IMG/VR virus record: IMGVR_UViG_3300005918_000012
Length of the DNA: 64,000 nt
Reading direction: 5' to 3' (one strand)
DNA from: a virus
The notes beneath the pieces were generated by a model that had not been told where the DNA came from, did not search any database, and was given only the letters and a program-made list of their open reading frames with translations. A program made the position numbers and the translations under genes. How positions within the stretch are numbered: the first letter of the stretch is position 1; the number at the start of each line of letters is the position of its first letter. This document shows, one piece after another, positions 1 to 64,000 of this stretch.

Positions 1-573
1 CCTCTTACCCAGATTAAAGAGCGTAGATTCGATCTGATCGAACGTGCTCAAGATTTGGCCCGTGCTCAAATTCAGGCTGCTGAAGACGAACGTGTATTTG
101 CTGTCCTAGACAGTATTGCCACTGCCGGTTTCGATAGTCTGCCTGCTCAGATGAATGCTGACATCCCAGTTATAGCTCCTATTACTGGTCAGATTCTTGC
201 TGATGCTTTCTCTCTCGTTGAACGTCATGACCTTCGTGTAGCCCGTATCTACATGAATGCCCGTGATTATGCTGATCTTCGTAAGTTCGGTAGAGACATC
301 CTGGATATCGAATCTCAGGCAACTCTGCTTAAAACTGGTCTGATGGCAACCCTTTGGGGAGCTCAGATTGTTACCAGTCGTTTGGTGCCTGTTGGTACAG
401 TTTACATTTGCTGTGAGCCTGAGCATTTCGGTCGAATTCCGGTTCGTACTGAACTGACCGTCCTCTCCGCAGATGATCCAAAAGCTCGTACCATTGGTTT
501 CTCAGTATTTGAGAACCTCGGTATCGGTGCATTCAACCCTCGTGGTCTTGCACGTCTGACAATCACCCGATAA
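1..573 (+). CDS. Major capsid protein, HK97 fold (C-terminal part; 5' end lies outside the window)
   Basis: Frame 1 is open from base 1 (PLTQIKERRFDLIERAQDLARAQIQAAEDERVF...). It shows the typical A-domain pattern 'IYMNARDYADLRK...TLWGAQIVTSRLVPVGTVYI' and the C-terminal 'ENLGIGAFNPRGLARLTI'. Codon usage is biased as in highly expressed genes, and a strong terminator follows. Confidence 0.9.
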   Translation, partial: PLTQIKERRFDLIERAQDLARAQIQAAEDERVFAVLDSIATAGFDSLPAQMNADIPVIAPITGQILADAFSLVERHDLRVARIYMNARDYADLRKFGRDILDIESQATLLKTGLMATLWGAQIVTSRLVPVGTVYICCEPEHFGRIPVRTELTVLSADDPKARTIGFSVFENLGIGAFNPRGLARLTITR

Positions 574-597
574 CCTCGGTTGAATTTAAAGACTCTG

Positions 598-628
598 AAC
601 CCGACCCTCACAAGGGGTCGGGTTTTTT
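598..628 (+). terminator. Rho-independent terminator after MCP
   Basis: aacccgaccc-tcacaag-gggtcgggtt followed by a T-tract. Confidence 0.9.
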
Positions 629-694
629 CGTGGTTATTTCTTGGGGTGATTGGGTATAGTCCAAGGTGTCTGAATCACTTTTTTAGGATACCTG

Positions 695-949
695 ATGGAC
701 GTACTCGAAGTTAGAAATATAGAAGATCTTGCTATAGCTCCCAAAGCAAATGCCTTTAGAGTCCTGGATGACGGGAACGGGGTAGATTGTTTTCTGGACT
801 TTTTAGAGTATGACTTAGATAAAAACATAGCCTCCGTAGTATCCAGAATCCAGATAAACCGTGGGTTTCTCTTAGTAATTCGTGATCGTCTAACTCTTTC
901 CCTAAAAGAAATAACAAAAGAAACTAATGAAACGGCTGAGGGTGGGTAA
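695..949 (+). CDS. Small DUF3467-like protein (paralogue of 9704-10075)
   Basis: 'ANAFRV..DCFLDFL...ASVVSRIQI...IRDRL' aligns with 9704 'ADAFRV..DCVLDFL...AFVVARVRV...IRDRL'. The pattern resembles DUF3467. Confidence 0.55.
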   Translation: MDVLEVRNIEDLAIAPKANAFRVLDDGNGVDCFLDFLEYDLDKNIASVVSRIQINRGFLLVIRDRLTLSLKEITKETNETAEGG

Positions 950-1037
950 AATAATAACTTCTTTTTTGGTCTTGACGGTAAAGTAAGTTGAATTGTTTTT
1001 TAGGTGCTGTTGAACATAACAAGTATTGGAGAGAAAT

Positions 1038-2060
1038 ATGGCCCAGATAGTTTTTGTACGTGGTGAGTTCCAGAAGTTCAGGACTTTGAGTAATATTCAT
1101 ATGGGATCTTATGAAAAGGATCTGATAGCGGAGTCCGAGGTTGAGTTTGATGGAGCAGTTTTGAAATGGGGTGGTGAAGAGTTCAATCTTCCTACTTTCA
1201 TTGGTGCTATTAATGCAGGTTGGGTTGTCCCGATTGAGGATAACGTCAGCATATACAGACCGAAGCCTGCAGGAGTGAAAGTCCGTCCAGCTACCTCTGA
1301 TGGTCCTGAGCGTGGTGAGGAAATGGAGATTGGTCCTACTCCTGATGAGGATGAAGTCTTTGTCGGCACGGTAGACGATAATAATGCCCGTCGTAATGCT
1401 ACCAATAATCCAACACCAGCCCTTTTAACTACCCCTCAAGCCACTGATGCTTCCATGGCTAAAGCAGCAGCTTTGGCAGAAGCTCGTCGGAAACAAGCAG
1501 ATGCTTCCGAAGCTACGGTTTTGGCAGAAGATGCAGGGGAAGTTCCAAGTGTCCAGCATTCTGATGATGATGACCCTGCACAGGTTGTAATCCAAACTAA
1601 AGTTTTTGATGATACTCCGAAAGTTACTCATAATGGAATGGAGATCGTCTCTGATGTGCAAGATGGAGTTCCTGTAGCTACTATTGGTGGTAGAAGCTCT
1701 GCTGCTGTTGGTGCTCCTGGTGAAACTGCTGGTAAAGCTCGAACAGTTCTATCTGATTCTGCTTCGGCAGCTACGGCTGTCAGAATGGCTGAGGCAACTC
1801 GTCCATCTAAGACAATTGCAAAAGTAGCAGCCCCTGTAGCTCAAGCAGCCCCTGTAGCTTTACCAGGCTCTGCAATGCCAGTAGTCCAGAAGCAGGCATC
1901 GGTTAAATGGAAACGTGGGAACTTGAAACCTTCTGAACGTGCAGTAGCAGCTGTAAAGAAATATGGCTCTGACGATAACCTTATTAAACAGGTTATGAAG
2001 CAAGAAACAGATCAGGTTCGTCGTCTGATTCGGTCTGAAATCAAGAAACAAAAAGCTTAA
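1038..2060 (+). CDS. Hypothetical protein with a globular N-terminus, long Ala/Pro/acidic linker and basic C-terminal helical domain
   Basis: Long ORF. GGAG SD precedes the ATG at 1038, which is preferred over the TTG at 1026. Confidence 0.75.
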   Translation: MAQIVFVRGEFQKFRTLSNIHMGSYEKDLIAESEVEFDGAVLKWGGEEFNLPTFIGAINAGWVVPIEDNVSIYRPKPAGVKVRPATSDGPERGEEMEIGPTPDEDEVFVGTVDDNNARRNATNNPTPALLTTPQATDASMAKAAALAEARRKQADASEATVLAEDAGEVPSVQHSDDDDPAQVVIQTKVFDDTPKVTHNGMEIVSDVQDGVPVATIGGRSSAAVGAPGETAGKARTVLSDSASAATAVRMAEATRPSKTIAKVAAPVAQAAPVALPGSAMPVVQKQASVKWKRGNLKPSERAVAAVKKYGSDDNLIKQVMKQETDQVRRLIRSEIKKQKA

Positions 2061-2085
2061 ACCCTCTTATGGGTCGGTATTCTTT

Positions 2086-2139
2086 CAATGAAAAACCTCT
2101 GTTAGGATGTTAGTGTTTCCTGATGGAGGTTTTTCATTG
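2086..2139 (+). promoter_or_regulatory. 22-bp hairpin occluding the SD and start of ORF 2139
   Basis: caatgaaaaacctctgttagga / tcctgatggaggtttttcattg, with G-U pairs. The 3' arm contains GGAGG and reaches the GTG start. Confidence 0.75.
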
Positions 2140-2543
2140 TGACAAACAACAAACAAGCTAGTAGCCAAGCAGCATGGGCACTTCTTACAGAAGGTGTTTC
2201 TCAGGCTAGGGTTGATGCCCACCGTCTGAACCATCTGATAAACCGAGCCCTCCAGTTAGTAGAGGCCTCGGATGAAAAAGAACACCTTTACCAAATCGGA
2301 GGGGACATTATCCTTGGAGCTCCAAAGCTTTTGAAAAGTCTGGAACGAGATTTAGATCGAACCAGTTTGGCCTTATCCAAGATGGGTATTGAATTCTTAT
2401 CAGCAAGGCTTCCTCTCTCTGATAAAACTATGATTGATGAGGCTATTGAAGCTGCTTTTGGTTCGGCCACTCTACGAAACTCTGATGTGGATAAACTGGC
2501 TAGAAGGTTTATGTTAGCTGGTACTCGAAGTGAGTCAAAATGA
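2139..2543 (+). CDS. Hypothetical helical protein with N-terminal KQA motif
   Basis: GGAGG SD plus GTG start. Stop overlaps the next start (ATGA). Confidence 0.75.
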   Translation: MTNNKQASSQAAWALLTEGVSQARVDAHRLNHLINRALQLVEASDEKEHLYQIGGDIILGAPKLLKSLERDLDRTSLALSKMGIEFLSARLPLSDKTMIDEAIEAAFGSATLRNSDVDKLARRFMLAGTRSESK

Positions 2544-4078
2544 AAAAAAACAGTTACAGTAGGCCAACAGAGGAATTATCGGGGTATAAGACGTTTGTAC
2601 GTCCTGACACGGCTGATAGCGGGAAAGGTGTCAAACAAGTCCTTCCCTCCCCTCCTTGGTCACGTAGTAAGCCTTCACCACCTTTAGGGTTCGGTAAGCC
2701 TGCCCCTGGGAATCAGAACTACAAGATCCCGAATAAGCCGGGTGAGGATTCTCCTGTTCCATATGCAACTCCGAGTACCACGGTTCAACGTAGACCTGAA
2801 GTGAACTCATCTTTTGCCCACCCAAAGCCCCCGACAGCTCCAGATCGTCAACGGGATCAACGGGGGCAGGCCAAGATGTATTACAAGAAATACTATAATA
2901 GGAACAAAGGAAAAATCAAACATGAGATGAATGTTTGGTACAAAAGGCATAAAAACAAATTTAATTTCAAAAAAGACCAGAGACTCCGAAGGGAAAAACC
3001 TCAAAGCTATGATCGTAAGCCTGGAGGCGGGGTCAAGGAAGTGAAGAACCGATCTCAGGAGAATCGTCAGAAGACAGCCGAGATGATGAATCTCCCAGTA
3101 GCTCATATGTATAGTATGAGGACAGGTCAATATGGGATGATGCTTGGTGCTGATCCTGATACCGGTTATATCTTGATTTACCTTGATAATCATCAAACAG
3201 CTGAGATACCCTTTGAGGTTTTTTTGGAAGACTTTGTGATGTTATCAGAAAAAGATATTGATATTGCCATAGATAATATGGATGCTGCTTTTGGTATTGA
3301 TGTCGAAGAAGCCTTCCTTGATAAAGTAGCTGATTTCCTGTATGAGAAACGTCCTCCTGATATGGACCCTGGCACTCATTATGACCGGGGGTCTGAACGA
3401 CAGAAGGATGATGAAGTCCCAGCTCCTGGTAGGATGCCTTATACTCATGTCAGGGATAACCCGGGATCAGCTAAAGTTATTCCTGACAACAAAGACTTTG
3501 TTAATAATAAAGCTGCTCTTAAAGTGGCAACTAAGATTAAAGATATCCGGGATGCTTGCAGCTCTGAACTTCGATCAAAAGCCGGCGGTGTGAAGATTCG
3601 TTTAGCCAGGGTAGACAGCAAGAATGCAATGTGGTCATTTGATGCAACAGGCTCTGGTGGGAAAAAATACCGAATTAAAATTAAAGCCTTAGCCAAGGGT
3701 AATATCAAGGATATGAAGAAAACGGATATCCTCGTATCCTGTACTTGTCCTTACTGGCAATGGCAAGGTCCTGAGTATTATGCTAAGAAAGAAGGGTACT
3801 TGTTAGGTAAGCCTCGGGGAACGGCATCAAAACCTGACGTTAAAGACCCTCACAGCCGTCATAAGGCGTGTAAACATATCCTTGCTGTACTAGATAGGGT
3901 AGCAGGTTATACTGTGCCTAAAGGCAGAAAGACCGCTTCTGCTATTCAGTATTTAGCTACTATTATTTCCCAAAGTAAAATAAAGATCGTTTCTGACGAT
4001 CAAATGGAGTTAGAGATGTTCATTCATCGGTATGGTTTAGAAAAGGATTTTAAAGGAGAAATCGATGCCGATTTATGA
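2540..4078 (+). CDS. Multidomain basic protein with C-terminal SWIM zinc finger
   Basis: 'VSCTCPYWQW...ACKHILAVL' matches the CxC...CxH SWIM motif. Domains are separated by KTA/KVA motifs. Confidence 0.75.
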   Translation: MKKNSYSRPTEELSGYKTFVRPDTADSGKGVKQVLPSPPWSRSKPSPPLGFGKPAPGNQNYKIPNKPGEDSPVPYATPSTTVQRRPEVNSSFAHPKPPTAPDRQRDQRGQAKMYYKKYYNRNKGKIKHEMNVWYKRHKNKFNFKKDQRLRREKPQSYDRKPGGGVKEVKNRSQENRQKTAEMMNLPVAHMYSMRTGQYGMMLGADPDTGYILIYLDNHQTAEIPFEVFLEDFVMLSEKDIDIAIDNMDAAFGIDVEEAFLDKVADFLYEKRPPDMDPGTHYDRGSERQKDDEVPAPGRMPYTHVRDNPGSAKVIPDNKDFVNNKAALKVATKIKDIRDACSSELRSKAGGVKIRLARVDSKNAMWSFDATGSGGKKYRIKIKALAKGNIKDMKKTDILVSCTCPYWQWQGPEYYAKKEGYLLGKPRGTASKPDVKDPHSRHKACKHILAVLDRVAGYTVPKGRKTASAIQYLATIISQSKIKIVSDDQMELEMFIHRYGLEKDFKGEIDADL

Positions 4079-4448
4079 ATACCAGTGTGAGAGTTGTTTG
4101 ATAGAGTTTGAGATGCTTTTGTTTTTTAGTGAATATAAAGACCCTCAAGTTTGCCCGACATGCGGGAAACCAGCTAAGAAGTTGGTGTCCTTGGGTGATT
4201 TTGTTTTGAAGGGTGATGGATGGTATGGCAAAGCCTTGAAAATTAAAGGTCAGATGAAAAAGAAAAACGAGCGGATTCTAGCACGTCAGAAAGACCGGTA
4301 TCATGGAACTGGTGCAAGCCTTCAACCCAATGTAGATGGGCAGCCTGTTGATACATGGAAAGACGCTCAAAAACTTGCTGCCGATAAGGGAAAGGTTGCT
4401 GAAACCTATACCCCGATGGTGGAAAAAGAAAAAAGAGGTGAATCATGA
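4065..4448 (+). CDS. FmdB-family zinc-ribbon protein
   Basis: MPIYEYQCESC...CPTCGK...KLVS..FVLKGDGWY. Confidence 0.85.
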   Translation: MPIYEYQCESCLIEFEMLLFFSEYKDPQVCPTCGKPAKKLVSLGDFVLKGDGWYGKALKIKGQMKKKNERILARQKDRYHGTGASLQPNVDGQPVDTWKDAQKLAADKGKVAETYTPMVEKEKRGES

Positions 4449-5302
4449 GCAGTTATGGACCGTTCGATACCAGAATAGGTGTCTTAGAGCGTTTACCACA
4501 TTTTGTAGATCTTATTACCAGAAACAAACCCGGTGTAACTCAATATCGACTCTGGGGTGCTCGTAATGTCAATGATGCTTACGGGGATCTGACTGATAGT
4601 GGTGTGGGAGGTACAGGACCGACTTTGATGATGACTGCAAATGCAAATCAACGAGTCCAGAGTCCTACTTTAATCCATCGGAAAGCTGGTTGGGTTGAAG
4701 AAAGCCGGAGAGGCCAGACTTCATTTCAATTTGACATTGTAGATTTCTTAGCTCCTGCCAACCCGAAACCTTTCGGGACGGACGAAGAGACAGTTTATGT
4801 CCGTTTGCAAGAGTTTCGTCAATCCACAGGTAGTTGGGCAGAAGTCCCGATAGGAGCTCCTATCAATCCTGGAACTCCGATCTTAGGACCCATCTTGGCT
4901 GTCCCCGGAGCAAACCAAAATAAACAAGTGCCTCTGACGATCAGCGGGATAGCTCCTGCCGAGACAGGGTGTATGGAGATGTATCCTCCGAACTTTGATG
5001 AGACTGTTCAAATGGCTCTCCCGATGCACATTGTATTCCCCAGGCCAATCGGAACTCTTATGATCAGGAATGATGCTGAGGATGCAGACACATGGCTTTT
5101 AGTTTCCTATGGTATCGGCCAGCCGATGATAGCCCTTCCAGGCGGAGGGTCAAATGCTAGTATTCTTGTCCATGATACTCTTGAAGGTTCTATCAGTGAT
5201 ATTGTTTTAGCTAGTAGCTCCCCAGTTCCTGCTGCTTCTATTGGTGCTGATCCTGGATGTCCATTTACTATGGATGCTGTTACAATGAGCTGGCTTGTAT
5301 AG
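4445..5302 (+). CDS. Hypothetical beta-rich protein, probably virion-associated
   Basis: GAGG SD, ATGA overlap, and position in the head module. Confidence 0.6.
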   Translation: MSSYGPFDTRIGVLERLPHFVDLITRNKPGVTQYRLWGARNVNDAYGDLTDSGVGGTGPTLMMTANANQRVQSPTLIHRKAGWVEESRRGQTSFQFDIVDFLAPANPKPFGTDEETVYVRLQEFRQSTGSWAEVPIGAPINPGTPILGPILAVPGANQNKQVPLTISGIAPAETGCMEMYPPNFDETVQMALPMHIVFPRPIGTLMIRNDAEDADTWLLVSYGIGQPMIALPGGGSNASILVHDTLEGSISDIVLASSSPVPAASIGADPGCPFTMDAVTMSWLV

Positions 5303-5371
5303 AGTTTTGAATATGTCACCTGGTGAGGATCAGGTGACATTATAGGTAGGTTTAGGTAAAGGAGAAAGAAT

Positions 5372-5824
5372 ATGATTATTAAGACCCCTTCGTGGAATGA
5401 AGACGGGTGGATATATCTGACAGATATAGAAAACCCACACATCAACCCATTACTTTTTTCCAGACAAGAGTATAAACACCCTTGTCCAACTCATCCTGTT
5501 AGGATGAACCCCGACCATCTTTTGCTTCGAGAGGTTGGAGATGTTTCAAAGTATGACCCAGATAAATTGGGACATACCCACATGAACGTCAATCCTCGGA
5601 TCATTGAAACCTGGATGGAGATGCTGGATAAAGACCACAGCAGCCCCACACCTCATTGCTGGGTGGTTTATTTCATGAGGAAAGGTAAGGAAGAATCCTT
5701 GATAACCTCTGAGAATGTCTACCTAATGAGTGATAAAGGTGATACCATTGACAAACATCTTATCCTTGGACGAGAGAATCTTGAAGGCAAGAATGCTAAT
5801 ATGAGAGCTTTAACTGGACATTAA
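5372..5824 (+). CDS. Hypothetical accessory protein (C-terminal 'VYLMSDKGDTID' motif)
   Basis: AAGGAG SD. Flanked by a hairpin (5313-5340) and a terminator. Confidence 0.7.
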   Translation: MIIKTPSWNEDGWIYLTDIENPHINPLLFSRQEYKHPCPTHPVRMNPDHLLLREVGDVSKYDPDKLGHTHMNVNPRIIETWMEMLDKDHSSPTPHCWVVYFMRKGKEESLITSENVYLMSDKGDTIDKHLILGRENLEGKNANMRALTGH

Positions 5825-5844
5825 CTAAAACAAGCCTACCTATT

Positions 5845-5874
5845 AAAGCCGAGGTTTAAAAGCCTCGGCTTTTT
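5845..5874 (+). terminator. Rho-independent terminator
   Basis: aaagccgagg-tttaaaag-cctcggcttttt. Confidence 0.85.
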
Positions 5875-5986
5875 AGTATAAACAAACTATTGGGGATATA
5901 CTTGGTTTAATAAACCCTTATATATAAATGAGCAAGGATTGGCCTTGCTTGTTCGGATGATTTTTTTTTAAGATGGAGGTTAAAAT

Positions 5987-7171
5987 ATGCCTTATATCTG
6001 TCTAACAAGAACCGACATCCCGGACGGTACATTGCAAATTTTGGATTTGCTTCCTAACGCATCACAACGGCATCCGGGTTATGACCCTCCTGCTCAAACA
6101 CGATACGTTAATCGAGTCCAAAATGAAGCTCTGGCTCTCGTCAATGGGGTGTCCAACGGGATAAAGAATGGGCTTTCGGCCTATATCCTGGACAGAATTG
6201 AACCTGGTGGCACACAAGTTGGAACGGCTGAAGTGGATTTGGATGCTCCTGGGGTAGTCCTTGATCCTGATACTATTACCATTGGTGGTGTAGTTTTCAC
6301 GGCAACTGATGTTTGGCCACCTGACCCAGCCTTGCAGTTTTTTAGCTCTGATGCTGGAGCTGGCTCAGATGAAACAGTCATGGCAAACTCACTCATTGAT
6401 GCTGTAAACGACCCAGCTTCCCAGGTATTGCTTCTGGCAGCGGGTGGTACTTGTACTGCTTCGGCTGGTGGTTCTCTTGGTGCTGGTCAAGTTCTTTTGA
6501 CGGCTGATACTGCCGGTGCAACTGGAGCTTTGACTCTGGCTGAAAGCACTGCTGGTGCTCGTATTGATATCACGGACGATCATTTGTCCAGGACTTTTGA
6601 GGATTTCACGGCCAGACAGATTGCTAATATCTCTGAACGGATTATTATCCGATTAGATGCAGCTTCGGCTCTGACGGCAACTGATGTTAATACAGCTATC
6701 AATGCTGAAGGTGGTGTTACAGGATGTGACATTGCAAGTGTTGGTACTTTAGGCTCTCTGATAGAAATGCTTTCAATCTTGGCAGGACGTGGATATCGTC
6801 TGCCACACTTTGCAACCATTTACACAGGAGCTGGGTACGACATTTGGCATTCAGCAGCAGCCGGAAGTTTTGACATTTCCCATTTGGTGAATGACAGTCG
6901 GATGGTAGCTGGTGAACTCGTACCGAATAACATTGGTGGTGACACTGCTCTGATGCCTGTTAAGGGGATCACGAACACTTACCACAGTTCGGCTTTGGAA
7001 GTTTCTCTCTTGGAGGGTGACTTATCTAAAATGGGTGCTGGAATCACTCTCTGGCCAGACAGTGATGATGTTCCTCATTTCCCGTGGACCTACCAAAAAG
7101 GTACAGCCTACTCAACAGTAACCGCCCGTGTCGTCACAGTTTATGACGATGACGGCACAGTTCTCGTTTAA
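5987..7171 (+). CDS. Putative virion (decoration-like) protein, paralogue 1 of 3, carrying an inserted domain
   Basis: GGAGG SD. Shares N-terminal R-x-D...LQI-x-DL-x-PN-x-SQ, central GS-x-x-E-x-L-x-ILAG-x-x-YR and C-terminal VYDDDGT-x-L with the next two ORFs. Confidence 0.7.
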   Translation: MPYICLTRTDIPDGTLQILDLLPNASQRHPGYDPPAQTRYVNRVQNEALALVNGVSNGIKNGLSAYILDRIEPGGTQVGTAEVDLDAPGVVLDPDTITIGGVVFTATDVWPPDPALQFFSSDAGAGSDETVMANSLIDAVNDPASQVLLLAAGGTCTASAGGSLGAGQVLLTADTAGATGALTLAESTAGARIDITDDHLSRTFEDFTARQIANISERIIIRLDAASALTATDVNTAINAEGGVTGCDIASVGTLGSLIEMLSILAGRGYRLPHFATIYTGAGYDIWHSAAAGSFDISHLVNDSRMVAGELVPNNIGGDTALMPVKGITNTYHSSALEVSLLEGDLSKMGAGITLWPDSDDVPHFPWTYQKGTAYSTVTARVVTVYDDDGTVLV

Positions 7172-7183
7172 AGGAGGATACAA

Positions 7184-8005
7184 ATGGCTTATGCTTATAT
7201 CGTACTTAACAGAAACGACATTGCAGACAATCTTCTGCAAGTGTTTGACATCAAACCTAACACCAGCCAACTTGGAATCTATGATTCCGTCTGGGCTAAT
7301 CAAGGTGGACAAACAGGTTATTTGACTTGGTTGTCACAGCATGATGTCGTAGCTACAACAACGGGTGCTGCTAATATCGAAGTTACCGATGCAGCCTATA
7401 AAGGTCTGAATGCCTACTTGATTGATAATGTTGAGAACGTGCAGGGTGATGGCGGACCGAACCCTGACTTGGCTCTGACCGATACTTTTGCTATTGCAAT
7501 TGGTGATGCTATCCGAGATCGAATGTCTGCAGGCGGAACTTTGACTCTAGCAATCATCAATGGCCTCATCAATACAGCTTGTGGTGGACTAGCTAGTTCT
7601 GATCTTGATGGTACATTACCTAACTCTTACTCGACTGGGTCAGTAGAAGAGCTTCTACGTGTCCTGGCTGGTGAGGTTTACCGTGTTCCAGCAGCAGCCC
7701 AAGTTGGTAATGCTGATAATGGTTTCCCTGGTGATGGCACAACTCACGTCCCACTTGGTGCCTTTGTAGCTTCTACGGACAGTGAATACCGTGGTGTCCG
7801 TAAGTTTGCCAACACAGGTTCTCTGAACTTGTCGTGTTTGTCGGGCAATATGTCCAAAATGAAAGCTGCTACTTACTCATGGTTGAATCCTTCCTACACT
7901 TATGGTGCAGCAGGAACAGCAGTGACTTTGAGCGGTGATCATATCCCAGCAACCGGAGTTGCAGCAGCTGTTGCAGTCTACGAAAACGACGGCACTTTGC
8001 TGTAA
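7184..8005 (+). CDS. Putative virion protein, paralogue 2 of 3
   Basis: AGGAGG SD. RNDIADNLLQVFDIKPNTSQ / GSVEELLRVLAGEVYR / VYENDGTLL. Confidence 0.7.
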   Translation: MAYAYIVLNRNDIADNLLQVFDIKPNTSQLGIYDSVWANQGGQTGYLTWLSQHDVVATTTGAANIEVTDAAYKGLNAYLIDNVENVQGDGGPNPDLALTDTFAIAIGDAIRDRMSAGGTLTLAIINGLINTACGGLASSDLDGTLPNSYSTGSVEELLRVLAGEVYRVPAAAQVGNADNGFPGDGTTHVPLGAFVASTDSEYRGVRKFANTGSLNLSCLSGNMSKMKAATYSWLNPSYTYGAAGTAVTLSGDHIPATGVAAAVAVYENDGTLL

Positions 8006-8017
8006 GGAGGTTAAACT

Positions 8018-8965
8018 ATGGCACATAGAGCTTACGTTCTTGCCCAACGAAACGATGTGACTGGGATGAATATCCAAGTCCTTGATCTCAAACCTAACTC
8101 GAGCCAGAAAAGTAGCTCGTATGACGGTGATGGTCAAACCTTTTATTTGAACTCCATCGACACCGCCGGAGTGACTCATATGATTGATAATGGATATGAG
8201 TCAGGCAGTCGTCAAACTATCATGAGTGTCTTTTACGATGCTGTAGCCGATGATACCACCGGTGGTGGTAATGATGTTCTGGCCAACCAGAATGCCTGTC
8301 TTGGTCTAGCAGCTTACCTTCGTGAGCGTGTCCAACCGGGCGGTGTGGCTTCGGCTGTAGCTGGTCGGATGACTTGGGCCCACGCCAACACACAAGCTGG
8401 TGCAATTTTGGCATTAGTTGTTTCAGGTGGTGATTTGACTTTGGCTGGTATCAATGCAGTCTTGTCAAGCGTACCTGATGGTGGTATTGCTGCCACAGAC
8501 CTTGATGGTGCAGCAATTCTTTCTCTGTCCTTCGGGTCAGTAGATGACATTCTCCGTATCATAGCTGGTGAGATTTACCGGTCACCGATGGATTGTATCA
8601 TCTGTACCCAAGCCAACGTGTTTTTGAATTTGGCAAGTAGAGATGCTCTGGTACTTGCTCAATTGCCCGCAGTTACGGGTCAAACCTTCGTGTCTCAGGG
8701 TGCTTTCTTGAGTAATCTGGAAAATGGTTACGAAAGAATTCCAACCTTGGCTGTCACAGGTGACATGTATGCCTCAATGGGTGGTGGTTATCTGTTTAAG
8801 ATGGAAGCTGGGCAGACCTTCAAAAACCCTAACTTTGCTTATGCAGCAGCAGACGTAACTGAGTTCAAACCTCGTGCATATGACCTGAGTGGTGTAGTTA
8901 TCCCTGTTACAGGGACTCTGGGAACTGTACGTGTTTACGATGAAGAAGGAACCAACTTGTTATAA
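8018..8965 (+). CDS. Putative virion protein, paralogue 3 of 3
   Basis: AAGGAGG SD. RNDVTGMNIQVLDLKPNSSQ / GSVDDILRIIAGEIYR / VYDEEGTNLL. Confidence 0.7.
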   Translation: MAHRAYVLAQRNDVTGMNIQVLDLKPNSSQKSSSYDGDGQTFYLNSIDTAGVTHMIDNGYESGSRQTIMSVFYDAVADDTTGGGNDVLANQNACLGLAAYLRERVQPGGVASAVAGRMTWAHANTQAGAILALVVSGGDLTLAGINAVLSSVPDGGIAATDLDGAAILSLSFGSVDDILRIIAGEIYRSPMDCIICTQANVFLNLASRDALVLAQLPAVTGQTFVSQGAFLSNLENGYERIPTLAVTGDMYASMGGGYLFKMEAGQTFKNPNFAYAAADVTEFKPRAYDLSGVVIPVTGTLGTVRVYDEEGTNLL

Positions 8966-8989
8966 AAGGTTGATTCTGTAAGGTTTTTT

Positions 8990-9019
8990 AGACGGAGATC
9001 CCTCGGGGTCTCCGTTTTT
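8990..9019 (+). terminator. Rho-independent terminator
   Basis: agacggagatccc-tc-ggggtctccgttttt. Confidence 0.85.
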
Positions 9020-9095
9020 CTTTAATTAGTCACCCTATATAGGAACCCCGTTTTTTTTGAACGGTGGATAAATACAAACTGACAGGAGAACAGAC

Positions 9096-9341
9096 ATGGA
9101 AAATGAAACCGGGTACAGAACGTCAGATCTTTACTATGCAGCTTACTTGAAAGTGGCTGGTGTGGAATTCAAAGGCACGACTAAGGAAGGAAAACGAGTT
9201 TTCTTCTTGTTTGAGAATGCCGAAGGAATGGCTGATTTGAAGAAGCAGTATTTCAACCGATATGCAAAAGTATCGGCTCTGAGTTTTGCTGACGAAATCC
9301 GTTCGATGAAGAACTTAACTTACATGGAGACCGGAAGCTAA
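9096..9341 (+). CDS. DUF5659-like small protein
   Basis: 'YRTSDLYYAAYLKVAG...EGKRVFFLFE' resembles the phage DUF5659 pattern. AGGAG SD. Confidence 0.7.
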   Translation: MENETGYRTSDLYYAAYLKVAGVEFKGTTKEGKRVFFLFENAEGMADLKKQYFNRYAKVSALSFADEIRSMKNLTYMETGS

Positions 9342-9700
9342 TGGCAACAGTCCTTGCAAATACTCCATTTACGTTCCAAGCATTGTTCTTGGATACGGAC
9401 AATATCCCGATTGTCCCAGTAGATCCAACTATCACTGTATTCATGTATAGTGCTGCTGGGGTAAAACAGGAATTGGTGGCTGCTACTGCAATGGACTCTG
9501 TAACCCCTGTAGAAATAGGACGTTACACCCATACTTACACTTTACCTGATGCTTTTACAGATGGTGATATGATTTATGGTGAAATGACTGGAGAACACCC
9601 GACCAGTGGTGATATTATTCGGTATAGTGAGACTGTGTCAGTTGTGACTCTCCCGCCAGGGTCACAAGGACTTTCGTATAATCTCATTAGAGGTGGTTAA
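9341..9700 (+). CDS. Ig-like beta-sandwich virion protein
   Basis: 'VDPTITVF...IGRYTHTYTLP..FTDG' is similar to the N-terminal domain of ORF 10077. Confidence 0.55.
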   Translation: MATVLANTPFTFQALFLDTDNIPIVPVDPTITVFMYSAAGVKQELVAATAMDSVTPVEIGRYTHTYTLPDAFTDGDMIYGEMTGEHPTSGDIIRYSETVSVVTLPPGSQGLSYNLIRGG

Positions 9701-9703
9701 AAC

Positions 9704-10075
9704 ATGACAGATATGAGAGTTGATTGCCAAATTGAAGTACCGCCGGAACACAAAGTAGGTAGTTTTGCCGATGCTTTCAGAGTTCTAACCAACCCTGAAG
9801 GTGATTGTGTTTTAGATTTCTTGACTTTATCTAAATGCAGGAAACTAGCATTTGTTGTGGCCAGAGTTCGTGTGGAGAAAGAGTTCTTGGAATCTATTAG
9901 AGATCGGTTAGAAGCCACTCTGAGTGAAATCCAAGGTCCTGATTTTTCAGGCATCTCTCCTGAACAAATAGAACAGATGTGGTACGTATCTGATCAAATA
10001 GACCCAGAGATTATTCCTGACGAGGGTGCTTTACCGGTAAGATGGTTTATTTACCCTGAAGGAGAGGTAGACTAA
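9704..10075 (+). CDS. DUF3467-like protein (paralogue of 695-949)
   Basis: See 695-949 alignment. GAGG SD. Confidence 0.55.
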   Translation: MTDMRVDCQIEVPPEHKVGSFADAFRVLTNPEGDCVLDFLTLSKCRKLAFVVARVRVEKEFLESIRDRLEATLSEIQGPDFSGISPEQIEQMWYVSDQIDPEIIPDEGALPVRWFIYPEGEVD

Positions 10076-10076
10076 G

Positions 10077-10976
10077 ATGGCAGTTGCATTTACTCCCGGG
10101 CAAACAATAGGCCGAGGGGACTTGGATATTTTCTTACAAAATGTTCAAGGGAATCCAGCTAATGCTGCTGAGATTTATTACACCCTTTATTATGTGAGTC
10201 CTGGACCACCTGAATCGGAAGTACAAGTAGGTCAGCCTCAAAGGATACCAGTAAACCCTGCCGTTGGGGAGTATTATGCTTCTCTGATGATTCCGCAAGG
10301 AGCTACGGCTGGAACTTATCGTATTCGTTGGACTTTTAGAGAGTTGGTTAATTCACCTCAGCAACAGGTTGTTCAAGAGTTTGCTGTCGTGACGGCTGCT
10401 GGGATTGCATTAGTTCCGGGATACGATGCTTCTCAGACGGCTATGATGAGAAGCCTTCGAATGCTTCTCAGAGACCAGAACCCTGACAAATTCTATCATT
10501 TCCGTCCTCCTGAGTATGAAGGGGACATCGGCCAGTATAATCGGATCTTTGGGCAGATATGGGAAGACGAAGAATTGCTGGAGTATTTATTGAGATCTTT
10601 GGATTGGTTCAATATGCAACCACCGTTGACTCAGAAGATCAATACTCTCAGATTGTTGATTCAAGATATGCCTGCATGGAGAACGGCAATCCTCTGGGGT
10701 GCTATCACCCACGCTTGCTTTGCATTGTCTATGAACTGGGTAGCAGATGAGTTTGATTATTCAATCGGTGGTGTAAGTCTGTCGATTGAGAAATCTTCAA
10801 AGTATGAGTCCTTGAAGCAGAATGCTGAGGGACAAATGGATAAAGCAACAGAAGCCAAGCAGAGAACAGTGAAATTCATCCGAGGTCTTCAACAGCCTCG
10901 GTTTGGTATGGGTGTTAGATCGGCCTTTGGACCGTTCGTTGGCAACGGGGTGCTTTCACCGAGGAATTTTATTTAG
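10077..10976 (+). CDS. Putative head-tail adaptor (Ig-like N-terminal domain plus helical adaptor domain)
   Basis: Helical 'LRMLLRD...WEDEELLEYL' followed by the beta-hairpin 'DYSIGGVSLSI' typical of adaptor proteins, plus position. Confidence 0.6.
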   Translation: MAVAFTPGQTIGRGDLDIFLQNVQGNPANAAEIYYTLYYVSPGPPESEVQVGQPQRIPVNPAVGEYYASLMIPQGATAGTYRIRWTFRELVNSPQQQVVQEFAVVTAAGIALVPGYDASQTAMMRSLRMLLRDQNPDKFYHFRPPEYEGDIGQYNRIFGQIWEDEELLEYLLRSLDWFNMQPPLTQKINTLRLLIQDMPAWRTAILWGAITHACFALSMNWVADEFDYSIGGVSLSIEKSSKYESLKQNAEGQMDKATEAKQRTVKFIRGLQQPRFGMGVRSAFGPFVGNGVLSPRNFI

Positions 10977-10996
10977 TGCTAGGTATAAGAAAACAC

Positions 10997-11025
10997 TTGA
11001 CTTTTTCAATATTTTAAATTACTCT
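10997..11025 (+). promoter_or_regulatory. Sigma70-type promoter for the endonuclease gene
   Basis: TTGACT-17 nt-TACTCT upstream of a GGAGG SD. Confidence 0.6.
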
Positions 11026-11050
11026 ATCCTTTGAAAGAAGGAGGAGTATT

Positions 11051-12313
11051 ATGTCAGTTATATGTCCGTATTGTGGAAAAGAGTTTAAGGGAGATAAATT
11101 AAACTCCCGTCATTTATCAAAATGCAATCCTGCTTTAAAAGTTCCTGTTGAACCTTGTCTTTGTGGCCATGTCTCTACATCCTTAACTCAAATGAAAAGG
11201 CATAGAAAGAAATGTGAGGTTTGGCAAAATAGAGATAAGAAACAAGTAGCTCTGCAGCGTCAAGAAAAAACTGTAAAAGATAAATATGGGGTGAGGAATA
11301 TACGACAGGTTCCAGAATTAGAAGAGAAACGATTACAAACAATCCGGGGTAAGTATGGTGCAGATAATGTTTTTTGTAAAGAATCCTCAATTTTTGAAAA
11401 GGTTCAAGAATCCTTAGTAGGGAAACGTAAAGGTTTAAAAGGGAAAGATAATCCTTTTGCTTGGGATTCAACTAAAGAAAAAATAAAAAAAACAATGCAG
11501 GAAAGTTATGGTGTAGACAGTCCTCAACAATCTCAAGAAATCCGGGATAGAACTAAAAGTACAAATTTAGAACGCTATGGGTTTGAGTGTTTGCTGTCTG
11601 ATCCTGTTATAAGGGATCGGATAAAAGAGACATGTAAGGTTAAATATGGAGGTCCAGCTCCATCCTGTTCTTCTGAAGTCCGTGATAAACAAACAAAAAC
11701 AAATCTAAAATGTTGGGGTGTTCCTTGGACAGCTATGCATCCTGATATCCGTCAAAAACAATTAGAGACGATGAAAGAACATTATGGGTCTCATTTCTTT
11801 GCCTCGGAAGAAGGGAAGGCTGAAATTCGTCGTGTTATGATGGAACGGTATGGTGTCGAATTTCCTGGAGCAATGGTTGGGCATTGGGAAAAAGCACTGG
11901 CTACTTTTAAGAAAAATTATCCCAATACGGCATATCCTGGTTTATTGGCAGGACGAGGTGGCCCTAATATGCTTGAACGTAGAATACACCAGTTAATCCC
12001 TGATGCTATTTATACAGGGGATGGTAGTTTTTGGCGTTGGTTGCCTTTATTAGGGCATTTTAAAAATCCTGACTTTATTTTTCCCGGTCCAGATCCAAAT
12101 CATCCTATGAGGAATGTGACTAAGGTCGTGGAAGCCTTTGGATCTTATTGGCATTCTCGGATATTTACAGGTAAATCGAATTTTAAGCATGAGCAAGAGT
12201 TAATAGATTCTTATGCAGGTATTGGTTTTGATTGTTTGATTATCTGGGAAGATGATGTAAAGTCAGATATTGAATCTGTTCGTACTCGGTTGGTAGAATT
12301 TGTGGGAGTCTGA
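11051..12313 (+). CDS. Free-standing putative homing endonuclease (Zn fingers + 'KYG' repeats + Vsr/DUF559-like PD-(D/E)XK domain)
   Basis: CPYC..H..C and CLC..H..C fingers. About 8 repeats of 'K-x-T-x-x-(E/K)(K/R)YG'. C-terminal 'KNPDF...VVEAFGSYWH...GFDCLIIWE'. AT-richer than its flanks. Confidence 0.75.
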   Translation: MSVICPYCGKEFKGDKLNSRHLSKCNPALKVPVEPCLCGHVSTSLTQMKRHRKKCEVWQNRDKKQVALQRQEKTVKDKYGVRNIRQVPELEEKRLQTIRGKYGADNVFCKESSIFEKVQESLVGKRKGLKGKDNPFAWDSTKEKIKKTMQESYGVDSPQQSQEIRDRTKSTNLERYGFECLLSDPVIRDRIKETCKVKYGGPAPSCSSEVRDKQTKTNLKCWGVPWTAMHPDIRQKQLETMKEHYGSHFFASEEGKAEIRRVMMERYGVEFPGAMVGHWEKALATFKKNYPNTAYPGLLAGRGGPNMLERRIHQLIPDAIYTGDGSFWRWLPLLGHFKNPDFIFPGPDPNHPMRNVTKVVEAFGSYWHSRIFTGKSNFKHEQELIDSYAGIGFDCLIIWEDDVKSDIESVRTRLVEFVGV

Positions 12314-12425
12314 CATCAATAAAAAGCCTGAGATTACGGTTAAAAGGATTCAAAGGTTCTTAGGTTTTCGGTAAAGTATGAATTATTACCTGTTAGTGTG
12401 TAGTTTTGGTCTGATAGGAGTTCTT

Positions 12426-13802
12426 ATGGATGCTTATAGAATAGTGAAATCTAAGGTAGATAGAAATCTAACTCAGAAGTTAAAAAAATTAAAGCCTAAA
12501 GCTCGTTCTATGGGTGACTTTACAGGCGGTGTTTTACAGGCAGCCTTTTATGCCCGTAAAACAGGTGAGACCTATTACCTTTACTCTGGTAATAATTGGG
12601 GTAATGAAGTTTGGCGGGTGTCCTATAGGAAATCCGATTATTTGAATGGTGTGAATAATCCATATGGTAAGTTACTATCCGTAACTCCCGATATGGTAGT
12701 TACGGAGCATACTTTGAAAAGAATTAAAAAAGAAGCAGCAGCTTGGAAATCACCTGCAATCAATAAATCATTAGCCCAAAAGGTTAATAAAGCAGTGAAA
12801 AAACATTTCGTGACGGATCTTTTGAATGATCTCATAACAAAGAAGAAAGATTGGCGTATAGGGCTGAGATCAGCTATTGGTAAAGCAGTTGCTCCTACTC
12901 AGATGCAGGATCGGATTGATGCTCAGGCTCCAATCAAAAAGTGGCTTAAATCTATCTCTGATAGAGATTTGGAGAAAGTTCGGGATTGGGTAGAAGAAAT
13001 CCAAAACAAAGGGAAAAGTGTTCAATACAAAACTAAACCGGAGGCTTGGAAAAGAGCAAGTACCAAAGAAGCTGGTGGTTTAAGCAGTGCTTTAGATTTA
13101 TTGTTTTCAATCATAGGCCAAGGATCATCTTCTAAAGGTGAGAAGATGTTTAAGGATACCAAGAAAGCACTGAAAACTGATGAGCAGTCCAAACAGATGA
13201 TGACAGGTGTTATCCGAAAGGTAGCAATGTCTTTAATACTTGACCAAAAGGAAAACACTGCTTTAAATTACATTATTATGGCAATGAGGAATGTTAAGGC
13301 TGACGGAGCTGCCAGGAACTCTATCTTCAAGGCTGCTAATATCTTAGGTATGAAACTTCCAAGTTCCATGTTTGCATCTGAGGACTCTGAGTTACGAGAA
13401 CAATTGGTTAAATTAGCTAATGACAACCCTGATATGAGAAAACACCTGATTCCCATTCTCAAAGAAACTAATACCAAAAAAGCTAGTGCTTATATCATTG
13501 ATGACCTCAAGAAGCTTTTTTCTGATGGTGTTAAGTCGGGTGTAAAAGAAGTGACTAAGTTTAGTGGCCCAACTCAACAGCACCATCAAGATCGGTTGGC
13601 AAAGGGGGCTGAACAAGGGTCTCTTGATTACATTTCAGGAATTCAACGTGATTTAAAAGTAATTGAGCGTGGTATTAAGTCTAATCATCAAATACCTAAG
13701 ATGGCTTCCATTTCTTTAACCTCTGGGTTACAAGGGTTATATTGGGTAGCCGGTGAATTGGTTGGTTATGAGTCTGTGGAGGCTTTTAAGAAAAAGGATT
13801 GA
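12426..13802 (+). CDS. Modular basic protein containing the KLAN module (putative internal head polyprotein)
   Basis: AGGAG SD before the ATG at 12426. Contains ELREQLVKLANDNPDMRKHLIPILKE and several K-x-A junctions. Confidence 0.7.
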   Translation: MDAYRIVKSKVDRNLTQKLKKLKPKARSMGDFTGGVLQAAFYARKTGETYYLYSGNNWGNEVWRVSYRKSDYLNGVNNPYGKLLSVTPDMVVTEHTLKRIKKEAAAWKSPAINKSLAQKVNKAVKKHFVTDLLNDLITKKKDWRIGLRSAIGKAVAPTQMQDRIDAQAPIKKWLKSISDRDLEKVRDWVEEIQNKGKSVQYKTKPEAWKRASTKEAGGLSSALDLLFSIIGQGSSSKGEKMFKDTKKALKTDEQSKQMMTGVIRKVAMSLILDQKENTALNYIIMAMRNVKADGAARNSIFKAANILGMKLPSSMFASEDSELREQLVKLANDNPDMRKHLIPILKETNTKKASAYIIDDLKKLFSDGVKSGVKEVTKFSGPTQQHHQDRLAKGAEQGSLDYISGIQRDLKVIERGIKSNHQIPKMASISLTSGLQGLYWVAGELVGYESVEAFKKKD

Positions 13803-13804
13803 TT

Positions 13805-13966
13805 ATGTGTTTTTGGAAAAAGAAAAAAGACCCTCCCCTTATATTCAAGGATTTTGGTGACGGCAATGGTGAGATAACCTGTGGTGGGAAAACCACAAAG
13901 GTTATTTATTTTTCAGAGGCTGCTGTAAAGCATATTGAAGCAGCAAAGAAAAGGATGTCTAAGTAA
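13805..13966 (+). CDS. Small hypothetical protein (53 aa, not in ORF track)
   Basis: MCFWKKKKDPPLIFKDFGDGNG...KRMSK. AAGGA SD and TAATG overlap with the next gene. Confidence 0.55.
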   Translation: MCFWKKKKDPPLIFKDFGDGNGEITCGGKTTKVIYFSEAAVKHIEAAKKRMSK

Positions 13967-14337
13967 TGTGGTGGGTTTACGTTTTACAATCTCAGCAACC
14001 TCGTGCAAATGGCCGGCCTGGGTTTCATTATGTGGGATGCACAACTGACCCTGCACGTCGTATAAGGCAGCACAACGGTGAAATCAAGGGAGGTGGACGT
14101 TACACCTCTAAACACCGCCCGTGGCTGCCTGTGGCCTTATACGGGACTTACAGTGGGCAATCTGAGGCTATGAAAGCTGAACGTGCCCTGAAACGTGGTA
14201 AGAGAAGTACTGGCCGGACTAAATGGTCAACTTCTGATTCTCCTTGGTGTCGAGGACTTGGTCCGAAAGACCCTTGGATCACTGATGGTATTTCCCCTAT
14301 AGAAGCCTATAAGAAGAAGGAGTCTTTTAATGGATGA
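13966..14337 (+). CDS. GIY-YIG nuclease, Slx1-like
   Basis: WVYVLQS...YVGCTTDPARRIRQHNGEIKGGGRYT...RPW...EAMKAERALK. Confidence 0.9.
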   Translation: MWWVYVLQSQQPRANGRPGFHYVGCTTDPARRIRQHNGEIKGGGRYTSKHRPWLPVALYGTYSGQSEAMKAERALKRGKRSTGRTKWSTSDSPWCRGLGPKDPWITDGISPIEAYKKKESFNG

Positions 14338-14885
14338 ACGATTGATAAAACTAACCAAAGATGAAAATAGGAGATAACAATGAGTAATCTACGAGATAAA
14401 ATAGCCAAACTGGCCAATGAAAAACCGGAGCTTCGGAAACATTTAATGCCGATCCTGAAACAGGCTGGTGATGATGATGAACTCTTAGTGTTCGATCTTT
14501 ATCGTGGGATTCCAAGTGTTGGTAAGGAGTTATGGAACCAGATGCGGGAAAATGACCTGGATGATAGATTAATTCAGTTTTCTCGAAAACCGGGTGACTG
14601 GGGAGAGGTGCGGAAGAAGGTTCGGGTGAATGCCCTGCCCCCAGAGTTCCAAAAAGCAATAAAAAACAAAAAAATCCCAACTGCCGTAATCCCGACGGCA
14701 GTTGAGTTGTGGGCTGTGGAGTTTTCAAACACCCTGAAAAATGCACTGTTGGTTTTGCTCGTCCATAACCGGAAATTATATCTGGTCAATACGGAGGGGT
14801 ATAATTATCCAAGATACATGGTGCAACTCACCTGACCCAGGAGAGATAAACAAAAGAAGAAGGAGTCCTTTAATGGATGAACGAT
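14311..14885 (+). repeat. 32-bp direct repeat (14311-14342 and 14854-14885) flanking ORF 14380
   Basis: aagaagaaggagtc(t/c)tttaatggatgaacgat, 31/32 identical. Confidence 0.9.
14380..14835 (+). CDS. KLAN-module protein (module at N-terminus)
   Basis: MSNLRDKIAKLANEKPELRKHLMPILKQAG. AGGAG SD. Confidence 0.8.
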   Translation: MSNLRDKIAKLANEKPELRKHLMPILKQAGDDDELLVFDLYRGIPSVGKELWNQMRENDLDDRLIQFSRKPGDWGEVRKKVRVNALPPEFQKAIKNKKIPTAVIPTAVELWAVEFSNTLKNALLVLLVHNRKLYLVNTEGYNYPRYMVQLT

Positions 14886-15991
14886 ATTTAGAGCTGTTCC
14901 CGATTATAAATGCAGCCGTTAAAAAATACCTGGTTCGGTCTAAATACATAAAACGAATCAGACTCAAAGGTAAAGACAAACACTCAATTCTATATAGTGT
15001 GGAATGGACATTTGAACCTAACAAAGCAGCTCCAATATCACATTATTTCTCAGTAAGTAGCACAGGGAGAACTCTTTATTTGGAGTTGGATGTTCCTGGA
15101 TTTCATAGTCATTCATCACCAACGGAAAAGAAAATGGATTTAGAGATTGCTCTTAACCGACCGGGTAAAGTTAAACAAGTAATAAAAGATATTGCTCAGA
15201 ACGCTGTGTCTGTAGCATCAAATGTAGTGTCTGATATGGAAAATAATATTCATCACTACTCCAACTTACAAGATAAAGTACAGAAGTTGGCCAATGACAA
15301 CCCTGAACTCAGATCTCATCTTGTTCCAATTCTCAAAAAGCAGGCTGGTGACAGTAAGAGACATATTCATAATGCCGAAGTCTATATGGGGAAAGGGGAT
15401 GAGTTTCATAAAAAACCCTTAAAAGAACAAAAAGCCATCATGATGAAAGCCATCACTAATGCTAAACAGAAATGGAAAAAGGTAGATGGTATCCTGACAG
15501 ACCTGAGCAAATCTTTTGATGGACACCCGAATCCGGGTCAGGCAATGGCACCTATTGAGCAACCTGTGGATTACGCCATTGATGCTATCATGATTGCAGT
15601 GATCATAGCCAACAAGTACAATGCTAACAAGAGAAGTATGAAAGCTGCTATTTTCAAATATGATTCCTCAACACCGATAGATAAAAGGGTTCTGATTAGA
15701 AACCTTAATAAAGTTCTTGGGGGTGTTTCCAGAGGGTTCTTCACCGATGAGCATTGGAGAGGCCCCAAGAGAGTTTGGGAAGCTTTAAATAAAATAGGTA
15801 TCACCTGGGATCAAACAAAGAACTTCTACGATAATAAAATGCCCAATGAATCTAAAACCTGGAAGTTTGAGCTTGAGTTTACCTCTAAAAAAGGCAGACC
15901 CGGTAAATTGTATGGCCACATGGTAGCCTCTGGTGCAGGGTCTGTAGCTGATCCTCTGAGTCGTTACGATGTTGTAGTTTATGTAGGTTAG
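14873..15991 (+). CDS. KLAN-module modular protein
   Basis: AAGGAG SD before the ATG at 14873. Internal NLQDKVQKLANDNPELRSHLVPILKKQAG. Confidence 0.8.
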   Translation: MDERYLELFPIINAAVKKYLVRSKYIKRIRLKGKDKHSILYSVEWTFEPNKAAPISHYFSVSSTGRTLYLELDVPGFHSHSSPTEKKMDLEIALNRPGKVKQVIKDIAQNAVSVASNVVSDMENNIHHYSNLQDKVQKLANDNPELRSHLVPILKKQAGDSKRHIHNAEVYMGKGDEFHKKPLKEQKAIMMKAITNAKQKWKKVDGILTDLSKSFDGHPNPGQAMAPIEQPVDYAIDAIMIAVIIANKYNANKRSMKAAIFKYDSSTPIDKRVLIRNLNKVLGGVSRGFFTDEHWRGPKRVWEALNKIGITWDQTKNFYDNKMPNESKTWKFELEFTSKKGRPGKLYGHMVASGAGSVADPLSRYDVVVYVG

Positions 15992-16003
15992 GGAGAAATT
16001 GAT

Positions 16004-16801
16004 ATGTCAATACCAAATTTGAAACAAGTAGCTGACAAGATTTATAAAGCCTTAAAATCCTTAGCAGAAGTGGCATCAGTTAAACCACCTAAGTTCTATG
16101 ATGCTATGAAGCCATCCATAAGTGGTAAATGGGTTATAAAGATGGAAGTCCCGGAAGTTCGGACAAGTTCTTTCTTCGTTCAGGTTAATATGGATGGAGT
16201 AGCTTGGTCAGGGGATCAGCCGTATCCTATTGAGGAAGCTATACTGAAAATTATTAAACCTCTTAAGATAAGTCGTCCTATGCGGTTCAAGCATATGTTA
16301 GGTCCTCAAGGATTACAGTTTCTGTGGGCTGGTAATTATGCCGTACATGCAAATTTACAGGAACAAGTACAGAAGTTGGCCAATGATAACCCTGAGATGA
16401 GAAAACACCTAGTCCCCATTCTGAAACAGGCTGGTGGGGGGATATATCAAATTTTCTTTGATATGTTTGGGAAAGCCTTTAAAAAATCTTGCACCGAGAT
16501 GTACGGCCAATTTTATCGTGATTACAGTTGGGATGACATTGAAGGAGTGTCTTCAAGTATCAAACCAGGGCTTTGGGAAGTAGTTTCCAAGTACGGTCCT
16601 ATGGTTGCAGTTTCTTATCATGCACAACCTACAAAACTGACTATTACTTGTAGTCTTCGAAATCTTCGACATAGGATGGAAGAAGAGAGACAGGTTGTTT
16701 TTTTAGAGAAGTTCTTAGCTAAAGATATGACTGAGAAAGATATGCAAGCCTTTATTATGAAATTCGTTATTAGCTGTGCTAAGAAGACTTGGAGAGGATA
16801 A
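16004..16801 (+). CDS. KLAN-module modular protein
   Basis: Internal NLQEQVQKLANDNPEMRKHLVPILKQAG. GGAG SD. Confidence 0.8.
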   Translation: MSIPNLKQVADKIYKALKSLAEVASVKPPKFYDAMKPSISGKWVIKMEVPEVRTSSFFVQVNMDGVAWSGDQPYPIEEAILKIIKPLKISRPMRFKHMLGPQGLQFLWAGNYAVHANLQEQVQKLANDNPEMRKHLVPILKQAGGGIYQIFFDMFGKAFKKSCTEMYGQFYRDYSWDDIEGVSSSIKPGLWEVVSKYGPMVAVSYHAQPTKLTITCSLRNLRHRMEEERQVVFLEKFLAKDMTEKDMQAFIMKFVISCAKKTWRG

Positions 16802-16802
16802 A

Positions 16803-17279
16803 ATGCCTAACTTACAAAATAAAATAGCCAAACTGGCCAACAAGAATCCGGGGTTAAGAAAACATCTGGTACCATTACTGAAAACAGCTAGGAAAGCCCC
16901 TGAAGCTTATATTACCATAGACAAGGATGCTATCTATTTCAGCTACAGCTATTTTTTACCTCCCATAGGTTGGGTTTCGGACATGGGTCAGCATCAACTG
17001 TTCTGTCAGAAATTATTGGAACGAACCATTGATGCCATCCAGAAAGAGTTTGGTGGTAAAACCAAGAAACGTCCGACCAAGATGCATTTTGCTTTGGATG
17101 ACAATAAACGTATGGTTCTGACAGGTCCAGCTCCGGCAGCTACGGGTGTGCTTGGTATAGATATTGAAAATCTGCTTGTTGAGGATGGGGGAGACAAACG
17201 ACCATTTATTAAAGCAGTCCAACAAGTATTCAAGAAATTAGGCTGGGATGTGAAAAGCTTAGATCATATGGCTATCTGA
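16803..17279 (+). CDS. KLAN-module protein (module at N-terminus)
   Basis: MPNLQNKIAKLANKNPGLRKHLVPLLKTA. GAGG SD before the ATG at 16803. Confidence 0.8.
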   Translation: MPNLQNKIAKLANKNPGLRKHLVPLLKTARKAPEAYITIDKDAIYFSYSYFLPPIGWVSDMGQHQLFCQKLLERTIDAIQKEFGGKTKKRPTKMHFALDDNKRMVLTGPAPAATGVLGIDIENLLVEDGGDKRPFIKAVQQVFKKLGWDVKSLDHMAI

Positions 17280-17569
17280 TGACTAAAGTTGACGAATTAT
17301 TCGATTCCAGCAATGACCCTCTCCCAACTCTGAGGGAGCTTGCAGCTTCTGAAACCGTGGTTGAACACCCTGATCCTGTGGGAGATGCTTTTGTTGCCCG
17401 GATGCCCGGGGATGAACCTCACCCATATGCAGATCCTAATCCTTACCTGTCAATAAGACCTGCAAAACTGCAAGAACTATTGATGGAGAGGCTGGGTACG
17501 GAGGATGAACGTCTGATCCGTCGAGCATTAACTGTCTGGGAACGAGTTGAAGGTGGTAGGAGACCTTAA
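17279..17569 (+). CDS. Hypothetical protein
   Basis: TGATG overlap with the previous gene. Confidence 0.6.
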   Translation: MTKVDELFDSSNDPLPTLRELAASETVVEHPDPVGDAFVARMPGDEPHPYADPNPYLSIRPAKLQELLMERLGTEDERLIRRALTVWERVEGGRRP

Positions 17570-17686
17570 ATAACTACCTTTTTAATCTCAGGTTGGGTAT
17601 AATCAAATAGTTGTGAGGGGTTGTTTCTAAATATGTTACTTATATTCTCCAAGTATTAGGAACATGTTTATGGACTGGAGTTTTTA

Positions 17687-17953
17687 ATGGTAGATGAAAA
17701 AAGAGCAGGAGTTGGGAATCGTCGGGTATATTCTTATGTATCTGATGACGGGACTGTCTATTGGTCTCTTACTAAAGCCAAAAAGACTGTGTCCAATGGA
17801 CAGCGTTTAGTATTACAGAGCCGTAATGGTTCACCGTTGCTTCCTTTCATGTCATATATGAGAGATCAAGCAGCTTTGATGGATAAAGAAGCCTCCACTG
17901 AGGTCAATGATGACACTCAGTTGGAAAATAACAAACAGACGAAAGGAAATTAG
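17687..17953 (+). CDS. Hypothetical protein
   Basis: GGAG SD. Confidence 0.65.
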   Translation: MVDEKRAGVGNRRVYSYVSDDGTVYWSLTKAKKTVSNGQRLVLQSRNGSPLLPFMSYMRDQAALMDKEASTEVNDDTQLENNKQTKGN

Positions 17954-18445
17954 ATGCCAGACAAGAAAAAAGATTTAGGAACAATCAGCCAGCCGGACGA
18001 GGAGACTAAATCAGGTCTTCCCACAGGAGATGACGAGAGCAAAACAGCTTCCGAACTTCCTACCGGGGATGAAGAAGCTCCTGAAGCTGATGTACCACCT
18101 ACAGCAATTGGTGATGCCCCAGCAGATGACAAGGATGATAATCCTGATCCAAGTTTCTTAGGGACGATTGAAGAATCAGAACAGGAAACTATTATTGCTC
18201 TCCAACAGAAGCATCAGCAGATGGTGTATCAGTTGGGTAATGCAGTTCTTCAACTGTTCGGCTCAGTCGATCAAATCGGTGGGGTTTCTGAACAAATCCA
18301 AGGTGTTTACACAGGTATCGGCAAACGCTTAAATGTCGGTCCTAAAACTCGGTGGACGGTAATGCAGGACGGGTCTGTCCGTGTCGTACCGGAACAACCT
18401 GGCCCACAGGCAGTTCCTCCACAGGGAGATAAATCGGAGAAGTAA
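17954..18445 (+). CDS. Hypothetical protein with acidic disordered N-terminus and coiled coil
   Basis: AAGGA SD. Abuts both neighbours. Confidence 0.65.
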   Translation: MPDKKKDLGTISQPDEETKSGLPTGDDESKTASELPTGDEEAPEADVPPTAIGDAPADDKDDNPDPSFLGTIEESEQETIIALQQKHQQMVYQLGNAVLQLFGSVDQIGGVSEQIQGVYTGIGKRLNVGPKTRWTVMQDGSVRVVPEQPGPQAVPPQGDKSEK

Positions 18446-19858
18446 ATGAGTGCATCAGGATGGGGTCCATCTCCAGGGGATCAGCCGTTACCACCTCAAA
18501 ATGGTTCAGTGCAAACCCCCTATATTGCAGGTGTTCTTGACCTGAATTGGGATAACCCATCTCTGTTAGCTAAGAATGCTGCTTATACGGTAGTTGGGGT
18601 CAACGTCTATAGATCAGATGTCTCGGACCGCGGCCCTTTCTACCGGATTAATGAATTCCCCATCGGTGGGACGTTCTATCGAGATTGGACTCAAAATGTT
18701 CAGATTACGGAAGCAGTAACTTGGGCAGATTGGACGTACAAAGGTGACGGTCCAAATACTCGAAAGTATAGTTTCTCCACTAAACAACGCCCAATAGTCA
18801 AACAGATACCCGAACCCCCCTATGACCGACCCACTCCTGCTAATGCCGTCACAGAGGTAACTGTGACCATTGATGGTGTGGAAGTGACTCCTAACTCAAT
18901 ATTCGGCCCCACAGGGGAGATAGTCCTCATTAACCAAGGGTACTTTGATGTAGTCACAGAGAAAAATGTGGCTGCCGTCCTACCTACTGAGAATTCAGTG
19001 GTAGAAGTATCCTACTGGGTCAATCGAAACCATATCCGTTCCAGCTTGGATACCAGTTTATTTTACCGGTTAACTACTGTAGTCACAGATTCTGAAACCC
19101 CGAGTGGTTATAAAGAAACAGATTTAGAATGGTGTAAACCTATTCTATCGTCAGCAGTCGAGGATATGGATTACATTTGGAGAGAGGCTGTACGACGAAA
19201 TGCTTGGATTCTCCAACAAGGTGGAGAACGAGTTAAGGTTTTCATTCGACGAACTACAGGGGTCACTTGTGATTGTGGTTTAAACCCCAGAACAAAAGAG
19301 TATCTTGGACAACACTCTCAACGATGTGATGTTTGTTATGGTACTGGTTTTGTTGGTGGGTATGAAGGTCCTTATGAGGTCATCATTGCCCCAGACGACT
19401 TTGAACGCCGGATCAGTCAAGGTATGACAGGACGACGGAAAGAACATAGCGGAGAAGTCTTTATGGGACCAAGTCCTGTAGTGACTCAACGTGATTTTGT
19501 GGTGAAGCAGACTAATGAACGATATTCTATTGGTCCTGCCCGACGGCCAACAAACCGTGGGAATATGCTTCAACAGCATTTCAATATTGCTTACCTGGAC
19601 GAACAGGATATCAGGTATCAAGTGCCTCTTGATGGTACTTCTGAATTCGTCAGACCTGAGACTCGATATGGCTTCCGACAGTATCCTTCGATGCCTGTAG
19701 ATGGGGAACTAAACTTCCCAGAATCCACAGCTCCTGACCAAGCAGCTTATCCTGAGGGTCCTGATTCTCAGACTCCTATGCAGACAGATAAAGAACCGTG
19801 GGCAGAGGGAACTCAGCAGAGAGGGCGTACTCCGGTTTGGGAATCACAAAATGAGTGA
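18446..19858 (+). CDS. Putative neck/head-closure protein with FN3/Ig-like domains and a Zn-binding motif
   Basis: FN3-like 'LDLNWDNP...VVGVNVYRS'. The motif 'GERVKVFIRR...CDC...RCDVCYGTGFVGGY' is typical of large-myovirus neck proteins. Confidence 0.6.
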   Translation: MSASGWGPSPGDQPLPPQNGSVQTPYIAGVLDLNWDNPSLLAKNAAYTVVGVNVYRSDVSDRGPFYRINEFPIGGTFYRDWTQNVQITEAVTWADWTYKGDGPNTRKYSFSTKQRPIVKQIPEPPYDRPTPANAVTEVTVTIDGVEVTPNSIFGPTGEIVLINQGYFDVVTEKNVAAVLPTENSVVEVSYWVNRNHIRSSLDTSLFYRLTTVVTDSETPSGYKETDLEWCKPILSSAVEDMDYIWREAVRRNAWILQQGGERVKVFIRRTTGVTCDCGLNPRTKEYLGQHSQRCDVCYGTGFVGGYEGPYEVIIAPDDFERRISQGMTGRRKEHSGEVFMGPSPVVTQRDFVVKQTNERYSIGPARRPTNRGNMLQQHFNIAYLDEQDIRYQVPLDGTSEFVRPETRYGFRQYPSMPVDGELNFPESTAPDQAAYPEGPDSQTPMQTDKEPWAEGTQQRGRTPVWESQNE

Positions 19859-19891
19859 TTCATTTAATGATTTCAAATACTTAGGTGAGTC

Positions 19892-20518
19892 ATGCCACGT
19901 ATAGACTACAATCGAATCAGGGCTACCTACGGGAAAACATGGGCTAAGACGGGTAAGGTCGAGATAGATGATTCTCTTCTTGATTTGATTGGGGATATAT
20001 TAGTAGATACCGTTAGGATTGAAGCTAAGAATGAATTTGTGAAACGTGGTTGGAAGATGGAAGACCCTCAAGGTGGTCCACCTATCGGGGATTCTTTCAA
20101 GTATGAGATTCTCGGTGATCGAACTGTTGTACTCAATTCAAGTTTTTATGGTTTAGCTCAGTTAACCTCTAAAGAGGGTATCCCTGAGCGGAGAATGACT
20201 TGGTTGACTCAGCAAGGGCAACAGAGGAATGTTAAGTCGAAGGAGCAACGGGCTCGGGAATCTCGAATGGGGAAAAAGTTCAAGACTTCTTCCTCAAAGT
20301 CTCCTTTAGTTGTTCCTTTAACAACAAAGACAGGTGAAGTTATTTTTAGAATGGCTCCTTTGAAGATGGCCGATGCTTGGATTCATCCGGGTATTGCCCG
20401 GTTTAATTTCTTTGAGAGGGCTTTAAAAAAAGCACGGGTGAAAGTGGATACCCTTGTGACTGAATATTGTGGTAATGTCATCAGTGCTGGGATAGCCGAG
20501 GCGTTTAATAATGGTTGA
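19892..20518 (+). CDS. Putative neck/tail-completion protein (HK97 gp10/Ne1-like)
   Basis: Basic protein with the C-terminal 'WIHPGIARFNFFERAL' motif, located after the head-closure gene. Confidence 0.6.
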   Translation: MPRIDYNRIRATYGKTWAKTGKVEIDDSLLDLIGDILVDTVRIEAKNEFVKRGWKMEDPQGGPPIGDSFKYEILGDRTVVLNSSFYGLAQLTSKEGIPERRMTWLTQQGQQRNVKSKEQRARESRMGKKFKTSSSKSPLVVPLTTKTGEVIFRMAPLKMADAWIHPGIARFNFFERALKKARVKVDTLVTEYCGNVISAGIAEAFNNG

Positions 20519-21116
20519 AGCTCAAATAATATGTACATGCCCTTCGATCTGGATAGCAGATTTGAAGTTGGATATGAAAAAAGGTCAGTCAGCAACTGTC
20601 CCAGAGGTTCAGGCTCGTGCTTCAAAGGATCTGGAATTAGCTAATAAAAACGGTGGTGTCAGTGTCACATATATTGAACGATATAAAGAACTTCGACCAC
20701 CCCCACAGGAGAGGCAGCCTATAGTTGTGAAACCTATCCCGAAGATTATTCAGCCCCCTAAAGTGGAGAAGATTAAGTTGGATGAGGATGCACTGGCTAA
20801 ACGTCTGGCAGAGAAAATGGGTTCTTTACGAGATTCTAAAACGAATGACCTGATTGAGAAATTGATTGGGGAAGTTATATCAATGAAGAAGGAAATGAAT
20901 GACAGACCTCAAGTTGTGAGAGAAGTTGTGAGAGAGGTTGGCCATTCTAAGGGTAAGATAAAGAATGATGTTCCAATGTTCATTCCTAAAACTATTATGG
21001 ATGAAGCAGCAAGAGATGTTGATCTGAAAATTAAAGAAACAGTATCCGAAGGTAATGTTGATGAAGCTGCCGAAGTTCTACGTGCTTTACGGAAAAAGAA
21101 AAAGGAAAAGGTTTAA
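20511..21116 (+). CDS. Hypothetical protein (small N-terminal domain, Pro linker, coiled coil, basic C-terminal helix)
   Basis: GAGG SD. Overlaps the upstream gene. Confidence 0.7.
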   Translation: MVEAQIICTCPSIWIADLKLDMKKGQSATVPEVQARASKDLELANKNGGVSVTYIERYKELRPPPQERQPIVVKPIPKIIQPPKVEKIKLDEDALAKRLAEKMGSLRDSKTNDLIEKLIGEVISMKKEMNDRPQVVREVVREVGHSKGKIKNDVPMFIPKTIMDEAARDVDLKIKETVSEGNVDEAAEVLRALRKKKKEKV

Positions 21117-21118
21117 AA

Positions 21119-21466
21119 ATGAATATAAATGTGGAAATAGATGCTACAAAATTAAACTGGAAACACCCTGACCCAGATACTTGTGTAACAGAAATAGGTT
21201 ATTACACTTTGATAATAAATACAGGTGACAAACCACAAGCACAGGCACGAAAAGACCCTGAAGGTTCTGTAGTATTTATAAGTTTGAAAAAACCCTCTAA
21301 ATATTCAAACTATTCAGAAGAAGAACTTAAAAGTCTTTTAGTAGGGGAGTTTTTCGGTTGGTTGGAGTCTAGGTATTCTGATGAACATTTGGAATTTTTA
21401 AAAGTTCAGTGGAAACAAGAGCATTCCGATTGTATTACCGAGGTTTTGAGATTAACAAACACATGA
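21119..21466 (+). CDS. Hypothetical AT-rich accessory protein
   Basis: ORF with lower GC than its neighbours. Confidence 0.6.
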   Translation: MNINVEIDATKLNWKHPDPDTCVTEIGYYTLIINTGDKPQAQARKDPEGSVVFISLKKPSKYSNYSEEELKSLLVGEFFGWLESRYSDEHLEFLKVQWKQEHSDCITEVLRLTNT

Positions 21467-21500
21467 AAATGTGTTTGAATAGGTTAAAGGAGAATAAATC

Positions 21501-22544
21501 ATGACCGATGAAACGAAACCAGAAGAAGCAAAACCAGCAGTTAAACCCGTCCCAGTTCCTCTAGGCATCGGGCTCGATATCGGAACTATGAATATTGTTG
21601 CTGCCCGTCGTGGGGGGAATGGCATTCAATCCAAACGGATGCGGGATGTATTCATCAGTTTACCTCTGACAGCCAAGAAGATGTTGAAATTGTCTGATAC
21701 CAGCTTTGTTGAGCGGGAAGATGACGTTTTGATTCTAGGAGACGCAGCTCTGGAAATGGCTAATGTTTTTGGCTCTCAACCTCGACGACCACTTTCAGAA
21801 GGAATCATTTCAGCTAGTGAAGTGGATAGTCTGGAGATTCTCGGATTACTTATCAAGAATGTTCTGGGAGAACCCCGAACAGAAAAAGAGCATTGTTACT
21901 TTTCTGTTCCGGCAGTTCCAGTTGATTCTGATAGAGATGTTATCTATCACCGAGGAGTTTTTGAACGTATTGTTTCAGAGTGTGGTTATACCCCTCATGC
22001 AGCCAATGAGGCTATGGGGATCGTATACTCTGAGACAGCTAAAGAAGGATTCTCTGGGATCGGTATCTCCTTCGGCTCAGGGATGACCAACGTGGCCTTG
22101 TCCATCAATACTATTGAAGGTTTGACGTTCTCTGTGTCACGAGGCGGTGATTGGATTGATATCGGTGCAGCCGGCTCTGTAGGTCAAACACAAGCTCGGA
22201 TATGTGCCTTGAAAGAAAAGGGTTTTGATTTAACTAAACCTATGGGTCGGGAACAAGAAGCTTTGGCATTCTATTATAAATCGGCCATTGATTATGCTTT
22301 GGATAAGATTGAAGAACGGTTCAAGTCTATTCAGAATCAATTCTCTCTGTCTAAGCCTATTCCTATTGTGATTTCTGGTGGTACAAGTAAAGCTGGTGGC
22401 TTCATGGATTTCTTTACCGAAGTTTTTGAGAAACGTCGGAAGAAGTTCCCTATTGAAGTTTCTGAGTTACGACATGCCAAAGAACCCCTAAATGCTGTAG
22501 CTTACGGGCTGCTGATTCAAGCTATCCAAGAACACGAGGATTAA
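21501..22544 (+). CDS. Actin-like (MreB/MamK/ParM superfamily) ATPase
   Basis: Phosphate-1 'GIGLDIGTMN', connect-1 'NEAMGIV', phosphate-2 'GISFGSGMTN', 'GGDWID', adenosine 'VISGGTS', connect-2 'PLNAVAYG'. Confidence 0.9.
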   Translation: MTDETKPEEAKPAVKPVPVPLGIGLDIGTMNIVAARRGGNGIQSKRMRDVFISLPLTAKKMLKLSDTSFVEREDDVLILGDAALEMANVFGSQPRRPLSEGIISASEVDSLEILGLLIKNVLGEPRTEKEHCYFSVPAVPVDSDRDVIYHRGVFERIVSECGYTPHAANEAMGIVYSETAKEGFSGIGISFGSGMTNVALSINTIEGLTFSVSRGGDWIDIGAAGSVGQTQARICALKEKGFDLTKPMGREQEALAFYYKSAIDYALDKIEERFKSIQNQFSLSKPIPIVISGGTSKAGGFMDFFTEVFEKRRKKFPIEVSELRHAKEPLNAVAYGLLIQAIQEHED

Positions 22545-22545
22545 G

Positions 22546-22878
22546 ATGGAAGACTTAAAGTTGTGTGGTGCTCTACAAAAGATAGCAGACGAGAACCCTG
22601 AAACTAGGAAACATCTGATTCCTATTATCAAACAAGCTGCAAAGAAAACTATGAAGGTAACGGAACTCCCCCCGAAGGAACGAAAGATTGCCGAAAAGAA
22701 AATGGCCAAAGGTTATAAATACATATGTCAGTTTACTACGATTGACGGTGATTTAGATCCGATGTATTTCAAATCTCCAAATGAGATTGGACCTTTTAGG
22801 CGTCAGTATCAGAAGGACCACGGCACAACAAAAATAAAGTGGACTTTCAGATTAGAACCTGCAAAAGGTAAGAAATAA
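22546..22878 (+). CDS. KLAN-module protein (divergent module at N-terminus)
   Basis: LQKIADENPETRKHLIPIIKQAA. GAGG SD. Confidence 0.75.
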   Translation: MEDLKLCGALQKIADENPETRKHLIPIIKQAAKKTMKVTELPPKERKIAEKKMAKGYKYICQFTTIDGDLDPMYFKSPNEIGPFRRQYQKDHGTTKIKWTFRLEPAKGKK

Positions 22879-22879
22879 G

Positions 22880-23062
22880 ATGACTGATATGGATGCACAA
22901 GCAGCTTTAGAGTATTTATCTACACCTAAAGGGCAAGCTGAATTAAAAGCTGCTTTTGAACGAGGTCGGGAAGAAGCTGACCGTATCAAGGAAGCTGTAA
23001 AGATGGGTCTTGATAGTTTAAGAGTCCCTTTTGGACCCAAACATGGGTGGGGTTTACGATGA
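22880..23062 (+). CDS. Small hypothetical helical protein
   Basis: 60 aa, tightly packed, ATGA overlap with the next gene. Confidence 0.6.
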   Translation: MTDMDAQAALEYLSTPKGQAELKAAFERGREEADRIKEAVKMGLDSLRVPFGPKHGWGLR

Positions 23063-23424
23063 AGTCATCTAATGAAAACGGGTATCCTGTTATAACACCT
23101 GTACCCACAGTCAAGGATCATTTCGAACACCTAGCTAGTGTATTTACAGATATAGAAAAGACTGATGTTAAGGTAACGAATGTTGTGATGACACCAGGGT
23201 TCTGGGTAAGTCTGAAAAAAGCCAAACATTACAAGGACTCTTGTGATTTGGGTAGTAGTGGTGGAGGTCACATTGGATATGTCTGGGGTTCTAAGATATG
23301 GCTTTCTGAGGTGGTTGCTGGTGGTGAAGTTGTTGCTTATGGAGAAGATGATCCGAACTTCTTAAAAGATTGGCCTGCCTTTGCTAATTGGGGTTTTAAC
23401 TGGGGTTCTAATTTAAAGGATTAA
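23059..23424 (+). CDS. Stand-alone MCP A-domain-like protein 1
   Basis: LASVFTDIEKTDVKVTNVVMTP..W..LKK...GHIGYVWGSKIWLS aligns with MCP LADAFSLVERHDLRVARIYMNA..Y..LRK...GLMATLWGAQIVTS. Confidence 0.7.
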   Translation: MKSSNENGYPVITPVPTVKDHFEHLASVFTDIEKTDVKVTNVVMTPGFWVSLKKAKHYKDSCDLGSSGGGHIGYVWGSKIWLSEVVAGGEVVAYGEDDPNFLKDWPAFANWGFNWGSNLKD

Positions 23425-23427
23425 ATA

Positions 23428-23883
23428 ATGAGTGGAGCTCTCACAAATAGTCATCCTTTTGTAGAGGAAGAACAACGGATTGAGGATATCCCGTCTTTCG
23501 GGATACCTACACAAGAATCTTTTTATGAACTGCCCGAAGGTGTTGTAGCTACTTGTGTTTTATTGAGTTTTGAAGATCCTTTTGAGGTTTTAGCTAAGTT
23601 GTTTGATTTTATAGAGAAAACAGGCCAGTCAGTAAAGCATGTGGTAATAAATCATCAAACTTGGATAAGTATGTTGAAGGCTCAACAAAGTATACGAAAT
23701 ATAATGAGTTTAGTTAATATAGGACTTAGCGGTTATGTGGGGTGTTTGTGGAGTGTTCATGTCTGGGTTTCCCCAAGTGTCTCTAAAGATAAGTGTCACG
23801 GGTATAGTGAGTATGCTACTGAGGAATTTAAGGGTGCATACCCACAGTGTATTGAATACTTTAATAAAAACTTGAAAGATTAG
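23428..23883 (+). CDS. Stand-alone MCP A-domain-like protein 2
   Basis: LAKLFDFIEKTGQSVKHVVINHQTW..MLK...GYVGCLWSVHVWVS. Ends in NLKD like copy 1. Confidence 0.65.
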   Translation: MSGALTNSHPFVEEEQRIEDIPSFGIPTQESFYELPEGVVATCVLLSFEDPFEVLAKLFDFIEKTGQSVKHVVINHQTWISMLKAQQSIRNIMSLVNIGLSGYVGCLWSVHVWVSPSVSKDKCHGYSEYATEEFKGAYPQCIEYFNKNLKD

Positions 23884-23886
23884 ATT

Positions 23887-24156
23887 ATGTCACAAGATCA
23901 AAGAGAAGCTGCACGGATTAAGAAAGTTACAGTTACCATCCAGCAGGACTGGGAAGCTGTTGACCCGGACAATTCTGAAGATGTAGCTCTGGCTACCAAA
24001 CTCAGTGAAGATATTGTGTGGAACCTGAACCCGAAGCAAATGAACATCAGCCAGAAACGGGATGTGAATCCTGTCAGAGTTGCTGGGTCAGAAAAAATCG
24101 TGGAAATGGATGTTGGTCCCACTACTGCTACCATTTCAGGTGAACTGCTCGACTGA
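23887..24156 (+). CDS. Small protein resembling a fragment of the tail tube protein
   Basis: QMNISQKRDVNPVRVAG-SEKIVE vs tube QFNPSQSRTVEPVRGIGFGDKVSE. Confidence 0.65.
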   Translation: MSQDQREAARIKKVTVTIQQDWEAVDPDNSEDVALATKLSEDIVWNLNPKQMNISQKRDVNPVRVAGSEKIVEMDVGPTTATISGELLD

Positions 24157-24174
24157 AAATCAAAGGATTAGATT

Positions 24175-24582
24175 ATGGAATTTAAAAGTTTAGAAGAAAT
24201 CAAAAAAGTCATTCCTGTCCCCACAAAAGAAGATGTTATAAGTAAATTGGTCGAAACGGAACACGACCTGCTGGCAGGGAAGAAGTTTGCAAGTCAAGTA
24301 GCTGATCTTTTTTCTGAGGTGGAAAAAAAGAATGGTGATAGAGTTGCAAATGTGGTTTTTAATGCCCTTACTTTTCAGGATTTTCGTAAAGCTGATCCTT
24401 ACTTAATGGATATTGAATCTCAAGCAACGAGATTAAAAAATGGTTTGGTTGGGACATTGTGGGGAGCAAACGTCTGGGTTGCTGGAAAAGATAACCCTAA
24501 AGCATATGAAGAAAATGGTTCTGATTTTGCTAAGGATTATCCTGCCTTTAATCAGTTCCAGCAACAAATAGGTTTAAAATAA
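24175..24582 (+). CDS. Stand-alone MCP A-domain-like protein 3 (closest to MCP)
   Basis: ADLFSEVE...RVANVVFNA...DFRK...MDIESQATRLKNGLVGTLWGA vs MCP ADAFSLVE...RVARIYMNA...DLRK...LDIESQATLLKTGLMATLWGA. Confidence 0.9.
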   Translation: MEFKSLEEIKKVIPVPTKEDVISKLVETEHDLLAGKKFASQVADLFSEVEKKNGDRVANVVFNALTFQDFRKADPYLMDIESQATRLKNGLVGTLWGANVWVAGKDNPKAYEENGSDFAKDYPAFNQFQQQIGLK

Positions 24583-24618
24583 TTCCCCTATGATAACAAC
24601 CTCTATAGGAGGTGTGTC

Positions 24619-25818
24619 ATCTATTTTAGATTAACAGAAGCATTAAAAAGCCGGTTCATCATGGAGCTGAGGAATTATTGGCAATACCATCCTCTGTATC
24701 CTGATCTTCCAGATCATATCATAGGGAAATATTCTTTCCGAGAACGCCCTTCCACGGGCATCATTGTGAAAGTTGGTGGGGGTAGTCATGTCATGTTATC
24801 TGCTGACAACTACATCGGAATAATAGAGAGTTACGTTCATCTGGCTCGATACAAGAATAAGCCTGGAATGGCTATTGAATGGGTACGTGAAGATTCTGTA
24901 GCTATTCAGAACAATAATGGGTATTTCCCATCCCGGGCTGGTGTCTATTATATAGAGCTGACTGAAGATAAAGAGTTTTACGTGGATGCTCTATTGAATG
25001 TCTACAATGAGATTATGACCTCAGTGGATACTTTCACATATTCGATGTCTGCCGTCCCTTTGACTGGGACAATTCGAGTTTTTGAGATGCCTGCTCGGTA
25101 TCAACTTATTGAAGGTGAGAACTATTCAGTTGATGTGGACGGGCAAGGAAATCCGACAGGTGAAATTACTCTGACACAAGCTCTGACAGGTGGGAGATAT
25201 TTGGTTTCAGATTACAAATACCCAACTGGTTCTCAGGGTCCTTATACTATAGATCCAGGCTTTGCAAACAACACAGCTATCCCCGGAGTCGTTCTGGCTT
25301 TTGGCAGAAGAAATAAAAAAGGTGATGTTCAAGCAGTGGTTGTTGAAGAAATCCGACGACCCGCTTCCTTGGCCTACGGAGGTAAATGGGAGCTCTCTAT
25401 GGAGTTCGATGTGACGGCCAGAGATGTGTTTGCTCAACAGGAGATTGCTGATCAAACGGTTATCTATTTGTGGGGTATTCTTAGACCCCAATTATCCTCT
25501 GAAGGTATTGAAATGTCTGAGATTTCTCTTGGTGGGGAGTCTGAGGAAGTCTATGATGAGAATGGGGATGATTATTTCTATAATTCTTCGTTTTCTTTGA
25601 CTGTCACAACTGATTGGGAGATCAATATTCCATTGAGTGCTTTCCTCCGTCAAGTGACCCCATCTACCCGAGTTTACTCTCAATATATTGCCTCGTTGAC
25701 AGAAGATCAGTTGAGATCTGCCGGGACAGGAGTTCGTCAGGCAGAGGATATGGGATTGGAATTAATGAGAGACCCATTCTTTGTGGGTCGGATAGCTACT
25801 TTTGAAGTTATTCGTTAA
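24619..25818 (+). CDS. Putative tail terminator/neck protein with an inserted Ig-like domain; probable ATC start (first ATG at 24661)
   Basis: Position before the sheath gene. C-terminal 'WELSMEFDVTARDVFAQQEIAD...YFYNSSFSLTVTTDW'. GGAGGT SD lies 5 nt before an in-frame ATC. Confidence 0.6.
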   Translation: MYFRLTEALKSRFIMELRNYWQYHPLYPDLPDHIIGKYSFRERPSTGIIVKVGGGSHVMLSADNYIGIIESYVHLARYKNKPGMAIEWVREDSVAIQNNNGYFPSRAGVYYIELTEDKEFYVDALLNVYNEIMTSVDTFTYSMSAVPLTGTIRVFEMPARYQLIEGENYSVDVDGQGNPTGEITLTQALTGGRYLVSDYKYPTGSQGPYTIDPGFANNTAIPGVVLAFGRRNKKGDVQAVVVEEIRRPASLAYGGKWELSMEFDVTARDVFAQQEIADQTVIYLWGILRPQLSSEGIEMSEISLGGESEEVYDENGDDYFYNSSFSLTVTTDWEINIPLSAFLRQVTPSTRVYSQYIASLTEDQLRSAGTGVRQAEDMGLELMRDPFFVGRIATFEVIR

Positions 25819-25858
25819 TTAGTTTATTTTCCCTCTATTCTAAAGAAAGGTTTTAATA

Positions 25859-26308
25859 ATGCCCTTGTACCAATATCAATGTGGTTGCGGACTCAGATTT
25901 GAGAGTCAGGGAAGTATGGATAAACATGCAGACCCGAAAGAATGCCCGGACTGTGGAGAAATGGCTGAACGTCAGATGCCTGAAACGGTAGCTGGGGTTT
26001 TTAGTCAAGAAGTTTCTGGCCCTATTCCTCAGAACACAGGGATTTCAAGTATAGACACTCACATTGATCGAGTCATTGGACAGTCGGCTGAACAAGGCCG
26101 TAAAGCTCATGTGGTTCGTGTGGATACCAAGAAAGAGCTGCTTAGGAACAACCCGGATGCAACTGGATATGACATTACACAAACTCCTGATGGAGAATTC
26201 ACTTTGATGTCTAAAGACCAAAGGAAAGCTCGAGAAGCTGCTTTGGCTGTCAATAATAAGGCTATGAACGCCATAGAACAGGAGAGGGATAAAACCACTC
26301 CAAAATAA
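25859..26308 (+). CDS. FmdB-family zinc-ribbon protein (second copy)
   Basis: MPLYQYQCGCGLRFE...CPDCGEMAERQM. Confidence 0.85.
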   Translation: MPLYQYQCGCGLRFESQGSMDKHADPKECPDCGEMAERQMPETVAGVFSQEVSGPIPQNTGISSIDTHIDRVIGQSAEQGRKAHVVRVDTKKELLRNNPDATGYDITQTPDGEFTLMSKDQRKAREAALAVNNKAMNAIEQERDKTTPK

Positions 26309-26316
26309 TTACTAGG

Positions 26317-26460
26317 CCACAAAGGCCGTGGAAAATACATACCGACCGAAACACCGACCTATCTTTTGAGCTTTAAAACCGCCGTTGGCTGGAGAGACAG
26401 ACGAATGAACCGATAAACGAACGATTCAATTTGAGCTGAAACTCCGCAACGACTTTGTGG
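26317..26460 (+). ncRNA. Candidate structured RNA/cis-element, copy A (leader of the sheath gene)
   Basis: Outer stem ccacaaag..gtgga / tccgc..ctttgtgg, two (NNAY)7 tracts each followed by TTTGAGC, and an inner hairpin with a bulged U. Confidence 0.6.
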
Positions 26461-26486
26461 AAGAAACTAAAACAAGAGGTGTTCAA

Positions 26487-29400
26487 ATGGCATTTCCAGG
26501 TAAATCTTATGCTCCTCCGGGAGTTTACACTCAAACATTCTTCGAGAACCCTGTTTCTGGTGCTATCGACAGTTTCAAGATTCCAATTTTTATTGGTGAA
26601 GGAAACGAATTTCTGACACAGCAGAACTTGGAACTTGTCCGAGGTTCGTCCCAAAACGTCGATCAGAAAATCGTCGGTGAAGACGAAGCTGGACGAGCTG
26701 TAGTTGCTATTACCGCAGCTGGTGTTGTAGCCTTGGGTGACTTTGATGGGACTTTGGATAAAATCCAAGTTCGTAAATACCCCATCGTTGATGGTGAAGG
26801 TGTTGGAGCTGCTTCAAACAGCCGTTCGGATGTGATTGTTACCATTAACAACCAGATTACGGTTGTACGGCAGGTAACGGGAGCCACTGGTATTATTCAG
26901 TTAGCTCAAGCACCCTCAGCAACGGATGAAGTTCGAGTAACATACTTCTTCAAACGAACAGATACTCTGGTAACAGATGATGTTAGTGACCAGGTTAATC
27001 CTGATCCTGCAATCGTTCGTAGTGTAATAGGTCTTGCCGATGCAGATTCTCCTGTAGGCCAAGAAGGTTCTGTTGGAGCCTATGCTGTTATAGATTTACA
27101 CGGTGATATTACCAATGCTTCTGGTCAAGTTATCGTTCCGGCCAACAACATTCTGAACTTGACCATTGATGGTGTGAAATATACTATCACCTTGGCTCCA
27201 AGAACAGATTATACGATGGAGCAGATTGCTGCTGCCATCACAGCAGCCGGTAAAGGAACTCTGACAGCCAGTGCTTTCATTAATAATTTCGGTCTTTCTG
27301 CTTTATTGTTGAATGCCGATGGAAGCATCGTAGTGAATGCCGGGGCAGCAAATGCACCATTAGGACTCATAACAGGTTCTGCCGATACCCGAACAATAAC
27401 CTTCTATACCTTCCAAGGTCCCATCGTTGATGGTTCCAATGGTGGTGTGACGACAACCGACTCTGCTAAAGTGGTGGTCAAAGTTAATAACATTCAGGTT
27501 ATCCCGACAGCAGTGAACGGTTCTACTCGGGCAGTTACTTTAGCCTCAGCTCCAAAAGCTGGTGCAACCGTAACCATCCAATACTGGTTCAACGCCTGGC
27601 AGGATACATTTGATTACCTGCAACATAACAGTGTAACTGAGATTACCAGTTGTGGTGTAGCTCCTAATTCCCAGTCTTACATCCAAGATGCTGACTTCGT
27701 GCTTAAAGATGACAAGATCGTCTGGGGTACAGCAGCTCTGATTTCCAGTGGTGTTCATACTACTGGGGCTACGTTATTTGGGGACACTCAGATTACGGCA
27801 ACCTTGATTGACAACAAAACCTTCCTTTCGGCTTGTACCCCAGTTGTACAAAGTAGTGGTGGAATCTCTACTGATAACCGAATGGAGTTTTCCTTGGCTT
27901 TCCAGCCGACTCTTGGTAATGGACGTAACACCCCCTTGGGTCAGAGTCTATTCCAAACAGTTTCCAACGGACGAATTGATATCCCAACCAACCGCCCTGA
28001 CGTGGTGGATGTGTATTGGGGTTATGATATCCAAGATGCTCTCGACAGAGGCAAAGTTGATGTTGACAAAGTGGACGGAATTGTCGTCACTTTGGCTGAG
28101 GCCGTTCCTGCTGGAGCTTCTGTATTTGCTTCGTTCTGGTATAACCTTCTGACAGACAATGAATTCACCGCTGAGTGTGTAAACCCCGGAGCTTCCGGTG
28201 TTGGTACTTACACCATCATTGACAACGGTGACAACGATGTCTACGGAGCTACTTTCAATACCGGTTCAAAGGGAACTTCCTTGAACGGTGTGACTCTTGA
28301 ATTCCCATCAGGCTCAGAACTGACTCCTGATCTTCGTTTTGAAGGCTTGTCAGGTGATGATTTTGTAGGTCCAATCGAAGAAATCGTTACAGTACAGTTT
28401 GCATCTCGTGTGGCTACTCCTGCTAAATGGACGATGCCTGGTTCTGGTCCTTATGAGTTCATCAATGGATACTCGGATCATCTCCGAATCAAACTACATG
28501 CTGCCGATGCTACACCCGCAACAGGTCTGGATTTGGATAATCCTTCCGGACATGATGGTGGGTTCTTTGCTACCTTGATCGGTAGTGAGGTAGATTACAC
28601 TGGCGGATCTGGTGCAACCATTGGTCAAAGTTATTCTTTGGCAGCTGCCGAGGACTTCTACTTGCAGGTTGATGATGCTAACATCTTGGTTAAAACCTCT
28701 GCTACAGTATCTAATGTTGATGTCAGTTATTTTGCTGACGTTATCAATGAAGCTGCTAGTGGGCAACAAGGTCTGGCCGTAGTCGGTGGTGGTTTAAGTA
28801 ACATCATATTGCCTTCTACCGTTTCTGATATTACCTCCGACGTGAACAACTACTATGTTGGTTGGAGAGTGGTTATCGGTACTCACGCTCTCGGTGGTGC
28901 AAGTTCTGGTCAGTTCCGAACTATCACAGCTTATAATGGAGCAACTTCCACAGCTACAGTAGATGCAGCATGGACTGGTGGTGCTACTGTAGTAAATACT
29001 CCTTATTACCTTTACAACCCAGATGCACGATCTACAATGGTTGGTGCAACTGAGTTTAATGGTCCTGTAACAATCACATTAGGCGGTCATGACAAACTGA
29101 ACTTTGCCTTTAGAGGTGATGTAGAATCAATAGCCTTTGAAATTACCTTAGACCCAGGCACTTATGCTACTCCAGTTCTTTTGGCTGCCGAAGTCCAAAC
29201 TCAGATTGATGCTGCACTTACACCCGGAGCAACTGGTGCAAGTGTCGAGTGTACAGCTAATGCTGCTGCCAAGTTGCAGTTTAAACTACAACTTCCAGGT
29301 TTGAATAGTGTTAGTTACTTGCAATTCTTGAACTCCTCTGGCTCCCCAGACGATGATTTTGCAATCCTAGCAGGTTTGGACACAGCCGCATCTTTTGGTG

Positions 29401-31802
29401 GTGGTCAAGCAGCTTTGATTCAAGGTCCTATTGCTCGGTCTTATGTCTGCCCATCTGGTACAGGAGATCGTAAACTCTATGACCGCCTTGTCCTTCGTAA
29501 CAGATTGTTACCTGGTGGCGGACCAAGCAGCAGCATGGATGCTCATGATATTGAAGCTCAAACTGCTCTCCAAGTTCTTACTGGTAATACAAAAGCTGGT
29601 TTAGTATCAGGTGTGTACGGAGAAGCTGCTCGATCAGCAACCGTTCGTCCTGCTACAGTATTTGGTGATGTCGGCCTCACAGGTGATATGGATACCGATG
29701 GTGAACCTCTGGTCACGTTCTACGATGGCACAGGAACACAAGCTGCAAATGACACCTTTAAGTTCGATGTAGATGGAACTCCTGTTGAAGTAGCCTTTGA
29801 TTCTTCAGCTACTGGAGTAACGACAATTACTCCTTTAGGACCAATCTCGGATGACACTTCAATCTTGGGTCAGATCAAAGTGGCTATGGCTGCTGTCCCC
29901 GGAACTCCTTTCGGAACTGCTGCTAACATTGTTAGCACCCTAATCCTTCGTCAAGAAGGTGCTGGTATCCGTCTGACAGGTCTTGAATCCAGCAGCACTG
30001 CCAAGTTGTCTATTGGTAGCAGTAGTGCTAATGGTGTCTTAGGGTTCTCGTCCGGTGCAACTTCTCTCCGTGAGACTGTTTCCGTGAGAACCTTGGCTTC
30101 AGCTTTGATGGCTAACCGAAACAGTAACTTTACAAACTGGCTGATAGATATTGATGCTACTACAGCTTTAACCTTTTCCCTTTATGGTTTGGCTGGTGTT
30201 GAAGAAGATAGTGTTGGTGCAGAATTCTTGTACTTGCAAGATGCTCCTTCACTCATAGCTGAGTTAGGAACTCAATCCTCGATTGAGATCAAGAATACAA
30301 CCGGCCTGATTGATGATGCTTTGGCTTATCATACTGGTCTAAGTGCTAAAGATGGTGACGGAGCTTCGGGTGAACCTGCTCTTGATGGTTTCTTCGTGAA
30401 ATCAAGTGTGAGTGGTGGATCTGGTTCCGTTGATGAATCTCTCCTGAACCCCGCTGCTGATGGAACAGGTCAAGATGGTATCGTTGGTCAAACTTACCGA
30501 GATGAAGTAAGTGGCTTAACTTTCACTCTCCTGCCTCGTGGTTGGAGTACTGATCCAAACGGTCCTTGGCTCCAATACCCAACGGGTGTAAATGCTACTT
30601 TCCGTATCCAATGTGGTAAATCCTTCACAACGGATGCTAACATACCTCATAACTCTGTCAATGGTGTCGAGCTGATTGTAGCTAATACCGTCGGAGTAAC
30701 AACTGAGGATACAGCTCTGGTAGAAACCTTCGAGCGTGGTGGTGAAGAACCTTCAATAGGTGACTTGTACTACACCTCTTATGTGTACCAGAAACAAGAC
30801 TTCAATACGGGATTCTTTAGCAAGATGTCCTCCATTGAAGAAGCCTACGGTACAATCTCGACCGACAATCCTTTGTCTATGGCTTCTGATCTGGCTATCA
30901 TGAATGGTGCTGTCCTCTTAGGGCTGAAACAAGTCCCAAGAGAAACTGGTGAGTCATATGCCAGCTTGACGACCTACAGAGATGCCATCAAAGATTTGGA
31001 AGGCACATTGCCAGGTTACATTAATCCTGACATTATCTGCCCGCTTCGTGGAGACTCAACGGACCTGTATCAATACTTGAAACAGTCCAACGAACTGATG
31101 TCCTCTATCCGATACAAGTCCGAACGGACTTCCATTGTCGGTATGTCGGCAGGAAGCTTACCAGAAGATGCTGGTGATTTGGCTCAGACCTTGGGCAACA
31201 CCCGTATGCGTTTGGTTTATCCTGACATGGCTATCGTTTCAATCACGGATGCTTTGGGTACCAGTCGAGATGAGCTGATGGATGGTCCGATGTTGGCAGC
31301 AATGCTTATTGGTTCTGTCATTAGCCCGAACCTTGATGTGGCAACTCCTTGGACTGGCCGACGTTTGGTTGGTGTCCGACAACTGGGACGTATCTTAGAT
31401 GCCCCTCAACAGAACTTGTTGGCTACTAAAGGTGTCACGATTCTGGAAGATAAACCTCCGTTCATCAGAGTACGTCACGGTTTGACTACTGACATGACGA
31501 ACGTGTTGACCAAGTTGCCGACCATCATCATGATTGCAGATGAAGTCCAACGTCAGTCAAGACAACTTCTGGAGAACTTCGTAGGTATCAAGTTCTTGCC
31601 CGGCGTCCTCTCACAAGTTGAAGGCCGTATGGCAATGCTCTTGAAACAGATGGTGAATGCCAAGATCATAACAGCCTACACAGGTGTTAAGGCAACAACG
31701 GCAGCTGACGACCCTACCGTAGGTGAAGTGTCTGCTTACTACAGCCCAGTATTCCCACTGTTATACTTGGTCTTAACCTTCCACCTCCGTTCCAGCTTGT
31801 AA
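26487..31802 (+). CDS. Tail sheath protein, very large (~1770 aa) with many inserted domains
   Basis: N-terminal 'YAPPGVYTQT'. C-terminal sheath core 'ERTSIVG...RMRLVYPD...DVATPWT...KGVTILE...VRHGLTT...VSAYYSPVFPLLYL'. GAGGT SD before the ATG at 26487. Confidence 0.92.
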   Translation: MAFPGKSYAPPGVYTQTFFENPVSGAIDSFKIPIFIGEGNEFLTQQNLELVRGSSQNVDQKIVGEDEAGRAVVAITAAGVVALGDFDGTLDKIQVRKYPIVDGEGVGAASNSRSDVIVTINNQITVVRQVTGATGIIQLAQAPSATDEVRVTYFFKRTDTLVTDDVSDQVNPDPAIVRSVIGLADADSPVGQEGSVGAYAVIDLHGDITNASGQVIVPANNILNLTIDGVKYTITLAPRTDYTMEQIAAAITAAGKGTLTASAFINNFGLSALLLNADGSIVVNAGAANAPLGLITGSADTRTITFYTFQGPIVDGSNGGVTTTDSAKVVVKVNNIQVIPTAVNGSTRAVTLASAPKAGATVTIQYWFNAWQDTFDYLQHNSVTEITSCGVAPNSQSYIQDADFVLKDDKIVWGTAALISSGVHTTGATLFGDTQITATLIDNKTFLSACTPVVQSSGGISTDNRMEFSLAFQPTLGNGRNTPLGQSLFQTVSNGRIDIPTNRPDVVDVYWGYDIQDALDRGKVDVDKVDGIVVTLAEAVPAGASVFASFWYNLLTDNEFTAECVNPGASGVGTYTIIDNGDNDVYGATFNTGSKGTSLNGVTLEFPSGSELTPDLRFEGLSGDDFVGPIEEIVTVQFASRVATPAKWTMPGSGPYEFINGYSDHLRIKLHAADATPATGLDLDNPSGHDGGFFATLIGSEVDYTGGSGATIGQSYSLAAAEDFYLQVDDANILVKTSATVSNVDVSYFADVINEAASGQQGLAVVGGGLSNIILPSTVSDITSDVNNYYVGWRVVIGTHALGGASSGQFRTITAYNGATSTATVDAAWTGGATVVNTPYYLYNPDARSTMVGATEFNGPVTITLGGHDKLNFAFRGDVESIAFEITLDPGTYATPVLLAAEVQTQIDAALTPGATGASVECTANAAAKLQFKLQLPGLNSVSYLQFLNSSGSPDDDFAILAGLDTAASFGGGQAALIQGPIARSYVCPSGTGDRKLYDRLVLRNRLLPGGGPSSSMDAHDIEAQTALQVLTGNTKAGLVSGVYGEAARSATVRPATVFGDVGLTGDMDTDGEPLVTFYDGTGTQAANDTFKFDVDGTPVEVAFDSSATGVTTITPLGPISDDTSILGQIKVAMAAVPGTPFGTAANIVSTLILRQEGAGIRLTGLESSSTAKLSIGSSSANGVLGFSSGATSLRETVSVRTLASALMANRNSNFTNWLIDIDATTALTFSLYGLAGVEEDSVGAEFLYLQDAPSLIAELGTQSSIEIKNTTGLIDDALAYHTGLSAKDGDGASGEPALDGFFVKSSVSGGSGSVDESLLNPAADGTGQDGIVGQTYRDEVSGLTFTLLPRGWSTDPNGPWLQYPTGVNATFRIQCGKSFTTDANIPHNSVNGVELIVANTVGVTTEDTALVETFERGGEEPSIGDLYYTSYVYQKQDFNTGFFSKMSSIEEAYGTISTDNPLSMASDLAIMNGAVLLGLKQVPRETGESYASLTTYRDAIKDLEGTLPGYINPDIICPLRGDSTDLYQYLKQSNELMSSIRYKSERTSIVGMSAGSLPEDAGDLAQTLGNTRMRLVYPDMAIVSITDALGTSRDELMDGPMLAAMLIGSVISPNLDVATPWTGRRLVGVRQLGRILDAPQQNLLATKGVTILEDKPPFIRVRHGLTTDMTNVLTKLPTIIMIADEVQRQSRQLLENFVGIKFLPGVLSQVEGRMAMLLKQMVNAKIITAYTGVKATTAADDPTVGEVSAYYSPVFPLLYLVLTFHLRSSL

Positions 31803-31843
31803 CCTAATGATTTCAAGCACTTACAAGCTTGAGTAGAAAGTTC

Positions 31844-31886
31844 TTGACAACCTCCTAGGGTCTTGGTAATATGACTCTAGGAGGTT
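31844..31886 (+). promoter_or_regulatory. Sigma70 promoter embedded in an SD-sequestering inverted repeat
   Basis: TTGACA (31844)-17 nt-TAATAT (31867). IR aacctcctagggtc / gactctaggaggtt. Confidence 0.75.
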
Positions 31887-31891
31887 TTCTT

Positions 31892-32017
31892 ATGGGTGGT
31901 CCAAAATCTAAAGCAACACAAGAAGAAATTTCAGCAGCATTTAAAACAGAGGAGCCTTACGATAATGTTGATTATCTGAAAGGTCGGTTGGTTCAGGCTG
32001 GTATTTTAGCTAAATGA
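31892..32017 (+). CDS. Small protein (41 aa, not in ORF track)
   Basis: AGGAGG SD. MGGPKSKATQEEISAAFKTEEPYDNVDYLKGRLVQAGILAK. Confidence 0.65.
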   Translation: MGGPKSKATQEEISAAFKTEEPYDNVDYLKGRLVQAGILAK

Positions 32018-32074
32018 AAATATTTGGCTTAGTTTCTCCCACTTGTGGGTTGTTGAGGTAAGGAGGTATCAATC

Positions 32075-32419
32075 ATGAAAACAAGGATTTTAAGAGCGTA
32101 TAACTCAAAAGGGCATCCTGGACTTTATAAATTACAAGTCTACGGAGGTCTTTGGCCTTTTGCAAAATGGCATACTGTTTATGCTTTTTTTAAGAAGGTA
32201 GATGGAGAATTGAAAACTCAGGTAGTTAAAGAGTGTAATCTGGACACATTACCTACAAAATGGAATGAAGGCCCAGAAGATTACATTTGTGAATTTAGTT
32301 GGTCACAGGTAGTGATGGCAAAAGAGGTCTATTATTTTAAAACAGAAAAAGTTAAAACCAAGAAACTTTATAAGTGGGAACTATTGCAAGAAACTATGAC
32401 TGACCGTAACAACGGCTAA
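32075..32419 (+). CDS. Hypothetical accessory protein
   Basis: Perfect TAAGGAGGT SD. Confidence 0.75.
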   Translation: MKTRILRAYNSKGHPGLYKLQVYGGLWPFAKWHTVYAFFKKVDGELKTQVVKECNLDTLPTKWNEGPEDYICEFSWSQVVMAKEVYYFKTEKVKTKKLYKWELLQETMTDRNNG

Positions 32420-32434
32420 CCGAGAGGCTCAAAC

Positions 32435-32514
32435 AAAAACCCCGACCATTTATTTGATCGGGGTTTTTTTGTTGGCTGGTTGACTCAAATTGAGTTTCTA
32501 GTCAACCAGTCAAC
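32435..32514. terminator. Bidirectional terminator plus a second inverted repeat between convergent genes
   Basis: aaaaaccccga...tcggggttttttt, then gttggctggttgact...agtcaaccagtcaac. Confidence 0.8.
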
Positions 32515-32520
32515 TAGAGT

Positions 32521-34044
32521 TTAACGTCTAATACTACGGAAACCACCAGCTCGTTCGGCATCAGCAATGACTTCTTGTACCAGTTTCAGATGTTCTTTGA
32601 GTCGGTATTCGAGATCTCTGAGGGCTATCTCCTCGTAGGAGTCTGAGCTTCCTTGGCCTAAATACCATAGTGTTTTTTGCGTTTTCAAACTCAAGGGTAA
32701 GATGAGTTGTGTAGGCATGTCTTCAAACTGTTTAGATTTCTTACCAGGGGTAACAACTTTAACAGCAGGGGCAAAGGTTATCGGGGCTTTGACATCCGGG
32801 GCTGAGGTAAAGGTTATTGGAAAAGAAGTTAGTGGCATAACAACTGGTTTGGGTTTCATTTTCTTCGGAGCAACATCAAGGGCTTCCAAATCTTTCAGAA
32901 TGGCATCAACATCAATACTTTCGGTAACAGATGCAACTTCTTGGTCAGAAATAGGTTCTTGATACGGGACAGCTACCCCGTTTGGTTCGTCAAGTTTTAT
33001 AGGGTCAGGTTGTGTTATTTTTTTATAACACAACCCTATTTCTTCTTTAGAAGGCATTAGTAAATCAGACAATTCTTCTTTTCTAAGCCATACTAAGAAT
33101 CGTTTTACTGATGTATAGATAGAATGCATTGTTGATTCGGCATAATCCGGGGAGATGTGTGTAAAAAAGTTCTGGACTGATTCTTTAGTAATATCTTCGG
33201 GTTTCGTTTTCTTACCGACAACGTCTGCAAAATCCTGAATGTGGTTCCCGTGGCTTTTTTGGTGAGTTTTACTTGCACGTTTGATTTTGGGGGGGAGATC
33301 TTTCAGATGTTGTTTTACCGCTGTTTTTAAAGTTTTGGTCAAATTGTCCTCCTTCACCCCATTATCTGTAGGGGTTGCTAGTATTTCTGGGAATTCTAAT
33401 GGGTTAAGGTCACTTGTTTTCGGGATGAGGTTTGAAACATATTCGTATTTTTTAGCACCTTCCATACCTGTATCTTTTATTTTGAGAGAACCTTCAGCCA
33501 AAAGTTGGTCAATCCCTTTTTTGGCATCGGTTTTTGAAACTTGGAAAAAATCCATAACATCCTTTAATGTTGGATATTGAGGATATTTATTGCCAGAGTG
33601 AGCCTGTTGATAACAGTACCGCATGTAATTCCGAACGATACTTTTTTGCCAGTCGTTTTTAAAGTTGGGAGTAAAGGGATCAATACTAGCATACCCACCA
33701 AAACATACTTTTTCAATATGCTCTCTTAATAGGAAACTTGGTTGATATCTAATGACACCAACACCATGTGTTATGTCAAGAAAACCTTTTTGAGTTAAAG
33801 ACTCCAGATATTCTTCTACAGACCCTGTTCTTAATTCTTTAATACGAATAGGGCGGTTCCAATTTTTATTTGCATACTTGGGATCTCTTAAAAACCCTTT
33901 CTGAAAAGCCTCGTTTTTCTTTTCTTTTTCTTTTTTCAAAAAAGAACAGATTTCTACATCTGTCCAGTGGCCGTGAAAGCCATCACCAGCTTGAAGCATA
34001 ACTTTGAAAAGTTCAAATCCGTGTCTGTTTATAACTTTTAACAT
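32521..34044 (-). CDS. Putative DNA-binding protein: winged-HTH-like segments plus an integrase SAM-like (core-binding) domain, with no catalytic domain
   Basis: 'PTLKDVMDFFQVSKTDAKKGIDQLLAEGSL' (wHTH-like) and 'EDITKESVQNFFTHI...AESTMHSIYTSVKRFLVWL' (int SAM-like). Only long minus-strand gene, with AAGGA SD. Confidence 0.6.
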   Translation of the reverse strand: MLKVINRHGFELFKVMLQAGDGFHGHWTDVEICSFLKKEKEKKNEAFQKGFLRDPKYANKNWNRPIRIKELRTGSVEEYLESLTQKGFLDITHGVGVIRYQPSFLLREHIEKVCFGGYASIDPFTPNFKNDWQKSIVRNYMRYCYQQAHSGNKYPQYPTLKDVMDFFQVSKTDAKKGIDQLLAEGSLKIKDTGMEGAKKYEYVSNLIPKTSDLNPLEFPEILATPTDNGVKEDNLTKTLKTAVKQHLKDLPPKIKRASKTHQKSHGNHIQDFADVVGKKTKPEDITKESVQNFFTHISPDYAESTMHSIYTSVKRFLVWLRKEELSDLLMPSKEEIGLCYKKITQPDPIKLDEPNGVAVPYQEPISDQEVASVTESIDVDAILKDLEALDVAPKKMKPKPVVMPLTSFPITFTSAPDVKAPITFAPAVKVVTPGKKSKQFEDMPTQLILPLSLKTQKTLWYLGQGSSDSYEEIALRDLEYRLKEHLKLVQEVIADAERAGGFRSIRR

Positions 34045-34114
34045 CTCTATCCTTTCGAGTTCCTGTTTCTTATTTTCTTATACCCTCTTTTTTCATTTTT
34101 ATTTAAAACAGCAC

Positions 34115-34142
34115 TTGACAGTGGCATTTTGATGGGTATAAT
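34115..34142 (+). promoter_or_regulatory. Sigma70 promoter of the MerR-VIT operon
   Basis: TTGACA-16 nt-TATAAT. Confidence 0.75.
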
Positions 34143-34160
34143 AAGAAGCATGAAAGGAGT

Positions 34161-34556
34161 ATGCCGATGAAATATACTATGAGTGAGTTAGCGGAAAGAT
34201 CCGGGGTGACAGCCAGAACGATCCGCTACTGGATTGGAGAGGGTCTCCTGAAAGGTCCTTTGGGTGGTAAAGGGCATGGAGCCTATTACACTGACGACCA
34301 TTTGAAGCGTCTCCAAACTATTCAAGAAATGAAAAATGGCCAAGGAGATCAGGAAGGGATGACTTTGAGGGATATCAAGTCTACTCAAGATGGTTGCAGT
34401 AATCTTGAGTTCAAAGTTACTCGTCCGACACACATTTGCCCTATGGATGGGGTAGACCTAATAATTGCTGAGAATATTCCGTTACATTACCGACGTGCTT
34501 TTATCCAAGCTATAGTTAATGTAGCCAATTCTATTACAAACAGACGAAGGAGTTAA
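34161..34556 (+). CDS. MerR-family HTH protein
   Basis: YTMSELAERSGVTARTIRYWIGEGLL...YYTDDHLKRLQTIQEMK...GMTLRDIK. Confidence 0.9.
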   Translation: MPMKYTMSELAERSGVTARTIRYWIGEGLLKGPLGGKGHGAYYTDDHLKRLQTIQEMKNGQGDQEGMTLRDIKSTQDGCSNLEFKVTRPTHICPMDGVDLIIAENIPLHYRRAFIQAIVNVANSITNRRRS

Positions 34557-34559
34557 GAG

Positions 34560-37070
34560 ATGAATCCATTTAATAATGAAGAAGAACCCAGAGGAAACGT
34601 CCTCATTGAAGCAGGGTCTGGTTTAGCCGTCCCCCTTACTATGCAGAGGATGGATTTAGCTGGTCGAGTAACTCCTGCAGGAGCAATGCTCAGAGTAACC
34701 CATCAATTCAAGACTGAGAGTGATGGTCCGATTGAAGCTATCTATACATTTATGTTGCCCCGGAACGGTACGCTCAGACGATTCATCGTCAAGGGTGAGG
34801 ATTTCGAGGTTGAATCTAAACTGGAAGTTCGTAAAGAAGCAAGAGCTAAATACGAAGAAGGTGTTGAAGCAGGCCATCTGTCCGTTTTGGCAGAAGCTAA
34901 CCCTGATGGTATGGTCTCCTTGTCCGTTGGTCAAGTACAACCGGATGAGTTGATAACGGTTGTGATGGATATCATATCTGGTGTGGAACTCAAGGATAAT
35001 ACTTACAGATTCCGATTCCCGTTCACTTTAGCTCCCAGTTATCATGCTAGAGCTACAACTTCTTCGACAGGGAAAATGCAACTACCGACAGATGTATTTG
35101 GTGATCTTATTTTACCTGAGTGGAAGGATGATGCCAGCGGTCTTCATCAGGTATCGTTCACGATGAATGTTGAAGCAGCCGGTAAATTAGATTGCGTCTC
35201 CTCACCATCTCATCGTATTCAAGTCAGACCAAATGGAGAAGGTTCTGTTGAAATCAAATTGTCAAGTGCCGGAGATATTCCGAACCGTGACTTGGTTATT
35301 GATGTGCAGGCTAAAGAAGTTGAAGCCTCTGTATTTGCCGATACTAAGCTCGTCTCCAAGAAGACCAGTAAAGATGATCCCAAGATTCCGAAGGATGCTC
35401 CCCGATGGGCAGCTCTTGTCCCATCGAGCCTGATTCCGAAGATGAAGACAACCCCCAGAAGAGTTTGTTTCGTCTTGGATGATTCCGGTTCAATGAGTGG
35501 AGCACCTATCAAGCAGGGAAGATTAGCTCTCCGAGCCTGTTTGTCAGCTCTTAGGCCGACAGATGAGTTTGGTCTGATGTATTTCGGATCAAATTACACC
35601 AAGTTTGATGACAACATGGCCAAGGCCACCGATGCCAACCGGAAACGGGCAGATAAATTCATCGATCCGATTGGTGCTAGTAGTGGTGGGACAGAACTGG
35701 CTGCGGCTCTTGGAGCAGCTATAAGTATTCTGGATGGTTCTGGTGGGGATATTTTCCTGATGACCGATGGCCAAGTGTTTGAGTCCAGTACCATTATTGA
35801 ACAATGTGCTGCTGCTGGGACACGAGTTCACGTTCTGGGTATTGGATCAGCCAGTCAAGATAGATTCCTTGCAAGTCTTGCTCGTCGAACAAATGGTCAG
35901 CAGGGGATGGTTGGAGTGACCGAAGATATTACTTCTAAAGCATTGGGACTTTTCAATGCTGTCAGGCAACCTGTCCAGACCAATCTGAAAGCTTATGTTG
36001 TTACAGGTAAGAAAATGGCTCAGGAGCATGAAGTAGATGTTATCTGGGACGGTTATCCTATTTTGCTGACGGATGACGGTACAACCGGTCTGAACGCCCC
36101 CACAGCTATATCTTTTACATGGGGCAAAGGGAAACAAGCCAAGAAGGTCAAAGTTCCTATGAATTACATCCAAGAAGTTCCGAATGGTCTTTCTTGTCTT
36201 CTGTATGCAGGTCGTCAGGTTGAAGATCTGGAGAATGCTATAGATGCCGCTCTGAAAGATAGCCCTGCCAGAAAAAATTCAGAAATTATGCTGAAGGCTG
36301 TTTCAACGACTTACGGGCTGGCTAGTCAAGTGATGTCCCTGATTGCCGTTGTAAAACGAGCAGGGGATCAAGCTGGACAGCAACCGGAACAGAGAGTTGT
36401 GGCCGTGGGTACTCCTGAAGGAATGGCTAACCGCCAAAATAGTAGGGGTATGCTCCGTGGGATGCTCGTTGATTCTTGTAGTGTGATGCTCGTTGATTCT
36501 TGTAGTGTGAGTGGAGGAAGCAGTACCCGTTATGGATCTTCACCATCGGTTAATTATTGTGCTCAGACCCTCGGATTTATGGATGGTGAGCCTGAGAGAA
36601 GTACACAACCACTAGGTTTCAGAACTAGAACCAAGAGCTCTAGCTTATCAAGTTCGATAACTAAGGATCTTGAGAATCTTAATGATTCCATTACTGCTTA
36701 TAGTGCAGATGAGGATTACGGTTTGGTTTGTTATATAGTCAAACTTCAATCTGATGGTGGTTTACCAGGCCTTACTCGGAAGAAACGTGCCCATGAGACG
36801 GCTATTCTGGCTTTGGCTGCTCATATGGAAGATCAGGGCAGTGATTCTCCGAGCTACAGCCTCCATATAGAGAGGATGCTGGAATTCTTGAACCATTACC
36901 TTGACCTGAATGCTGGTAAAGACCCAAACATGGCTCTTTTGGTTGGGATTATTGAAGCAGGTCAGACTGCTTTAAATGAGGATTGCAGACAGATTCTCTG
37001 TAATAGTCCAATGTCAGGTGACTCTGAAATAAACTGGGCTCACCTATCAGGTGCTTTATCCAGCCTCTAA
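34560..37070 (+). CDS. VIT + von Willebrand factor A domain protein
   Basis: VIT 'IEAIYTFMLP...EARAKYEEGVEAGH', vWA MIDAS 'FVLDDSGSMSG', 'GGTEL', 'FLMTDGQV', 'VHVLGIG'. Confidence 0.92.
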   Translation: MNPFNNEEEPRGNVLIEAGSGLAVPLTMQRMDLAGRVTPAGAMLRVTHQFKTESDGPIEAIYTFMLPRNGTLRRFIVKGEDFEVESKLEVRKEARAKYEEGVEAGHLSVLAEANPDGMVSLSVGQVQPDELITVVMDIISGVELKDNTYRFRFPFTLAPSYHARATTSSTGKMQLPTDVFGDLILPEWKDDASGLHQVSFTMNVEAAGKLDCVSSPSHRIQVRPNGEGSVEIKLSSAGDIPNRDLVIDVQAKEVEASVFADTKLVSKKTSKDDPKIPKDAPRWAALVPSSLIPKMKTTPRRVCFVLDDSGSMSGAPIKQGRLALRACLSALRPTDEFGLMYFGSNYTKFDDNMAKATDANRKRADKFIDPIGASSGGTELAAALGAAISILDGSGGDIFLMTDGQVFESSTIIEQCAAAGTRVHVLGIGSASQDRFLASLARRTNGQQGMVGVTEDITSKALGLFNAVRQPVQTNLKAYVVTGKKMAQEHEVDVIWDGYPILLTDDGTTGLNAPTAISFTWGKGKQAKKVKVPMNYIQEVPNGLSCLLYAGRQVEDLENAIDAALKDSPARKNSEIMLKAVSTTYGLASQVMSLIAVVKRAGDQAGQQPEQRVVAVGTPEGMANRQNSRGMLRGMLVDSCSVMLVDSCSVSGGSSTRYGSSPSVNYCAQTLGFMDGEPERSTQPLGFRTRTKSSSLSSSITKDLENLNDSITAYSADEDYGLVCYIVKLQSDGGLPGLTRKKRAHETAILALAAHMEDQGSDSPSYSLHIERMLEFLNHYLDLNAGKDPNMALLVGIIEAGQTALNEDCRQILCNSPMSGDSEINWAHLSGALSSL
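36461..36508 (+). repeat. Exact in-frame 24-bp tandem duplication (MLVDSCSV x2)
   Basis: gatgctcgttgattcttgtagtgt repeated twice. Confidence 0.95.
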
Positions 37071-37092
37071 TCTCTACAAGTTGTAGTAATCT

Positions 37093-37127
37093 AAAGGAGT
37101 GTTCTCTCACGAGGGCACTCCTTTTTT
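37093..37127 (+). terminator. Rho-independent terminator ending the accessory island
   Basis: aaaggagtgttctc-tcac-gagggcactcctttttt. Confidence 0.85.
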
Positions 37128-37247
37128 CCATTTTTGGGTTTCGTTATATTGCTTATATTGCCCGTAAGAGTGAGGGTTAGAAATTTATGACTCTCCCTTC
37201 ACCTGTTAAATAGGTGTGGATCGAAACCGTAGATGGAGGTCTTTATA

Positions 37248-38084
37248 ATGCCGAATCTTGATAACAACACAGCAAACACCGGAGTAGGTGGAACATCGTA
37301 TATGTACGATTACGGGACAAGCCCGAACACCAGAACTGCGGTTAGCCAGAAAGTTCGTATTCTGACACCTCATGTTGGAAATACAACTACGATGGCTCAG
37401 ATGGGTGTGCTGTCTCAATTTAACCCCTCACAAAGCAGAACTGTTGAGCCTGTACGTGGTATAGGTTTCGGGGACAAGGTTTCCGAGCTGGTACCTTCCG
37501 TAACAGAACCGACAACTGGTAACTTTGAACGAGCACTCTTATACCTGTGTAACTTGTGGCAAGCCACTGGTTATGCTTCTGGTGTAGATGGCCCTGTTCG
37601 TTCCTTAGCTCATCACAAATGGCCTTTCGATGTTGAACAGCAAGTCGTGTTCAGTTCATTGGCTGATGAGGATCTAGGCGTTGCAAACATAGGTACTGGA
37701 AATGATGCCGGTACTTTCGATGGTGGTGTTAGCCAAGTCAATTACGGCAAGGTTACTCCAAATGAGAGCGTTACTGTTCCTGGTAATGGCGATCAAGGAC
37801 ATTCAGCCATCATTACAGTATACGAAGCCTGCTGGTTCAATAGCTGGTCAACCACTTTTGCCAAAGACTCTGGCCTTATTATGGAATCTGGTGATGTGAC
37901 CGTTACTGACGTACATGACTTTGCTTCTATCTATGGTGAGTTCATGGCTACTGGTAATGACCCAACGGTCGGACAACTTGGTTCCATTCGATATGCCGAA
38001 TCAGGCTTCGATGTAGCCGGTGTTGGAGGCCGAGTAAACGTAGGTGGTGAAGGCCAAGGACTCGTAGCTTTACAACAACCATAA
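37248..38084 (+). CDS. Tail tube protein
   Basis: 'GVLSQFNPSQSRTVEPVRGIG...ELVP' and 'TVYEACWFNSWSTTF...IMESGDVTVTDV' tube pattern. GGAGG SD before the ATG at 37248. Lies between sheath and chaperone/TMP genes. Confidence 0.85.
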   Translation: MPNLDNNTANTGVGGTSYMYDYGTSPNTRTAVSQKVRILTPHVGNTTTMAQMGVLSQFNPSQSRTVEPVRGIGFGDKVSELVPSVTEPTTGNFERALLYLCNLWQATGYASGVDGPVRSLAHHKWPFDVEQQVVFSSLADEDLGVANIGTGNDAGTFDGGVSQVNYGKVTPNESVTVPGNGDQGHSAIITVYEACWFNSWSTTFAKDSGLIMESGDVTVTDVHDFASIYGEFMATGNDPTVGQLGSIRYAESGFDVAGVGGRVNVGGEGQGLVALQQP

Positions 38085-38125
38085 ATCCATACTTTACTCT
38101 AACTGGGTAAAGTACAGGTAAACCT

Positions 38126-38277
38126 GGGAACAATCCAGCAGCCTGTTAAAACCGACATACTGACTGATAGACAAAAATTTTGAGCTTTTTACCTCCCCTC
38201 TTGGGATGGTTAGACAAATAAACTGACTGACTAACATGCTCATCTTGTGCTATCTAGGGCTGCTAAGGTTGTTTCCC
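38126..38277 (+). ncRNA. Candidate structured RNA/cis-element, copy B (leader of the tail chaperone gene)
   Basis: Outer stem gggaacaatccagcagcc / ggctgctaaggttgtttccc, two (NNAY)6 tracts followed by TTTTGAGC and TTGTGC, and an inner hairpin with a bulged U. Confidence 0.6.
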
Positions 38278-38301
38278 TTTACAGAAGGGAAATACGAATA
38301 A

Positions 38302-39546
38302 ATGGAACAGATTACACTTGATGCTCTGGAGAGTGCCCTCGCCCCTATCGAAGCCATCGGTAAAAGTGAGATTACTTTCAATGTAAACGGGTCGGACTCG
38401 AATACTATCGTGACGCTACGGATGCTTCTTCCAGAAGAAGGAATCATGGCTCAGAGGTATGCTTCGGAGGTCTTAGATGATAAGAATCAGAAAAGCCACG
38501 ATGCTTTGGAGTATCTGGAACGGTTCAAGATTGGCCTTCTTTCTTATTCTCTGGTGGCTATAGGTCCTCTCGATCTTCATGATGTTAAATACATTGAGAC
38601 AGGGGAGAAACTAGAGACAGGAGTAGCCATTAAGGAACCTACACATATTGCTATGCGTAGACTACTCCTTCGATGGACTCAGGATATCCGAACTCGGATG
38701 TTCAACAAACACTCTGAATTATTAACCAGAGTCGAAATGGCTGCCGAGAAAGCTATTGAGTTCGACCCTGTTGATCTAGCTCTTGAGATTGAAAGAGTTG
38801 AGAAACGTCTTGAAATGTTAAAGACGGCTCAGGAACAAGATCCAAATGCTGCTCCGTCCATTATTCGGGATCAGGTTAAAGACATTGTTAAAATGGATAA
38901 AATGGATTCTCAAGGTCGTCGAGAAGCCGTTGATAAATTGAGGGATAAACAGGCCGGTATAGTTACACCACAGGCGGAAGAACCAGTAGCCTCTGAGCAA
39001 GCTCCCGAGCAAGCTCCTGTAAAAGAGTCTTTTTATGAAGATGTTGGCACACCTCCTCCTGAACAAGAACCACCCCAAGCTCAACCAGAACCACTCCAAG
39101 CTCAACCTGAACCTCAAACTGCTCCCCAACCTACTCCACAAGCTCCGCCAGCATACCCAGATCAGTCGTTTGTTGATACAGGGGATACTGATGGGATGTT
39201 AGCTGCTGTAGAGGCTGAGAACCAGCGTTTGCTGGCTGCTCGTGCCGGAACTTTACCACCTGCTCCCGGGGCTATGAATGCAATGAGGGCAGAAAAGGTA
39301 GCCCAACAAGCACCTCACTTGGCTGCCCGAGTAGTAAGTGAAGAACTGCAATCTGAGGAACTCCAGATATTACAAGCTACTCGTAAAGCAATGGCCGAGC
39401 CTACAGAGAAGCTAGGAGATGTTGATGTTTTCAAAGCACCTACGGAAACCTTGGATCGTCGTCCCCCTGCTGATGCTCCCGTTAGATCGGCTGCTATAAA
39501 TAAATCTAACAATCCTCGGTTCACTCCAGTTAAAAAAGGTTTGTAA
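38302..39546 (+). CDS. Putative tail assembly chaperone with a long Pro/Gln/Glu-rich tail
   Basis: Position between tube and tape measure. N-terminal 'IVTLRMLLPEE...LERFKIGLLSYSLVAI'. Confidence 0.55.
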   Translation: MEQITLDALESALAPIEAIGKSEITFNVNGSDSNTIVTLRMLLPEEGIMAQRYASEVLDDKNQKSHDALEYLERFKIGLLSYSLVAIGPLDLHDVKYIETGEKLETGVAIKEPTHIAMRRLLLRWTQDIRTRMFNKHSELLTRVEMAAEKAIEFDPVDLALEIERVEKRLEMLKTAQEQDPNAAPSIIRDQVKDIVKMDKMDSQGRREAVDKLRDKQAGIVTPQAEEPVASEQAPEQAPVKESFYEDVGTPPPEQEPPQAQPEPLQAQPEPQTAPQPTPQAPPAYPDQSFVDTGDTDGMLAAVEAENQRLLAARAGTLPPAPGAMNAMRAEKVAQQAPHLAARVVSEELQSEELQILQATRKAMAEPTEKLGDVDVFKAPTETLDRRPPADAPVRSAAINKSNNPRFTPVKKGL

Positions 39547-39549
39547 CTT

Positions 39550-40713
39550 ATGCCACCATTGCCGAAAACAACACCAGAACAACGATCCTTATTATATAAG
39601 GACGTTGAAGATCTGATAAGTATGGGATTCTTGTCTCATTCTGTCAGTGTTGCTGGGTCACGGTTGTCTTTTCGGGCTTTGACTTCGGGAGATCTTTTCC
39701 TACTTAGAACTCACGGAGAAGATTTGGATTGGCAGACTTGGTTGGTAGCTTCATCCGTTTGGATGGTGGATGGTTATAACCTTTTAGGAGAACCTAATTC
39801 TGCATACCATATTCATAAAATGATTAAGAAAGTCCCTCCTGCTGTATTGGATGTTTTATTTAGTATTGTCAAGGGGTTATTCCTTCGGCAGGATAATGCT
39901 GTTGGTGCAACGGAGGCTTATTGCTATGAGAATGTTTCACGATTTAGGTGGAAGGCTGGTAGCCGTTCTTCTGTGGGGGGTAACTCAGGAATTCAAGGGT
40001 CAGAACGGTTTGGGCTTAACTCTGTAACACAGATGTGGAGTTTTTTTAATACTATTGAGGATAAACGTGAATATGATGAAACTCAATGGAACGGTTTTAA
40101 ACTGACAGCTTCGGCAACATCCCCTAAAGGAGTACAGAAGATTGATAAACAGGATCGGAGTCGTCATGAACAAGAAGAAAACCGCCGGCAGGATGTGTTG
40201 GATAGGTTTTATTATGTTCGTCGAGGGATCGTTTCTCCAGAATCTAAACCAACAGATAGTAACTCAATTTCCATTCGAGCTAAGTCTGTAGATGACCTTG
40301 AGGGTGAGATGCAGCGGTGGGTAAGTGGTGATGAGGATTTCCATGATAAGGTCGTTACTAAATATAAGACCGATATTACCCATAGGTATGACACTGAACG
40401 AGAAGACCGAGAAGTCCGACGGCAGTTGTTACAAAAGAAATATGAAGAAATGGAATTAGATACACGACCACAACCTCTGGTTGGTTATACTTTGGATCAG
40501 CTATCGGAGGTTGTAAAGAGTCGGAAGCCAGGTGTGGCTCAGATTCAAAATAACTTTAAAGGAACACAAGAGAAAATGTATCATCGTCATTTGCATCAAG
40601 CTGAAAAAGGTCTATTGAAGTCCGAAGGGGATCGTTTAGAAGCCCCACCTGCTGATATGGCTCTGATGGATTTGATCTCTGATCGAAAAGTTTCTTTCAA
40701 GGTGGAGGATTGA
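39550..40713 (+). CDS. Putative second tail assembly chaperone-like protein
   Basis: Position immediately before the tape measure gene. Confidence 0.5.
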   Translation: MPPLPKTTPEQRSLLYKDVEDLISMGFLSHSVSVAGSRLSFRALTSGDLFLLRTHGEDLDWQTWLVASSVWMVDGYNLLGEPNSAYHIHKMIKKVPPAVLDVLFSIVKGLFLRQDNAVGATEAYCYENVSRFRWKAGSRSSVGGNSGIQGSERFGLNSVTQMWSFFNTIEDKREYDETQWNGFKLTASATSPKGVQKIDKQDRSRHEQEENRRQDVLDRFYYVRRGIVSPESKPTDSNSISIRAKSVDDLEGEMQRWVSGDEDFHDKVVTKYKTDITHRYDTEREDREVRRQLLQKKYEEMELDTRPQPLVGYTLDQLSEVVKSRKPGVAQIQNNFKGTQEKMYHRHLHQAEKGLLKSEGDRLEAPPADMALMDLISDRKVSFKVED

Positions 40714-40717
40714 GAAC

Positions 40718-43700
40718 ATGGATACAGTAACAGCAGCTTTAGCTTTCACACTTGAGATGGAAACTAAGAATATGAATAAATCCATAACTGAGATGAAATC
40801 TATCCTGCAGAAAGGCACACATGACGCAGTTTCCAAAGGTTTGACTGAAGGACTTTCAGGGAAACAAATGCAAAGAGCTCAGAAAACTATGGAAGCTAAT
40901 GCTATAGAGATTTCTAAAATACAAGAAAAAATGCATGATGAGACCCTGAAAATTGAACTTTTCAAAGATAAGTCCAGTAAAAAAAGACAGTTAGAAGAAG
41001 CACAGTTTGAAAAAGACCGTTTAGGTAAAGACCTGAAGAATAAAGCTGCTGCTGCACAAGATCAATATGACAGGATTGATAATCTATCTAAAACACTTGA
41101 TGCAATGCATAAGAAAGATGAGAGTAGTCTCCAAGCTACGGTAGGAAAAACTGTTGAGAGTTTCGGTGAAGGGATGCATGAGATTTTTTCAGATATGTCT
41201 TCTGGGGATGTTGGTAATATTCTTGGAGTTATTGGGAAAGGTGCTGCTAAACTTCAGCAAGTACAAGCTAAAGCCGTAGCTGCTAAAGAAGCCGGTGCCG
41301 GTGGAGGTATGGCTAAGATTGCTGGGATAATGTCTAAACTAGCTCCTATTTTAGTGACTATTGGAGCTATAGCTGCTGGGTTTGCTGCTATCGTAAAAAT
41401 CATTATGGATGCCGATGCTGAAGCCAAAGGACTTCACAGAACTCTATTAGAGGGAGGGGTTTCTGTTGGAGATATGGTAGTAAAAGCTGGTGATCTTGAA
41501 CAGTCTTTTAAGGATATCCGAGAAGCTGCTATAGATCCAACTAATAACTGGGATTGGGGAACACAAGCAGCAGATCAGATGAAAATTATCGGTGCATTCA
41601 ATGAAACTGGATATACTATGAAGGAGATGGTTGAGAACATAGGTAAGGGTGAGACGCAAATGAATGCTTACCAGAGAGCTACAGCTTCAGCTCTGACATA
41701 TTCAAAGCTATTAGGTGAGTCGGCAGAAAAAGTAGCCCAAGATATGACGGGAATGATGGAGCAATTAGGTCATTCATTAAGTGGTGTTCGAGATAATTTT
41801 GCTGCTATTTATGATGCTGCTCAGATGAGTGGTTTCGGTACTAAACGGTTCTTTGGGATGGTTCTTCAAGCTACTACAGGGATGAGCATGTATAATGTTA
41901 GACTCGAACAAACTACGTCTATGTTGGTTAATTTGAGTAAGATTCTTGGAACTAAGTTCGGAGCTGATTTTTTCCAGAAGTTGACAGGCCAGTTTTCAGG
42001 GGATAGTGCTCAAGAAGGTATGAAGAAAATCCTGTTACGTGGTGGAGAAGCAGTATCAGCTACTCTACAAAGTCAGGCTGAATATACTGCTGATGGGGTT
42101 ATGGATATTTTCAAAGGGCATTTAGGAGATGACTTTTCTAAGGGGTTGAAAGATATTTTTGGTAAAGAAGGTACCAAGTTGGCAGACCAACTTGGTGATG
42201 CTGATACCAGAGGAGAAGGGATTACTTCCCTTGTGTCCATGTTAGGGAAAATGAGTGGTAAGGATCAAGGGGCAGCTTTTGTTGAAATTGAGAAGAAGAT
42301 AGGTTCTGATGCAGCCCGACAATTCCAGCAGTTGCTGATTCAGACAAATGGTATCAATGGCTCACAGGGAGAGCAGATAACAGCTCTGAGGGCTCTGGGT
42401 CCGGGTGGTGTCTTGGCAGATCAGATGACTAGGATGATGAAAGTAACCGGGGCTAAGAACATGTCCGAATTAGGAGAGAAGCTGAGTGTTATAAGTCAAA
42501 ATACGCTTGAAAGTATGGATGGGATGGATTCTGCAAATAGAGATCAAATGTTAGCAATGGCCACGAGCACTGGTGCCCACTGGAGTGATATGAAAAAACT
42601 CCAGGAAAGAATGGGAGCTGAGGAGTTTCAAGGTAAAGAAGGGCAAGCCAAGTTGTTAGCTGAACAGACAAAACAAATTAACACCTGGGGAGCTACTGCT
42701 ACTAAGGATGGTAAAATTTGGCAATCTAAGTTAGATAAAAACGGGGAGATTCAGAGAACTGGTTTTAAAGCACTGGAGGATGAAAAAGATTTGTTGATGG
42801 GCAGAGCAAAAGCTGATGAAAATATTAAAGAGATAATGACTGAACAGGAAGCCTTGGCTAAACTGACAGCAGATGCTACTACAGATATGAGTGCTTATTT
42901 AGAAATGGGTGTCAAGTATTTCCTGAATGGTATCTATAATACTACTCAGAGTATTTTAGGGGCTATAACAGGTAAGAGCTTAGAGCCTGATGAAATAAAA
43001 GCAAGGGATGAGGCATTAAATAAGCAGCAAGGTATTTCATCGAGTATTGTTGATTTGATAACTCAAAAAACAAAACAAATTGATAAGGTCCGACGGGAAA
43101 AAGAAAAAGCTAGTGGACCAGAAAGAAAAGAACTAGAGAAAGAGTTAAAAACTTTACTGTCTGATAAAATTGATGCAAAATCACAATTGAAAATAAGTCA
43201 GAGTATGGAAAGAGAGCTTCTAAAGATAACAGGCGGTGGTTGGTTTGGTAGGGACAAAACAACACCTGTTATGGAAAAAGAAGTCCGAGAAAAAGTAGTT
43301 AATGATCAATTAGGGCGTACCGAAAAGATATTGCATAAGACGATGAAATCAGACACTCCTGTAGCTTTCAATGAGCAGAAACTCATACAAAGATTACGGA
43401 AAAGTAACTCAGAAGAACTGGATGCATTATTAAAATTAAGAGATGAAGGTAAAGATTACAAAGAAAAGCTCTACGAACTGGGTGAAGAGGCTTATCAAAA
43501 ACAGATAGAGGCTGCAAAGACGTTATCCCACCAAGAAGGTCTTGATGCTGACACACGTCAGAAAAATCAAGTAGAAGCAGATCAAGGACAAACCACTAAG
43601 GAGAGAGCTTCTGCTTATGCAACGGCTGATCAAAAGGAACGACTCCGAAGGATACTTAGTGGTATAACGGACAAGAAAGTTTCTGATCGGATGGTAAATC

Positions 43701-44017
43701 AAGTTATAAATGGAGGACAGCTTAAAGGAGTGGACTCCGAGCAACTGATGAACACGCTGGATGCTTGGAACTATAAAAACCAAACTGGCCTAGAACCCCC
43801 AATAATACAAGGTCAAGATTTCATAAGCACTCCAAATGGTCAGCTTATAAATCCCTCAGATAAAGATACTGTAATGGGATTCAAAAAGAATGGTCCTATA
43901 GCAAAAGCATTTGGTAAGTCCGGTGGAGGTACCGTTAATAATTTCAACCTTTACAACGATGGTCAGCAGTCTTTAGCAGCCATTGTAAAAGCTCAACGAG
44001 CAGGAGTGATAGCGTAA
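40718..44017 (+). CDS. Tape measure protein
   Basis: 1099 aa, helical, rich in Ala/Gly/Lys/Met/Gln, one hydrophobic segment (LAPILVTIGAIAAGFAAIVKII), and canonical position. Confidence 0.8.
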   Translation: MDTVTAALAFTLEMETKNMNKSITEMKSILQKGTHDAVSKGLTEGLSGKQMQRAQKTMEANAIEISKIQEKMHDETLKIELFKDKSSKKRQLEEAQFEKDRLGKDLKNKAAAAQDQYDRIDNLSKTLDAMHKKDESSLQATVGKTVESFGEGMHEIFSDMSSGDVGNILGVIGKGAAKLQQVQAKAVAAKEAGAGGGMAKIAGIMSKLAPILVTIGAIAAGFAAIVKIIMDADAEAKGLHRTLLEGGVSVGDMVVKAGDLEQSFKDIREAAIDPTNNWDWGTQAADQMKIIGAFNETGYTMKEMVENIGKGETQMNAYQRATASALTYSKLLGESAEKVAQDMTGMMEQLGHSLSGVRDNFAAIYDAAQMSGFGTKRFFGMVLQATTGMSMYNVRLEQTTSMLVNLSKILGTKFGADFFQKLTGQFSGDSAQEGMKKILLRGGEAVSATLQSQAEYTADGVMDIFKGHLGDDFSKGLKDIFGKEGTKLADQLGDADTRGEGITSLVSMLGKMSGKDQGAAFVEIEKKIGSDAARQFQQLLIQTNGINGSQGEQITALRALGPGGVLADQMTRMMKVTGAKNMSELGEKLSVISQNTLESMDGMDSANRDQMLAMATSTGAHWSDMKKLQERMGAEEFQGKEGQAKLLAEQTKQINTWGATATKDGKIWQSKLDKNGEIQRTGFKALEDEKDLLMGRAKADENIKEIMTEQEALAKLTADATTDMSAYLEMGVKYFLNGIYNTTQSILGAITGKSLEPDEIKARDEALNKQQGISSSIVDLITQKTKQIDKVRREKEKASGPERKELEKELKTLLSDKIDAKSQLKISQSMERELLKITGGGWFGRDKTTPVMEKEVREKVVNDQLGRTEKILHKTMKSDTPVAFNEQKLIQRLRKSNSEELDALLKLRDEGKDYKEKLYELGEEAYQKQIEAAKTLSHQEGLDADTRQKNQVEADQGQTTKERASAYATADQKERLRRILSGITDKKVSDRMVNQVINGGQLKGVDSEQLMNTLDAWNYKNQTGLEPPIIQGQDFISTPNGQLINPSDKDTVMGFKKNGPIAKAFGKSGGGTVNNFNLYNDGQQSLAAIVKAQRAGVIA

Positions 44018-44020
44018 CCG

Positions 44021-44707
44021 ATGGCTAAGAACCCACCAGTTTTCCGTTCGTCTTTCATGTCACCAGACGATGGATCAGATGAAGATCTCGGTATCAAACC
44101 CGTGGTCTTTGATATACTTGCAACTGACAGGGAAACATCCATCCTGCCGGATACGATGAAGTTGGTTCTTCATGTGAATCCTGAGACTATGTCTATTGGT
44201 TACACCAAGATCATTGAACGTATTCCAACTAAGGGTGGTTTTGTCGAACAGCATTTCGGTGAGGGTATAGATTCCTTAGAGTTTAATATGGCAACTGGTG
44301 GCTTCATGAGATTGTTCTCAGGGCTTTCAAATATTACAGGTGGTCCCGGAGCTCTTGATGTAGAAGGTAGCCGTCGGGAAACTATTGCATATGATAAATA
44401 CCTTGATGTGTTGGCACTATTTCATAACAACGGCTCTGTCTACGATGTGACTGGTAGGATTGTTTTTCAGGGTTTTATTAGTGCAACTTTTGATGGTGGT
44501 GTTTATCTGGGATTCTTTAATGATTTCAGTGTGGTTGAGGTTGCAGACAAACCATATCAATTTGCATTAACGACCAGTTTTACTATCCAACACGAGCTTG
44601 TTAGGATGCGTACAGATATGATGTACGGTACAGAGGCTTCGTCAAGTTTTCCTGTATTTGATATACTTAATCCTGATCTTTTGGATCTTGGCAAACGGAT
44701 AAAGTGA
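44021..44707 (+). CDS. Baseplate tube-initiator-like protein
   Basis: 'LVLHVNPETMSIGYTKII..IPTKGGFVEQHFGE...YLGFFNDFSV..PYQF'. Confidence 0.6.
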   Translation: MAKNPPVFRSSFMSPDDGSDEDLGIKPVVFDILATDRETSILPDTMKLVLHVNPETMSIGYTKIIERIPTKGGFVEQHFGEGIDSLEFNMATGGFMRLFSGLSNITGGPGALDVEGSRRETIAYDKYLDVLALFHNNGSVYDVTGRIVFQGFISATFDGGVYLGFFNDFSVVEVADKPYQFALTTSFTIQHELVRMRTDMMYGTEASSSFPVFDILNPDLLDLGKRIK

Positions 44708-44714
44708 GGGCATT

Positions 44715-46070
44715 ATGGCTGATATAATTTCATTAGAAGATGCCACAGCAGATGGTGGAAGTCCCTCGGCAGGGGAAGACCGAACAATGCTTATGGCTCA
44801 AGCGGTATCTAACCCACCAGCTCCCGTAGCATTCCAGTATTTGAATGTTGGTCCTGAGATGGCTATTGAAATGGAAAGCATCTCAACCGATCAGGTTGAC
44901 AATTCTGATAGTATGTTGAGGAATCTATCTCCTTTTGTAATCCAAGTTGAACCTCCTGCTTCTTTCCAAGCATATGCTTCTAACCCAGCATATGCCAACG
45001 GCCCTAGCATTGGGTTGTATGACAGAGCAAACGGTACTTCTAAGAGCTATCAGAAGGCCAGAGATGCTCTTTTTGAGAGTGATCCTTTGAATGGGGCTGC
45101 AAGTACACAGACTACAATGAATCCTGAAGATTATCTGGTATCAATCAGTGAGACAGAAACCTTAGCGGTGGGTGAACAGGTGGGTTCTCCTGACCCAAAT
45201 GCCGATTTACCTGTACAAGGGCAATCTTTATTACCGGATTTGCTAACTGTGATGGATATGAAGCTCCAAATTGCTAACATTATGAAGATTCCCCCGTTGG
45301 TGTTGCTGATTAATCCAACATCGTTCCAGATACAGTACACGAAAATCCAGCAATATCAGGATCGTAGTCGGTACGGGTACATTCTTCATACGTGGGGTGA
45401 GGATCAAGCTAAGATTTCATTTACGGCCAAGTGCGGAGCTTTCATATCCGGTGGCCGTGGGGTTCACGTTGCCAGTCGGAACGATTCAAAAGCTTGGCAG
45501 AATATGCAGAACCTGATGAGGTTTTACAAAAACAATGGTTACATCTATGATACTATAGGTAAATCCAATGCCCATTTACACGTAGGGGCTTTATCCATTC
45601 GATACGATGGGTTCATTTACTACGGCTCTATGGAATCATTTGCCTTTGAATTCAATGAGGACAATGAGCTTGGTGGTATGGAATTTAACATTGAGTTTAC
45701 AGCCAACGGGATTATGGATACAACTTCTGATACTAATATGGTATATCCGATGCGGTCACCTTTACCGAGCATTCTTGATTCCCGATATATGGGTTTAGGT
45801 AACCAGAATCGGGCAGGAGAATTTGCTCTTGGAGAACATGGGATAAAGACTCAAGGGAGAGAAGTGAGTCCGGGAGATGCTTTTGAAACTCTGGTTCCTC
45901 AAAAAGCTGCTAATCTTATAGATCCCACACAGGGGACTGTTATCTCTAATTCAACACAGGTTGGGCAACCTATCGGGGATCAGGCTATTCAAGAACCGTT
46001 AATAGGGGGTATTGCTGGGGAACTGAATCAAGTTGACCCAGTTAATGTTGCCCCGTTTGGAAGTGGCTAA
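44715..46070 (+). CDS. Second tube-initiator-like baseplate protein
   Basis: 'LVLLINPTSFQIQYTKI...GYILHTWGE...YYGSMESFAF' is paralogous to 44021. Confidence 0.6.
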   Translation: MADIISLEDATADGGSPSAGEDRTMLMAQAVSNPPAPVAFQYLNVGPEMAIEMESISTDQVDNSDSMLRNLSPFVIQVEPPASFQAYASNPAYANGPSIGLYDRANGTSKSYQKARDALFESDPLNGAASTQTTMNPEDYLVSISETETLAVGEQVGSPDPNADLPVQGQSLLPDLLTVMDMKLQIANIMKIPPLVLLINPTSFQIQYTKIQQYQDRSRYGYILHTWGEDQAKISFTAKCGAFISGGRGVHVASRNDSKAWQNMQNLMRFYKNNGYIYDTIGKSNAHLHVGALSIRYDGFIYYGSMESFAFEFNEDNELGGMEFNIEFTANGIMDTTSDTNMVYPMRSPLPSILDSRYMGLGNQNRAGEFALGEHGIKTQGREVSPGDAFETLVPQKAANLIDPTQGTVISNSTQVGQPIGDQAIQEPLIGGIAGELNQVDPVNVAPFGSG

Positions 46071-49000
46071 TGAGTTTGGGATCAAGACCATATGTAGGAA
46101 CATGGCGGTTAAACCGTCAGCAAGTTGTTCAACACACCCCAGATTGCTTGGTGTATCTGAATGGGGACACAGCCTTGCCAGGTTGTGCTCGTTGTAATAG
46201 CAGAATTGATATCCAAGAGTTCATTACAGAGGTGTCTGTGGACGCAGGAACGGACCCTGGAGCTACTTCAGCTTCATTTACCTTGTCAGTACCTGTTCAC
46301 CATCATGATTCGTTTGCAAAGGACGCTCAGTTCATTTTACGACCTGGGTTAGAAGTTCATATTTATCAACGTGGGTATTTCCCGGTCGTAGGTTTATATC
46401 CTGAAACCGATGAGAAGATGCCAGCTTATCCGTACTATCATGTTTTCCACGGGGTTATTATTCAAGTAGGTGGTTCTTACAGTTCTGGTGTACAAACCTA
46501 CTCCGTTCAATGTGGCTCGATGTTACATTTCTGGCAGTTCCAGCAAGTTAGTACAAATGCAGCAATATATGCAAAAGCTCCAGATGAGTCCCATAACAAA
46601 TCATCCCCAGTAGGCCATAACTACACAGGTCAGCACCCTTACGAAATCATTTGGAATATCCATAACGATTTTGTCAGTGCTGCTGCTGGTATAGGGTTTG
46701 CTTTATCCAACCAGACAAATGTAAATGCTATGTTTGGAAACAAGTCTCTTTACTCTTATACTGCTAAGTATTGGGAGGAGCGGTTTCGGACAAGTACTAT
46801 CCGGCTGAGAATGCACGGGGCAACAGGGACGTTATTTAATGCTGAACAAGCTGCATTCATGGGGAGAGCTTCTAGTAAAGAACTTCTGAGGTTAGTTAAA
46901 AGCCGATTTAACCCAAGTAATACAGGGTCGGAATCGGGGCCAGCCCCATTCAGCGGTGCTAAAATCAGAGGCTCTTGGGCACCAGAAGTTTTAGATTCCT
47001 TTCTGTGGTTGGATAGATCTTCTTCTGGGAGAAAAAATATTGGTTTGAATATCGTAGAGATGCAAGCTTTCATTACTGATATTGGGATGTTTGGTCAATA
47101 CAATGAATTTGAATCCACTTATGAGAGTAAATTGGATATTGCCAATAAAATTTGTGATGTTGCAGGGTTTGAGTTTTATCAGGATGTGGATGGAGATTTT
47201 GTTTTCAAACCACCATTTTATAATATGGACACATCAAGCTCACGGACTTATTGTATTGAAGATATTGATATCATTAGCATTAACTTTGACGAGAAAGAAC
47301 CCGAAGTCACCTACATGACAGCCAAAGGTGGCCAATATAAGAATACTGTTGGTGCTGGTGGTGAGAATGAGTGGGGTGTTCGTGGTCAGTATGTGGATTA
47401 CCGTCTGGTAGCTAAGTACGGATGGCGTCCCGGAGAGTTTGAGACTGCTTACATCAACGATAGAGAGGCTATGCAACATGCTGCTGCTAACCAGTTAGAT
47501 ATTATGAATGCTGGTAGTCAGTCGGCTTCTTTAACTATCCCCCTACGCCCTGAAATCCGACCGGGGTTTCCTGTGTATATCCGATACTTGGATTGTTTCT
47601 ATTATTGCACCTCAATGTCCCACAGTTTTGTAGTCGGTGGGCAATGCACGACAACTTTACAGCTCAGTGCTAAGAGAGCTAAGTTCTTTGCTCCTGGTGA
47701 TGTAGATAAACCCAAGGCAGGGATTGATGCTATTCGTTTAGATAACCCAACGATGCCACCCAGACCTCTCCAAGTAGAAAACAACATGGGCTACCCAACC
47801 CTGATGGGGTTCCCGAATACTGTTATGTCCCTTGATCCTAATAGGATTGATCCTCGGTTATTATTAATGGGCGGTGGGGTTTTTAACATGAAGAATCCTA
47901 AGATGATGCAGGGATTTCTTCAGATGGCTTTAGATATGAGGGTTATCAATTATGCAGGTGGGGCTGATTCGGGTGATTATTTTGAAATGCAGATGGGAGA
48001 GAATAAGACAGTTGTATTCCATTACGAGATGGATGAAGCCAGTCAGCCTGCAGGTACTCATCCTTCAGCAATAAACCCTACGAATGCTTTTGATTTAGAT
48101 GCTGGTGTGAGTGAGTACAAAAAAATGGTAGTGAAGCGTAATGCTACTCAAGCAACACTGAAAATATCCATTGCTGCCGGACAGAAAAATGTGGATGAGT
48201 TAGCCCATAAGTATACGGCCATCCCAAGTGATAATAAAAATGCAGCCAAGAAAAAAGCAGCCTTAAAGAAAGTGCAAGAAGCTGAGAAAGCAGTAGGAGG
48301 GCTTCTGGATAGATTGGATGTTAACAGTGCAGCATTCCAAAAAGAATTGGATGGGTTGGATAGTAAAAATGCTGATGCTGTGAAAATTATTTATAAGATT
48401 GTTCAGGAATTAACGGATTCTAAAGATGGTTCTCGTGAAGATATAAATAGTACCAGTTTCATTTTAGGACTTCTTGCAGATAAGAAATCGACTCTGACAA
48501 ATGCTTCTATTCCCGGATCTTACCGATATTATTCGAGTTCTCATCCAACTCCTGCTCATCAAGGGATGTCGGGACTTACGATTAACTTTACTGATGATGA
48601 GGGTGATATAACACAACTTAAAGCTTCGTTCTTAAACCCTAGACTTTCAGGGGAAGGTTTCCTTAAAGAGGGTCCGCAATCTCCTTTAAATAAGGCTATT
48701 GATTCAAAGTTTGGGCAAATCCCGGTAGTTCAAGGAATTAAGATTTTAGATGGGAATCCTAATAAAAAAGGTGGGGTTATCGTCCCTACTTCTGAGATCA
48801 GGGCTTTGGCTTTCTCTCCTGTGCATTATATAGTTCCGAGAAAAAAGACTAAAACTAAAGAAGCTCCGAAGGCAATGAGTTTATCAACCAACTTCTATGC
48901 TAATTTAACAGCCTCCGCCGTGTCTGCTGTATCAGGAACAGGGGCTACTACAACATTACAGGGTGCTTTTAGTACTTGGATTGCTGAGTTAAATTCTCAA

Positions 49001-50140
49001 TTTACAACTATTGCTCAGGATGTATATTCAGAAGTTGCTCTCCCTTTGACCGTCACGTTGGTCCCAGTGAAGATCAAAGAAAGCATAATGAGCCTTTCAG
49101 ATACCCCTGATAATTTTAAATTGAGTGGTAGTAGTGTCGAATTTAGTACAACCCGTACAGCAACTGGGGCTGCCACTAGTAGTAGTGTTGAACCAATTAA
49201 ACAGTTTAGCAGCAGTGAAGGCATGTCTGTAGGTCAGTTCTGGAATGTAGTTGCTAAAAACCTTGTGAAAGCTTTAAAACATCAGCTTGATCTTAGTGTT
49301 GATTCTTGGAAAAAGAAGGTTAAGGAAAATGTACCTGTTGTAAATGTGAGTGAGGGTGACGTAGATATTTATCAAAATGCTGTAACAAAGTTTTTTACGG
49401 TGTTCCAAGGCGTCTATGGTCAAAGTAGTTCTGGTAAGACTCAAAAAACGAGTGCTAGTTTAACTAAAGATGTAAACACTTCCTGTCCTGTTTTCCCTGT
49501 CTCTGATGCCCGTGGGTATGAAGTATTCGGGGCTTTTCAGTACGGGAGAGGGGTTGATATCAATCCAAATGGGGTGTTCTCTAAACTAGCTTTAAGTGGG
49601 CCATTAGAGAAATTAGACGTTGCAACTAAGAATGCATTTATGAGTACGGCTTTTGCTTCGGAGGGGACTCTGGAGGGTAAAGAAACACAGGCTCTCGTAG
49701 ATAGTTTAAATAAAGCAAATTTAGGAGATTCTTCCTTAACAAGTATTCTTGCTAAAGCCCCAGTTTTAGAGGGTGATGCAGCCAAGACTCAGCTATTAGC
49801 TAATGACCTTCGGAACTGGTACATAAATAGAAGAGATGCTGTAACTAAGACTCAGGTACAGTTAACAAATGCTGCTTACACTTTGGCTGATCTTAAACCG
49901 GCTTCTCTCAGTATTTGTAATTGTAAAATGGCTGAGGCCAGTATCATTCTGGAAAGTGCTCAAGAGCAAGAGTTTGTTCCTGTAGTCGAAGGATTCATGG
50001 AGTTGCAGGGAGAAGATCCTGTAACAGCTGTTCAAGTTAAAGGTGCAGCAGCTGCTGGGGCAAACTGGACATTACATCAGCAGGCTTTACGTGGAGAAGT
50101 TTTGGATAAAAACTCTAACACAGCGAAGGACAAAATATAA
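46070..50140 (+). CDS. Baseplate hub protein (T4 gp27/VgrG-like) with large insertions
   Basis: 'FEFYQDVDGDFVFKPPFYN' and 'ASLTIPLRPEIRPGFPVY...YYCTSMSHSF..GGQCTTTLQL'. Confidence 0.75.
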   Translation: MSLGSRPYVGTWRLNRQQVVQHTPDCLVYLNGDTALPGCARCNSRIDIQEFITEVSVDAGTDPGATSASFTLSVPVHHHDSFAKDAQFILRPGLEVHIYQRGYFPVVGLYPETDEKMPAYPYYHVFHGVIIQVGGSYSSGVQTYSVQCGSMLHFWQFQQVSTNAAIYAKAPDESHNKSSPVGHNYTGQHPYEIIWNIHNDFVSAAAGIGFALSNQTNVNAMFGNKSLYSYTAKYWEERFRTSTIRLRMHGATGTLFNAEQAAFMGRASSKELLRLVKSRFNPSNTGSESGPAPFSGAKIRGSWAPEVLDSFLWLDRSSSGRKNIGLNIVEMQAFITDIGMFGQYNEFESTYESKLDIANKICDVAGFEFYQDVDGDFVFKPPFYNMDTSSSRTYCIEDIDIISINFDEKEPEVTYMTAKGGQYKNTVGAGGENEWGVRGQYVDYRLVAKYGWRPGEFETAYINDREAMQHAAANQLDIMNAGSQSASLTIPLRPEIRPGFPVYIRYLDCFYYCTSMSHSFVVGGQCTTTLQLSAKRAKFFAPGDVDKPKAGIDAIRLDNPTMPPRPLQVENNMGYPTLMGFPNTVMSLDPNRIDPRLLLMGGGVFNMKNPKMMQGFLQMALDMRVINYAGGADSGDYFEMQMGENKTVVFHYEMDEASQPAGTHPSAINPTNAFDLDAGVSEYKKMVVKRNATQATLKISIAAGQKNVDELAHKYTAIPSDNKNAAKKKAALKKVQEAEKAVGGLLDRLDVNSAAFQKELDGLDSKNADAVKIIYKIVQELTDSKDGSREDINSTSFILGLLADKKSTLTNASIPGSYRYYSSSHPTPAHQGMSGLTINFTDDEGDITQLKASFLNPRLSGEGFLKEGPQSPLNKAIDSKFGQIPVVQGIKILDGNPNKKGGVIVPTSEIRALAFSPVHYIVPRKKTKTKEAPKAMSLSTNFYANLTASAVSAVSGTGATTTLQGAFSTWIAELNSQFTTIAQDVYSEVALPLTVTLVPVKIKESIMSLSDTPDNFKLSGSSVEFSTTRTATGAATSSSVEPIKQFSSSEGMSVGQFWNVVAKNLVKALKHQLDLSVDSWKKKVKENVPVVNVSEGDVDIYQNAVTKFFTVFQGVYGQSSSGKTQKTSASLTKDVNTSCPVFPVSDARGYEVFGAFQYGRGVDINPNGVFSKLALSGPLEKLDVATKNAFMSTAFASEGTLEGKETQALVDSLNKANLGDSSLTSILAKAPVLEGDAAKTQLLANDLRNWYINRRDAVTKTQVQLTNAAYTLADLKPASLSICNCKMAEASIILESAQEQEFVPVVEGFMELQGEDPVTAVQVKGAAAAGANWTLHQQALRGEVLDKNSNTAKDKI

Positions 50141-52578
50141 TGAGTAGTCCTATCAACCCAACATCTAATAATTCCGGGTATACAGGTGTCCCTTGGGGTT
50201 CTTTGATGGCTTCGGTAGCCAGACAAAAGAAACGTAAAAAAGATATGACCCCTGATAACAACTGGGGTCTGGGTACTGCTAAGGTTATCAATATCAACTA
50301 TGTTGAGATGTATGCCACTCTAAGAACTCTAACGGGAGCTTCACAGATTTTTGATAGAGTCCCCGTCCCTCTCACATTCCCTGGTATCGGAGCTCGTCAT
50401 TTTTTTGGAGCTATGCCTGAGATTGGTGATCGTTGTGTTATCGGGTGGATGGCTTCTGAGAGTATGTCCGTGGATAGTACTCGGACACCGGTTATCTTAT
50501 CTTGGTTACCTCAAGGCGTATGGACAGGGCAGGATTGGGTAACGGTCTCAGATTTCGGTCCTGATGAATATGACATCAATAACCCGAAAGATATGTCGAG
50601 TTTGCGGGGGGTTTACTCCCAAACTCGACACAAATTACGACATATCCAACCTGGTAATATCGTGGCTTCGTCTTCTCAAGGCTCTGATATGGTTTTGGAT
50701 GAGAGTGTGACTCTGGCCAATCGTCGAGGAAACGAGCTTATATTACGAGACCAAGATCAAGCTCTTGTGGCCAGAAGCCTTCAACAATTTCATGCTATGG
50801 CTGGGGCACGTATTTATGCCGGTATGGTCCAACGTGATGCTCGACTCCTGCCTGCAATGTGTGTATCTGACGGATACGAATGGGATAGTAAAACCCAAGC
50901 TTATGCAGGAGAAGCTATATCAGACAGCAATCTTCCTCCTGATCCTCAAGCAGGAGAAGGTTTTTATACTCCTTCTAAAATATTTCAAAGACGACAAACA
51001 ACCTTTGAAGATGGCAGCATAGCAGGTCGTCCTTTCCCAATACCATCTTATCTTGACCCCTACTCTTTCTTACAGAGGGGTGGGATCATTGATCATAGTG
51101 GTTACGTAGTAGAGGATAGTCATATCCCTGTAGTCAGTGATGCAGTATATGGCGGAAAACCTATCTTTAGAGTGGCTAATCAAGGACTTGAGAATGCCAC
51201 GACTCAACCTAACACCCCTACTTTGACAGAATACAGGATCGAAGTTGCTCACACATCAGATGGCCGTCTGCCCGTAACCGAACAGACGGACTTGTTTGAT
51301 GCTGAACGACTCTTGGACAGTACTCCTGAAACAGGGGGGTCGTCTGCAAACCAACCATTTATTGAATGGGTTATAGGTTCTGTAGTTGGTAATGACCCTT
51401 ATACTTCTAAAGGTCAATTAAGTTATGGCCTGCCCTTGGTCCCAATCATTTTTGACGGTGATGTCCCTGCTCCCAGATTGGAAGCAGCTAAAATCATGGC
51501 TACGAATGACGGCGGTACTTCAACTCCGATGAAAGATCAGGCAGCTATGTTGTTCAGGATGGCTCCCCCAGAGGGAGGTGCTGAAACATTCTGGTCTGTC
51601 AACAAACAAGGGCAATACCGAGGGTTCGTTGGTGGTGACGTTAAAAAGGATTCCGTCCACTTATACACTCAGGGGAATATGAAGATTGGATCTGGTGGTC
51701 GAGTAGACATCTATGCTTTAGGTGGTGTTCATTACCATGCTCTGGGCAAAGCCAGCTTGGAACTGAAATCTCCTGAAGGAGCAGTTACGATTTACGGTGG
51801 TGGTCCTATTAAGACTGCTGAAACCACAGTAGAACGTGCTTCTGGTACGGGTGGTGGAGAAGGTGATGTACCATCCGTAGACATCGGAGCTAAAACTAAC
51901 ATTCGAATACAGGCTGAGAAAAAGATTCTTCTGAAAAGTAACAACCACGAGACTCAGGCTACCAATGTAGCAATCACTGGCCATGAGAAAGTTGCTATCA
52001 ATGGTACGAAAACTATCAGTGAGACAACAGAGAATTATCAATTAACGGTCAGCTCACAGGCTTCTGAATCATACAGCGGACCAAAGTATTTAATGCCTAC
52101 TAATTTCCCACTCCACGAACGGGTTTATACGAGCCAATACCCTGGTTTCACAGGTGAAAAAGTCAAATACACTATGTGTGATCGTGAAGAAGAATTCAAG
52201 ATTCTCGGGAGTCACTCCACGAAGATGCAAATTGGAGATATGACGTATGAGACTAATTTAGGGAAGTGGTCGGCAAAGGCTCTGGCAAACTCTCTTGAAG
52301 TGGATTCCGCAGCAGGGATTACGGGTGAGGCCAAATTAGGAAATGTATCTTTCAAAGCATTAGTGGGCACAGCTACCCTGTCAGGGATGGCCTCGGCTAC
52401 CTTGGAAGCAAAAGCTGGTATAGCAACAGTTAGTGGTGGGACAGGTGTTACCTTGAGAGCTCCTGTTACGGGACCAGATCAGGGTCCAATTATCTGTGCA
52501 GGTTCTTTAGAACCTTTTACTAATCTGCCTTATACTACTTGGGGTATGGGTGCAAAAATGCATAATGTGACGGCTTAA
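50140..52578 (+). CDS. Baseplate central spike (gp5/gpV-like OB-fold plus beta-helix)
   Basis: N-terminal 'AKVININY...AMPEIGDRCVIGW', beta-repeat C-terminus, and tip 'CAGSLEPFTNLP...H'. Confidence 0.7.
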   Translation: MSSPINPTSNNSGYTGVPWGSLMASVARQKKRKKDMTPDNNWGLGTAKVININYVEMYATLRTLTGASQIFDRVPVPLTFPGIGARHFFGAMPEIGDRCVIGWMASESMSVDSTRTPVILSWLPQGVWTGQDWVTVSDFGPDEYDINNPKDMSSLRGVYSQTRHKLRHIQPGNIVASSSQGSDMVLDESVTLANRRGNELILRDQDQALVARSLQQFHAMAGARIYAGMVQRDARLLPAMCVSDGYEWDSKTQAYAGEAISDSNLPPDPQAGEGFYTPSKIFQRRQTTFEDGSIAGRPFPIPSYLDPYSFLQRGGIIDHSGYVVEDSHIPVVSDAVYGGKPIFRVANQGLENATTQPNTPTLTEYRIEVAHTSDGRLPVTEQTDLFDAERLLDSTPETGGSSANQPFIEWVIGSVVGNDPYTSKGQLSYGLPLVPIIFDGDVPAPRLEAAKIMATNDGGTSTPMKDQAAMLFRMAPPEGGAETFWSVNKQGQYRGFVGGDVKKDSVHLYTQGNMKIGSGGRVDIYALGGVHYHALGKASLELKSPEGAVTIYGGGPIKTAETTVERASGTGGGEGDVPSVDIGAKTNIRIQAEKKILLKSNNHETQATNVAITGHEKVAINGTKTISETTENYQLTVSSQASESYSGPKYLMPTNFPLHERVYTSQYPGFTGEKVKYTMCDREEEFKILGSHSTKMQIGDMTYETNLGKWSAKALANSLEVDSAAGITGEAKLGNVSFKALVGTATLSGMASATLEAKAGIATVSGGTGVTLRAPVTGPDQGPIICAGSLEPFTNLPYTTWGMGAKMHNVTA

Positions 52579-52580
52579 TT

Positions 52581-53183
52581 ATGGCTATTAACTCAGGAAT
52601 TATTACAGCAGCTTTGATCTCAAACCGAATGTCGGGAGGACTCCCGATGAGCGGGCCTGCCTTTGACAAGTTGGCTTTGGGTATCGGAATAGCTGTTCAA
52701 ACTTGGGGTGTTGGGAATCAATCAAATTTAGGTTTAATTGGAGCCACAACGGGTACAGTAGGAGCAGGGATTATAAATCCTGTCACAACTAAGTTAGTTG
52801 TACCTCCGGCAATGCCGGTTGTGTTACTTGCTTTGATAGGAGCTGGGATGGTTGGACCTTTAACTCAGCCTTTGGCTGCTATAGTAGCACTGGGGATTTC
52901 TCAGTCTTTTACAATATCAGCTCAGTATGCTGGTCCTTCGGCAGGAGTAGGTTTGGGAGCAGACGTTTCAAAAATCACGACCTCTAACGGGTCTACTTTA
53001 ATTACGGCTTTAATGAATGCCCTGACGGCAACTTCTGGTTCAGGTTCTGGTTTGTCAATTATGGCAACGGGTCTTGGAAATGGGATTGCTAATTTACTTA
53101 TGCTTGGAGCAGGTATAGGTTCTGTAAATGGACCCCCAGCCCCCGCACCTGGTGCAGGAACTTCAAAAAGTATGGTGGTATAG
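52581..53183 (+). CDS. Gly/Ala-rich hydrophobic baseplate/spike-associated protein
   Basis: Composition and position after the spike gene. Confidence 0.55.
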   Translation: MAINSGIITAALISNRMSGGLPMSGPAFDKLALGIGIAVQTWGVGNQSNLGLIGATTGTVGAGIINPVTTKLVVPPAMPVVLLALIGAGMVGPLTQPLAAIVALGISQSFTISAQYAGPSAGVGLGADVSKITTSNGSTLITALMNALTATSGSGSGLSIMATGLGNGIANLLMLGAGIGSVNGPPAPAPGAGTSKSMVV

Positions 53184-56100
53184 ATGAGTTTCCAATTTGA
53201 CGGAAAAGTATTAGAAGGTGTACGGCAATCCCCAGTGAATGCTGCCACCACAGATGAACCTGGAACGGCAGTTATCCAAGATATCCGACCTCTGCCCCAA
53301 ACTTTTGAATTAGATGCCCCGGATTTGGTGTCTGTAGCTGCCGATCAGTATCGGGTAGCTGCTTTGGACACCCCTGGTTCAACCGTTATGGAGTATTTAG
53401 TTTGGGCACAGAATTCAGCTCAGTTAGCAACTGTTGATAACCCTGATTGGTGGACAGATGGTGGCACTGGTGAGGTACCTACTGGAGATTTAGATGTTAT
53501 TGCTTACCCTGCTACAGTTGATGAGGTTACACATACTGACGGGACGGCTAATGTTGTCATCGAGGATGAAGGAAATCGGAGCATTGGGTCTATTTTATGG
53601 CTCGTAGTTGCTCGTGGTGACGTGGAATACGATGATGACGGTTGGGTAGACTCCGATGATCCTACACAAGGCAGAGAAGGAGATAACCCTTACCTTTTCT
53701 GGCAGATTAATACTGCAAATCAGAACCCTGTATCTGGGATGGTTACTCTGACTCCTGCTCAATTAGTTCTTTTGGATGGAGGTCTTTCCATTGAACGTGG
53801 TGATAGGATTGTCAAAGTTGGATACACAGTAGCTCCCCCGAGGTTCTGGTGGACTCGTAACGACCGGTATGAACAGCGTTTCGGATGGAACGGTTCAACC
53901 CAGCGGTGGGAACCTTGGAAAGGTTCTGGGGTCAAAGAGTTGGGGTATCTTCTTTTAGATGAAGCCTCTTTCACGTTGAGTCCAAAAATCCAAAACCTCC
54001 CAGTTGGAGCAATTCTTCCGGGTGATGGCACACCTTCAGGTGCTGATAAATACTCAATGATCCGACTCGGTTCTGATCCCGGAGTAAATTCAACTCCGGC
54101 AGCTCCAAGTGATGAGTGGGCAGGCATTATGGTTAAACTTGATGATGCCGTTGAGGATTTCGATTTCAGTCAAGCCGGCACTCTGATTGCCGTTATGGGT
54201 CAGACCAATGGAAAACTGGTATTTAACCCGGCTTATGTGCTGCTTAATGCCGGAAATAAGATATGGTACTCATACAAGAGTTTTAATGCTGATGAGGATG
54301 GTGTCATAGGGAGCATTCAAGATGCTCGAACAGATGATTTGTATCTGGCTCCATTGCCTGGTCCAACTGATGCTCCACTCCTTCGGTACGGCAATCGGAC
54401 GTACCTTGATGCCGTGACGTTCAATACTGACGGTGAGATGGATGCCGCTGGTGATCCTGACGAGGGTCAGATATATTTGTCCTTATCAACTGGACGGTTG
54501 GTACTTAGTTACGTTGATCTCGGTAAAGTTGATCCTGATAATACTGCTACATTTTCTAAATACTATTTTGGAAACAAAGTGGTCTACGATGGAGTAGCTC
54601 TCTGTCAACGTCCTCAGCCGACAAAATCTCCTGTTCGTTTAGTAAATGCAGCAGGGAATCTCACAATAGATGCCTCTGATGCATACCTCCCAGATTCAGA
54701 AACATTACCGGACAGTTATAATCCTTCTGATTGGAACGATGCTTATAGAGGTTTGGGTGTCTCTGGGATATTACAAGTTCCCGATGAGTTGGGTGCTTTA
54801 CCCCAACTCCCAACTGGGGGTAGAGAAGTCCCAGTTCGACCAGGTGGTGATAACTATGATGATGGAACTAAAGACCCGAACATTGGGATGGTGAGAGCAT
54901 TAAAAGATACCGTAAGTGATACTATCATCTTTGGTAGGGATTATGCTGTTGCCGAAGTCATCCCTTACAGAATCCCAGATGACAAACCTTCAAAGATTCG
55001 TAGCCCACAGGCTTACGTCTGTCTTCAAAAAGATCCTAGTGACCAAGGTTCTGAAGTTCAATTTAGCCATACAGATGCCCATCGATTGAGTGGTGATTAT
55101 ATTTATTTTCTCCAAGCAGCTCTGACTCCTGCTATTTTTTCAATAGAAGCTAAGATTTATTCCCGGAACAGAGACATCTTCCGTTTCGATGGAGATGAGA
55201 TTTTTTATTTTAATGTGGATTCAGCAGATTATAGCTGGGACCCAGTTGCTTTGATGGCAGCTAATCCTGATAATACCTATTTCACGGCAGAGGAAGTAGC
55301 CGAGGATATGGCTACGGGTGCTCCTGTAACCGCTATGAATGGTCGGATTATTATCACTGGGGCGGTCTCGGTTGAGATTGGTTTCGGTGGGACTGATAAA
55401 GACCTCTCCGGTGCTACAGCCTTGGGATTCCTCCCCGGTTGGAAAGCTGTTGAGGGTGTCTCTTGTTGGTTACCTGATTCTGGGGTTAGTGTAGGTTTAT
55501 CTCGAAGTCCTGTTAATCTGGATAAATCGAAATCAACCTGTGATTTTTCTTATGTCGGGCGTGTCCAAGATGGTATTTTGAGTGATGGCTTACAGCCGAA
55601 TCCTTATTTCTTTTTCATCAATGCACCCTTACAAGATATTGCTGGGTACGATGACAATCTATTCTTCCGCTTGATAAGTTATATCGTTGATGGAGATGCT
55701 GTTAGAGTCGTCTTTAAGACTTTAGATCATTACAAGGACATCATCTATCGGTTCGGCCAGAAGAAGTTTGATTGGGTTGCTGAAGATTCTTATGTCCAAC
55801 CTGTCGAGCAGGCTCTTAACACCCTGACATTAGGGAATGTTGGGGTTGTCCCCGAAGCTATGGTCGGAGCTCCTGGGATTGGTGGTGGTCTGTATGTGAA
55901 TTCTGGGGAAGGTGGTTTTGTTCTTCAAGCTCAGGATGACGATTATATCCTACCGTTTGAGGGTGCCCCCGGAAATGCAACATTGATTCATCGGTTTGGT
56001 AGAAGAGTTCAGTTTGGTGCTCAAGGATCGTTCTCCGCCGGATCAGATCAATTTATAGATAACACCGTAGACTTCACAGACCCTGAAAAGGAAGTGCTTT

Positions 56101-59100
56101 CAGGTTATAGGCTCAAGATCACCAATGGGGATGCTGAAGGTTCATATTATATCACGGCTGTTACAGAACATACCCTGACGGTTACCCCCTCCTTCTTATG
56201 GGCTTCCGATCAGCCTGCTGCCTGGGAGTTGTTTGAGGGTTATACTAAAGATACTTACGACCCAATGGTCGTAGCTGATATGCTATATCAAGAATTCAAC
56301 CCCTTAACAGAAGAACCTTTTCAGATTCGAACATTGTCGTATGTAGGTAGGGTTCTTCCTGATTCTGCAACACAAGCAGCAAACCAATTAAAAGCCAATA
56401 TCCAAGGAGCTTTGTCCAGTGGCCGACCCATTAATGTGCGGTACGGAGCTGTAGCCCCGACTGATTCAAACACCGTTGCTTTAACTTGGCTGACGAAAAC
56501 TGATTTAGGGGTTATGGAAAATGGTTTGTTGATATTACCTGACGTAACTTCTCTCAGGTTTACCCAAGAAGCATTCAGCATTCAAGTTGGGACGGTCATA
56601 TTCTCTCATGGTGACCCAATACACCCCTTAGTAGGTGTTTCGGCCTTCAGCGTCGACCCTGGAGCTTCTATAGAGTATCTGACGGTAGATACTGAGTTCC
56701 CAAAAGGGCAGTTGAAGTTTGGTACTGAGGTTCTGGGAGCATATGCAGAGAGTCATGTTTTAGTTAATGATGATTTCCTTCCAGCAACGGAATTGGCTTC
56801 TTTACACGGTGAGATAAGTCCTTTGACAGGCCAGCTCAATTTATCTGAAGTTGACCTTCTAAGTTTTGCCGGAGAGAGAGCTTACTTCGTCGAGCAGATG
56901 GATACTCAGGAAGACCTTTCTGTTCAACCTATGAGCGGTAGTGTTGCTTTCCTTCGGCCTTTACCCAAGGGTGTGTTGGTTGAGATGGTGTATTATGCTG
57001 CTGACCTCGAAGGCCGTAAAGTACAATATCCTGTCCTTCGATTGGACGGGACTCCCGTACAAGATCAAACAGAAACTCGTCAGATCACAGAATTCCTGCC
57101 AGTGTTTATCCGAGACGAAGTGGCTGAACGAGAAACAGATCGAATCTTTTACTTCAATACGGACTATAATACTGTTTACTCTGACATTGACCCGATCATT
57201 TACATCAGATCCGCCCAGCAAAACTATAATGAAACCAACTGCTTAGTTGATTATATGCCAGATGGCAGAGGCCGATTGACGTTTATTACGTATGATGTTA
57301 CTTCCGATGTGAATGTTAAAGTTACATATGCTGTGGCAGAGTCTCAGGGTGGAGAACGTGCATACGAAACCAGCACGAAACCAGTCTATCGTCCACCTTT
57401 CTTCATTACAGCCGATCAGAACAGATTTGGTTTACACGGAGATAGAGAGAATGAGTTTGAAGCAGGCCAACTGCTCAGGTTTGGCAAAGAGAATTTCTAT
57501 GTAAAAGGAACTAAGTATTACCCAGAGGTATCCGATTCGGATGGGAACGTCACAGGAGATATTACCGCTGTTTATATTTTCCCTCAGACTATTCAGGAAG
57601 TCGGGAGTCGAGCTCCTGCTCGTGACGTTCTGACCTTGAAAACTCTGATGCCTATTACTCCCGTAGTTGATCCTAATGGAGATGTAGTTGGACCGAATGG
57701 AGAAGCAATAGCAGTCACGACAACGGCAGCCTTGGGGTTGATGTTTGAGGTAAGTATTATAGAGTATCCGTTCGAGCCGATCAATCGTGGTCAGACAGAC
57801 ATTGCATTCAAAGGAAATCTGACAAGTTTAGCTGTCCCCGGCCATATCCTTGAGTTCGGTGGTATCCCTTATACTATTGCTGGAGCTGAATTGTCTGATG
57901 ATGGTTCACGAACAGTTATTTCGATTGCAACCGGTATCCGACAGGCTTTCACTGTGGCAGATGACCCCACCGTTCGACTCACATGTCGTCCTGTATATCC
58001 TCCTAACGTGGTGGATTTGCTGGGGGTTGGGCAGTTTGTTCCTGAAGAAGGGTATGAGCTGGTTCAGTATGGGTTGACAGATGGAGATGATAATGTTCTT
58101 CCGGGGAAAACCTTGGTAGACACTGTGGATTATGCCTTTGATCTCTCTAATGGTTTGGTGACGCTCTTAGCTCCTATCCAAGAGCCTTTGAATGCTCCCG
58201 AGTCATTGAAGATGTCCTTTGTCAGGCTTCGGCAGTTAGCCCCTTACGTTCAAGAGGGTGCTATTATCAGGCCGACATATTCAGCAACCTATCAGAATAT
58301 AATAACCCCGAGTGAAGACAACGGGTTATTGGGGGCTACATTACAAGGACGATACACGTTCCGTAACCCTGACTCATTCTATTTCCGAATTGTTCCAATG
58401 ACTCAGTTCCTCGTTGAAGTGACTGAAGAAGTCATTAAGGAAATCACGAGTAAGCAGGCAGCCAGCGGAGCTCCTCAATCTGGTGGTGGGGATGATAACT
58501 GGCAGCAGGGTCGGATAGGTTTGAAATCTGAACGACGACACCTGATGAACAAAGATCGAATGGCTCGAACATTCTTAGATTTTTACAATACGACGACCAA
58601 TGCTTTTGAGCAATTTAGAGAAACCATATCAGGAGAGTTGGTTGGGGATCGTGATGGCAAGTTCCGATTCTGGATTGGCAAAGGAAATGAATGGCCGACT
58701 CCGGGTTATGAGGATGAGATCACGGGTGCTTTGACACCTCGAAATATTTTCACTGAGGTCTTTACCTCTCGGGCTGAGGGTTACGTTTACATACAGCCTT
58801 ATGATGCTTTGGTAGAACCTCAGTCCTTTGAGGTTTCAGGCTCTGAAATGACCGGTAAAGTTGTGAATATTGATGAACTTCATAGTATGATGGATGAGCA
58901 ACGTGATCTCGTAGCAAATGAGGTTGATGATATTGTTATGAGTCGGTACGATGCCATCTTCAAATGGAAAACAGGTTGGCCTTTCTATTCTTTCATTCTG
59001 AAAGGCCAGTTCTATTGGATGTATCAGACTCAGAAGTTCTCTCGGTTGTTCCCTTTGTTTACAAGAACATTCCTCAGAACGAATCCGGGAATCGATGCTG

Positions 59101-62100
59101 ATCTGGATGCTCAAGAAGTAGGCTTCTATTCGGCAGGGCGTTATGACTCTGAAGATGAGTATCAGAAAACAACGGGTAATACGATTGCCCAGTTAGCTAA
59201 TCCTGTAGTAGGGGATATAACTTCTGTCAAGTCCTTGTTCTTGAAGAAACGAAAAGCCCGTGCAAGAGTCTGGCAGTATTTCCCGAATGGTGTTCCAGCT
59301 GCTGCTTTCAGCCCAACCTCACCTGAAATTACTTCACCGTGTTTGATTGCTACGCCCGGTTGGATCAGTGATTTCCCAATAGACCCGACCACAGGGTTCC
59401 CTAACATATCACAATTCCTCATTAATAACGGGGACATACCTGATATTGAGACTGGTGATCCTGAGATGGCCGTCCCTCCGTTTGAAATTGGTGATCAGAT
59501 TGCTTGGGGCAAACCGACAGGTAGAGTATATGATGCTTTCTGCGGGTCTAAAAAAACAGATGGTGATTTTACAGGCTTATACGTTGAGAGTGTTCTCTAT
59601 GGGTGTGTCATTACATTCATGGATGTTGATGATGTGCTGATAACTGATCCAAATAACATCTTAGTTGGAACCAATGCTCAAACAGGTTTTCCTGCCGATG
59701 GGTTTATAGAACTGGGAGACACCGTTCAATCAATAGATATTTCAGGGACTGTTGAGATCAGCAATCCTCCTACTACTGAGGATATGGAACTGGTAGCTGC
59801 TAATCAGAGTAATTACCGACCAGGGTTCGATTTCCAGTACACTCAGGATGGTCAGATACTGGATGTAACATTACCTTCGAAAGACGACCCTCATTTCTGG
59901 CATTTGAAAGAGATGTTGGGACAGAACCCAATACCACCTTTGACTTGTTTAGACGGAGCCGTTGAATTTTACTATGACGGCCAGAACCCTCTATTGATTC
60001 CTGCCTTAGAAGGAGATCCCCAAGATGACTCCGGAGATTTTCATATTCCATTCCTGCAGGTGAAGAATACAGAACTAGACCGGTTCAACGAAGGTTCCAT
60101 TATTGCTGACAGTTTGAAACAAGATAACTTGGGTGTCGGCCTCTATCCTAACGAATGGTTGGGGAATGACGGCACAGTGACGACAATCCCCGCAGTTAAT
60201 CCCGGTCAAGAGAATATTGTTCCTGACGACCAGCCAGCTGCTTTACTGACTACGACAGATGTAGACCCTGCAACATTACCTCCGGGGTCGGCTAATCTTG
60301 ATGAATATGACCTGTTGTTTACCCAAGTGCAAGGGACAAGTCCTTTCACAACTAATGGGTTGGTAACTCCTGATCCAGGAGCAATGGGGATTCTTTCCGT
60401 AGGGCGGATAACTCCACGGAATGGGGCTTGGACACTTTCAAATGACGGCCAGCTCCCAACTGAAACTGGAGAAGGTTCTATGATCGAACCTCCACGGTTT
60501 GTAACTCAAACCAAAGATGGCTCTCCGATTCGGTACAAGATCGAAAATGCCATGGTGAGTGAAGAAAACACAGGTTCGTTGATTGGTATTAAGTTACGTA
60601 CTTACGATGCTGCCGCTCTGGCCACACATTATATGGTGTTGGATTTCACTGATATCAATATTGACATGAGTGGTTTGGATGCTATTTACAATGCTTCATC
60701 AAACAACACAATCACCGTTAAGCTCCTTTCACACGATGACTCGGCTGCTATTGTTGGTCCGGGTGGAGTACCAGCTCCAATCCCAGGTTCAGTATTACTG
60801 ACACTAGGGATTCAACAAAGCACAGGTCTGACAGTTACGAACTATACTGACCCTCCAGTAACGACCACGAACTTAACTAATGCCCAGTTCGGTGTGGACG
60901 GTGCTGTCATTGGGGCACTCTTGGGTGTAGACCCAGCGGATTACATTATTGGTAACGCTCGGTATGTCCTGCTGACTTTCAGTACCCTTACAACTCCTGT
61001 GGTGGATTTGATCTGGGATGTGCCGAACCCTCCTGTAGCTACAAGTACTCGTCCTGATTGGTTTATTCCTTATGGGGTGTCTGATTACTTGGGTGACCTT
61101 TATACCGAAGCAGATTACGGGATGGATTTTGTATTTGATGTGGACACCTACAATATAGCAGGGACGCTCGGAGAATCCACGACAGCTTATATTGGTTCTG
61201 ACCGCTTAACCTTCAATGAGGGCATTGATTTCAGCAAGGCTGAGGGACGTGGAGCAGTTCATCCCTTGAATCCTCTTACTGAGTTGGAAACTTTGTTATC
61301 TATTTATGAAGTGACTGTTGGACATAATAGTGTTCCGACCGTATATGCTTCAACTATCAACACATTCTGTAACGGTGATAATGGTGGGCTGCCCGTACCT
61401 TTCACTTTCCTTCCACGGGATGGTGTTGTAGGAGTCTTTGGCTCACTCGTCGTTCATGGATTTGAGGGTTATGACGGAGCTACAGGGAATATTCCTGTCA
61501 TCGGTAATCTGGCTACTTTCTCAGGAGCTGCTTCAAACAATAAAACTGCAACCTCCCTTCCTATTTGTGAGGGTACTGGATTGATGGAGAGTACTTTCTC
61601 AGGTATAACTGATGCCGAACTCTATGATAATAAGGTGTCAGATGCTATTATTACTGTGGGGGATGTTTCTCAGATAGAGTCTGGTGACATTCTAGTTATC
61701 AAACAAGACGTAAATGGGGAAGCTACAACTAAGGCTGGAACTTACCTTGTTCGACACGGTATTCCACAACATGATTCGGTAGGTTCCCCTACTGATGAGT
61801 GGTGGTGGTCAGCCCCTTCGTCAGTAGCAGATAATGAAACCGGCTGGTGTCCAGTTCATTTCCCCACCGTGGTTAGTTATGATGACGGAACTCATCAATT
61901 AACCATATCTGATCCAGCTCTTATCAGGCCGTTAGAGAGTGGGGTGAATTCTGAATTCCCGATTGGACACGAATATGGATTCCCAGAACCTGCAGCAGTA
62001 CCTACACCTGGTAATTATACGTTCGTGTATATTATCAGGAATGTTTCAGGTCTTTCGACAGCTGATCCAGGTGGTACTCTTGGTGATGTTGATTTTGATG

Positions 62101-64000
62101 CTGCCGTCACCACATATAAAAAATCAATACTTAGGCTTCAGTATGTTTCCATCAGTGTTGTTGCAGGTCAATGTGTTTTGGAGTTGGCCCCTCTAGGAAC
62201 GGAGGATGAGGCCTGTTATGCTGGCGGTGACCCTGCAGTAGCACCAGGAGATGTGAATGATCCTGTTATTCGGACGACTGCTGAATTAGCACTTTTGTTG
62301 GACGATGCTTACAAAGTATCAGGGATGAAAGCATGGCCAGTTAATGTTTCTGGTGAGAATTACGGTCTGCCTGCAAATAATGTGGTTGGTTATGATGACA
62401 CTGCTGGTGGGACTGTCATCAATGGTTTTGAGCGGTTGTATGTGGACAGTCGTTTGGTAGATACCACTCCGGTTTTATCGACGGCTGCCGGTAGTGCTAT
62501 TGTATCTGCATTTGCAGGTGCTGATGAATGGCTTCCTGTCACTTATGACCCTGAAACCAATAATGATTTCTACGAAGACCGAACTACTCCGGTTTATAAT
62601 TTGGTCGTGGGGGCATTGATTAATACAGTTACTACAACGACTTGGGAAACTTTAGATTGGCCAACAGGTGTTGATTATATTGGGCGTGATGCAAACATGC
62701 CTAATTTCTATAGTCATTGTCTGTTGCCTTCTTCTCATTTGACATTAGTTGATCCCAGCCAAGACCCGATCACTGACCCTGACCTTTATAACGGTCATCG
62801 GGCACAATCAGGCATTTTCCTTGAACCTTCATTCCCTCGGCAGGCTTTAAATCTGGTCGGGGGTCATCCGAAGGTTGTAGATGATAATGATGATCTACCT
62901 GACCCGACACTATTATCCGACCTTGAACGGGAGATCGGTGCTAGAGATTCAAACGCTTATGGGATTTTTGGTGGCCCACCTCTTACTTTTACAACACCCT
63001 CAGAAGTATCATTTGAAGTTCGACGTATCAGACGTTTCCATGATGTTCAGGATGTCAATTTAAAACTGGCACCTCTCCGTTACGTTTACGAGATTCGTCG
63101 TGGTCGAATTACTGACTATGACTGGGACCCGACAACTACAAATCAACGTGGTCTCGTGACAGCCGATAATTTCGTAATGAACTTTGACCCAGCTCATGTG
63201 TCAGGAACATCAAAAACTCCTGATGTCTGGAACGACGGTGAGACATATACTGGGACAAACCTCGGTACTTTTAAGACAGGCTTACGGATCAATGAAGATG
63301 TCAATGTCCATCCCGGAGATATGTTTAGGCTCCTGTCTGATGAAGATGGCTCTGTGTTAGAAGAAGTCAGGATTGAAAAGGTTCTTGAGATTGGCAAATT
63401 ACAACTGGCTGCTCCTGGACTTGTAACTCGGACAGCAGCTCAACTGGCTGCCGTAGGTGGCAAAATGAGATTCGAGATATTCCTTAACCGTGCTCCTGTT
63501 CCTTTAGAACAATCTGCTGAGGAACTCCTTGAATTGATTACCGATCAGGAAGTTTATCGGACGGATGCAGAGTATGGTGACACTGATGTTGAAGACCAAG
63601 GCGGTTACGTCCCAGAGATGACTGGCCCTGATTGGGATGACTTTGCTAACCAATTAAAAGATGACTCTGTAGACGGTGTTTCTCAGACCTTTAGTGGCCT
63701 TGGTATCCGTAAGAAAGACATCGTGATTATTGATGCAGCAGGCAAGATTCCTCAACGATCAGGAGATATCCCTTACATTCAAGAACATGGGATGCGTCCT
63801 ATCGGTGACATGGGTGTTTTCGGTCGTGAGGGTTATACAGGAGATGATGTTTTAAGTAATGTTTACGAAGCAGGTTCTACTGACCCCCGTGATGATAACC
63901 GTGGTTATTACCGGGTCACTAAGATTGAAAGTGATACCTTAACTGTCACAGGTGTCTCTACCTTTGCTGGTGATCTGAATGACGATGTGATCTTCGGTAC
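53184..64000 (+). CDS. Giant virion protein (>3600 aa; baseplate wedge/fibre-like), truncated by the window end
   Basis: ATG directly after the previous TAG (MSFQFDGKVLEGVRQSP...). The same frame reads as protein at the end of the window (...FAGDLNDDVIFG). It is missing from the ORF track, consistent with no in-window stop. Acidic and beta-rich. Confidence 0.8.
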   Translation, partial: MSFQFDGKVLEGVRQSPVNAATTDEPGTAVIQDIRPLPQTFELDAPDLVSVAADQYRVAALDTPGSTVMEYLVWAQNSAQLATVDNPDWWTDGGTGEVPTGDLDVIAYPATVDEVTHTDGTANVVIEDEGNRSIGSILWLVVARGDVEYDDDGWVDSDDPTQGREGDNPYLFWQINTANQNPVSGMVTLTPAQLVLLDGGLSIERGDRIVKVGYTVAPPRFWWTRNDRYEQRFGWNGSTQRWEPWKGSGVKELGYLLLDEASFTLSPKIQNLPVGAILPGDGTPSGADKYSMIRLGSDPGVNSTPAAPSDEWAGIMVKLDDAVEDFDFSQAGTLIAVMGQTNGKLVFNPAYVLLNAGNKIWYSYKSFNADEDGVIGSIQDARTDDLYLAPLPGPTDAPLLRYGNRTYLDAVTFNTDGEMDAAGDPDEGQIYLSLSTGRLVLSYVDLGKVDPDNTATFSKYYFGNKVVYDGVALCQRPQPTKSPVRLVNAAGNLTIDASDAYLPDSETLPDSYNPSDWNDAYRGLGVSGILQVPDELGALPQLPTGGREVPVRPGGDNYDDGTKDPNIGMVRALKDTVSDTIIFGRDYAVAEVIPYRIPDDKPSKIRSPQAYVCLQKDPSDQGSEVQFSHTDAHRLSGDYIYFLQAALTPAIFSIEAKIYSRNRDIFRFDGDEIFYFNVDSADYSWDPVALMAANPDNTYFTAEEVAEDMATGAPVTAMNGRIIITGAVSVEIGFGGTDKDLSGATALGFLPGWKAVEGVSCWLPDSGVSVGLSRSPVNLDKSKSTCDFSYVGRVQDGILSDGLQPNPYFFFINAPLQDIAGYDDNLFFRLISYIVDGDAVRVVFKTLDHYKDIIYRFGQKKFDWVAEDSYVQPVEQALNTLTLGNVGVVPEAMVGAPGIGGGLYVNSGEGGFVLQAQDDDYILPFEGAPGNATLIHRFGRRVQFGAQGSFSAGSDQFIDNTVDFTDPEKEVLSGYRLKITNGDAEGSYYITAVTEHTLTVTPSFLWASDQPAAWELFEGYTKDTYDPMVVADMLYQEFNPLTEEPFQIRTLSYVGRVLPDSATQAANQLKANIQGALSSGRPINVRYGAVAPTDSNTVALTWLTKTDLGVMENGLLILPDVTSLRFTQEAFSIQVGTVIFSHGDPIHPLVGVSAFSVDPGASIEYLTVDTEFPKGQLKFGTEVLGAYAESHVLVNDDFLPATELASLHGEISPLTGQLNLSEVDLLSFAGERAYFVEQMDTQEDLSVQPMSGSVAFLRPLPKGVLVEMVYYAADLEGRKVQYPVLRLDGTPVQDQTETRQITEFLPVFIRDEVAERETDRIFYFNTDYNTVYSDIDPIIYIRSAQQNYNETNCLVDYMPDGRGRLTFITYDVTSDVNVKVTYAVAESQGGERAYETSTKPVYRPPFFITADQNRFGLHGDRENEFEAGQLLRFGKENFYVKGTKYYPEVSDSDGNVTGDITAVYIFPQTIQEVGSRAPARDVLTLKTLMPITPVVDPNGDVVGPNGEAIAVTTTAALGLMFEVSIIEYPFEPINRGQTDIAFKGNLTSLAVPGHILEFGGIPYTIAGAELSDDGSRTVISIATGIRQAFTVADDPTVRLTCRPVYPPNVVDLLGVGQFVPEEGYELVQYGLTDGDDNVLPGKTLVDTVDYAFDLSNGLVTLLAPIQEPLNAPESLKMSFVRLRQLAPYVQEGAIIRPTYSATYQNIITPSEDNGLLGATLQGRYTFRNPDSFYFRIVPMTQFLVEVTEEVIKEITSKQAASGAPQSGGGDDNWQQGRIGLKSERRHLMNKDRMARTFLDFYNTTTNAFEQFRETISGELVGDRDGKFRFWIGKGNEWPTPGYEDEITGALTPRNIFTEVFTSRAEGYVYIQPYDALVEPQSFEVSGSEMTGKVVNIDELHSMMDEQRDLVANEVDDIVMSRYDAIFKWKTGWPFYSFILKGQFYWMYQTQKFSRLFPLFTRTFLRTNPGIDADLDAQEVGFYSAGRYDSEDEYQKTTGNTIAQLANPVVGDITSVKSLFLKKRKARARVWQYFPNGVPAAAFSPTSPEITSPCLIATPGWISDFPIDPTTGFPNISQFLINNGDIPDIETGDPEMAVPPFEIGDQIAWGKPTGRVYDAFCGSKKTDGDFTGLYVESVLYGCVITFMDVDDVLITDPNNILVGTNAQTGFPADGFIELGDTVQSIDISGTVEISNPPTTEDMELVAANQSNYRPGFDFQYTQDGQILDVTLPSKDDPHFWHLKEMLGQNPIPPLTCLDGAVEFYYDGQNPLLIPALEGDPQDDSGDFHIPFLQVKNTELDRFNEGSIIADSLKQDNLGVGLYPNEWLGNDGTVTTIPAVNPGQENIVPDDQPAALLTTTDVDPATLPPGSANLDEYDLLFTQVQGTSPFTTNGLVTPDPGAMGILSVGRITPRNGAWTLSNDGQLPTETGEGSMIEPPRFVTQTKDGSPIRYKIENAMVSEENTGSLIGIKLRTYDAAALATHYMVLDFTDINIDMSGLDAIYNASSNNTITVKLLSHDDSAAIVGPGGVPAPIPGSVLLTLGIQQSTGLTVTNYTDPPVTTTNLTNAQFGVDGAVIGALLGVDPADYIIGNARYVLLTFSTLTTPVVDLIWDVPNPPVATSTRPDWFIPYGVSDYLGDLYTEADYGMDFVFDVDTYNIAGTLGESTTAYIGSDRLTFNEGIDFSKAEGRGAVHPLNPLTELETLLSIYEVTVGHNSVPTVYASTINTFCNGDNGGLPVPFTFLPRDGVVGVFGSLVVHGFEGYDGATGNIPVIGNLATFSGAASNNKTATSLPICEGTGLMESTFSGITDAELYDNKVSDAIITVGDVSQIESGDILVIKQDVNGEATTKAGTYLVRHGIPQHDSVGSPTDEWWWSAPSSVADNETGWCPVHFPTVVSYDDGTHQLTISDPALIRPLESGVNSEFPIGHEYGFPEPAAVPTPGNYTFVYIIRNVSGLSTADPGGTLGDVDFDAAVTTYKKSILRLQYVSISVVAGQCVLELAPLGTEDEACYAGGDPAVAPGDVNDPVIRTTAELALLLDDAYKVSGMKAWPVNVSGENYGLPANNVVGYDDTAGGTVINGFERLYVDSRLVDTTPVLSTAAGSAIVSAFAGADEWLPVTYDPETNNDFYEDRTTPVYNLVVGALINTVTTTTWETLDWPTGVDYIGRDANMPNFYSHCLLPSSHLTLVDPSQDPITDPDLYNGHRAQSGIFLEPSFPRQALNLVGGHPKVVDDNDDLPDPTLLSDLEREIGARDSNAYGIFGGPPLTFTTPSEVSFEVRRIRRFHDVQDVNLKLAPLRYVYEIRRGRITDYDWDPTTTNQRGLVTADNFVMNFDPAHVSGTSKTPDVWNDGETYTGTNLGTFKTGLRINEDVNVHPGDMFRLLSDEDGSVLEEVRIEKVLEIGKLQLAAPGLVTRTAAQLAAVGGKMRFEIFLNRAPVPLEQSAEELLELITDQEVYRTDAEYGDTDVEDQGGYVPEMTGPDWDDFANQLKDDSVDGVSQTFSGLGIRKKDIVIIDAAGKIPQRSGDIPYIQEHGMRPIGDMGVFGREGYTGDDVLSNVYEAGSTDPRDDNRGYYRVTKIESDTLTVTGVSTFAGDLNDDVIFG

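Follow-up and report, generated by a model that had tools for sequence, protein, structure and literature searches.

In an uncultured huge phage (IMG/VR record IMGVR_UViG_3300005918_000012), one 27-residue two-helix module recurs in six small, strongly basic proteins that are otherwise unrelated. All six are encoded in the stretch of 64,000 nucleotides analysed here, which comes from a salt-lake sample and which we call the window. We infer that the module is a position-independent helix-turn-helix docking handle, which would gather basic clients, by pairing with itself or through a receptor, at a DNA-associated destination; to this reading we give slightly less than an even chance.

Six basic proteins share the module

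The module has the consensus L-R/Q-x-x-[VI]-x-K-L-A-N-x-N-P-x-L-R-K-H-L-x-P-I-L-K. Using a profile built solely from 48 modules of other contigs, we found that the window contains exactly six carrier genes, all on the + strand, whose copies score 47.5-63.5 bits (E 5e-14 to 4e-19). The best of the remaining matches reached 6 bits, and in 20 shuffles of the window the score never exceeded 9.2 bits. These are the six copies that a preliminary description had picked out from the sequence alone, and its reading of their ends as K-x-A was also accurate: five copies end in KQA, K-KQA, KQA, KTA and KQA, and the first gene reaches KKA a few residues later. Three of the six copies are internal and three are N-terminal. 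When the module was masked, all-against-all BLASTP of the six proteins gave nothing better than E about 1, indicating that their flanks are unrelated at the sequence level.

The features are listed below; core coordinates refer to the 24-residue core of the module.

11051..12313, + strand: homing-endonuclease-like gene bordering the module island on its upstream side (PF24308, E 5e-33; phrog_3339 'homing endonuclease')
12426..13802, + strand: gene 1, 458 aa, pI 9.9; cargo domain, internal module (core 13392-13463) and a second cargo of 112 aa; start placed at 12426, with AGGAG 5 nt upstream, and not at the longer ORF start 12378
13966..14337, + strand: small GIY-YIG nuclease gene inside the island (Pfam PF01541, E 3e-11)
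14380..14835, + strand: gene 2, 151 aa, pI 9.5; N-terminal module (core 14389-14460) and cargo
14873..15991, + strand: gene 3, 372 aa, pI 9.7; 131-aa cargo, module (core 15266-15337), 97-aa insert and 116-aa cargo; start refined to 14873
16004..16801, + strand: gene 4, 265 aa, pI 9.5; 117-aa domain, module (core 16355-16426) and 124-aa cargo
16800..17279, + strand: gene 5, 159 aa, pI 9.7; N-terminal module (core 16812-16883) and cargo; start at the ATG of the MPNLQ reading (16800-16803) and not at GTG 16776
22546..22878, + strand: gene 6, 110 aa, pI 9.7; N-terminal module (core 22561-22632) of a second subtype, K-I-A-D-E-N-P-E-T-R, and cargo

The six carriers have pI values of 9.5-9.9, against a median of 5.4 for the 41 other genes of the window (p 9e-5), and the cluster representatives have a median pI of 9.2. 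Such a basic charge would suit any nucleic-acid-associated role. In the window and in the related contigs L001, L002, L004 and L007, the module island is flanked by head-side genes on one side and neck-side genes on the other; these flanks are conserved, while gene content within the island varies among the five. Both this position and the basicity of the carriers are consistent with putative capsid loading. Homologues of the GIY-YIG gene stand in or beside the island in L001, L002, L004, L007 and L009, and the homing-endonuclease-like gene is present in L007 and L009 and absent from L001, L002 and L004.

Cargo is exchanged at the module edges

Comparison with relatives revealed how the carriers are put together. 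Residues about 201-346 of gene 1 match P0004, P0083 and L006, which are cargo proteins with a C-terminal module, and residues 321-378 match P0057, an N-terminal module followed by cargo. Matches to both protein types indicate that gene 1 is two units merged via one shared module. In gene 3, the N-terminal part matches P0023 and positions 8240-9037 of L001, and the C-terminal part matches positions 9064-9975 of L001, starting where the module of that protein ends, as well as P0102, in which the same cargo follows an N-terminal module. The similarity of gene 4 to free-standing proteins of 149-154 aa (P0002, L001 9992-10447 and L002 9989-10450) starts at residue 116-117, two residues ahead of the module, and the cargo of gene 6 matches P0018 and P0042. 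In at least eight comparisons with relatives, homology begins or ends no more than about three residues from a module edge, and identical cargo is seen free-standing, fused upstream and fused downstream. These data support the conclusion that domains are swapped at joints marked by the module; this breakpoint pattern is a clear example from nature of domains being shuffled by way of a common peptide joint. The earlier picture of a portable module linked to shuffled cargo domains of unrelated kinds is supported.

At the DNA level the copies are far less alike. Their nucleotide identity is 51-77%, and one third to two thirds of the residues that are identical between copies are encoded by different codons, indicating that selection acts on the peptide. 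The longest exact DNA match among the carrier genes is 22 nt and always falls within the module. The module had also been proposed to act as a recombination hub. The swap joints at its edges agree with this part of the proposal, but a role at the DNA level, although plausible, is limited because the copies share at most 22 identical bases.

Another explanation would make the module a neutral, stable spacer without any binding role, its coding sequence kept as a homology patch for endonuclease-driven recombination of cassettes. The breakpoints at the module edges, the location of the longest exact matches and the two endonuclease-type genes of the island all suit such a patch. However, the diverged DNA, with its many synonymous differences, encodes a strongly conserved peptide that includes invariant polar residues, the opposite of the pattern expected from a DNA-level element, and we regard this explanation as very improbable.

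Among 244 modules, R19 and P24 are present in 100%, A12 in 96% and P16 in 94%. Hydrophobic positions are conserved on both helices, next to conserved polar R, K and H, and this conserved surface appears larger than a two-helix hairpin alone could bury.

The module is widespread in viral genomes

Scanning relatives with a profile had been put forward as a check in the preliminary description. We ran this search against 1.84 billion representatives and found the module in 883 protein clusters at E<=1e-3. Every source that we inspected was a contig of viral or metagenomic origin, and some of these are genomes of 381-536 kb. Five viral contigs contain 7-12 copies each, and the published uncultured phage LR745208.1 contains 11. 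The module genes of relatives are scattered over whole genomes and on both strands, many of them far from structural genes.

The 150 best representatives together hold 251 copies, of which 113 are N-terminal, 108 internal and 30 C-terminal. A single protein has one to five copies, and half of these representatives have two to five. The function thus appears to be independent of position, given copies at either end or inside the chain, in varying number, on cargo that is free or fused. Modules of one contig resemble each other more than modules of different contigs (66% versus 58%; permutation p 5e-4) and show genome-specific signatures, a likeness that could equally stem from recent duplication or gene conversion as from co-evolution with a partner.

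The module appears to be undescribed so far. For the six proteins and 147 representatives, Pfam-A, PHROGs v4 and NCBIfam 20 contained no family covering it; the recognisable cargo domains were scattered (WGR, zinc ribbons, GNAT and LRV). A profile of 54 modules found nothing among PDB sequences at E<=10, and the ESM Atlas gave no usable match. At the nucleotide level, a megablast search of 50,697 phage records with the region returned no match, and the sole tblastn match of two carriers was LR745208.1, which is unannotated. Two strict, narrow peptide patterns found no relative in 185,579 prokaryote genomes. A literature search on the motif strings and on capsid targeting found no description of the module.

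A modelled helix hairpin and its proposed docking role

AlphaFold2 (AF2) models show a helix-turn-helix hairpin of about 30 residues with a break at the N-P-E turn. For P0118, a protein with two modules, pLDDT was 80-84 in both hairpins and below 50 in the linker, with a pTM of 0.49. In this model the two modules of one chain pack as a four-helix bundle, an arrangement that comes from one moderate-confidence model by a method prone to bundling helices. A wide structural search superposed it on generic four-helix bundles over 60-67 residues at Z 5-6.4; values of 5-6 among helical bundles denote a common arrangement and not a specific match. Foldseek of the same model against the PDB returned nothing. 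Gene 4 (16004) was modelled as a helix, a break at DNPE and a second helix, with a mean pLDDT of 49.6, too poor for fold searches. In proteins with several modules, the linkers between them are rich in K, E and D and often acidic.

We propose that the small folded hairpin tethers diverse, mostly basic clients to one common assembly. Tethering could occur through self-pairing of the module, two hairpins forming a four-helix bundle, or through one phage-encoded receptor. Proteins with several modules and disordered charged linkers would then be multivalent cross-linkers, and single-module proteins would be clients. The destination would most likely be a body associated with DNA, for which the inside of the phage head is the leading candidate. 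With a common handle on every unit, recombination between module-coding stretches could fuse, split and re-pair cargo while function is kept, which would explain the variable gene island. Some observations count against this reading: the acidic scaffold-like protein and the major capsid protein (MCP) of the relatives G001 and G002 are without the module, and many module genes are distant from structural genes.

A further-reaching form would make the module a universal address. Here the self-pairing hairpin would let linker and client proteins form a DNA-associated body that is packaged into the head and delivered to the host, with the coding sequence serving as the recombination joint. We consider this form unlikely. 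If it were true, the module would be a natural, position-independent tag for protein delivery, and the recombination joint would reshuffle an injected toolkit.

The module differs from a T4-type capsid-targeting sequence

The preliminary description had interpreted the module as a leader of the T4 kind, ending in a protease site. In T4, the internal proteins are basic, and N-terminal propeptides of 10-19 residues target them to the core and are cut off by gp21 (PMC9026906). Applied here, the module would bind the prohead core, the protease would cut after K-x-A and the cargo would be injected with the DNA. The T4 sequences (on IPI, IPII, IPIII and Alt) do resemble the module in being a short element, portable in principle, that is common to unrelated small basic proteins from a variable locus (PMC9026906). 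The carriers are likewise small and basic with hypervariable cargo, their island belongs to the late structural region, with head genes on one side and neck genes on the other, and 45% of copies begin at the first residues of the protein. Furthermore, K-x-A is about two-fold enriched in the K/E-rich head-module proteins of two relatives (11 versus 5.0±2.0 and 10 versus 4.0±1.8), although this enrichment is weak and expected in helices rich in Lys and Ala.

The copy placement does not fit a leader. The T4 element is strictly N-terminal, ends in a gp21 site and is removed (PMC9026906), whereas 55% of module copies stand inside the protein or at its C-terminus and half of the proteins have several, some in tandem. 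The module is also not a short propeptide of 10-19 residues at the extreme N-terminus; it is predicted to be a 27-residue folded hairpin in place of a leader of some ten residues, and it has no sequence similarity to the T4 element. Nor is the cleavage site general. Only 50% of the 244 modules have the Ala of K-x-A, the C-terminal copies stop before it, and the motif reads readily as the end of helix 2. In G001 and G002, the head modules have an acidic scaffold-like protein of 492 or 543 aa ahead of the MCP and contain no copy, and the MCP of G002 begins directly at its conserved N-terminus, leaving no processed MCP site for comparison. Together, these results make T4-style targeting fairly unlikely, and the claims of an N-terminal leader and of a K-x-A cut site were not sustained.

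Nucleic-acid binding and actin tethering

Another possibility is that the module is a basic nucleic-acid-binding element, and that the carriers associate with DNA or RNA in the infected cell and are not packaged. The net charge of the module is +1 to +6, with an invariant Arg and conserved Lys and His, and the carriers themselves are basic. The few recognisable cargo domains include WGR and zinc ribbons, and the genome-wide dispersal of module genes on both strands would also agree with this idea. However, a direct DNA reader would not typically consist of two short helices whose conserved face is mainly hydrophobic, there is no match to the SAP, HeH or HTH families in Pfam, and the linkers are often acidic. 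We judge such a role improbable.

Gene 6 lies directly 3' of a volactin-like actin gene, and in G001, G002 and G004 the actin gene stands a few kb downstream of the module island. The module might therefore be an adaptor peptide that ties cargo to volactin-like filaments, like the C-terminal helix of ParR or a WH2 motif. We rejected this idea as extremely improbable: the complete 536-kb genome G003 has seven modules and no volactin, and relatives do not keep the adjacency, with no module in the gene that follows actin in L021, L022 and L023.

Comparison with known systems

The proposed docking handle has partial counterparts elsewhere. The encapsulation peptides of bacterial microcompartments and the cargo-loading peptides of encapsulins consist of one helix, about 10-20 residues long, and act in cellular systems where the shell partner is known. 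Like the proposed handle, they are short amphipathic helical tags, attached by flexible linkers to either end of diverse cargo and recognised by a single shell or hub; the module differs in its two helices, its multi-copy proteins and its viral context. The Rubisco-binding motif of pyrenoid proteins and EPYC1 form a scaffold-client motif system. By analogy, that motif, found once on clients and several times, with disordered linkers, on cross-linking proteins, may parallel the distribution of the module. The C-terminal coat-binding domain of P22 scaffolding protein, a small, basic hairpin of the helix-turn-helix type, anchors a flexible protein to a large assembly (PMC9965877, PMC9962691). It serves as a fusion handle and has also been used for loading foreign cargo into P22 capsids (PMC9965877, PMC9962691). 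The likeness is one of description, and the P22 domain occurs once, at the C-terminal end of a single scaffolding protein, in contrast to the module, which is found on hundreds of cargo families.

Should the module prove to be a handle for docking or loading, these hundreds of families, with hardly any known domains, would form a large class of huge-phage proteins that lacks annotation. The module would then also provide an easy means of finding such proteins and a compact fusion tag seemingly usable anywhere in a protein. Even without a known function, the module profile allows annotators to split apparent orphans into module plus cargo.

One of the few recognisable cargo types deserves mention. 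The six window proteins had no Pfam match to LRV or HEAT repeats. In P0139, true modules stand directly ahead of LRV arrays (PF01816, E 6e-36), and hhalign of the module profile against the six LRV repeats of that protein gave P 0.56, both profiles being short.

A shared module in otherwise unrelated proteins

Five co-directional genes within 12.4-17.3 kb of the window, and a sixth at 22.5 kb, each encode one copy of a two-helix module of about 27 residues, with the consensus S-N-L-Q/R-x-K-[VI]-x-K-L-A-N-x-N-P-E-L-R-K-H-L-V-P-I-L-K-Q-A. The genes carrying it, named by their starts, are:

12426 (+), internal module; AGGAG lies 5 bases upstream of this start, which replaces the longer ORF start at 12378
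14380 (+), N-terminal module
14873 (+), internal module; refined start
16004 (+), internal module
16800 (+), N-terminal module; start refined to the ATG of the MPNLQ reading
22546-22878 (+), N-terminal module

The preliminary description had proposed that these six genes share the module, and an independent profile confirmed it. This profile drew on 48 modules from other contigs and on no window sequence; searched against all six frames of the window, it recovered exactly six copies, at 47.5-63.5 bits versus 6 bits for the next match. Against a window-derived profile, 20 shuffled windows never gave a top score above 9.2 bits. Since BLASTP among the six carriers with the module masked found no match better than E ~1, the flanking domains are unrelated at the sequence level. 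All six carriers are basic (pI 9.5-9.9, versus a median of 5.4 for 41 other window genes; Mann-Whitney p 9e-5). The module of gene 22546 (K-I-A-D-E-N-P-E-T-R-K-H-L-I-P-I-I-K) is of a second subtype, unlike the five island copies and closer to modules of a relative's contig (G001, locus L007), which points to a separate origin or to exchange among phage lineages.

Distribution and anatomy of the family

A profile of the six window sequences, searched against 1.84 billion representative proteins, matched 883 clusters with a cutoff of E<=1e-3, 52 of them at E<=1e-10; in IMG/VR its matches comprised 20 loci, with contigs of 381, 435 and 536 kb among them. In whole-record searches, five viral contigs had 7-12 copies apiece, and the published uncultured 485-kb phage LR745208.1 has 11, dispersed over both strands. 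The source was metagenomic in all 10 clusters checked, and a narrow peptide pattern found no module in 185,579 prokaryote genomes. No entry in Pfam, PHROG, NCBIfam or PDB covers the module, and our literature search found no description of it.

Anatomy was counted in the 150 best representatives. Their 251 copies are N-terminal (113), internal (108) or C-terminal (30), with one copy in 75 proteins, two in 56, three in 17, four in 2 and five in 1. The logo of 244 copies reads [M/S]-S-[S/N]-L-R-x-x-[L/V]-[I/V]-[K/R]-L-A-[H/Y/N]-E-N-P-E-L-R-K-H-L-[L/V]-P-L-L-K-x-A, with R19 and P24 conserved in 100%, A12 in 96% and P16 in 94%. Many multi-copy proteins consist of little more than modules and K/E/D-rich low-complexity linkers; identifiable cargo is scarce and diverse (WGR, zinc ribbons, one GNAT, LRV repeats). 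The median pI across the family is 9.2, and 73% of members exceed 8. Modules are more alike within a contig than between contigs (66% versus 58% identity; permutation p 5e-4), and genome-specific signatures are visible among them.

Protein P0139 (1071 aa) has two true modules, each immediately before an LRV repeat array (PF01816, E 6e-36), the only case seen of a module abutting a solenoid repeat domain. A comparison of the module profile with six LRV repeats of this protein, both profiles being short, gave no support for a relationship between the module and LRV repeats.

Domain shuffling in the island

The module genes lie in a variable island with these landmarks in the window:

8018-10973, conserved upstream flank
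13966-14337, small GIY-YIG gene (123 aa)
17687-22541, conserved downstream flank

Module-gene content varies among the window and four relatives' loci (L001, L002, L004, L007). In at least eight comparisons with relatives, homology begins or stops about three residues or less from a module edge. L001, L002 and P0002 have the C-terminal half of the gene 16004 product, starting two residues ahead of the module, as a separate protein of 149-154 aa. The last 116 residues encoded by gene 14873 come right after the module in P0023 and P0102, and in L001 they stand behind another N-terminal domain. Gene 12426 merges a unit of cargo plus C-terminal module (P0004, P0083, L006) with a unit of N-terminal module plus cargo (P0057), the two having one module in common. 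As judged from sequence, this is the product expected of recombination between two module-coding stretches.

The module had also been suggested to act as a DNA recombination hub. The breakpoints at its edges agree with a role as a swap joint, but DNA identity among the six copies is only 51-77%, and one third to two thirds of the residues identical between copies are encoded by differing codons. Selection therefore acts on the module peptide, which rules out a recent DNA repeat. Exact DNA matches between pairs of carrier genes reach at most 22 bases; the two of this length, and most of the other long ones, fall within the module.

Each of the relatives examined has the GIY-YIG gene in or next to the island; the window protein shares 97% identity with the L004 copy and only 70-76% with those of L001 and L002. 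It is YhbQ/Slx1-like in size, without a DNA-binding extension. A homing-endonuclease-like gene adjoins the island in the window.

Proposed docking role and destination

The preliminary description had interpreted the module, with T4 internal proteins as precedent, as a portable packaging tag with a cleavage site at K-x-A. The specifically T4-like form of this model fits poorly, because most copies lie elsewhere than at the N-terminus, the relatives' head-module proteins lack the module, and many carriers are encoded far from structural genes. The proposed cleavage site fares no better: only 50% of the 244 copies have the Ala two residues past the final Lys, and K-x-A is only weakly enriched in head-module proteins.

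A very acidic protein of 492 or 543 aa, encoded just upstream of the major capsid protein in G001 and G002, is probably a scaffold or core protein. Its N-terminal end carries repeats of the motif P-G-Y-[G/D]-x-E-D-x-D-H-P-A-H, and it lacks the module:

L024:10429-11904 (+), acidic protein
L025:4707-6335 (-), acidic protein

The AF2 model of the gene 16004 product, although poor (mean pLDDT 49.6), shows two helices separated by a break at D-N-P-E. For P0118, an 86-residue protein with two modules, AF2 predicted two helix-kink-helix hairpins (pLDDT 80-84) joined by a disordered linker (pTM 0.49). Because this model superposes on generic four-helix bundles over 60-67 residues (Z 5-6.4, rmsd 2.4-3.0), the hairpins pack together in the model, which is suggestive only, such Z values being common for helical bundles.

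The module occurs wherever in a protein and in varying copy number, with conserved hydrophobic and polar residues, flexible linkers and unrelated basic carriers; a folded docking handle accounts for this better than a terminal signal subject to threading or cleavage. We therefore favour a docking hairpin, which would bind other module copies or a single phage hub; multi-module proteins would then act as cross-linkers. The leading candidate for the carriers' destination is the head interior, because the island lies between head-side and neck-side genes and the carriers resemble T4 internal proteins, which are likewise basic and variable and share a common tag (PMC9026906). The helix-turn-helix of P22 scaffolding protein illustrates that such a hairpin is able to dock cargo to a capsid (PMC9965877).

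A volactin-type (actin-like) gene occupies window 21501-22544 (PF25216, E 8e-76), with counterparts in relatives (L021, L022, L023); its position after the neck-side genes is kept in G001, G002 and G004. An actin-adaptor role for the module fails, because seven modules occur in the complete 536-kb genome G003, which lacks volactin, and the adjacency of carrier gene 22546 to the actin gene is not conserved in relatives.

Some 30 residues before a module, several proteins have another recurrent acidic motif, F-[D/N]-P-x-[E/D]-I-G, with an F-T-Q-x-E-like stretch after it. This motif is absent from the window and occurs in:

P0018, P0019, P0042, P0006 and P0020, family representatives
L029:2100-3134 (-), with a WGR domain behind the motif (PF05406, E 3e-6)
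L040:2840-3805 (+), likewise with WGR cargo

Several Pfam matches, across the window and among the representatives of this salt-lake phage group, are to families known chiefly from haloarchaea (Volactin, DUF7487, HVO_2753 zinc-binding pocket, DUF7717, DUF7129 and DUF5795), whereas the genes have strong AGGAG ribosome-binding sites.

Follow-up and report, generated by a model that had tools for sequence, protein, structure and literature searches.

A host defence protein can be engaged by a short piece of a major capsid protein (MCP) alone, as exemplified by the Gol region of gp23 of phage T4 and the Lit protease. The T4 vertex protein gp24 and other full-length MCP paralogues arose when a phage duplicated its major capsid gene. 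Bacterial immune receptors for conserved virion proteins, the capsid A-domain and the tail tube, are now numerous: Avs7, Avs8 and Avs10 attach to the MCP A-domain at its capsomer-forming face and Avs16 to a beta-hairpin of the tube (10.64898/2026.01.04.697583), while DSR2 senses the tail tube protein and is itself countered by a phage protein (PMC11087589). A selected, optional family built of parts of those same proteins is an obvious candidate for the way in which phages answer such receptors without altering proteins that cannot be changed. Literature searches turned up no account of free-standing genes for the A-domain or for tube fragments.

The DNA analysed here (the window) is a stretch of 64,000 nucleotides of an uncultured huge phage (IMG/VR record IMGVR_UViG_3300005918_000012). 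It holds four closely packed genes, A–D, on one strand at positions 23059–24582. They are surrounded by virion genes, follow an actin-like gene and lie between the head genes and the sheath/tube genes. A sequence-only reading had described them as four consecutive small genes, each copying a piece of a virion protein, and this description stands, both in the gene calls at these positions and in the homology to the MCP and to a 283-aa protein. A–D are also predicted by public gene callers on 18 contigs, gene A as a 121-aa call, and ten contigs are 99.98–100% identical. Together the four genes make up a family of soluble proteins, each a single-domain derivative of one of two virion proteins of the phage itself. 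The relevant features are as follows:

1..573, + strand: C-terminal 190 aa of the MCP, parent of A, B and D (phrog_2522, E 3e-30)
21501..22544, + strand: volactin-family actin gene, conserved, left anchor of the slot (PF25216, E 8e-76)
22546..23062, + strand: two more small slot genes, of 110 aa and 60 aa
23059..23424, + strand: gene A, 121 aa, free-standing MCP A-domain derivative (A-type)
23410..23430, + strand: 21-nt junction repeat, copy 1, of a repeat family found in the window
23428..23883, + strand: gene B, 151 aa, the furthest-diverged A-domain derivative, with a 45-aa N-terminal extension
23869..23889, + strand: 21-nt junction repeat, copy 2, at the B/C boundary
23887..24156, + strand: gene C, 89 aa, derived from the probable tail tube protein of 283 aa (its N-terminal third)
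24157..24177, + strand: 21-nt junction repeat, copy 3, between the C stop codon and D
24175..24582, + strand: gene D, 135 aa, the A-domain derivative closest to the MCP
24661..25818, + strand: 385-aa conserved gene, right anchor of the slot (80 homologous loci; omega 0.08)
37233..38084, + strand: 283-aa conserved virion-module protein, probable tail tube, parent of C

The array is situated in a hypervariable accessory slot, in which homing-type nucleases are found in other relatives. Among 40 relatives, the distance between the anchors varies from 42 to 2,275 bp and the contents are unrelated; they comprise TnsA-like, GIY-YIG and DUF559-type nucleases and a TnpB fragment. The 110-aa slot gene carries a module of ca. 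23 aa common to five genes at 12378–17279, and the 60-aa gene has a counterpart of 88% identity in L101. A PDB sequence search with the 385-aa neighbour gave no match.

By prediction from the sequence, genes A–D form one tightly coupled operon and are translated; no promoter or terminator signal rises above background. In copy 1 of the junction repeat, the end of a mini-A gene ("LKD" and the stop codon) also provides the following gene with its ribosome-binding region and its start. Copy 3, located after the C stop codon, is what is left of the end of such a mini-A gene. Its position shows that the unit of duplication was the junction plus the gene, and that C lies within a former tandem of A-domain genes.

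A, B and D are mutual paralogues (E 9e-10 to 6e-8 in a database of 109 ORFs), with B matching A at E 9e-10 and D at E 6e-8. D is 51% identical to the C-terminal half of the MCP over 59 aa (E 7e-16), while A and B show ca. 25% identity to it; the gene A orthologue in L101 matches the MCP with E 3e-9, and the mini-family profile matches the MCPs of five relatives with E 1e-15 to 1e-17. The complete MCP gene, taken from L020:2650-3570, codes for 307 aa, of which the minis (121–151 aa) cover only residues from about 150/180 to 270, the upstream part being missing. An AF2 model of D, for which only mini-family sequences were used as input, has a pLDDT of 79.7, and its residues 27–120 superpose on residues 250–335 of HK97 gp5, that is, on the A-domain. 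In an exhaustive fold scan of 48,161 chains with this model, PF0899/DUF1884 came top, followed almost only by HK97-fold capsid and encapsulin chains (Z 5–6). As judged from the alignments and the model, A, B and D are tandem paralogues that derive from the axial (A) domain of the HK97-type MCP and have diverged. They are devoid of the N-arm, E-loop, spine helix and P-domain, and are unable to build a shell because the N-arm, E-loop and P-domain are missing. The earlier claim that these are isolated A-domains without the P-domain and E-loop is upheld by the D alignment, the profile (E ~1e-17), the span of MCP covered and the fold of the D model.

The minis have also acquired features of their own. 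According to both the alignment and the AF2 model, the C-terminal strands of the MCP are replaced in them by a helical tail, and D has, besides this new tail, an insertion of ca. 17 aa in the first helix. The sequence-only reading considered both flanks of the minis absent from the MCP; this is right for the C-terminal one, F-x-K/E-D-x-P-x-F ... LK, which is specific to the mini family, while the N-terminal "PVPT" may come from "IPVIAPIT" of the MCP. Conservation across the family is restricted to core positions, and the surface loops vary among the A, B and D types. D differs from the MCP core by a saturated dS of 1.4 and retains an MCP-like loop and hairpin; with 58% nucleotide identity and this dS, a recent conversion event between the two genes was rejected. 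The order of events proposed earlier, excision of the domain followed by duplication and diversification, agrees with the paralogy, the new C-terminal tail and the junction repeats. Neither Pfam (A, B and D at E up to 0.1) nor PHROGs has a family for A–D, the PHROGs search giving no MCP match either, and no decoration family in these two databases matches them in sequence. The sole tblastn match of D among 50,697 phage records is the MCP of one uncultured 485-kb phage, and the mini family has only 8 members among 5.8 billion clusters. Small unnamed phage proteins of similar fold are common; a BFVD search with the fold found small proteins of PaBG and Y3 among its matches.

Gene C has a different parent. 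Compared pairwise with the 283-aa protein, it gives a weak match (E 0.05), and a small profile gives E 0.13 in hhalign. A C profile that includes relatives with an N-terminal "YDYGTxPNT" matches the 283-aa family with a probability of 92%, E 6e-7 and a score of 47.4, the score in 60 column shuffles used as a control being at most 15.2. The C family aligns to the 283-aa protein in two colinear blocks, 20–43 and 63–103: the longer C relatives align to 20–103 with a differing middle segment, and C of the window, having no YDYGTxPNT block, aligns only to 63–103. These alignments show C to descend from the 283-aa protein, of which it copies the N-terminal third; at 89 aa, C does not contain the complete ring-stacking fold of a tube. 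A TPR protein (P0013) among the matches of the C profile was set aside as a repeat artefact. Seven matches of C were found among 1.8 billion representatives.

The 283-aa protein itself is probably the tail tube, the evidence for this identity consisting of its language-model neighbours, a weak PHROG match and gene position. Nineteen of the 30 language-model neighbours belong to the set carrying Phi812_tail_tube (score 0.95), DUF2001 being represented as well; 2 of the 26 family members match phrog_4542 weakly (E 0.23), and the gene lies downstream of a sheath-like gene. In three relatives' records, searches for the tube families PF06841 and PF09393 gave no match, and phrog_4542 gave one weak match (E 0.007, G003:374509-374697), away from the 283-aa homologue. 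Pfam gave no match over all 26 members, and the best hit of the 283-aa profile in a PDB sequence search, a Pam3 "cement" chain, is non-significant (E 0.74). The AF2 model built from 26 homologues is unusable (pLDDT 36), all 1,459 homologues are labelled "hypothetical" or left blank, and a PDB sequence search with the C-terminus of the sheath-like protein found no match. Of the earlier statement that C matches the tail tube, the derivation from the 283-aa protein is supported (E 6e-7), and the tube identity of that parent is probable.

The array is optional and lineage-specific. It is carried by about five close relatives, C being present in 5 of 5. A complete relative of 436 kb that has terminal repeats carries the MCP and none of the array; relatives with a 98% identical MCP have no A-domain genes. 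A survey of relatives, called for by the sequence-only reading, thus revealed both the optional presence of the array and the variability of its slot. C-like and A-like modules are joined in one polypeptide in L098 and P0009, one copy in L098 is shortened by a TGA codon, and only a 57-aa remnant of C is left in L099. Genes comprising the A-domain only have arisen independently in two other phages of the clade; the domain is joined to a zinc ribbon in L216:1203-1643 and to a domain of no assigned identity in L215:1488-2132.

Pooled over the A-domain genes, omega is 0.51 (95% CI 0.36–0.73); for C it is 0.19, and all have intact frames. Neutral decay, named beforehand as one of the outcomes that would refute the earlier reading, is rejected. 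For individual genes, omega is 0.45 for A (compared with L101), 0.46 for B, whose orthologue in L001 is 45–49% identical, and 0.60 for D. Frames, starts and coupled junctions are preserved over dS up to 1–2. The neighbours of the array have an omega of 0.08; purifying selection on the array genes is about six-fold weaker. The array changes fast and evolves by birth and death.

We tentatively consider A–D candidate accessory conflict proteins, which may imitate unassembled capsid and tube subunits and thereby block a factor recognising them. They would be non-polymerising stand-ins for free capsid and tube subunits. The most plausible candidate for the factor they would occupy is a host sensor of the pattern-recognition type that detects late virion proteins and would be blocked, not triggered, by them. 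Were the minis made alongside or before the bulk of the MCP, few copies might saturate a low-abundance sensor; the paralogues, the MCP-like D and the diverged A and B, could cover different or changing partners, and C–A fusions would present both epitopes on a single chain. In favour of such decoys are the optional, lineage-specific occurrence of the genes in an accessory hotspot and the binding of the published sensors to the A-domain face and the tube beta-hairpin, together with the homology and fold, the selection on the genes, the C–A fusions, the independent A-domain-only genes in the clade and the precedent of a phage protein countering DSR2. Simple mimicry is harder to reconcile with A and B, only ca. 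25% identical to a near-invariant MCP, since little divergence would be expected of a protein that imitates an unchanging target. The late MCP is, moreover, in vast excess, so that titration needs a scarce sensor and a mimic that binds first. A free capsid fragment may also activate defence instead of blocking it, as the T4 Gol peptide does with Lit, which counts against a decoy. The predicted complex of D and C, scored 0.00 in a run without controls, points neither way. A broader version of the proposal, likewise tentative, would have huge phages encode "trigger mimics", non-polymerising copies of the A-domain and tube surfaces read by receptors, which would blind those receptors and be renewed by nuclease-driven tandem duplication in the hotspot.

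The same observations can be read in other ways. The location of the genes among the structural ones, with head genes on one side and sheath/tube genes on the other, and the long-term purifying selection under which D keeps the loop and hairpin of the MCP would suit a virion or assembly accessory, binding the phage's own MCP or tube via retained subunit–subunit surfaces. Such accessories could be decoration or cement proteins, capsomer or tube caps, subunit-holding chaperones, or modulators of the size or assembly of a very large capsid, and decoration proteins are in general optional and fast-evolving. This role is doubtful: relatives with a 98% identical MCP do without the A-domain genes, so nothing essential depends on the minis; a partner that varies as little as the MCP would be expected to keep its binder from changing, whereas the minis have an omega of 0.5 and A and B have moved a long way from the MCP; and a chain that is both tube-like and capsid-like suits neither lattice. 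Reuse of the A-domain fold as a stable scaffold binding host factors unrelated to capsid recognition, in host takeover or other anti-defence, would make descent from the MCP a matter of history and not of mechanism. It accords with the fast evolution, the conservation of core positions only with loops differing by type, the joining of the domain to unrelated parts in L216 and L215, and the abundance of small phage proteins of similar fold, DUF1884 being free-standing in cells. We regard it as unlikely, given that it explains neither the fragment of a second polymerising virion protein in, and fused into, the array nor the MCP-like state of D at saturated dS.

Two further explanations have been considered. 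Pieces of highly expressed genes might have been captured and tandemly amplified during break repair at a nuclease landing site, leaving weakly constrained ORFs of little or no function; homing endonucleases can indeed drive segmental amplification (PMC13096335), nucleases occupy the slot in many relatives, the junction repeats amount to unit-wise tandem duplication, and the shortened L098 copy and the C remnant in L099 are in keeping with this. The omega significantly below 1 for both the pooled A-domain genes and C, the frames, starts and coupled junctions kept over dS up to 1–2, the evolution of a new shared C-terminal tail and the recurrence of independent births make a mere by-product improbable. 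Still less probable, and in our view a slim chance, is interference with competitors, in which dominant-negative fragments would poison the building of capsids or tails by related phages in the same cell, or by satellites that hijack this phage's virion proteins. Dominant-negative action is classically seen with pieces of polymerising proteins, the samples contain many closely related huge phages side by side, and satellites remodel helper capsids (PMC10002752). With MCPs 87–99% identical across the best 80 of 518 confirmed loci, however, the producer would be hit equally, and the clade has no known satellite.

Irrespective of function, the locus shows that a single domain can be cut out of a core virion protein and stabilised by a new tail, that the excised domains can be fused to other fragments and turn over rapidly in a nuclease hotspot, and that such excision has been repeated within one clade of huge phages. 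If the minis do act as trigger mimics, they would represent a new class of anti-defence and a general explanation for the capsid-fragment mini-genes of jumbo phages.

With T4 gp24 and the full-length MCP paralogues the minis share their origin, and the D model superposes on the A-domain of gp24/gp23 (Z 5.2–6.1). However, gp24 is a complete HK97-fold subunit placed in the shell, whereas a mini is one domain of ca. 90 residues with a new tail, dispensable in relatives. PF0899/DUF1884 (PDB 2pk8), a free-standing cellular protein of ca. 94 aa, is the top match of the D model, with a middling Z of 5.9 over 75 residues (rmsd 3.0 A), tied with capsid A-domains; it shares 3% identity and no Pfam match with the minis, which demonstrably arose in recent times from the MCP of the phage itself. 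The Gol region is a part of the MCP and activates defence, while the minis are separate genes under selection. To our knowledge, DSAD1 is not derived from a tube protein. It counters the tail-tube sensor DSR2 (PMC11087589), and such a role is proposed for gene C. The present array, in turn, combines fragments of the capsid and of the probable tube, a nuclease hotspot within the structural region, and forms in which the fragments are fused.

The window belongs to an uncultured huge phage, and the genes of the window are found in identical form on metagenome contigs of up to 402 kb from saline-lake samples, in which the phage population is clonal. The window starts within the gene of the major capsid protein (MCP), whose open-frame residues 1-190 match phrog_2522 'major head protein' (E 3e-30) and whose full length, 307 aa, is read in a 98% identical relative (L020:2650-3570). 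Conservation of the MCP is extreme, with 87-99% identity across the best 80 of 518 confirmed viral-contig loci. Many unnamed genes follow downstream. The features relevant here are the following, genes A to D being predicted identically by public gene callers on 18 contigs:

downstream of the MCP gene, a homing endonuclease
21501-22544, a Volactin-family actin homologue (PF25216, E 8e-76, match over the full length)
23059-23424, gene A, head-to-tail and on the same strand with B, C and D
23428-23883, gene B, between A and C
23887-24156, gene C, between B and D
24175-24582, gene D, the last of the four
24661-25818, a conserved 385-aa gene, followed by a zinc-ribbon gene, downstream of A-D
26457-31802, a 1,781-aa protein, whose C-terminus (last 450 residues) has tail-sheath neighbours in language-model space
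37233-38084, a conserved 283-aa protein, further downstream

The actin, of an archaeal-type family and found here among a phage's virion genes, is kept beside the slot in 40 or more related huge phages, the slot being the variable space between its gene and the 385-aa gene. The 1,781-aa protein has no sheath match in Pfam or PHROG; if it is a sheath, it carries over 1,300 residues of additional N-terminal and central domains. The Zn_ribbon_8 gene at 25859-26308 lies directly between the 385-aa and sheath-like genes, a position kept in relatives, and its product has the first 39 residues in common with a second Zn_ribbon_8 protein, that of 4065-4448 (41% identity, E 2e-7). Between the sheath-like and tube-like genes, 32521-34556 comprises a 507-aa minus-strand gene, whose product has an integrase SAM-like domain, and then a MerR-family regulator; no other long gene of the window is on the minus strand, and this one may be an inserted element. 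Directly upstream of the probable tube gene, 34560-37070 encodes a protein of 836 aa with VIT and von Willebrand A domains. The first gene of the slot (110 aa, 22546-22878) and five genes at 12378-17279 have a common module of ca. 23 residues (50-65% identity, E 2e-7 to 2e-4) with the pattern L-x-K-[IL]-A-[DN]-x-N-P-x-x-R-K-H-L-[IV]-P-[IL]-[IL]-K, present also in a slot gene of the related locus L134.

Genes A, B and D, mutual paralogues (E 9e-10 to 6e-8), had been read from the sequence as isolated A-domains of the MCP, and this origin is borne out. D matches the MCP with E 7e-16 (59 residues at 51% identity), and a ten-member profile of the A/B/D (mini) family matches the MCPs of five relatives with E 1e-15 to 1e-17; in a joint alignment the family spans MCP residues from about 150/180 to 270 and none earlier. 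An AF2 model of D (pLDDT 79.7), built from mini-family sequences alone and hence not biased by MCP sequences, superposes with its residues 27-120 on residues 250-335, the A-domain, of HK97 gp5. Scanning all 48,161 PDB representatives with this model returned PF0899/DUF1884 and then nearly exclusively HK97-fold capsid and encapsulin chains (Z 5-6), and the ESM atlas gave capsid clusters too. The Z values are middling alone, but combined with the sequence statistics they make the A-domain assignment safe. Of the two flanks thought to lack an MCP counterpart, the C-terminal one (F-x-K/E-D-x-P-x-F ... LK) is common to A, B and D, family-specific and, in the model, helical (two helices) at a point where the MCP continues as strands; the N-terminal 'PVPT' motif may be no more than the 'IPVIAPIT' segment of the MCP itself, and would then not be new. 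The likeness of D to the MCP is old and maintained, since synonymous sites in the core are saturated (dS 1.4); this value and the nucleotide identity of 58% rule out a recent gene conversion.

C had been matched to the tail tube. Compared pairwise, it resembles the 283-aa protein weakly (E 0.05), and hhalign with a profile of six rows gives E 0.13; a search of 1.8 billion representatives added a few relatives. Three members of the C family (L100, P0015 and P0016) have an N-terminal 'YDYGTxPNT'-type block, as at the start of the 283-aa family, and with them included the profile-profile comparison reaches a probability of 92%, E 6e-7 and a score of 47.4, against a maximum of 15.2 in 60 column-shuffled controls. 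Taken separately, the N-terminal block (E 4e-6) and the core (E 1.3e-3) are colinear with residues 20-43 and 63-103 of the 283-aa protein. Judging from these alignments, C derives from a copy of that protein's N-terminal third; in the window's C the first block is lost and the middle segment is different. The derivation thus stands, and the tube identity of the parent is probable: its closest named language-model clusters are Phi812_tail_tube and DUF2001, a PHROG tube family matches weakly, and the gene comes after the sheath-like one; Pfam and PDB gave no match backing it.

The A/B and B/C boundaries carry copies of one 21-nt junction, in which the final codons 'LKD' are followed by the stop and the start of the next gene, and the coding AAGGA doubles as a ribosome-binding site; a relic copy lies past the C stop, just before D. 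The duplication unit was therefore the junction plus a gene, and C sits inside a former tandem of A-domain genes. The proposed duplication and diversification of an excised domain agrees with this, with the paralogy of A, B and D, and with the varying content of the array at related loci:

L001: B', C, an additional 124-aa paralogue and D
L101: A, C and D
L098: an in-frame fusion of a C-like module to A, followed by C and by a D copy that a TGA truncates
L100: C only
L099: a TnpB fragment, a membrane protein and a 57-aa C remnant

A second, independent C-A fusion, the 180-aa protein P0009, is genuine, as it has no internal start. The mini family was not found outside five close-relative genomes: only eight proteins were recovered from 5.8 billion clusters, and a 436-kb relative, complete and with terminal repeats, has the MCP and no mini-family gene. 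Spacing between the actin and 385-aa genes ranges from 42 to 2,275 bp across 40 relatives, and other slots hold nucleases, which makes the slot a landing site for mobile ones:

L118:3093-3968, L121:3165-3938, L139:3084-3968, L172:3276-3968, L124:2429-3952 and L099:2797-3222, TnsA-like endonucleases, a GIY-YIG/NUMOD3 homing endonuclease, a DUF4379/DUF559 protein and a TnpB (IS605 OrfB) fragment

Gene A of the window (23059-23424) differs from its L101 counterpart (2886-3245) by a dS of 0.48, below that of the flanking 385-aa gene (1.25), which suggests from synonymous divergence that the cassette was exchanged between lineages by recombination. Independent A-domain-only genes also occur, at other places, in two further huge phages of the clade, of 618 kb and 536 kb. 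Both genes lie on the minus strand and, with E about 5e-12 to 5e-13 against the MCP, are nearer to it than to the window's family:

L216:1203-1643, 146 aa, ending in a CxxC...CxxC zinc ribbon
L215:1488-2132, 214 aa, with an unknown C-terminal domain

On the least diverged pairs, dN/dS is 0.60 for D, 0.46 for B and 0.45 for A (pooled 0.51, bootstrap 95% CI 0.36-0.73), 0.19 for C (0.08-0.38) and 0.08 for the neighbouring 385-aa gene (0.05-0.13). A-D are constrained, not decaying, and the pooled and C values rule out neutral decay; their proteins change about five times faster than those of the neighbours.

That A-D are dispensable, narrowly distributed, located in a hotspot, fast-changing and subject to birth and death favours an accessory, optional role in some conflict over a core role in assembly. 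Both parents are taken to be abundant, polymerising late proteins. According to a recent preprint (10.64898/2026.01.04.697583), the MCP A-domain is grasped on its capsomer-forming face by Avs7, Avs8 and Avs10, and the tube hairpin by Avs16; the tube protein is also sensed by DSR2, which a phage protein blocks (PMC11087589). Since known sensors grasp these surfaces, it is plausible that a soluble A-domain and a tube N-terminus, unable to polymerise, would block sensors of capsid or tube, and a C-A fusion chain would suit this better than either lattice.

That A-D are blockers or decoys for capsid- or tube-sensing immunity is proposed tentatively, because a mimic of the near-invariant MCP should stay MCP-like, which the D type alone does, and because free capsid fragments may trigger defence, not just block it. 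Of the rival readings, an optional virion or assembly accessory is only slightly less likely than the decoy, and reuse of the A-domain fold as a neutral binding scaffold is unlikely. An origin as debris of repair and amplification driven by nucleases, under weak selection and by a mechanism with a precedent (PMC13096335), is quite improbable, and dominant-negative interference with competitors very improbable, as their MCP is the same as the producer's.

As regards known families, A, B and D are not complete subunits of an HK97-fold MCP and are therefore not MCPs, nor does their sequence place them in DUF1884, and C falls short of a complete tail tube protein; all four are offshoots, of one domain each, from known virion families. 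No description of genes of this kind was found in the literature, and a BFVD search returned small PaBG and Y3 proteins of similar fold. The known kind that they resemble is MCP paralogy; the bold reading is that of decoys. The present instance adds a tube-derived member, true capsid-tube fusions, the location in a nuclease hotspot and births that occurred independently within one clade.

Follow-up and report, generated by a model that had tools for sequence, protein, structure and literature searches.

A probable tail-tube-derived mini-protein encoded among capsid-derived genes in the late structural region of a very large phage

The DNA analysed here is a single stretch of 64,000 nucleotides, referred to below as the window. 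The gene at its centre of interest, s89, encodes a protein of 89 residues and lies in a variable slot between an actin-like ATPase gene and a tail-terminator-like gene, in the company of three small genes that are paralogous to the C-terminal part of the major capsid protein (Table 1). Spacing within this cluster is tight. The preceding gene stops 3 nt ahead of the s89 start codon, and the gene after s89 begins 18 nt past the s89 stop. The junctions of the D1 repeat family are 15–21 nt long, are of the type AAAG(G)ATTAGATTATG and stand ahead of three consecutive small genes. s89 and s135 share a reading frame and are separated by a TGA and a TAG stop. Promoter and terminator scans between 19.5 and 26.6 kb gave scores at the level of shuffled sequence. 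A 60-aa ORF at 22880-23062 was considered as a decayed s89-like copy (repeat D5) and dropped, as the mini-tube HMM gives no match there.

Table 1. Coordinates of the genes and features discussed in the text; positions refer to the window unless a related locus or protein is named.
Feature	Coordinates	Strand	Basis and remarks
Major capsid protein, C-terminal 190 aa	1..573	+	Gene begins before the window; parent of s125, s151 and s135
Actin-like ATPase, Volactin family	21501..22544	+	PF25216, E 8e-76; delimits the variable slot upstream
s125, small paralog of the capsid C-terminal part	23047..23424	+	Paralogous to s151 and s135
s151, second capsid-derived paralog, directly 5′ of s89	23428..23883	+	Paralogy; family HMM
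Conserved gene junction, AAAGATTAGATTATG type	23869..23889	+	Direct-repeat family D1, 3 copies: before s151, s89 and s135
s89 'mini-tube' protein, 89 aa	23887..24156	+	ATG ORF; probable diverged free-standing copy of the N-terminal strand/hairpin half of the tube
s135, third capsid-derived paralog	24175..24582	+	Matches the capsid C-terminus over 59 aa (51% identity)
Tail-terminator-like gene	24661..25818	+	Tunturi_5 gp324 'tail terminator', E 2e-8; delimits the variable slot downstream
Giant tail sheath protein, 1781 aa	26457..31802	+	Both ends match Tunturi_5 sheath gp326, E 3e-55 and 5e-48
Tail tube protein p283, 283 aa	37233..38084	+	Probable parent of the copied segment; residues ~35-103 are the s89 counterpart
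Domain X occurrences	L095 4772-5590, 3720-4874; L093 4654-5382; L101 4702-4977; L104 5038-5328; P0123 residues 1-185		

The window covers part of the late structural genes of a very large phage. Close relatives of its tube protein, p283, are found on contigs of 400–536 kb, and the ORF at its left end shares 50% identity (E 7e-62) with the major head protein gp334 of Tunturi_5, a 309-kb jumbo phage. The sequencing runs that contain the locus are salt-lake metagenomes, none of which is recorded as RNA, and a look for proteomic data found none. The presence of the giant sheath gene indicates a contractile tail. This sheath is unusually large; its Tunturi_5 counterpart has 1204 aa and matches at the two ends only, so the middle of the protein is lineage-specific.

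Several further features of the region deserve mention in their own right. The Volactin-family ATPase is encoded inside a late structural operon, and a homolog stands 5′ of the terminator-like gene in 42 of 80 related loci. Three genes separate the sheath from the tube. The first (32521-34044, minus strand) combines an integrase SAM-like domain with a weak DnaD_N match, and the other two (34161-34556 and 34560-37070) account for a MerR regulator and an 836-aa VIT plus vWA protein; at the equivalent sheath-to-tube position Tunturi_5 encodes an 827-aa 'DNA ejection protein'. Towards the end of the window, 3′ of baseplate-sized genes, an ORF of more than 3600 aa (53184-63998) continues past the last nucleotide.

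The sequence-only reading had compared s89 with a segment (QFNPSQSRTVEPVRGIGFGDKVSE) of what it called the tube gene. This segment is located in the ORF of p283, 13,077 bp 3′ of s89. We modelled p283 with AF2 using a 115-sequence alignment of two subfamilies, the second of which was found with the Tunturi_5 homolog as query. The model has a pLDDT of 56 overall, with core blocks at 70–83, and a pTM of 0.51; a shallow alignment of 33 close homologs gave a pLDDT of 35. In a Foldseek search against the PDB, the best 50 matches were all tail-tube/Hcp folds, with E values from 1e-4 and TMt up to 0.67. An all-against-all VIA-align comparison placed the PVC tube (6j0b_a) at the top, with a Z score of 9.7 over 136/148 residues, and gave a Z score of 9.6 over 133/139 residues for the tube of phage 812 (8q01_A). 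Among viral models (BFVD), the closest were gp180 (E 2e-10) and gp179 of Bacillus phage G.

The gene context of p283 points in the same direction. Its gene, which is strongly conserved, lies 3′ of the sheath gene and 5′ of large genes of tail or baseplate size, and it shares a contractile-tail module with the sheath gene. More than 750 homologs share ~70% identity with p283 and occur on contigs of up to 536 kb. By tblastn, tube homologs are present in both Tunturi_5 and LR745208.1; the Tunturi_5 protein, gp329, is 40% identical to p283 and is encoded three genes 3′ of the sheath gp326. From the matches of the model to solved tubes, together with this context, we accept p283 as a tail tube protein by predicted fold, as the sequence-only reading had named it.

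In sequence, p283 represents a new, unannotated family of tail tube proteins. There is no curated tube family for it, and none of 62 family members has a Pfam match at E values up to 5. The family matches a single PHROG, phrog_985 'virion structural protein', through 26 of its 62 members (best E 4e-4). Language-model neighbours of p283 include clusters in which 28% of members carry PF26461. PDB sequence searches with tube profiles returned chance-level matches only.

s89 is a real gene under purifying selection. Its orthologs are 56–68% identical, and dN/dS against four of them is 0.19–0.26. It evolves faster than the surrounding structural genes: in the same relative, s89 is 65% identical and the tube 82%. 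Neither Pfam nor PHROG holds a family for s89 or for 16 members of the mini-tube family to which it belongs. The Atlas model of s89 is of low confidence (pLDDT 0.46, pTM 0.28) and its structural neighbours are uninformative. When s89 was co-folded with residues 20-240 of the tube, the score was 0.24 and the mark 0.32, a value that argues neither for nor against binding.

The starting observation, an 89-aa ORF that shares half of some two dozen positions with a tube protein encoded 13 kb away, was confirmed. s89 is an intact ORF with an ATG start, and reading across the quoted positions gives 12/24 identities with p283. BLASTP finds 17/42 identities, with an E value of 7e-4 as a single comparison. 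Against all 405 ORFs of the window, the same match has an E value of 0.11, and the tube-family HMMs (A1 and A4) score s89 at E about 1. The direct match between s89 and the tube, taken alone, is therefore not beyond chance.

Because the tube HMM fails directly, the link between s89 and the tube rests on intermediates. An exhaustive search of 1.8 billion representatives returned only three relatives of s89. One of them, P0123 (293 aa), matches s89 with its C-terminal 100 residues (E 1e-11) and carries, just ahead of the s89-like part, the sequence Y-V-Y-D-Y-G-T-G-P-N-T, which is the N-terminal motif of the tube. In the set of window ORFs, P0123 matches p283 with an E value of 8.5e-4. A close s89 ortholog in another related locus, L093, starts with M-E-Y-K-Y-D-Y-G-T-K-P-N-T and aligns with tube residues 22-84 over 84 columns. 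Both proteins thus keep the tube motif Y-x-Y-D-Y-G-T-x-P-N-T, and each matches the tube in a pairwise comparison at E 1e-5.

Profile comparisons agree with these pairwise results. We built an HMM from distant small mini-tube relatives only, which are encoded by similarly arranged genes for 59–100 aa, containing neither s89 nor any tube sequence, and ran it on a database of 11,404 sequences. It matched s89 (E 6.3e-4) as well as ~190 tube proteins (from E 0.005). An hhalign comparison of a 16-member mini-tube alignment (A5) with the tube family (A4) gave an E value of 3.3e-4 over 41 columns at 38% probability; across comparisons of the s89 family with the tube, hhalign probabilities were 17–38%. 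Tube proteins ranked higher than all decoy ORFs. Profile similarity of moderate strength is hence present, and the earlier description of s89 as a tube fragment holds in the sense that the protein appears related to the N-terminal strand/hairpin block, with the rest of the fold missing. On the strength of these alignments, we conclude that s89 probably descends from the 5′ part of this lineage's own tube gene, and we regard its assignment as a tube-derived accessory protein as highly likely.

The alignments cover tube residues ~22-103 only. On the model of p283, the strands with a counterpart in s89 are residues 35-45, 55-59, 62-66, 71-75, 83-88, and 94-101. s89 ends ahead of a helix at residues 108-111, and the three long C-terminal strands of the tube (132-142, 191-210, and 215-233) have no counterpart. 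Lacking the helix and these strands, s89 cannot form a complete tube subunit; its 89 aa compare with a fold of ~130 or more residues in such subunits. p283 itself also contains extra sequence, inserted at about residues 143-190 and appended at the C-terminus. Invariant columns of the tube family are densest in a run that the copied block overlaps. It may correspond to the hairpin that mediates contacts between rings, as had been suggested from the sequence, judging by the order of secondary-structure elements in a medium-confidence model and by general knowledge of tubes rather than by residue-level superposition.

The genes that flank s89 derive from a different virion protein. s125, s151, and s135 encode proteins of 125, 151, and 135 aa, and the HMM of this family matches the C-terminus of the major capsid protein with an E value of 1.2e-17. 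This bears out the earlier proposals that s89 is nested among capsid fragments and that the locus holds part-copies of more than one virion protein. The capsid-derived small genes occur in the closest relatives only (L090, L091, and L094). In L091, a single ORF (4446-5195; on the same contig as L009 9316-9987) joins an s89-like domain to an s125-like, capsid-derived domain. When searched by tblastn, the L009 fusion is colinear with the window across s89, the two stop codons, and s135 (E 1e-11).

A further element, which we call domain X, travels with the mini-tubes and is either adjacent or fused to them, the fusions being in both orders; where the two are separate genes, the mini-tube comes second. 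It has ~90 aa and the motif D-D-P-x-x-R-x-x-G-F. In the window, the best match of its HMM is to residues 154-171 of the capsid C-terminus, spanning 18 columns with an E value of only 0.026; compared by hhalign with the capsid-like small genes, it reaches a probability of 0.6%. By this sequence resemblance, domain X may be another capsid fragment.

s89 is not a one-off but a member of a small accessory family present in several lineages of related huge phages. Mini-tubes of this family have 59–102 aa, occur in 1–3 tandem copies, and in some cases are joined to a capsid-derived or X domain; in a collection of 5.8 billion proteins they form 14 clusters, all unnamed. We collected 80 loci by way of homologs of the terminator-like gene and detected mini-tubes in 22 of them, confined to the interval that the actin-like and terminator-like genes enclose. 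Most lineages have the mini-tube as the final gene ahead of the terminator-like gene. The length of the interval in relatives varies from 48 to 2278 bp; in several it is 48–93 bp and gene-free, and in the window it is ~2.1 kb. As the slot is empty in many relatives, s89 is an accessory gene. A core neck or terminator gene would be expected once per related genome, and the distribution of mini-tubes, in both loci and copy number, departs from this. Intact mini-tube ORFs are found in lineages ranging from 41% to 60% GC, and Shine-Dalgarno-like sequences precede several of the homologs.

The slot has a varied content in other loci. In L101 (5269-5921), three tandem mini-tubes of 79, 59, and 78 aa lie directly 5′ of the terminator-like gene; the two that were inspected, the first and the second, have a Shine-Dalgarno-like sequence ahead of them. 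A TnsA-like/NUMOD3 homing endonuclease gene (L001 1321-2106) adjoins P0123, and a sequence that we read as a TnpB-like remnant (L092 4785-5222) adjoins a truncated mini-tube of 61 aa. In L009 (8523-9404) and L001 (1-393), the stretch from the actin-like gene to the mini-gene array includes a gene for a protein of 293 aa, for which the window has no counterpart. This protein combines a G-R-R-S-G-K-T P-loop with an I-P-x-W-E-A-N-P-S motif, a combination that recalls terminase large subunits, and Pfam gives no match for it.

Taken together, the features of s89 point to an accessory gene engaged in some conflict, and not to a core part of the virion. This reading draws on its optional presence, fast divergence, changing copy number, and domain shuffling, on the location of the slot at a mobile-element hotspot, and on probable late co-expression with the proteins that are copied. 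A recent study offers a lead as to what the conflict could be. In that work (2026; PMC13581612), the bacterial STAND sensor Avs16 contacts a conserved β-hairpin of the tube at the ring-stacking interface, and in the capsid A-domain the interface that forms capsomers is bound by the sensors Avs7, Avs8, and Avs10. By analogy, the surfaces read by Avs sensors may be of the same kinds as those copied in s89 and its neighbours.

Our leading guess, which we hold tentatively and at clearly less than even confidence, is that s89 is a mimic of the tube hairpin that acts as an immune decoy. The protein would be produced alongside the virion proteins and would display the hairpin surface of the tube without the body needed for polymerisation. 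As a competitive mimic, it could then occupy host immune sensors that read the tube hairpin, and adjoining or fused capsid-derived pieces could do likewise for sensors of the capsid. We rank this explanation first because the fusion of a tube piece to a capsid piece fits a decoy with several targets better than it fits a role in assembly. Taken as one statement, a tube-derived identity combined with this mechanism falls somewhat short of an even chance.

Several considerations speak against a decoy. A fragment that keeps the epitope might trigger a sensor instead of blocking it. That the tube-family HMM misses s89 means that the copy is much diverged, and it may no longer resemble the epitope. 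The position of the gene in the neck/tail module, usually right 5′ of the terminator gene, also fits a role in tail assembly.

Such a role is the most serious alternative, although we think it unlikely. s89 would dock where the terminator-like protein or the tube rings receive hairpins, and would either delay capping or polymerisation or chaperone its partner for as long as the tail is unfinished. Within the neck/tail part of the late operon, the gene is closely packed with its neighbours and in most lineages is the last one before the terminator, and its product probably derives from the strand/hairpin block that in known tubes forms the ring-to-ring contact region (PMC13581612 and general knowledge). 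These points favour an assembly modulator. They are countered by the many relatives in which tube, sheath, and terminator are the same and the slot is empty, which means that assembly does not need s89; the variable copy number and the fusions to capsid-derived and X domains are also hard to explain in this way.

It is less probable still, and in our view rather improbable, that s89 is a minor component of the virion or neck, a small structural protein related to the tube fold, along the lines of the small tube-like proteins that serve as head-tail joiners and terminators elsewhere among phages, with no mimicry involved. Relatives of the tube fold are reused as neck and terminator proteins in many phages, and the language-model neighbours of s89 in the Atlas (a tube initiator, P2 GpU, and Dit-like fragments) are all fragments of the tube-fold family, though their scores of 0.80–0.82 equal the chance level. 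However, many close relatives have no such gene, 89 residues cover about half of the tube fold, and a sequence that diverges faster than the structural genes around it would be unexpected for a virion part.

That s89 is an unrelated small protein, resembling the tube by chance or convergence, seems distinctly improbable. The E value of the direct match among window ORFs, the failure of the tube HMM, and the low hhalign probabilities would all be expected on this account, but it leaves unexplained that a second tube motif occurs, in the right order, in two separate family members, that a profile free of both s89 and tube sequences finds both, and that tube proteins outrank all decoy ORFs. Least probable is that mobile elements duplicated part of the tube gene and left s89 behind as a decaying, functionless remnant, since the homing endonuclease, the putative TnpB-like remnant, and the truncated copy that mark the slot as a hotspot in relatives are outweighed by purifying selection measured against four orthologs, by ORFs that stay intact across lineages of widely different GC content, and by the Shine-Dalgarno-like sequences ahead of several homologs.

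Returning to s89 as a hairpin mimic acting as an immune decoy, the idea can be widened to the phage group. Huge phages would then carry, in their late operons, an optional island of 'self-epitope' mini-proteins, consisting of part-copies of both their tube hairpin block and their capsid protein, sometimes fused, that blunts bacterial receptors of the Avs and DSR2 types which recognise just these conserved surfaces of assembly. We consider this would-be new class of counter-defence by self-mimicry a doubtful extension of the findings. An action of the mini-proteins on those sensors would reveal how phages shield proteins that are hard to mutate, and an action on the phage's own tail would make them a new kind of assembly regulator. 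The mini-proteins are short and easily expressed, which makes both ideas testable.

Among known systems, the closest are tail tubes themselves. p283 appears to share its fold with Pvc1 of PVC (6j0b), the tube of phage 812 (8q01), and gp179/gp180 of Bacillus phage G, and s89 shares sequence motifs with the N-terminal strand/hairpin part. Unlike the tubes of contractile systems and myophages, s89 comprises about half of the fold and is without the helix and the strands at the C-terminus. There are well-known cases in which the tube fold was duplicated to give full-size virion parts. Full-length paralogs reused in virions include gpU and gpFII of lambda, gp48/gp54 of T4, and Afp5/Afp7; these are tube-fold duplications encoded in tail or neck modules, and they are complete domains and conserved core parts of the virion. 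The mini-tubes resemble them as probable duplications of the tube fold located in a tail/neck module. They differ in being half-domains, in being optional and variable in copy number, and in their occasional fusion to capsid-derived sequence. No earlier description of phages encoding fragment copies of tube or capsid proteins came up in our full-text literature search, and a conserved, optional family of half-fold tube copies is absent from Pfam, from PHROGs, and from the literature searched.

For the proposed function, two comparisons can be drawn. DSAD1 is reported to be a phage inhibitor of the tube-sensing defence protein DSR2 (PMC10981675). As a phage protein that counters a sensor of the tail tube, DSAD1 is a possible functional analogue of s89, for which binding to a sensor is purely hypothetical. 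DSAD1 is not known to be a tube relative. The second comparison is with the targets of the Avs sensors. Avs16 and Avs7/8/10 are reported to recognise the tube hairpin and the capsid A-domain interface, respectively, and the small genes described here appear to be copies of the tube block with the hairpin and of a C-terminal segment of the capsid protein; the study of these sensors (PMC13581612) concerns host sensors and full-length phage targets, with no phage-encoded fragment copies, and the link from s89 to a sensor is hypothetical. Set beside these systems, s89 would be a duplication of the tube fold, with the possibility of a new principle of counter-defence.

Follow-up and report, generated by a model that had tools for sequence, protein, structure and literature searches.

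The window analysed here, a stretch of 64,000 nucleotides from the IMG/VR virus record IMGVR_UViG_3300005918_000012, is a 64-kb piece of the genome of a huge uncultured phage. It starts inside the gene for an HK97-type major capsid protein (MCP), so that this gene is 5'-truncated and only the C-terminal 190 residues are encoded (1-573, + strand). The fragment matches the PHROG family phrog_2522, 'major head protein' (E 3e-30). Its identity to the capsid protein of LR745208, an uncultured phage of 485 kb, is 84.7%, as compared with 50% for that of Tunturiibacter phage Tunturi_5 and 38% for gp27 of Bacillus phage G. A full-length MCP of ~290 aa is available from the contig L020, whose capsid protein is 98% identical to that of the window. 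At the other end, one ORF of >3,605 aa (53184-63998) runs off the window, and upstream of it lie ORFs of 1,781, 1,356 and 1,099 aa, all on the + strand.

Between these extremes, and within the late structural operon, lies a compact block of small genes (22546-24582) that we refer to as the cassette. Its upstream bound is an actin-like gene of the Volactin family (21501-22544, +; PF25216, E 8e-76), an assignment on which this ORF was rejected as a candidate MCP. Downstream it is bounded by a gene for a 385-aa structural protein (24661-25818, +), which has 43% identity to LR745208 by tblastn and whose Tunturi_5 homologue, found in the same way, carries the annotation 'tail terminator'. The cassette opens with two small ORFs of 110 and 60 aa (22546-23062, +) that are absent from LR745208; the former has no match in Pfam, PHROG or PADLOC, and the latter none in PADLOC. 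Then follow three related genes, here called minis, and one unrelated ORF. Mini-A (23059-23424, +) encodes 121 aa, or 125 aa if translation begins at the GTG at 23047, and mini-B (23428-23883, +) encodes 151 aa; both are recognised by the family profile described below (E 1e-24 and 8e-26, respectively), and mini-B, which has an orthologue in the protein P0007, also finds the MCP by BLASTP (E 0.002). Mini-C (24175-24582, +), the subject of this analysis, encodes 135 aa from an ATG start with AAGGA 8 nt upstream, and an identical protein is present on 18 contigs, the largest of 402 kb. When the family profile was run over the whole window, minis A, B and C and the MCP (E 7e-21) were matched and no other ORF was. 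The mini genes share the strand and the tight packing of the late structural genes, and no promoter-like site is found from the actin-like gene to the end of the cassette, nor a terminator-like site on this strand; the minis would therefore be co-produced with the MCP.

The unrelated ORF, of 89 aa (23887-24156, +), lies between mini-B and mini-C. It has orthologues in the strains L002, G021 and G015, is kept in every variant of the cassette with a dN/dS of 0.15-0.34, and is represented by only 4 clusters in 5.8 billion. A proposal that it mimics the tail tube is unsupported: a pairwise BLASTP match of E 7e-4 extends over 42 residues, yet profile support is absent, with a four-orthologue profile missing the window's tube-like ORF and hhalign giving a probability of 4%. 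No PHROG family matches the gene presumed to encode the tube, and the AlphaFold2 model of the 89-aa protein (pLDDT 51) is unusable.

The cassette is hypervariable and accessory. The entire 2-kb block 22546-24582 is missing from LR745208, where the homologue of the 385-aa gene comes immediately after the actin-like gene. Among 22 related huge-phage records, it is carried only by two of the window's own lineage (MCP 98-99% identical), and is absent from 19, including the complete genome G002 and the 88-93% complete genomes G012 and G014; of the relatives with MCPs 87-93% identical, most lack it. Three other records contain different A-domain ORFs, of the type termed class II below, elsewhere in the genome. 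Where the cassette is present its content differs: the window has A, B, the 89-aa ORF and C; L002 has B, a 90-aa ORF, an extra 124-aa paralogue and C; G021 has A, a 90-aa ORF and a variant C'; and in G015 mini-A occurs as a fusion, along with a 99-aa ORF and a copy of C without the W-G-A strand and the tail. Mini-A has orthologues in G021 and G015. Between near-identical strains minis come and go, are duplicated or fused, and become truncated. The slot itself is old, as class I genes, the type to which mini-C belongs, adjoin or lie near the actin-like gene in other lineages: a 444-kb phage has a single class I gene directly after it, and a third lineage has one 3 kb upstream of it, making three lineages in all (the window, L136 and L147).

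Several further features of these genomes may be recorded here. The actin-like gene, which encodes a complete actin-fold protein, is also found at L001:4896-5939, L136:8902-9930 and L147:7140-8165, 75-82% identical; it keeps its place in the late structural module, and in every case a Zn-ribbon gene and the gene for a 1,700-aa-class protein follow a few genes downstream of it. Directly upstream of the mini cassette of strain G015, a 169-aa ORF (L131:63-572) carries a terminase-like motif with an E of 5e-12 to the family member P0097. Near the class I mini of L147, an 842-aa gene (L147:889-3417) gives weak to faint matches to Hint, intein-splicing and LAGLIDADG domains, suggesting an intein. 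The MCP-proximal region is strain-variable as well, since an 883-aa ORF (L020:3653-6304) follows the MCP gene of L020 in the place taken in the window by a 344-aa ORF (1026-2060).

A preliminary description of this DNA had presented mini-C as a near-verbatim copy of the A-domain of the phage's own MCP. The homology on which that description rested is sound: BLASTP aligns residues 42-100 of mini-C (24298-24474, +) with residues 66-123 of the MCP fragment at 30/59 identities (E 7e-16), a span comprising a helix, a strand, a helix, a hairpin and the 'LWGA' strand, and the 20-residue stretch singled out earlier is indeed identical at 16 of its 20 positions. The likeness is far from verbatim, as the aligned part covers 59 of 135 residues (44%) at 51% amino-acid identity and the DNA identity over it is 59%. 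At the 30 shared residues, 16 codons are identical, where 12.3 +/- 2.5 would be expected from the codon usage of the window, and synonymous sites show no excess of identity. The persistence of similarity in the DNA, also claimed, holds in part: matching 21-nt words agree at 19/21 positions, and a pair of such matches arose in none of the shuffled versions of the window, but with codon sharing near expectation, the likeness of the DNA amounts to amino-acid identity plus codon bias. The other two copies have diverged, as had been stated, with mini-A 28% and mini-B 21% identical to the MCP core. Over the same core mini-C is 48% identical to the window's MCP, the highest value in class I, although 47% is attained by P0011, which comes from an unrelated contig; the class I median to this MCP is 34%, much like the 31% found within the class. 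The residues of the MCP family that mini-C keeps are F46, E50, R56-V57, N63, R71, L87, G90 and W96-G97-A98, and those common to the minis and the MCP are A-domain residues conserved throughout the MCP family. Such residues could be fold determinants only, and mimicry of the capsid surface is on that account unproven.

Structure prediction is in keeping with this picture. An AlphaFold2 model of mini-C, built on 52 homologues, has a pLDDT of 95.7 and a pTM of 0.81, and comprises a short N-terminal helix (residues 6-12), a 36-residue helix (18-53), a strand, a helix, a strand, a short helix, a hairpin, a strand and two short C-terminal helices, with the A-domain core at ~37-120 and a D-Y-P motif in the helical tail. 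Exhaustive structural comparison (VIA) returns almost only the A-domains of HK97-fold proteins and encapsulins, at Z 5-6.2, and residues 37-120 superpose on 253-333 of HK97 and on 150-232 of phage G gp27. Among the best matches is PF0899 (2pk8), with Z 5.9, an rmsd of 2.6 and 72 residues aligned, and Foldseek gives the same picture with weaker scores. The Z values are modest taken alone; the sequences point the same way, in that the family profile has a single match in the PDB, residues 157-230 of phage G gp27 (6wkk; E 2e-18), and mini-C matches the MCP profile over positions 154-228 of 294 only. As structural matches and profiles agree, mini-C is predicted to be a complete HK97 A-domain (axial domain) flanked by an N-terminal helix and a C-terminal helical tail. 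Neither the model nor the profile match includes an N-arm, E-loop, spine helix or P-domain, so that the protein falls short of a complete shell-forming fold and could not be a shell subunit. A predicted complex of full-length MCP (alignment A4) with mini-C (A3) gave no support for an interaction, a result that counts neither for nor against one.

Mini-C has many relatives that are hard to find by simple means. A word-based search with its sequence retrieved only itself and one 67%-identical orthologue, and a pattern scan of IMG/VR with a narrower family alignment found 2 loci; a profile search of 1.84 billion representative proteins, by comparison, returned 341 clusters at 50% identity (E <= 1e-3), mostly of 120-220 aa. 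Of the best 152 matches, ~10 are true MCPs when compared with the MCP profile, and all the others match A-domain positions ~130-250 of 294 only. Two classes can be distinguished. Class I consists of ~130-aa proteins that carry a helix at the N-terminus and end in a tail with a conserved D-[FY]-P motif, this motif being present in 56/73 class I sequences, 0/74 of class II and 0/18 MCPs, and mini-C fits the class I profile end to end, including the helix and the tail (E 4.5e-38, profile positions 4-136). Class II is nearer to the MCP, with core identity of up to 72%, and has variable N-terminal extensions, tandem double domains, and fusions to a terminase-like ATPase or, in a related 619-kb phage, to a zinc ribbon. 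Eight nearly invariant residues are common to 52 family members, and the N-helix, the DFP tail and W101 are conserved additions of the family's own.

The minis are named by none of Pfam, the PHROG collection (as a family of their own), PADLOC or the ESM Atlas, and no family member matches a PADLOC model, while 15 of the 52 members match phrog_2522, the 'major head protein'. Searches of GenBank phages by tblastn with three members found no free-standing A-domain gene, and when the family profile was run against the cultured phages G, Tunturi_5 and Lu11 (the last a Pseudomonas phage) and against LR745208, it matched only their MCPs. Every long mini-bearing contig that was checked also has a phage-G-type MCP, and the family seems confined to phages with the parental type of capsid protein. 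Outside the slot by the actin-like gene, other members adjoin genes for lysis, replication or sugar modification.

Class II includes a number of unusual arrangements. In related huge phages of 372-619 kb, there are a very MCP-like protein of 146 aa that ends in a CxxC...CPxC zinc ribbon (L104:1336-1776, -), a 370-aa protein with its A-domain at the C-terminus (L102:688-1800, +), and a free A-domain ORF of 214 aa (L103:1165-1809, -). P0097 (543 aa) has a capsid A-domain at its C-terminus, fused to a region that resembles the large terminase subunit (phrog_2, E 1.6e-6). P0012, P0030, P0106 and the L102 protein all start with a shared basic R/K-rich motif followed by 'E-[KR]-T-G-x-S-Y-A-x-A'; two of this set have tandem A-domains, and the set has no Pfam match. 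On a 43.6-kb contig bearing the class II member P0096, a region 1.7 kb downstream (L139:12134-18127) encodes type I-C-like Cas5d, Csd1 and Cas7 together with a helicase.

Compared with the closest strain, mini-C has a dN/dS of 0.60 and a dN of 0.185, whereas the 385-aa neighbour has 0.084 and 0.048, respectively, and the MCP a dN/dS of ~0.03. In the comparison with the 444-kb phage, identity is 90.5% for the MCP, 75% for the actin-like gene, 52-64% for other neighbours and 34.6% for the mini in the same slot. Orthologues of mini-C with intact frames are 69%, 45% and 35% identical to it, at a dN/dS of 0.17-0.60, and the mini frames are intact in all strains but G015, whose mini-C looks degraded. 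Judged by these substitution patterns, the minis evolve many-fold faster than their neighbours, yet under net purifying selection.

Three kinds of known protein invite comparison. The MCP and phage G gp27 (PDB 6wkk; phrog_2522) contain the homologous A-domain, with the same succession of helix, strand, helix, hairpin, 'LWGA' strand and next strand, and the minis keep nearly all of its family-conserved residues; they differ in adding the N-terminal helix and the DFP tail, in being accessory and multi-copy, and in evolving ~20 times faster by dN/dS. The T4 vertex protein gp24 and the PICI capsid-size redirector Ccm are full-length capsid paralogues with altered roles. Like the minis, they are cases in which an HK97-fold capsid gene has been duplicated or captured and put to work beyond the main shell lattice, but these proteins retain the whole fold and co-assemble into capsids, whereas the minis have the axial domain alone. 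The closest parallel in architecture is offered by the Family 4 'A-domain encapsulins' (PF08967/DUF1884; PF0899, 2pk8), which likewise consist of the HK97 A-domain alone in ~100-130 aa. Family 4 has been reported only from Euryarchaeota (hyperthermophilic archaea) and two genera of Bacteroidota (Andreas & Giessen 2021, PMC8346489), where its genes lie downstream of a hydrogenase, OsmC, GAPDH or DeoC enzyme gene, and in one crystal structure the protein forms a dimer rather than a shell and is thought to bind other proteins (PMC8346489, PMC11664910). In contrast to these cellular two-gene operons with an enzyme, the minis are phage-borne, with the actin-like gene on one side and the tail-terminator-like gene on the other; they derive from a phage-G-type MCP, form tandem arrays in a hypervariable cassette, and come from non-thermophile metagenomes. 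None of the 52 family members matches PF08967 at E <= 0.01, and mini-C is without any Pfam family. The mini family shares the architecture of Family 4 and, on sequence and context, is not a member of it. A-domain mini-proteins encoded by phages, and decoys or countermeasures made from capsid fragments, were not encountered in searches of the literature.

How mini-C came to resemble the capsid protein can be addressed with more assurance than what it does. The preliminary description took its surface to be under selection to keep mimicking the current capsid, which corresponds to a recent partial duplicate of the MCP gene held capsid-like by gene conversion or co-evolution as two older copies drift. 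Mini-C is the most MCP-like member of its class, shares the 19/21 word with the MCP, and was not rejected from its own MCP lineage in a quick tree of 165 rows, for which a poorly optimised free search led the constrained tree to score higher (p 0.75 in that earlier AU test). A more careful tree of 58 sequences, restricted to the columns of the A-domain core, places a 97/87 branch between all class I proteins, including the three copies in the window, and all MCPs and class II; mini-C groups there with tail-bearing minis from unrelated contigs, and the MCPs of the window lineage form a 98/98 clade without any mini. Forcing mini-C and its orthologue into that clade costs 37.5 lnL units, and the AU test rejects a recent origin from this MCP lineage (p-AU 0.006). 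Gene conversion was rejected as a candidate on the codon count and DNA identity given above. The near-equal similarity of P0011, and the N-helix and tail shared across the family and absent from the MCP, likewise speak against tracking, and faithful mimicry of the capsid surface is disfavoured because the mini diverges fast while the MCP is almost invariant. A recent copy that tracks the capsid is therefore not supported, and this history is very improbable. Still less probable, to the point of being hardly credible, is that mini-C is an unexpressed remnant, debris left without function by a duplication of the capsid gene. In favour of this stand the dispensability and instability of the cassette and the degraded look of the G015 copy, without its W-G-A strand and tail; against it, every other strain keeps intact frames, as do orthologues across 35-69% identity, dN/dS stays under 1, a ribosome-binding site and operon packing are present, and a family of 341 clusters with eight near-invariant residues in 52 members and a confident predicted fold is not what debris would leave. 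With open frames, purifying selection, invariant residues and fold all in agreement, mini-C is predicted to be a working gene. The simplest reading of the sequences is that an ancestral A-domain was excised long ago, after which the MCP stayed near the ancestral sequence and each mini diverged separately, class I being an old, unnamed family descended from the phage-G-type capsid proteins; derivation of A-domain-only proteins from the MCP may have occurred repeatedly. In this identity and evolutionary history we have high confidence.

The function of such a protein is a more tentative matter, and three readings have to be weighed. Dispensability, changes in copy number, rapid evolution beside a frozen parent and a possibly repeated origin point to an accessory gene engaged with a variable partner, and a stoichiometric part of the virion would not show such behaviour. 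Bacterial defences including CapRel, Thoeris and CBASS are set off by major capsid proteins time and again (PMC13728456), and it is for this reason that a capsid stand-in is the reading we favour. A mini would be unable to build a shell, but would resemble unassembled capsid protein in its fold and possibly in part of its surface; it might thus serve in a conflict as a soluble stand-in for the A-domain of the MCP, binding and thereby blocking or titrating a variable partner that recognises the capsid protein. Host immune sensors triggered by major capsid proteins are candidates for this partner, and the tandem paralogues might each cover different ones. A soluble look-alike could equally trigger a capsid sensor instead of blocking it, and this mechanism, considered by itself, is tentative and on the whole unlikely to be correct in full.

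The minis could instead assist morphogenesis or form a minor part of the virion, the free A-domain attaching to the MCP of the same phage, on the axial face of its monomers or capsomers for instance, and acting as an assembly-delaying chaperone or cap, a modulator of size or vertices, or a minor capsid or neck component, perhaps together with the actin-like protein. In HK97 capsids the A-domains touch one another around the capsomer axes, and a role of this kind would suit genes within the late structural operon and the phage-G-type MCP in every long mini-bearing contig checked; the position of a mini adjoining the actin-like gene, or within 3 kb of it, in three lineages could also indicate it. 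It sits poorly with a cassette that most relatives with MCPs 87-93% identical do without, complete genomes among them, whose copy number and content vary by strain, whose products diverge far faster than any structural neighbour although the presumed partner is nearly invariant, and whose relatives lie among lysis, replication and sugar-modification genes; we regard it as rather improbable. Alternatively, the A-domain fold may have been reused as a small binding module for a protein or ligand unrelated to the capsid. PF0899 (2pk8), an A-domain-only protein with a Z of 5.9 to the mini-C model, is a precedent, as is the behaviour of Family 4 as dimers that co-occur with enzymes (PMC8346489, PMC11664910), and the family's own N-helix, DFP tail and W101, its varied genomic contexts and its fusions to unrelated N-terminal regions, including a terminase-like ATPase, can be understood in this way. 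No conserved enzyme partner adjoins the mini genes, however, and the family is seemingly confined to phages with the parental MCP type; moreover, if class II derivatives, with core identity of up to 72%, arose repeatedly, likeness to the MCP would itself seem to be what is selected. Such exaptation is, in our estimation, distinctly improbable too. Fast divergence does not separate conflict, morphogenesis and exaptation, and relaxed constraint would equally produce it. Returning to the capsid stand-in, its extension to the wider group, namely that huge phages of the phage G lineage evolved, possibly repeatedly, A-domain stand-ins in variable tandem arrays that decoy or block MCP-triggered sensors, is doubtful. 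For the explanation as a whole, combining the identity and evolution of mini-C with the conflict mechanism, we would lean slightly against rather than for it.

Proteins consisting of the HK97 A-domain alone were already known; what is new here is a virus-borne, uncharacterised form that metagenomes contain in abundance. Few triggers of bacterial immunity are as common as capsid proteins, and the minis provide a testable link to immunity of this kind, the locus offering an abundant family of 341 clusters, predicted to be well folded, whose tandem arrays change from one near-identical strain to the next. More generally, if the predicted structures are a guide, the HK97 axial domain would be a self-sufficient folding unit that has been excised and reused more than once, which bears on how the capsid fold is exapted. 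Should the decoy reading prove true, the minis would constitute a new class of anti-defence protein, cut out of the trigger itself; should it prove wrong, they would represent an independent, virus-borne parallel to the cellular A-domain encapsulins.
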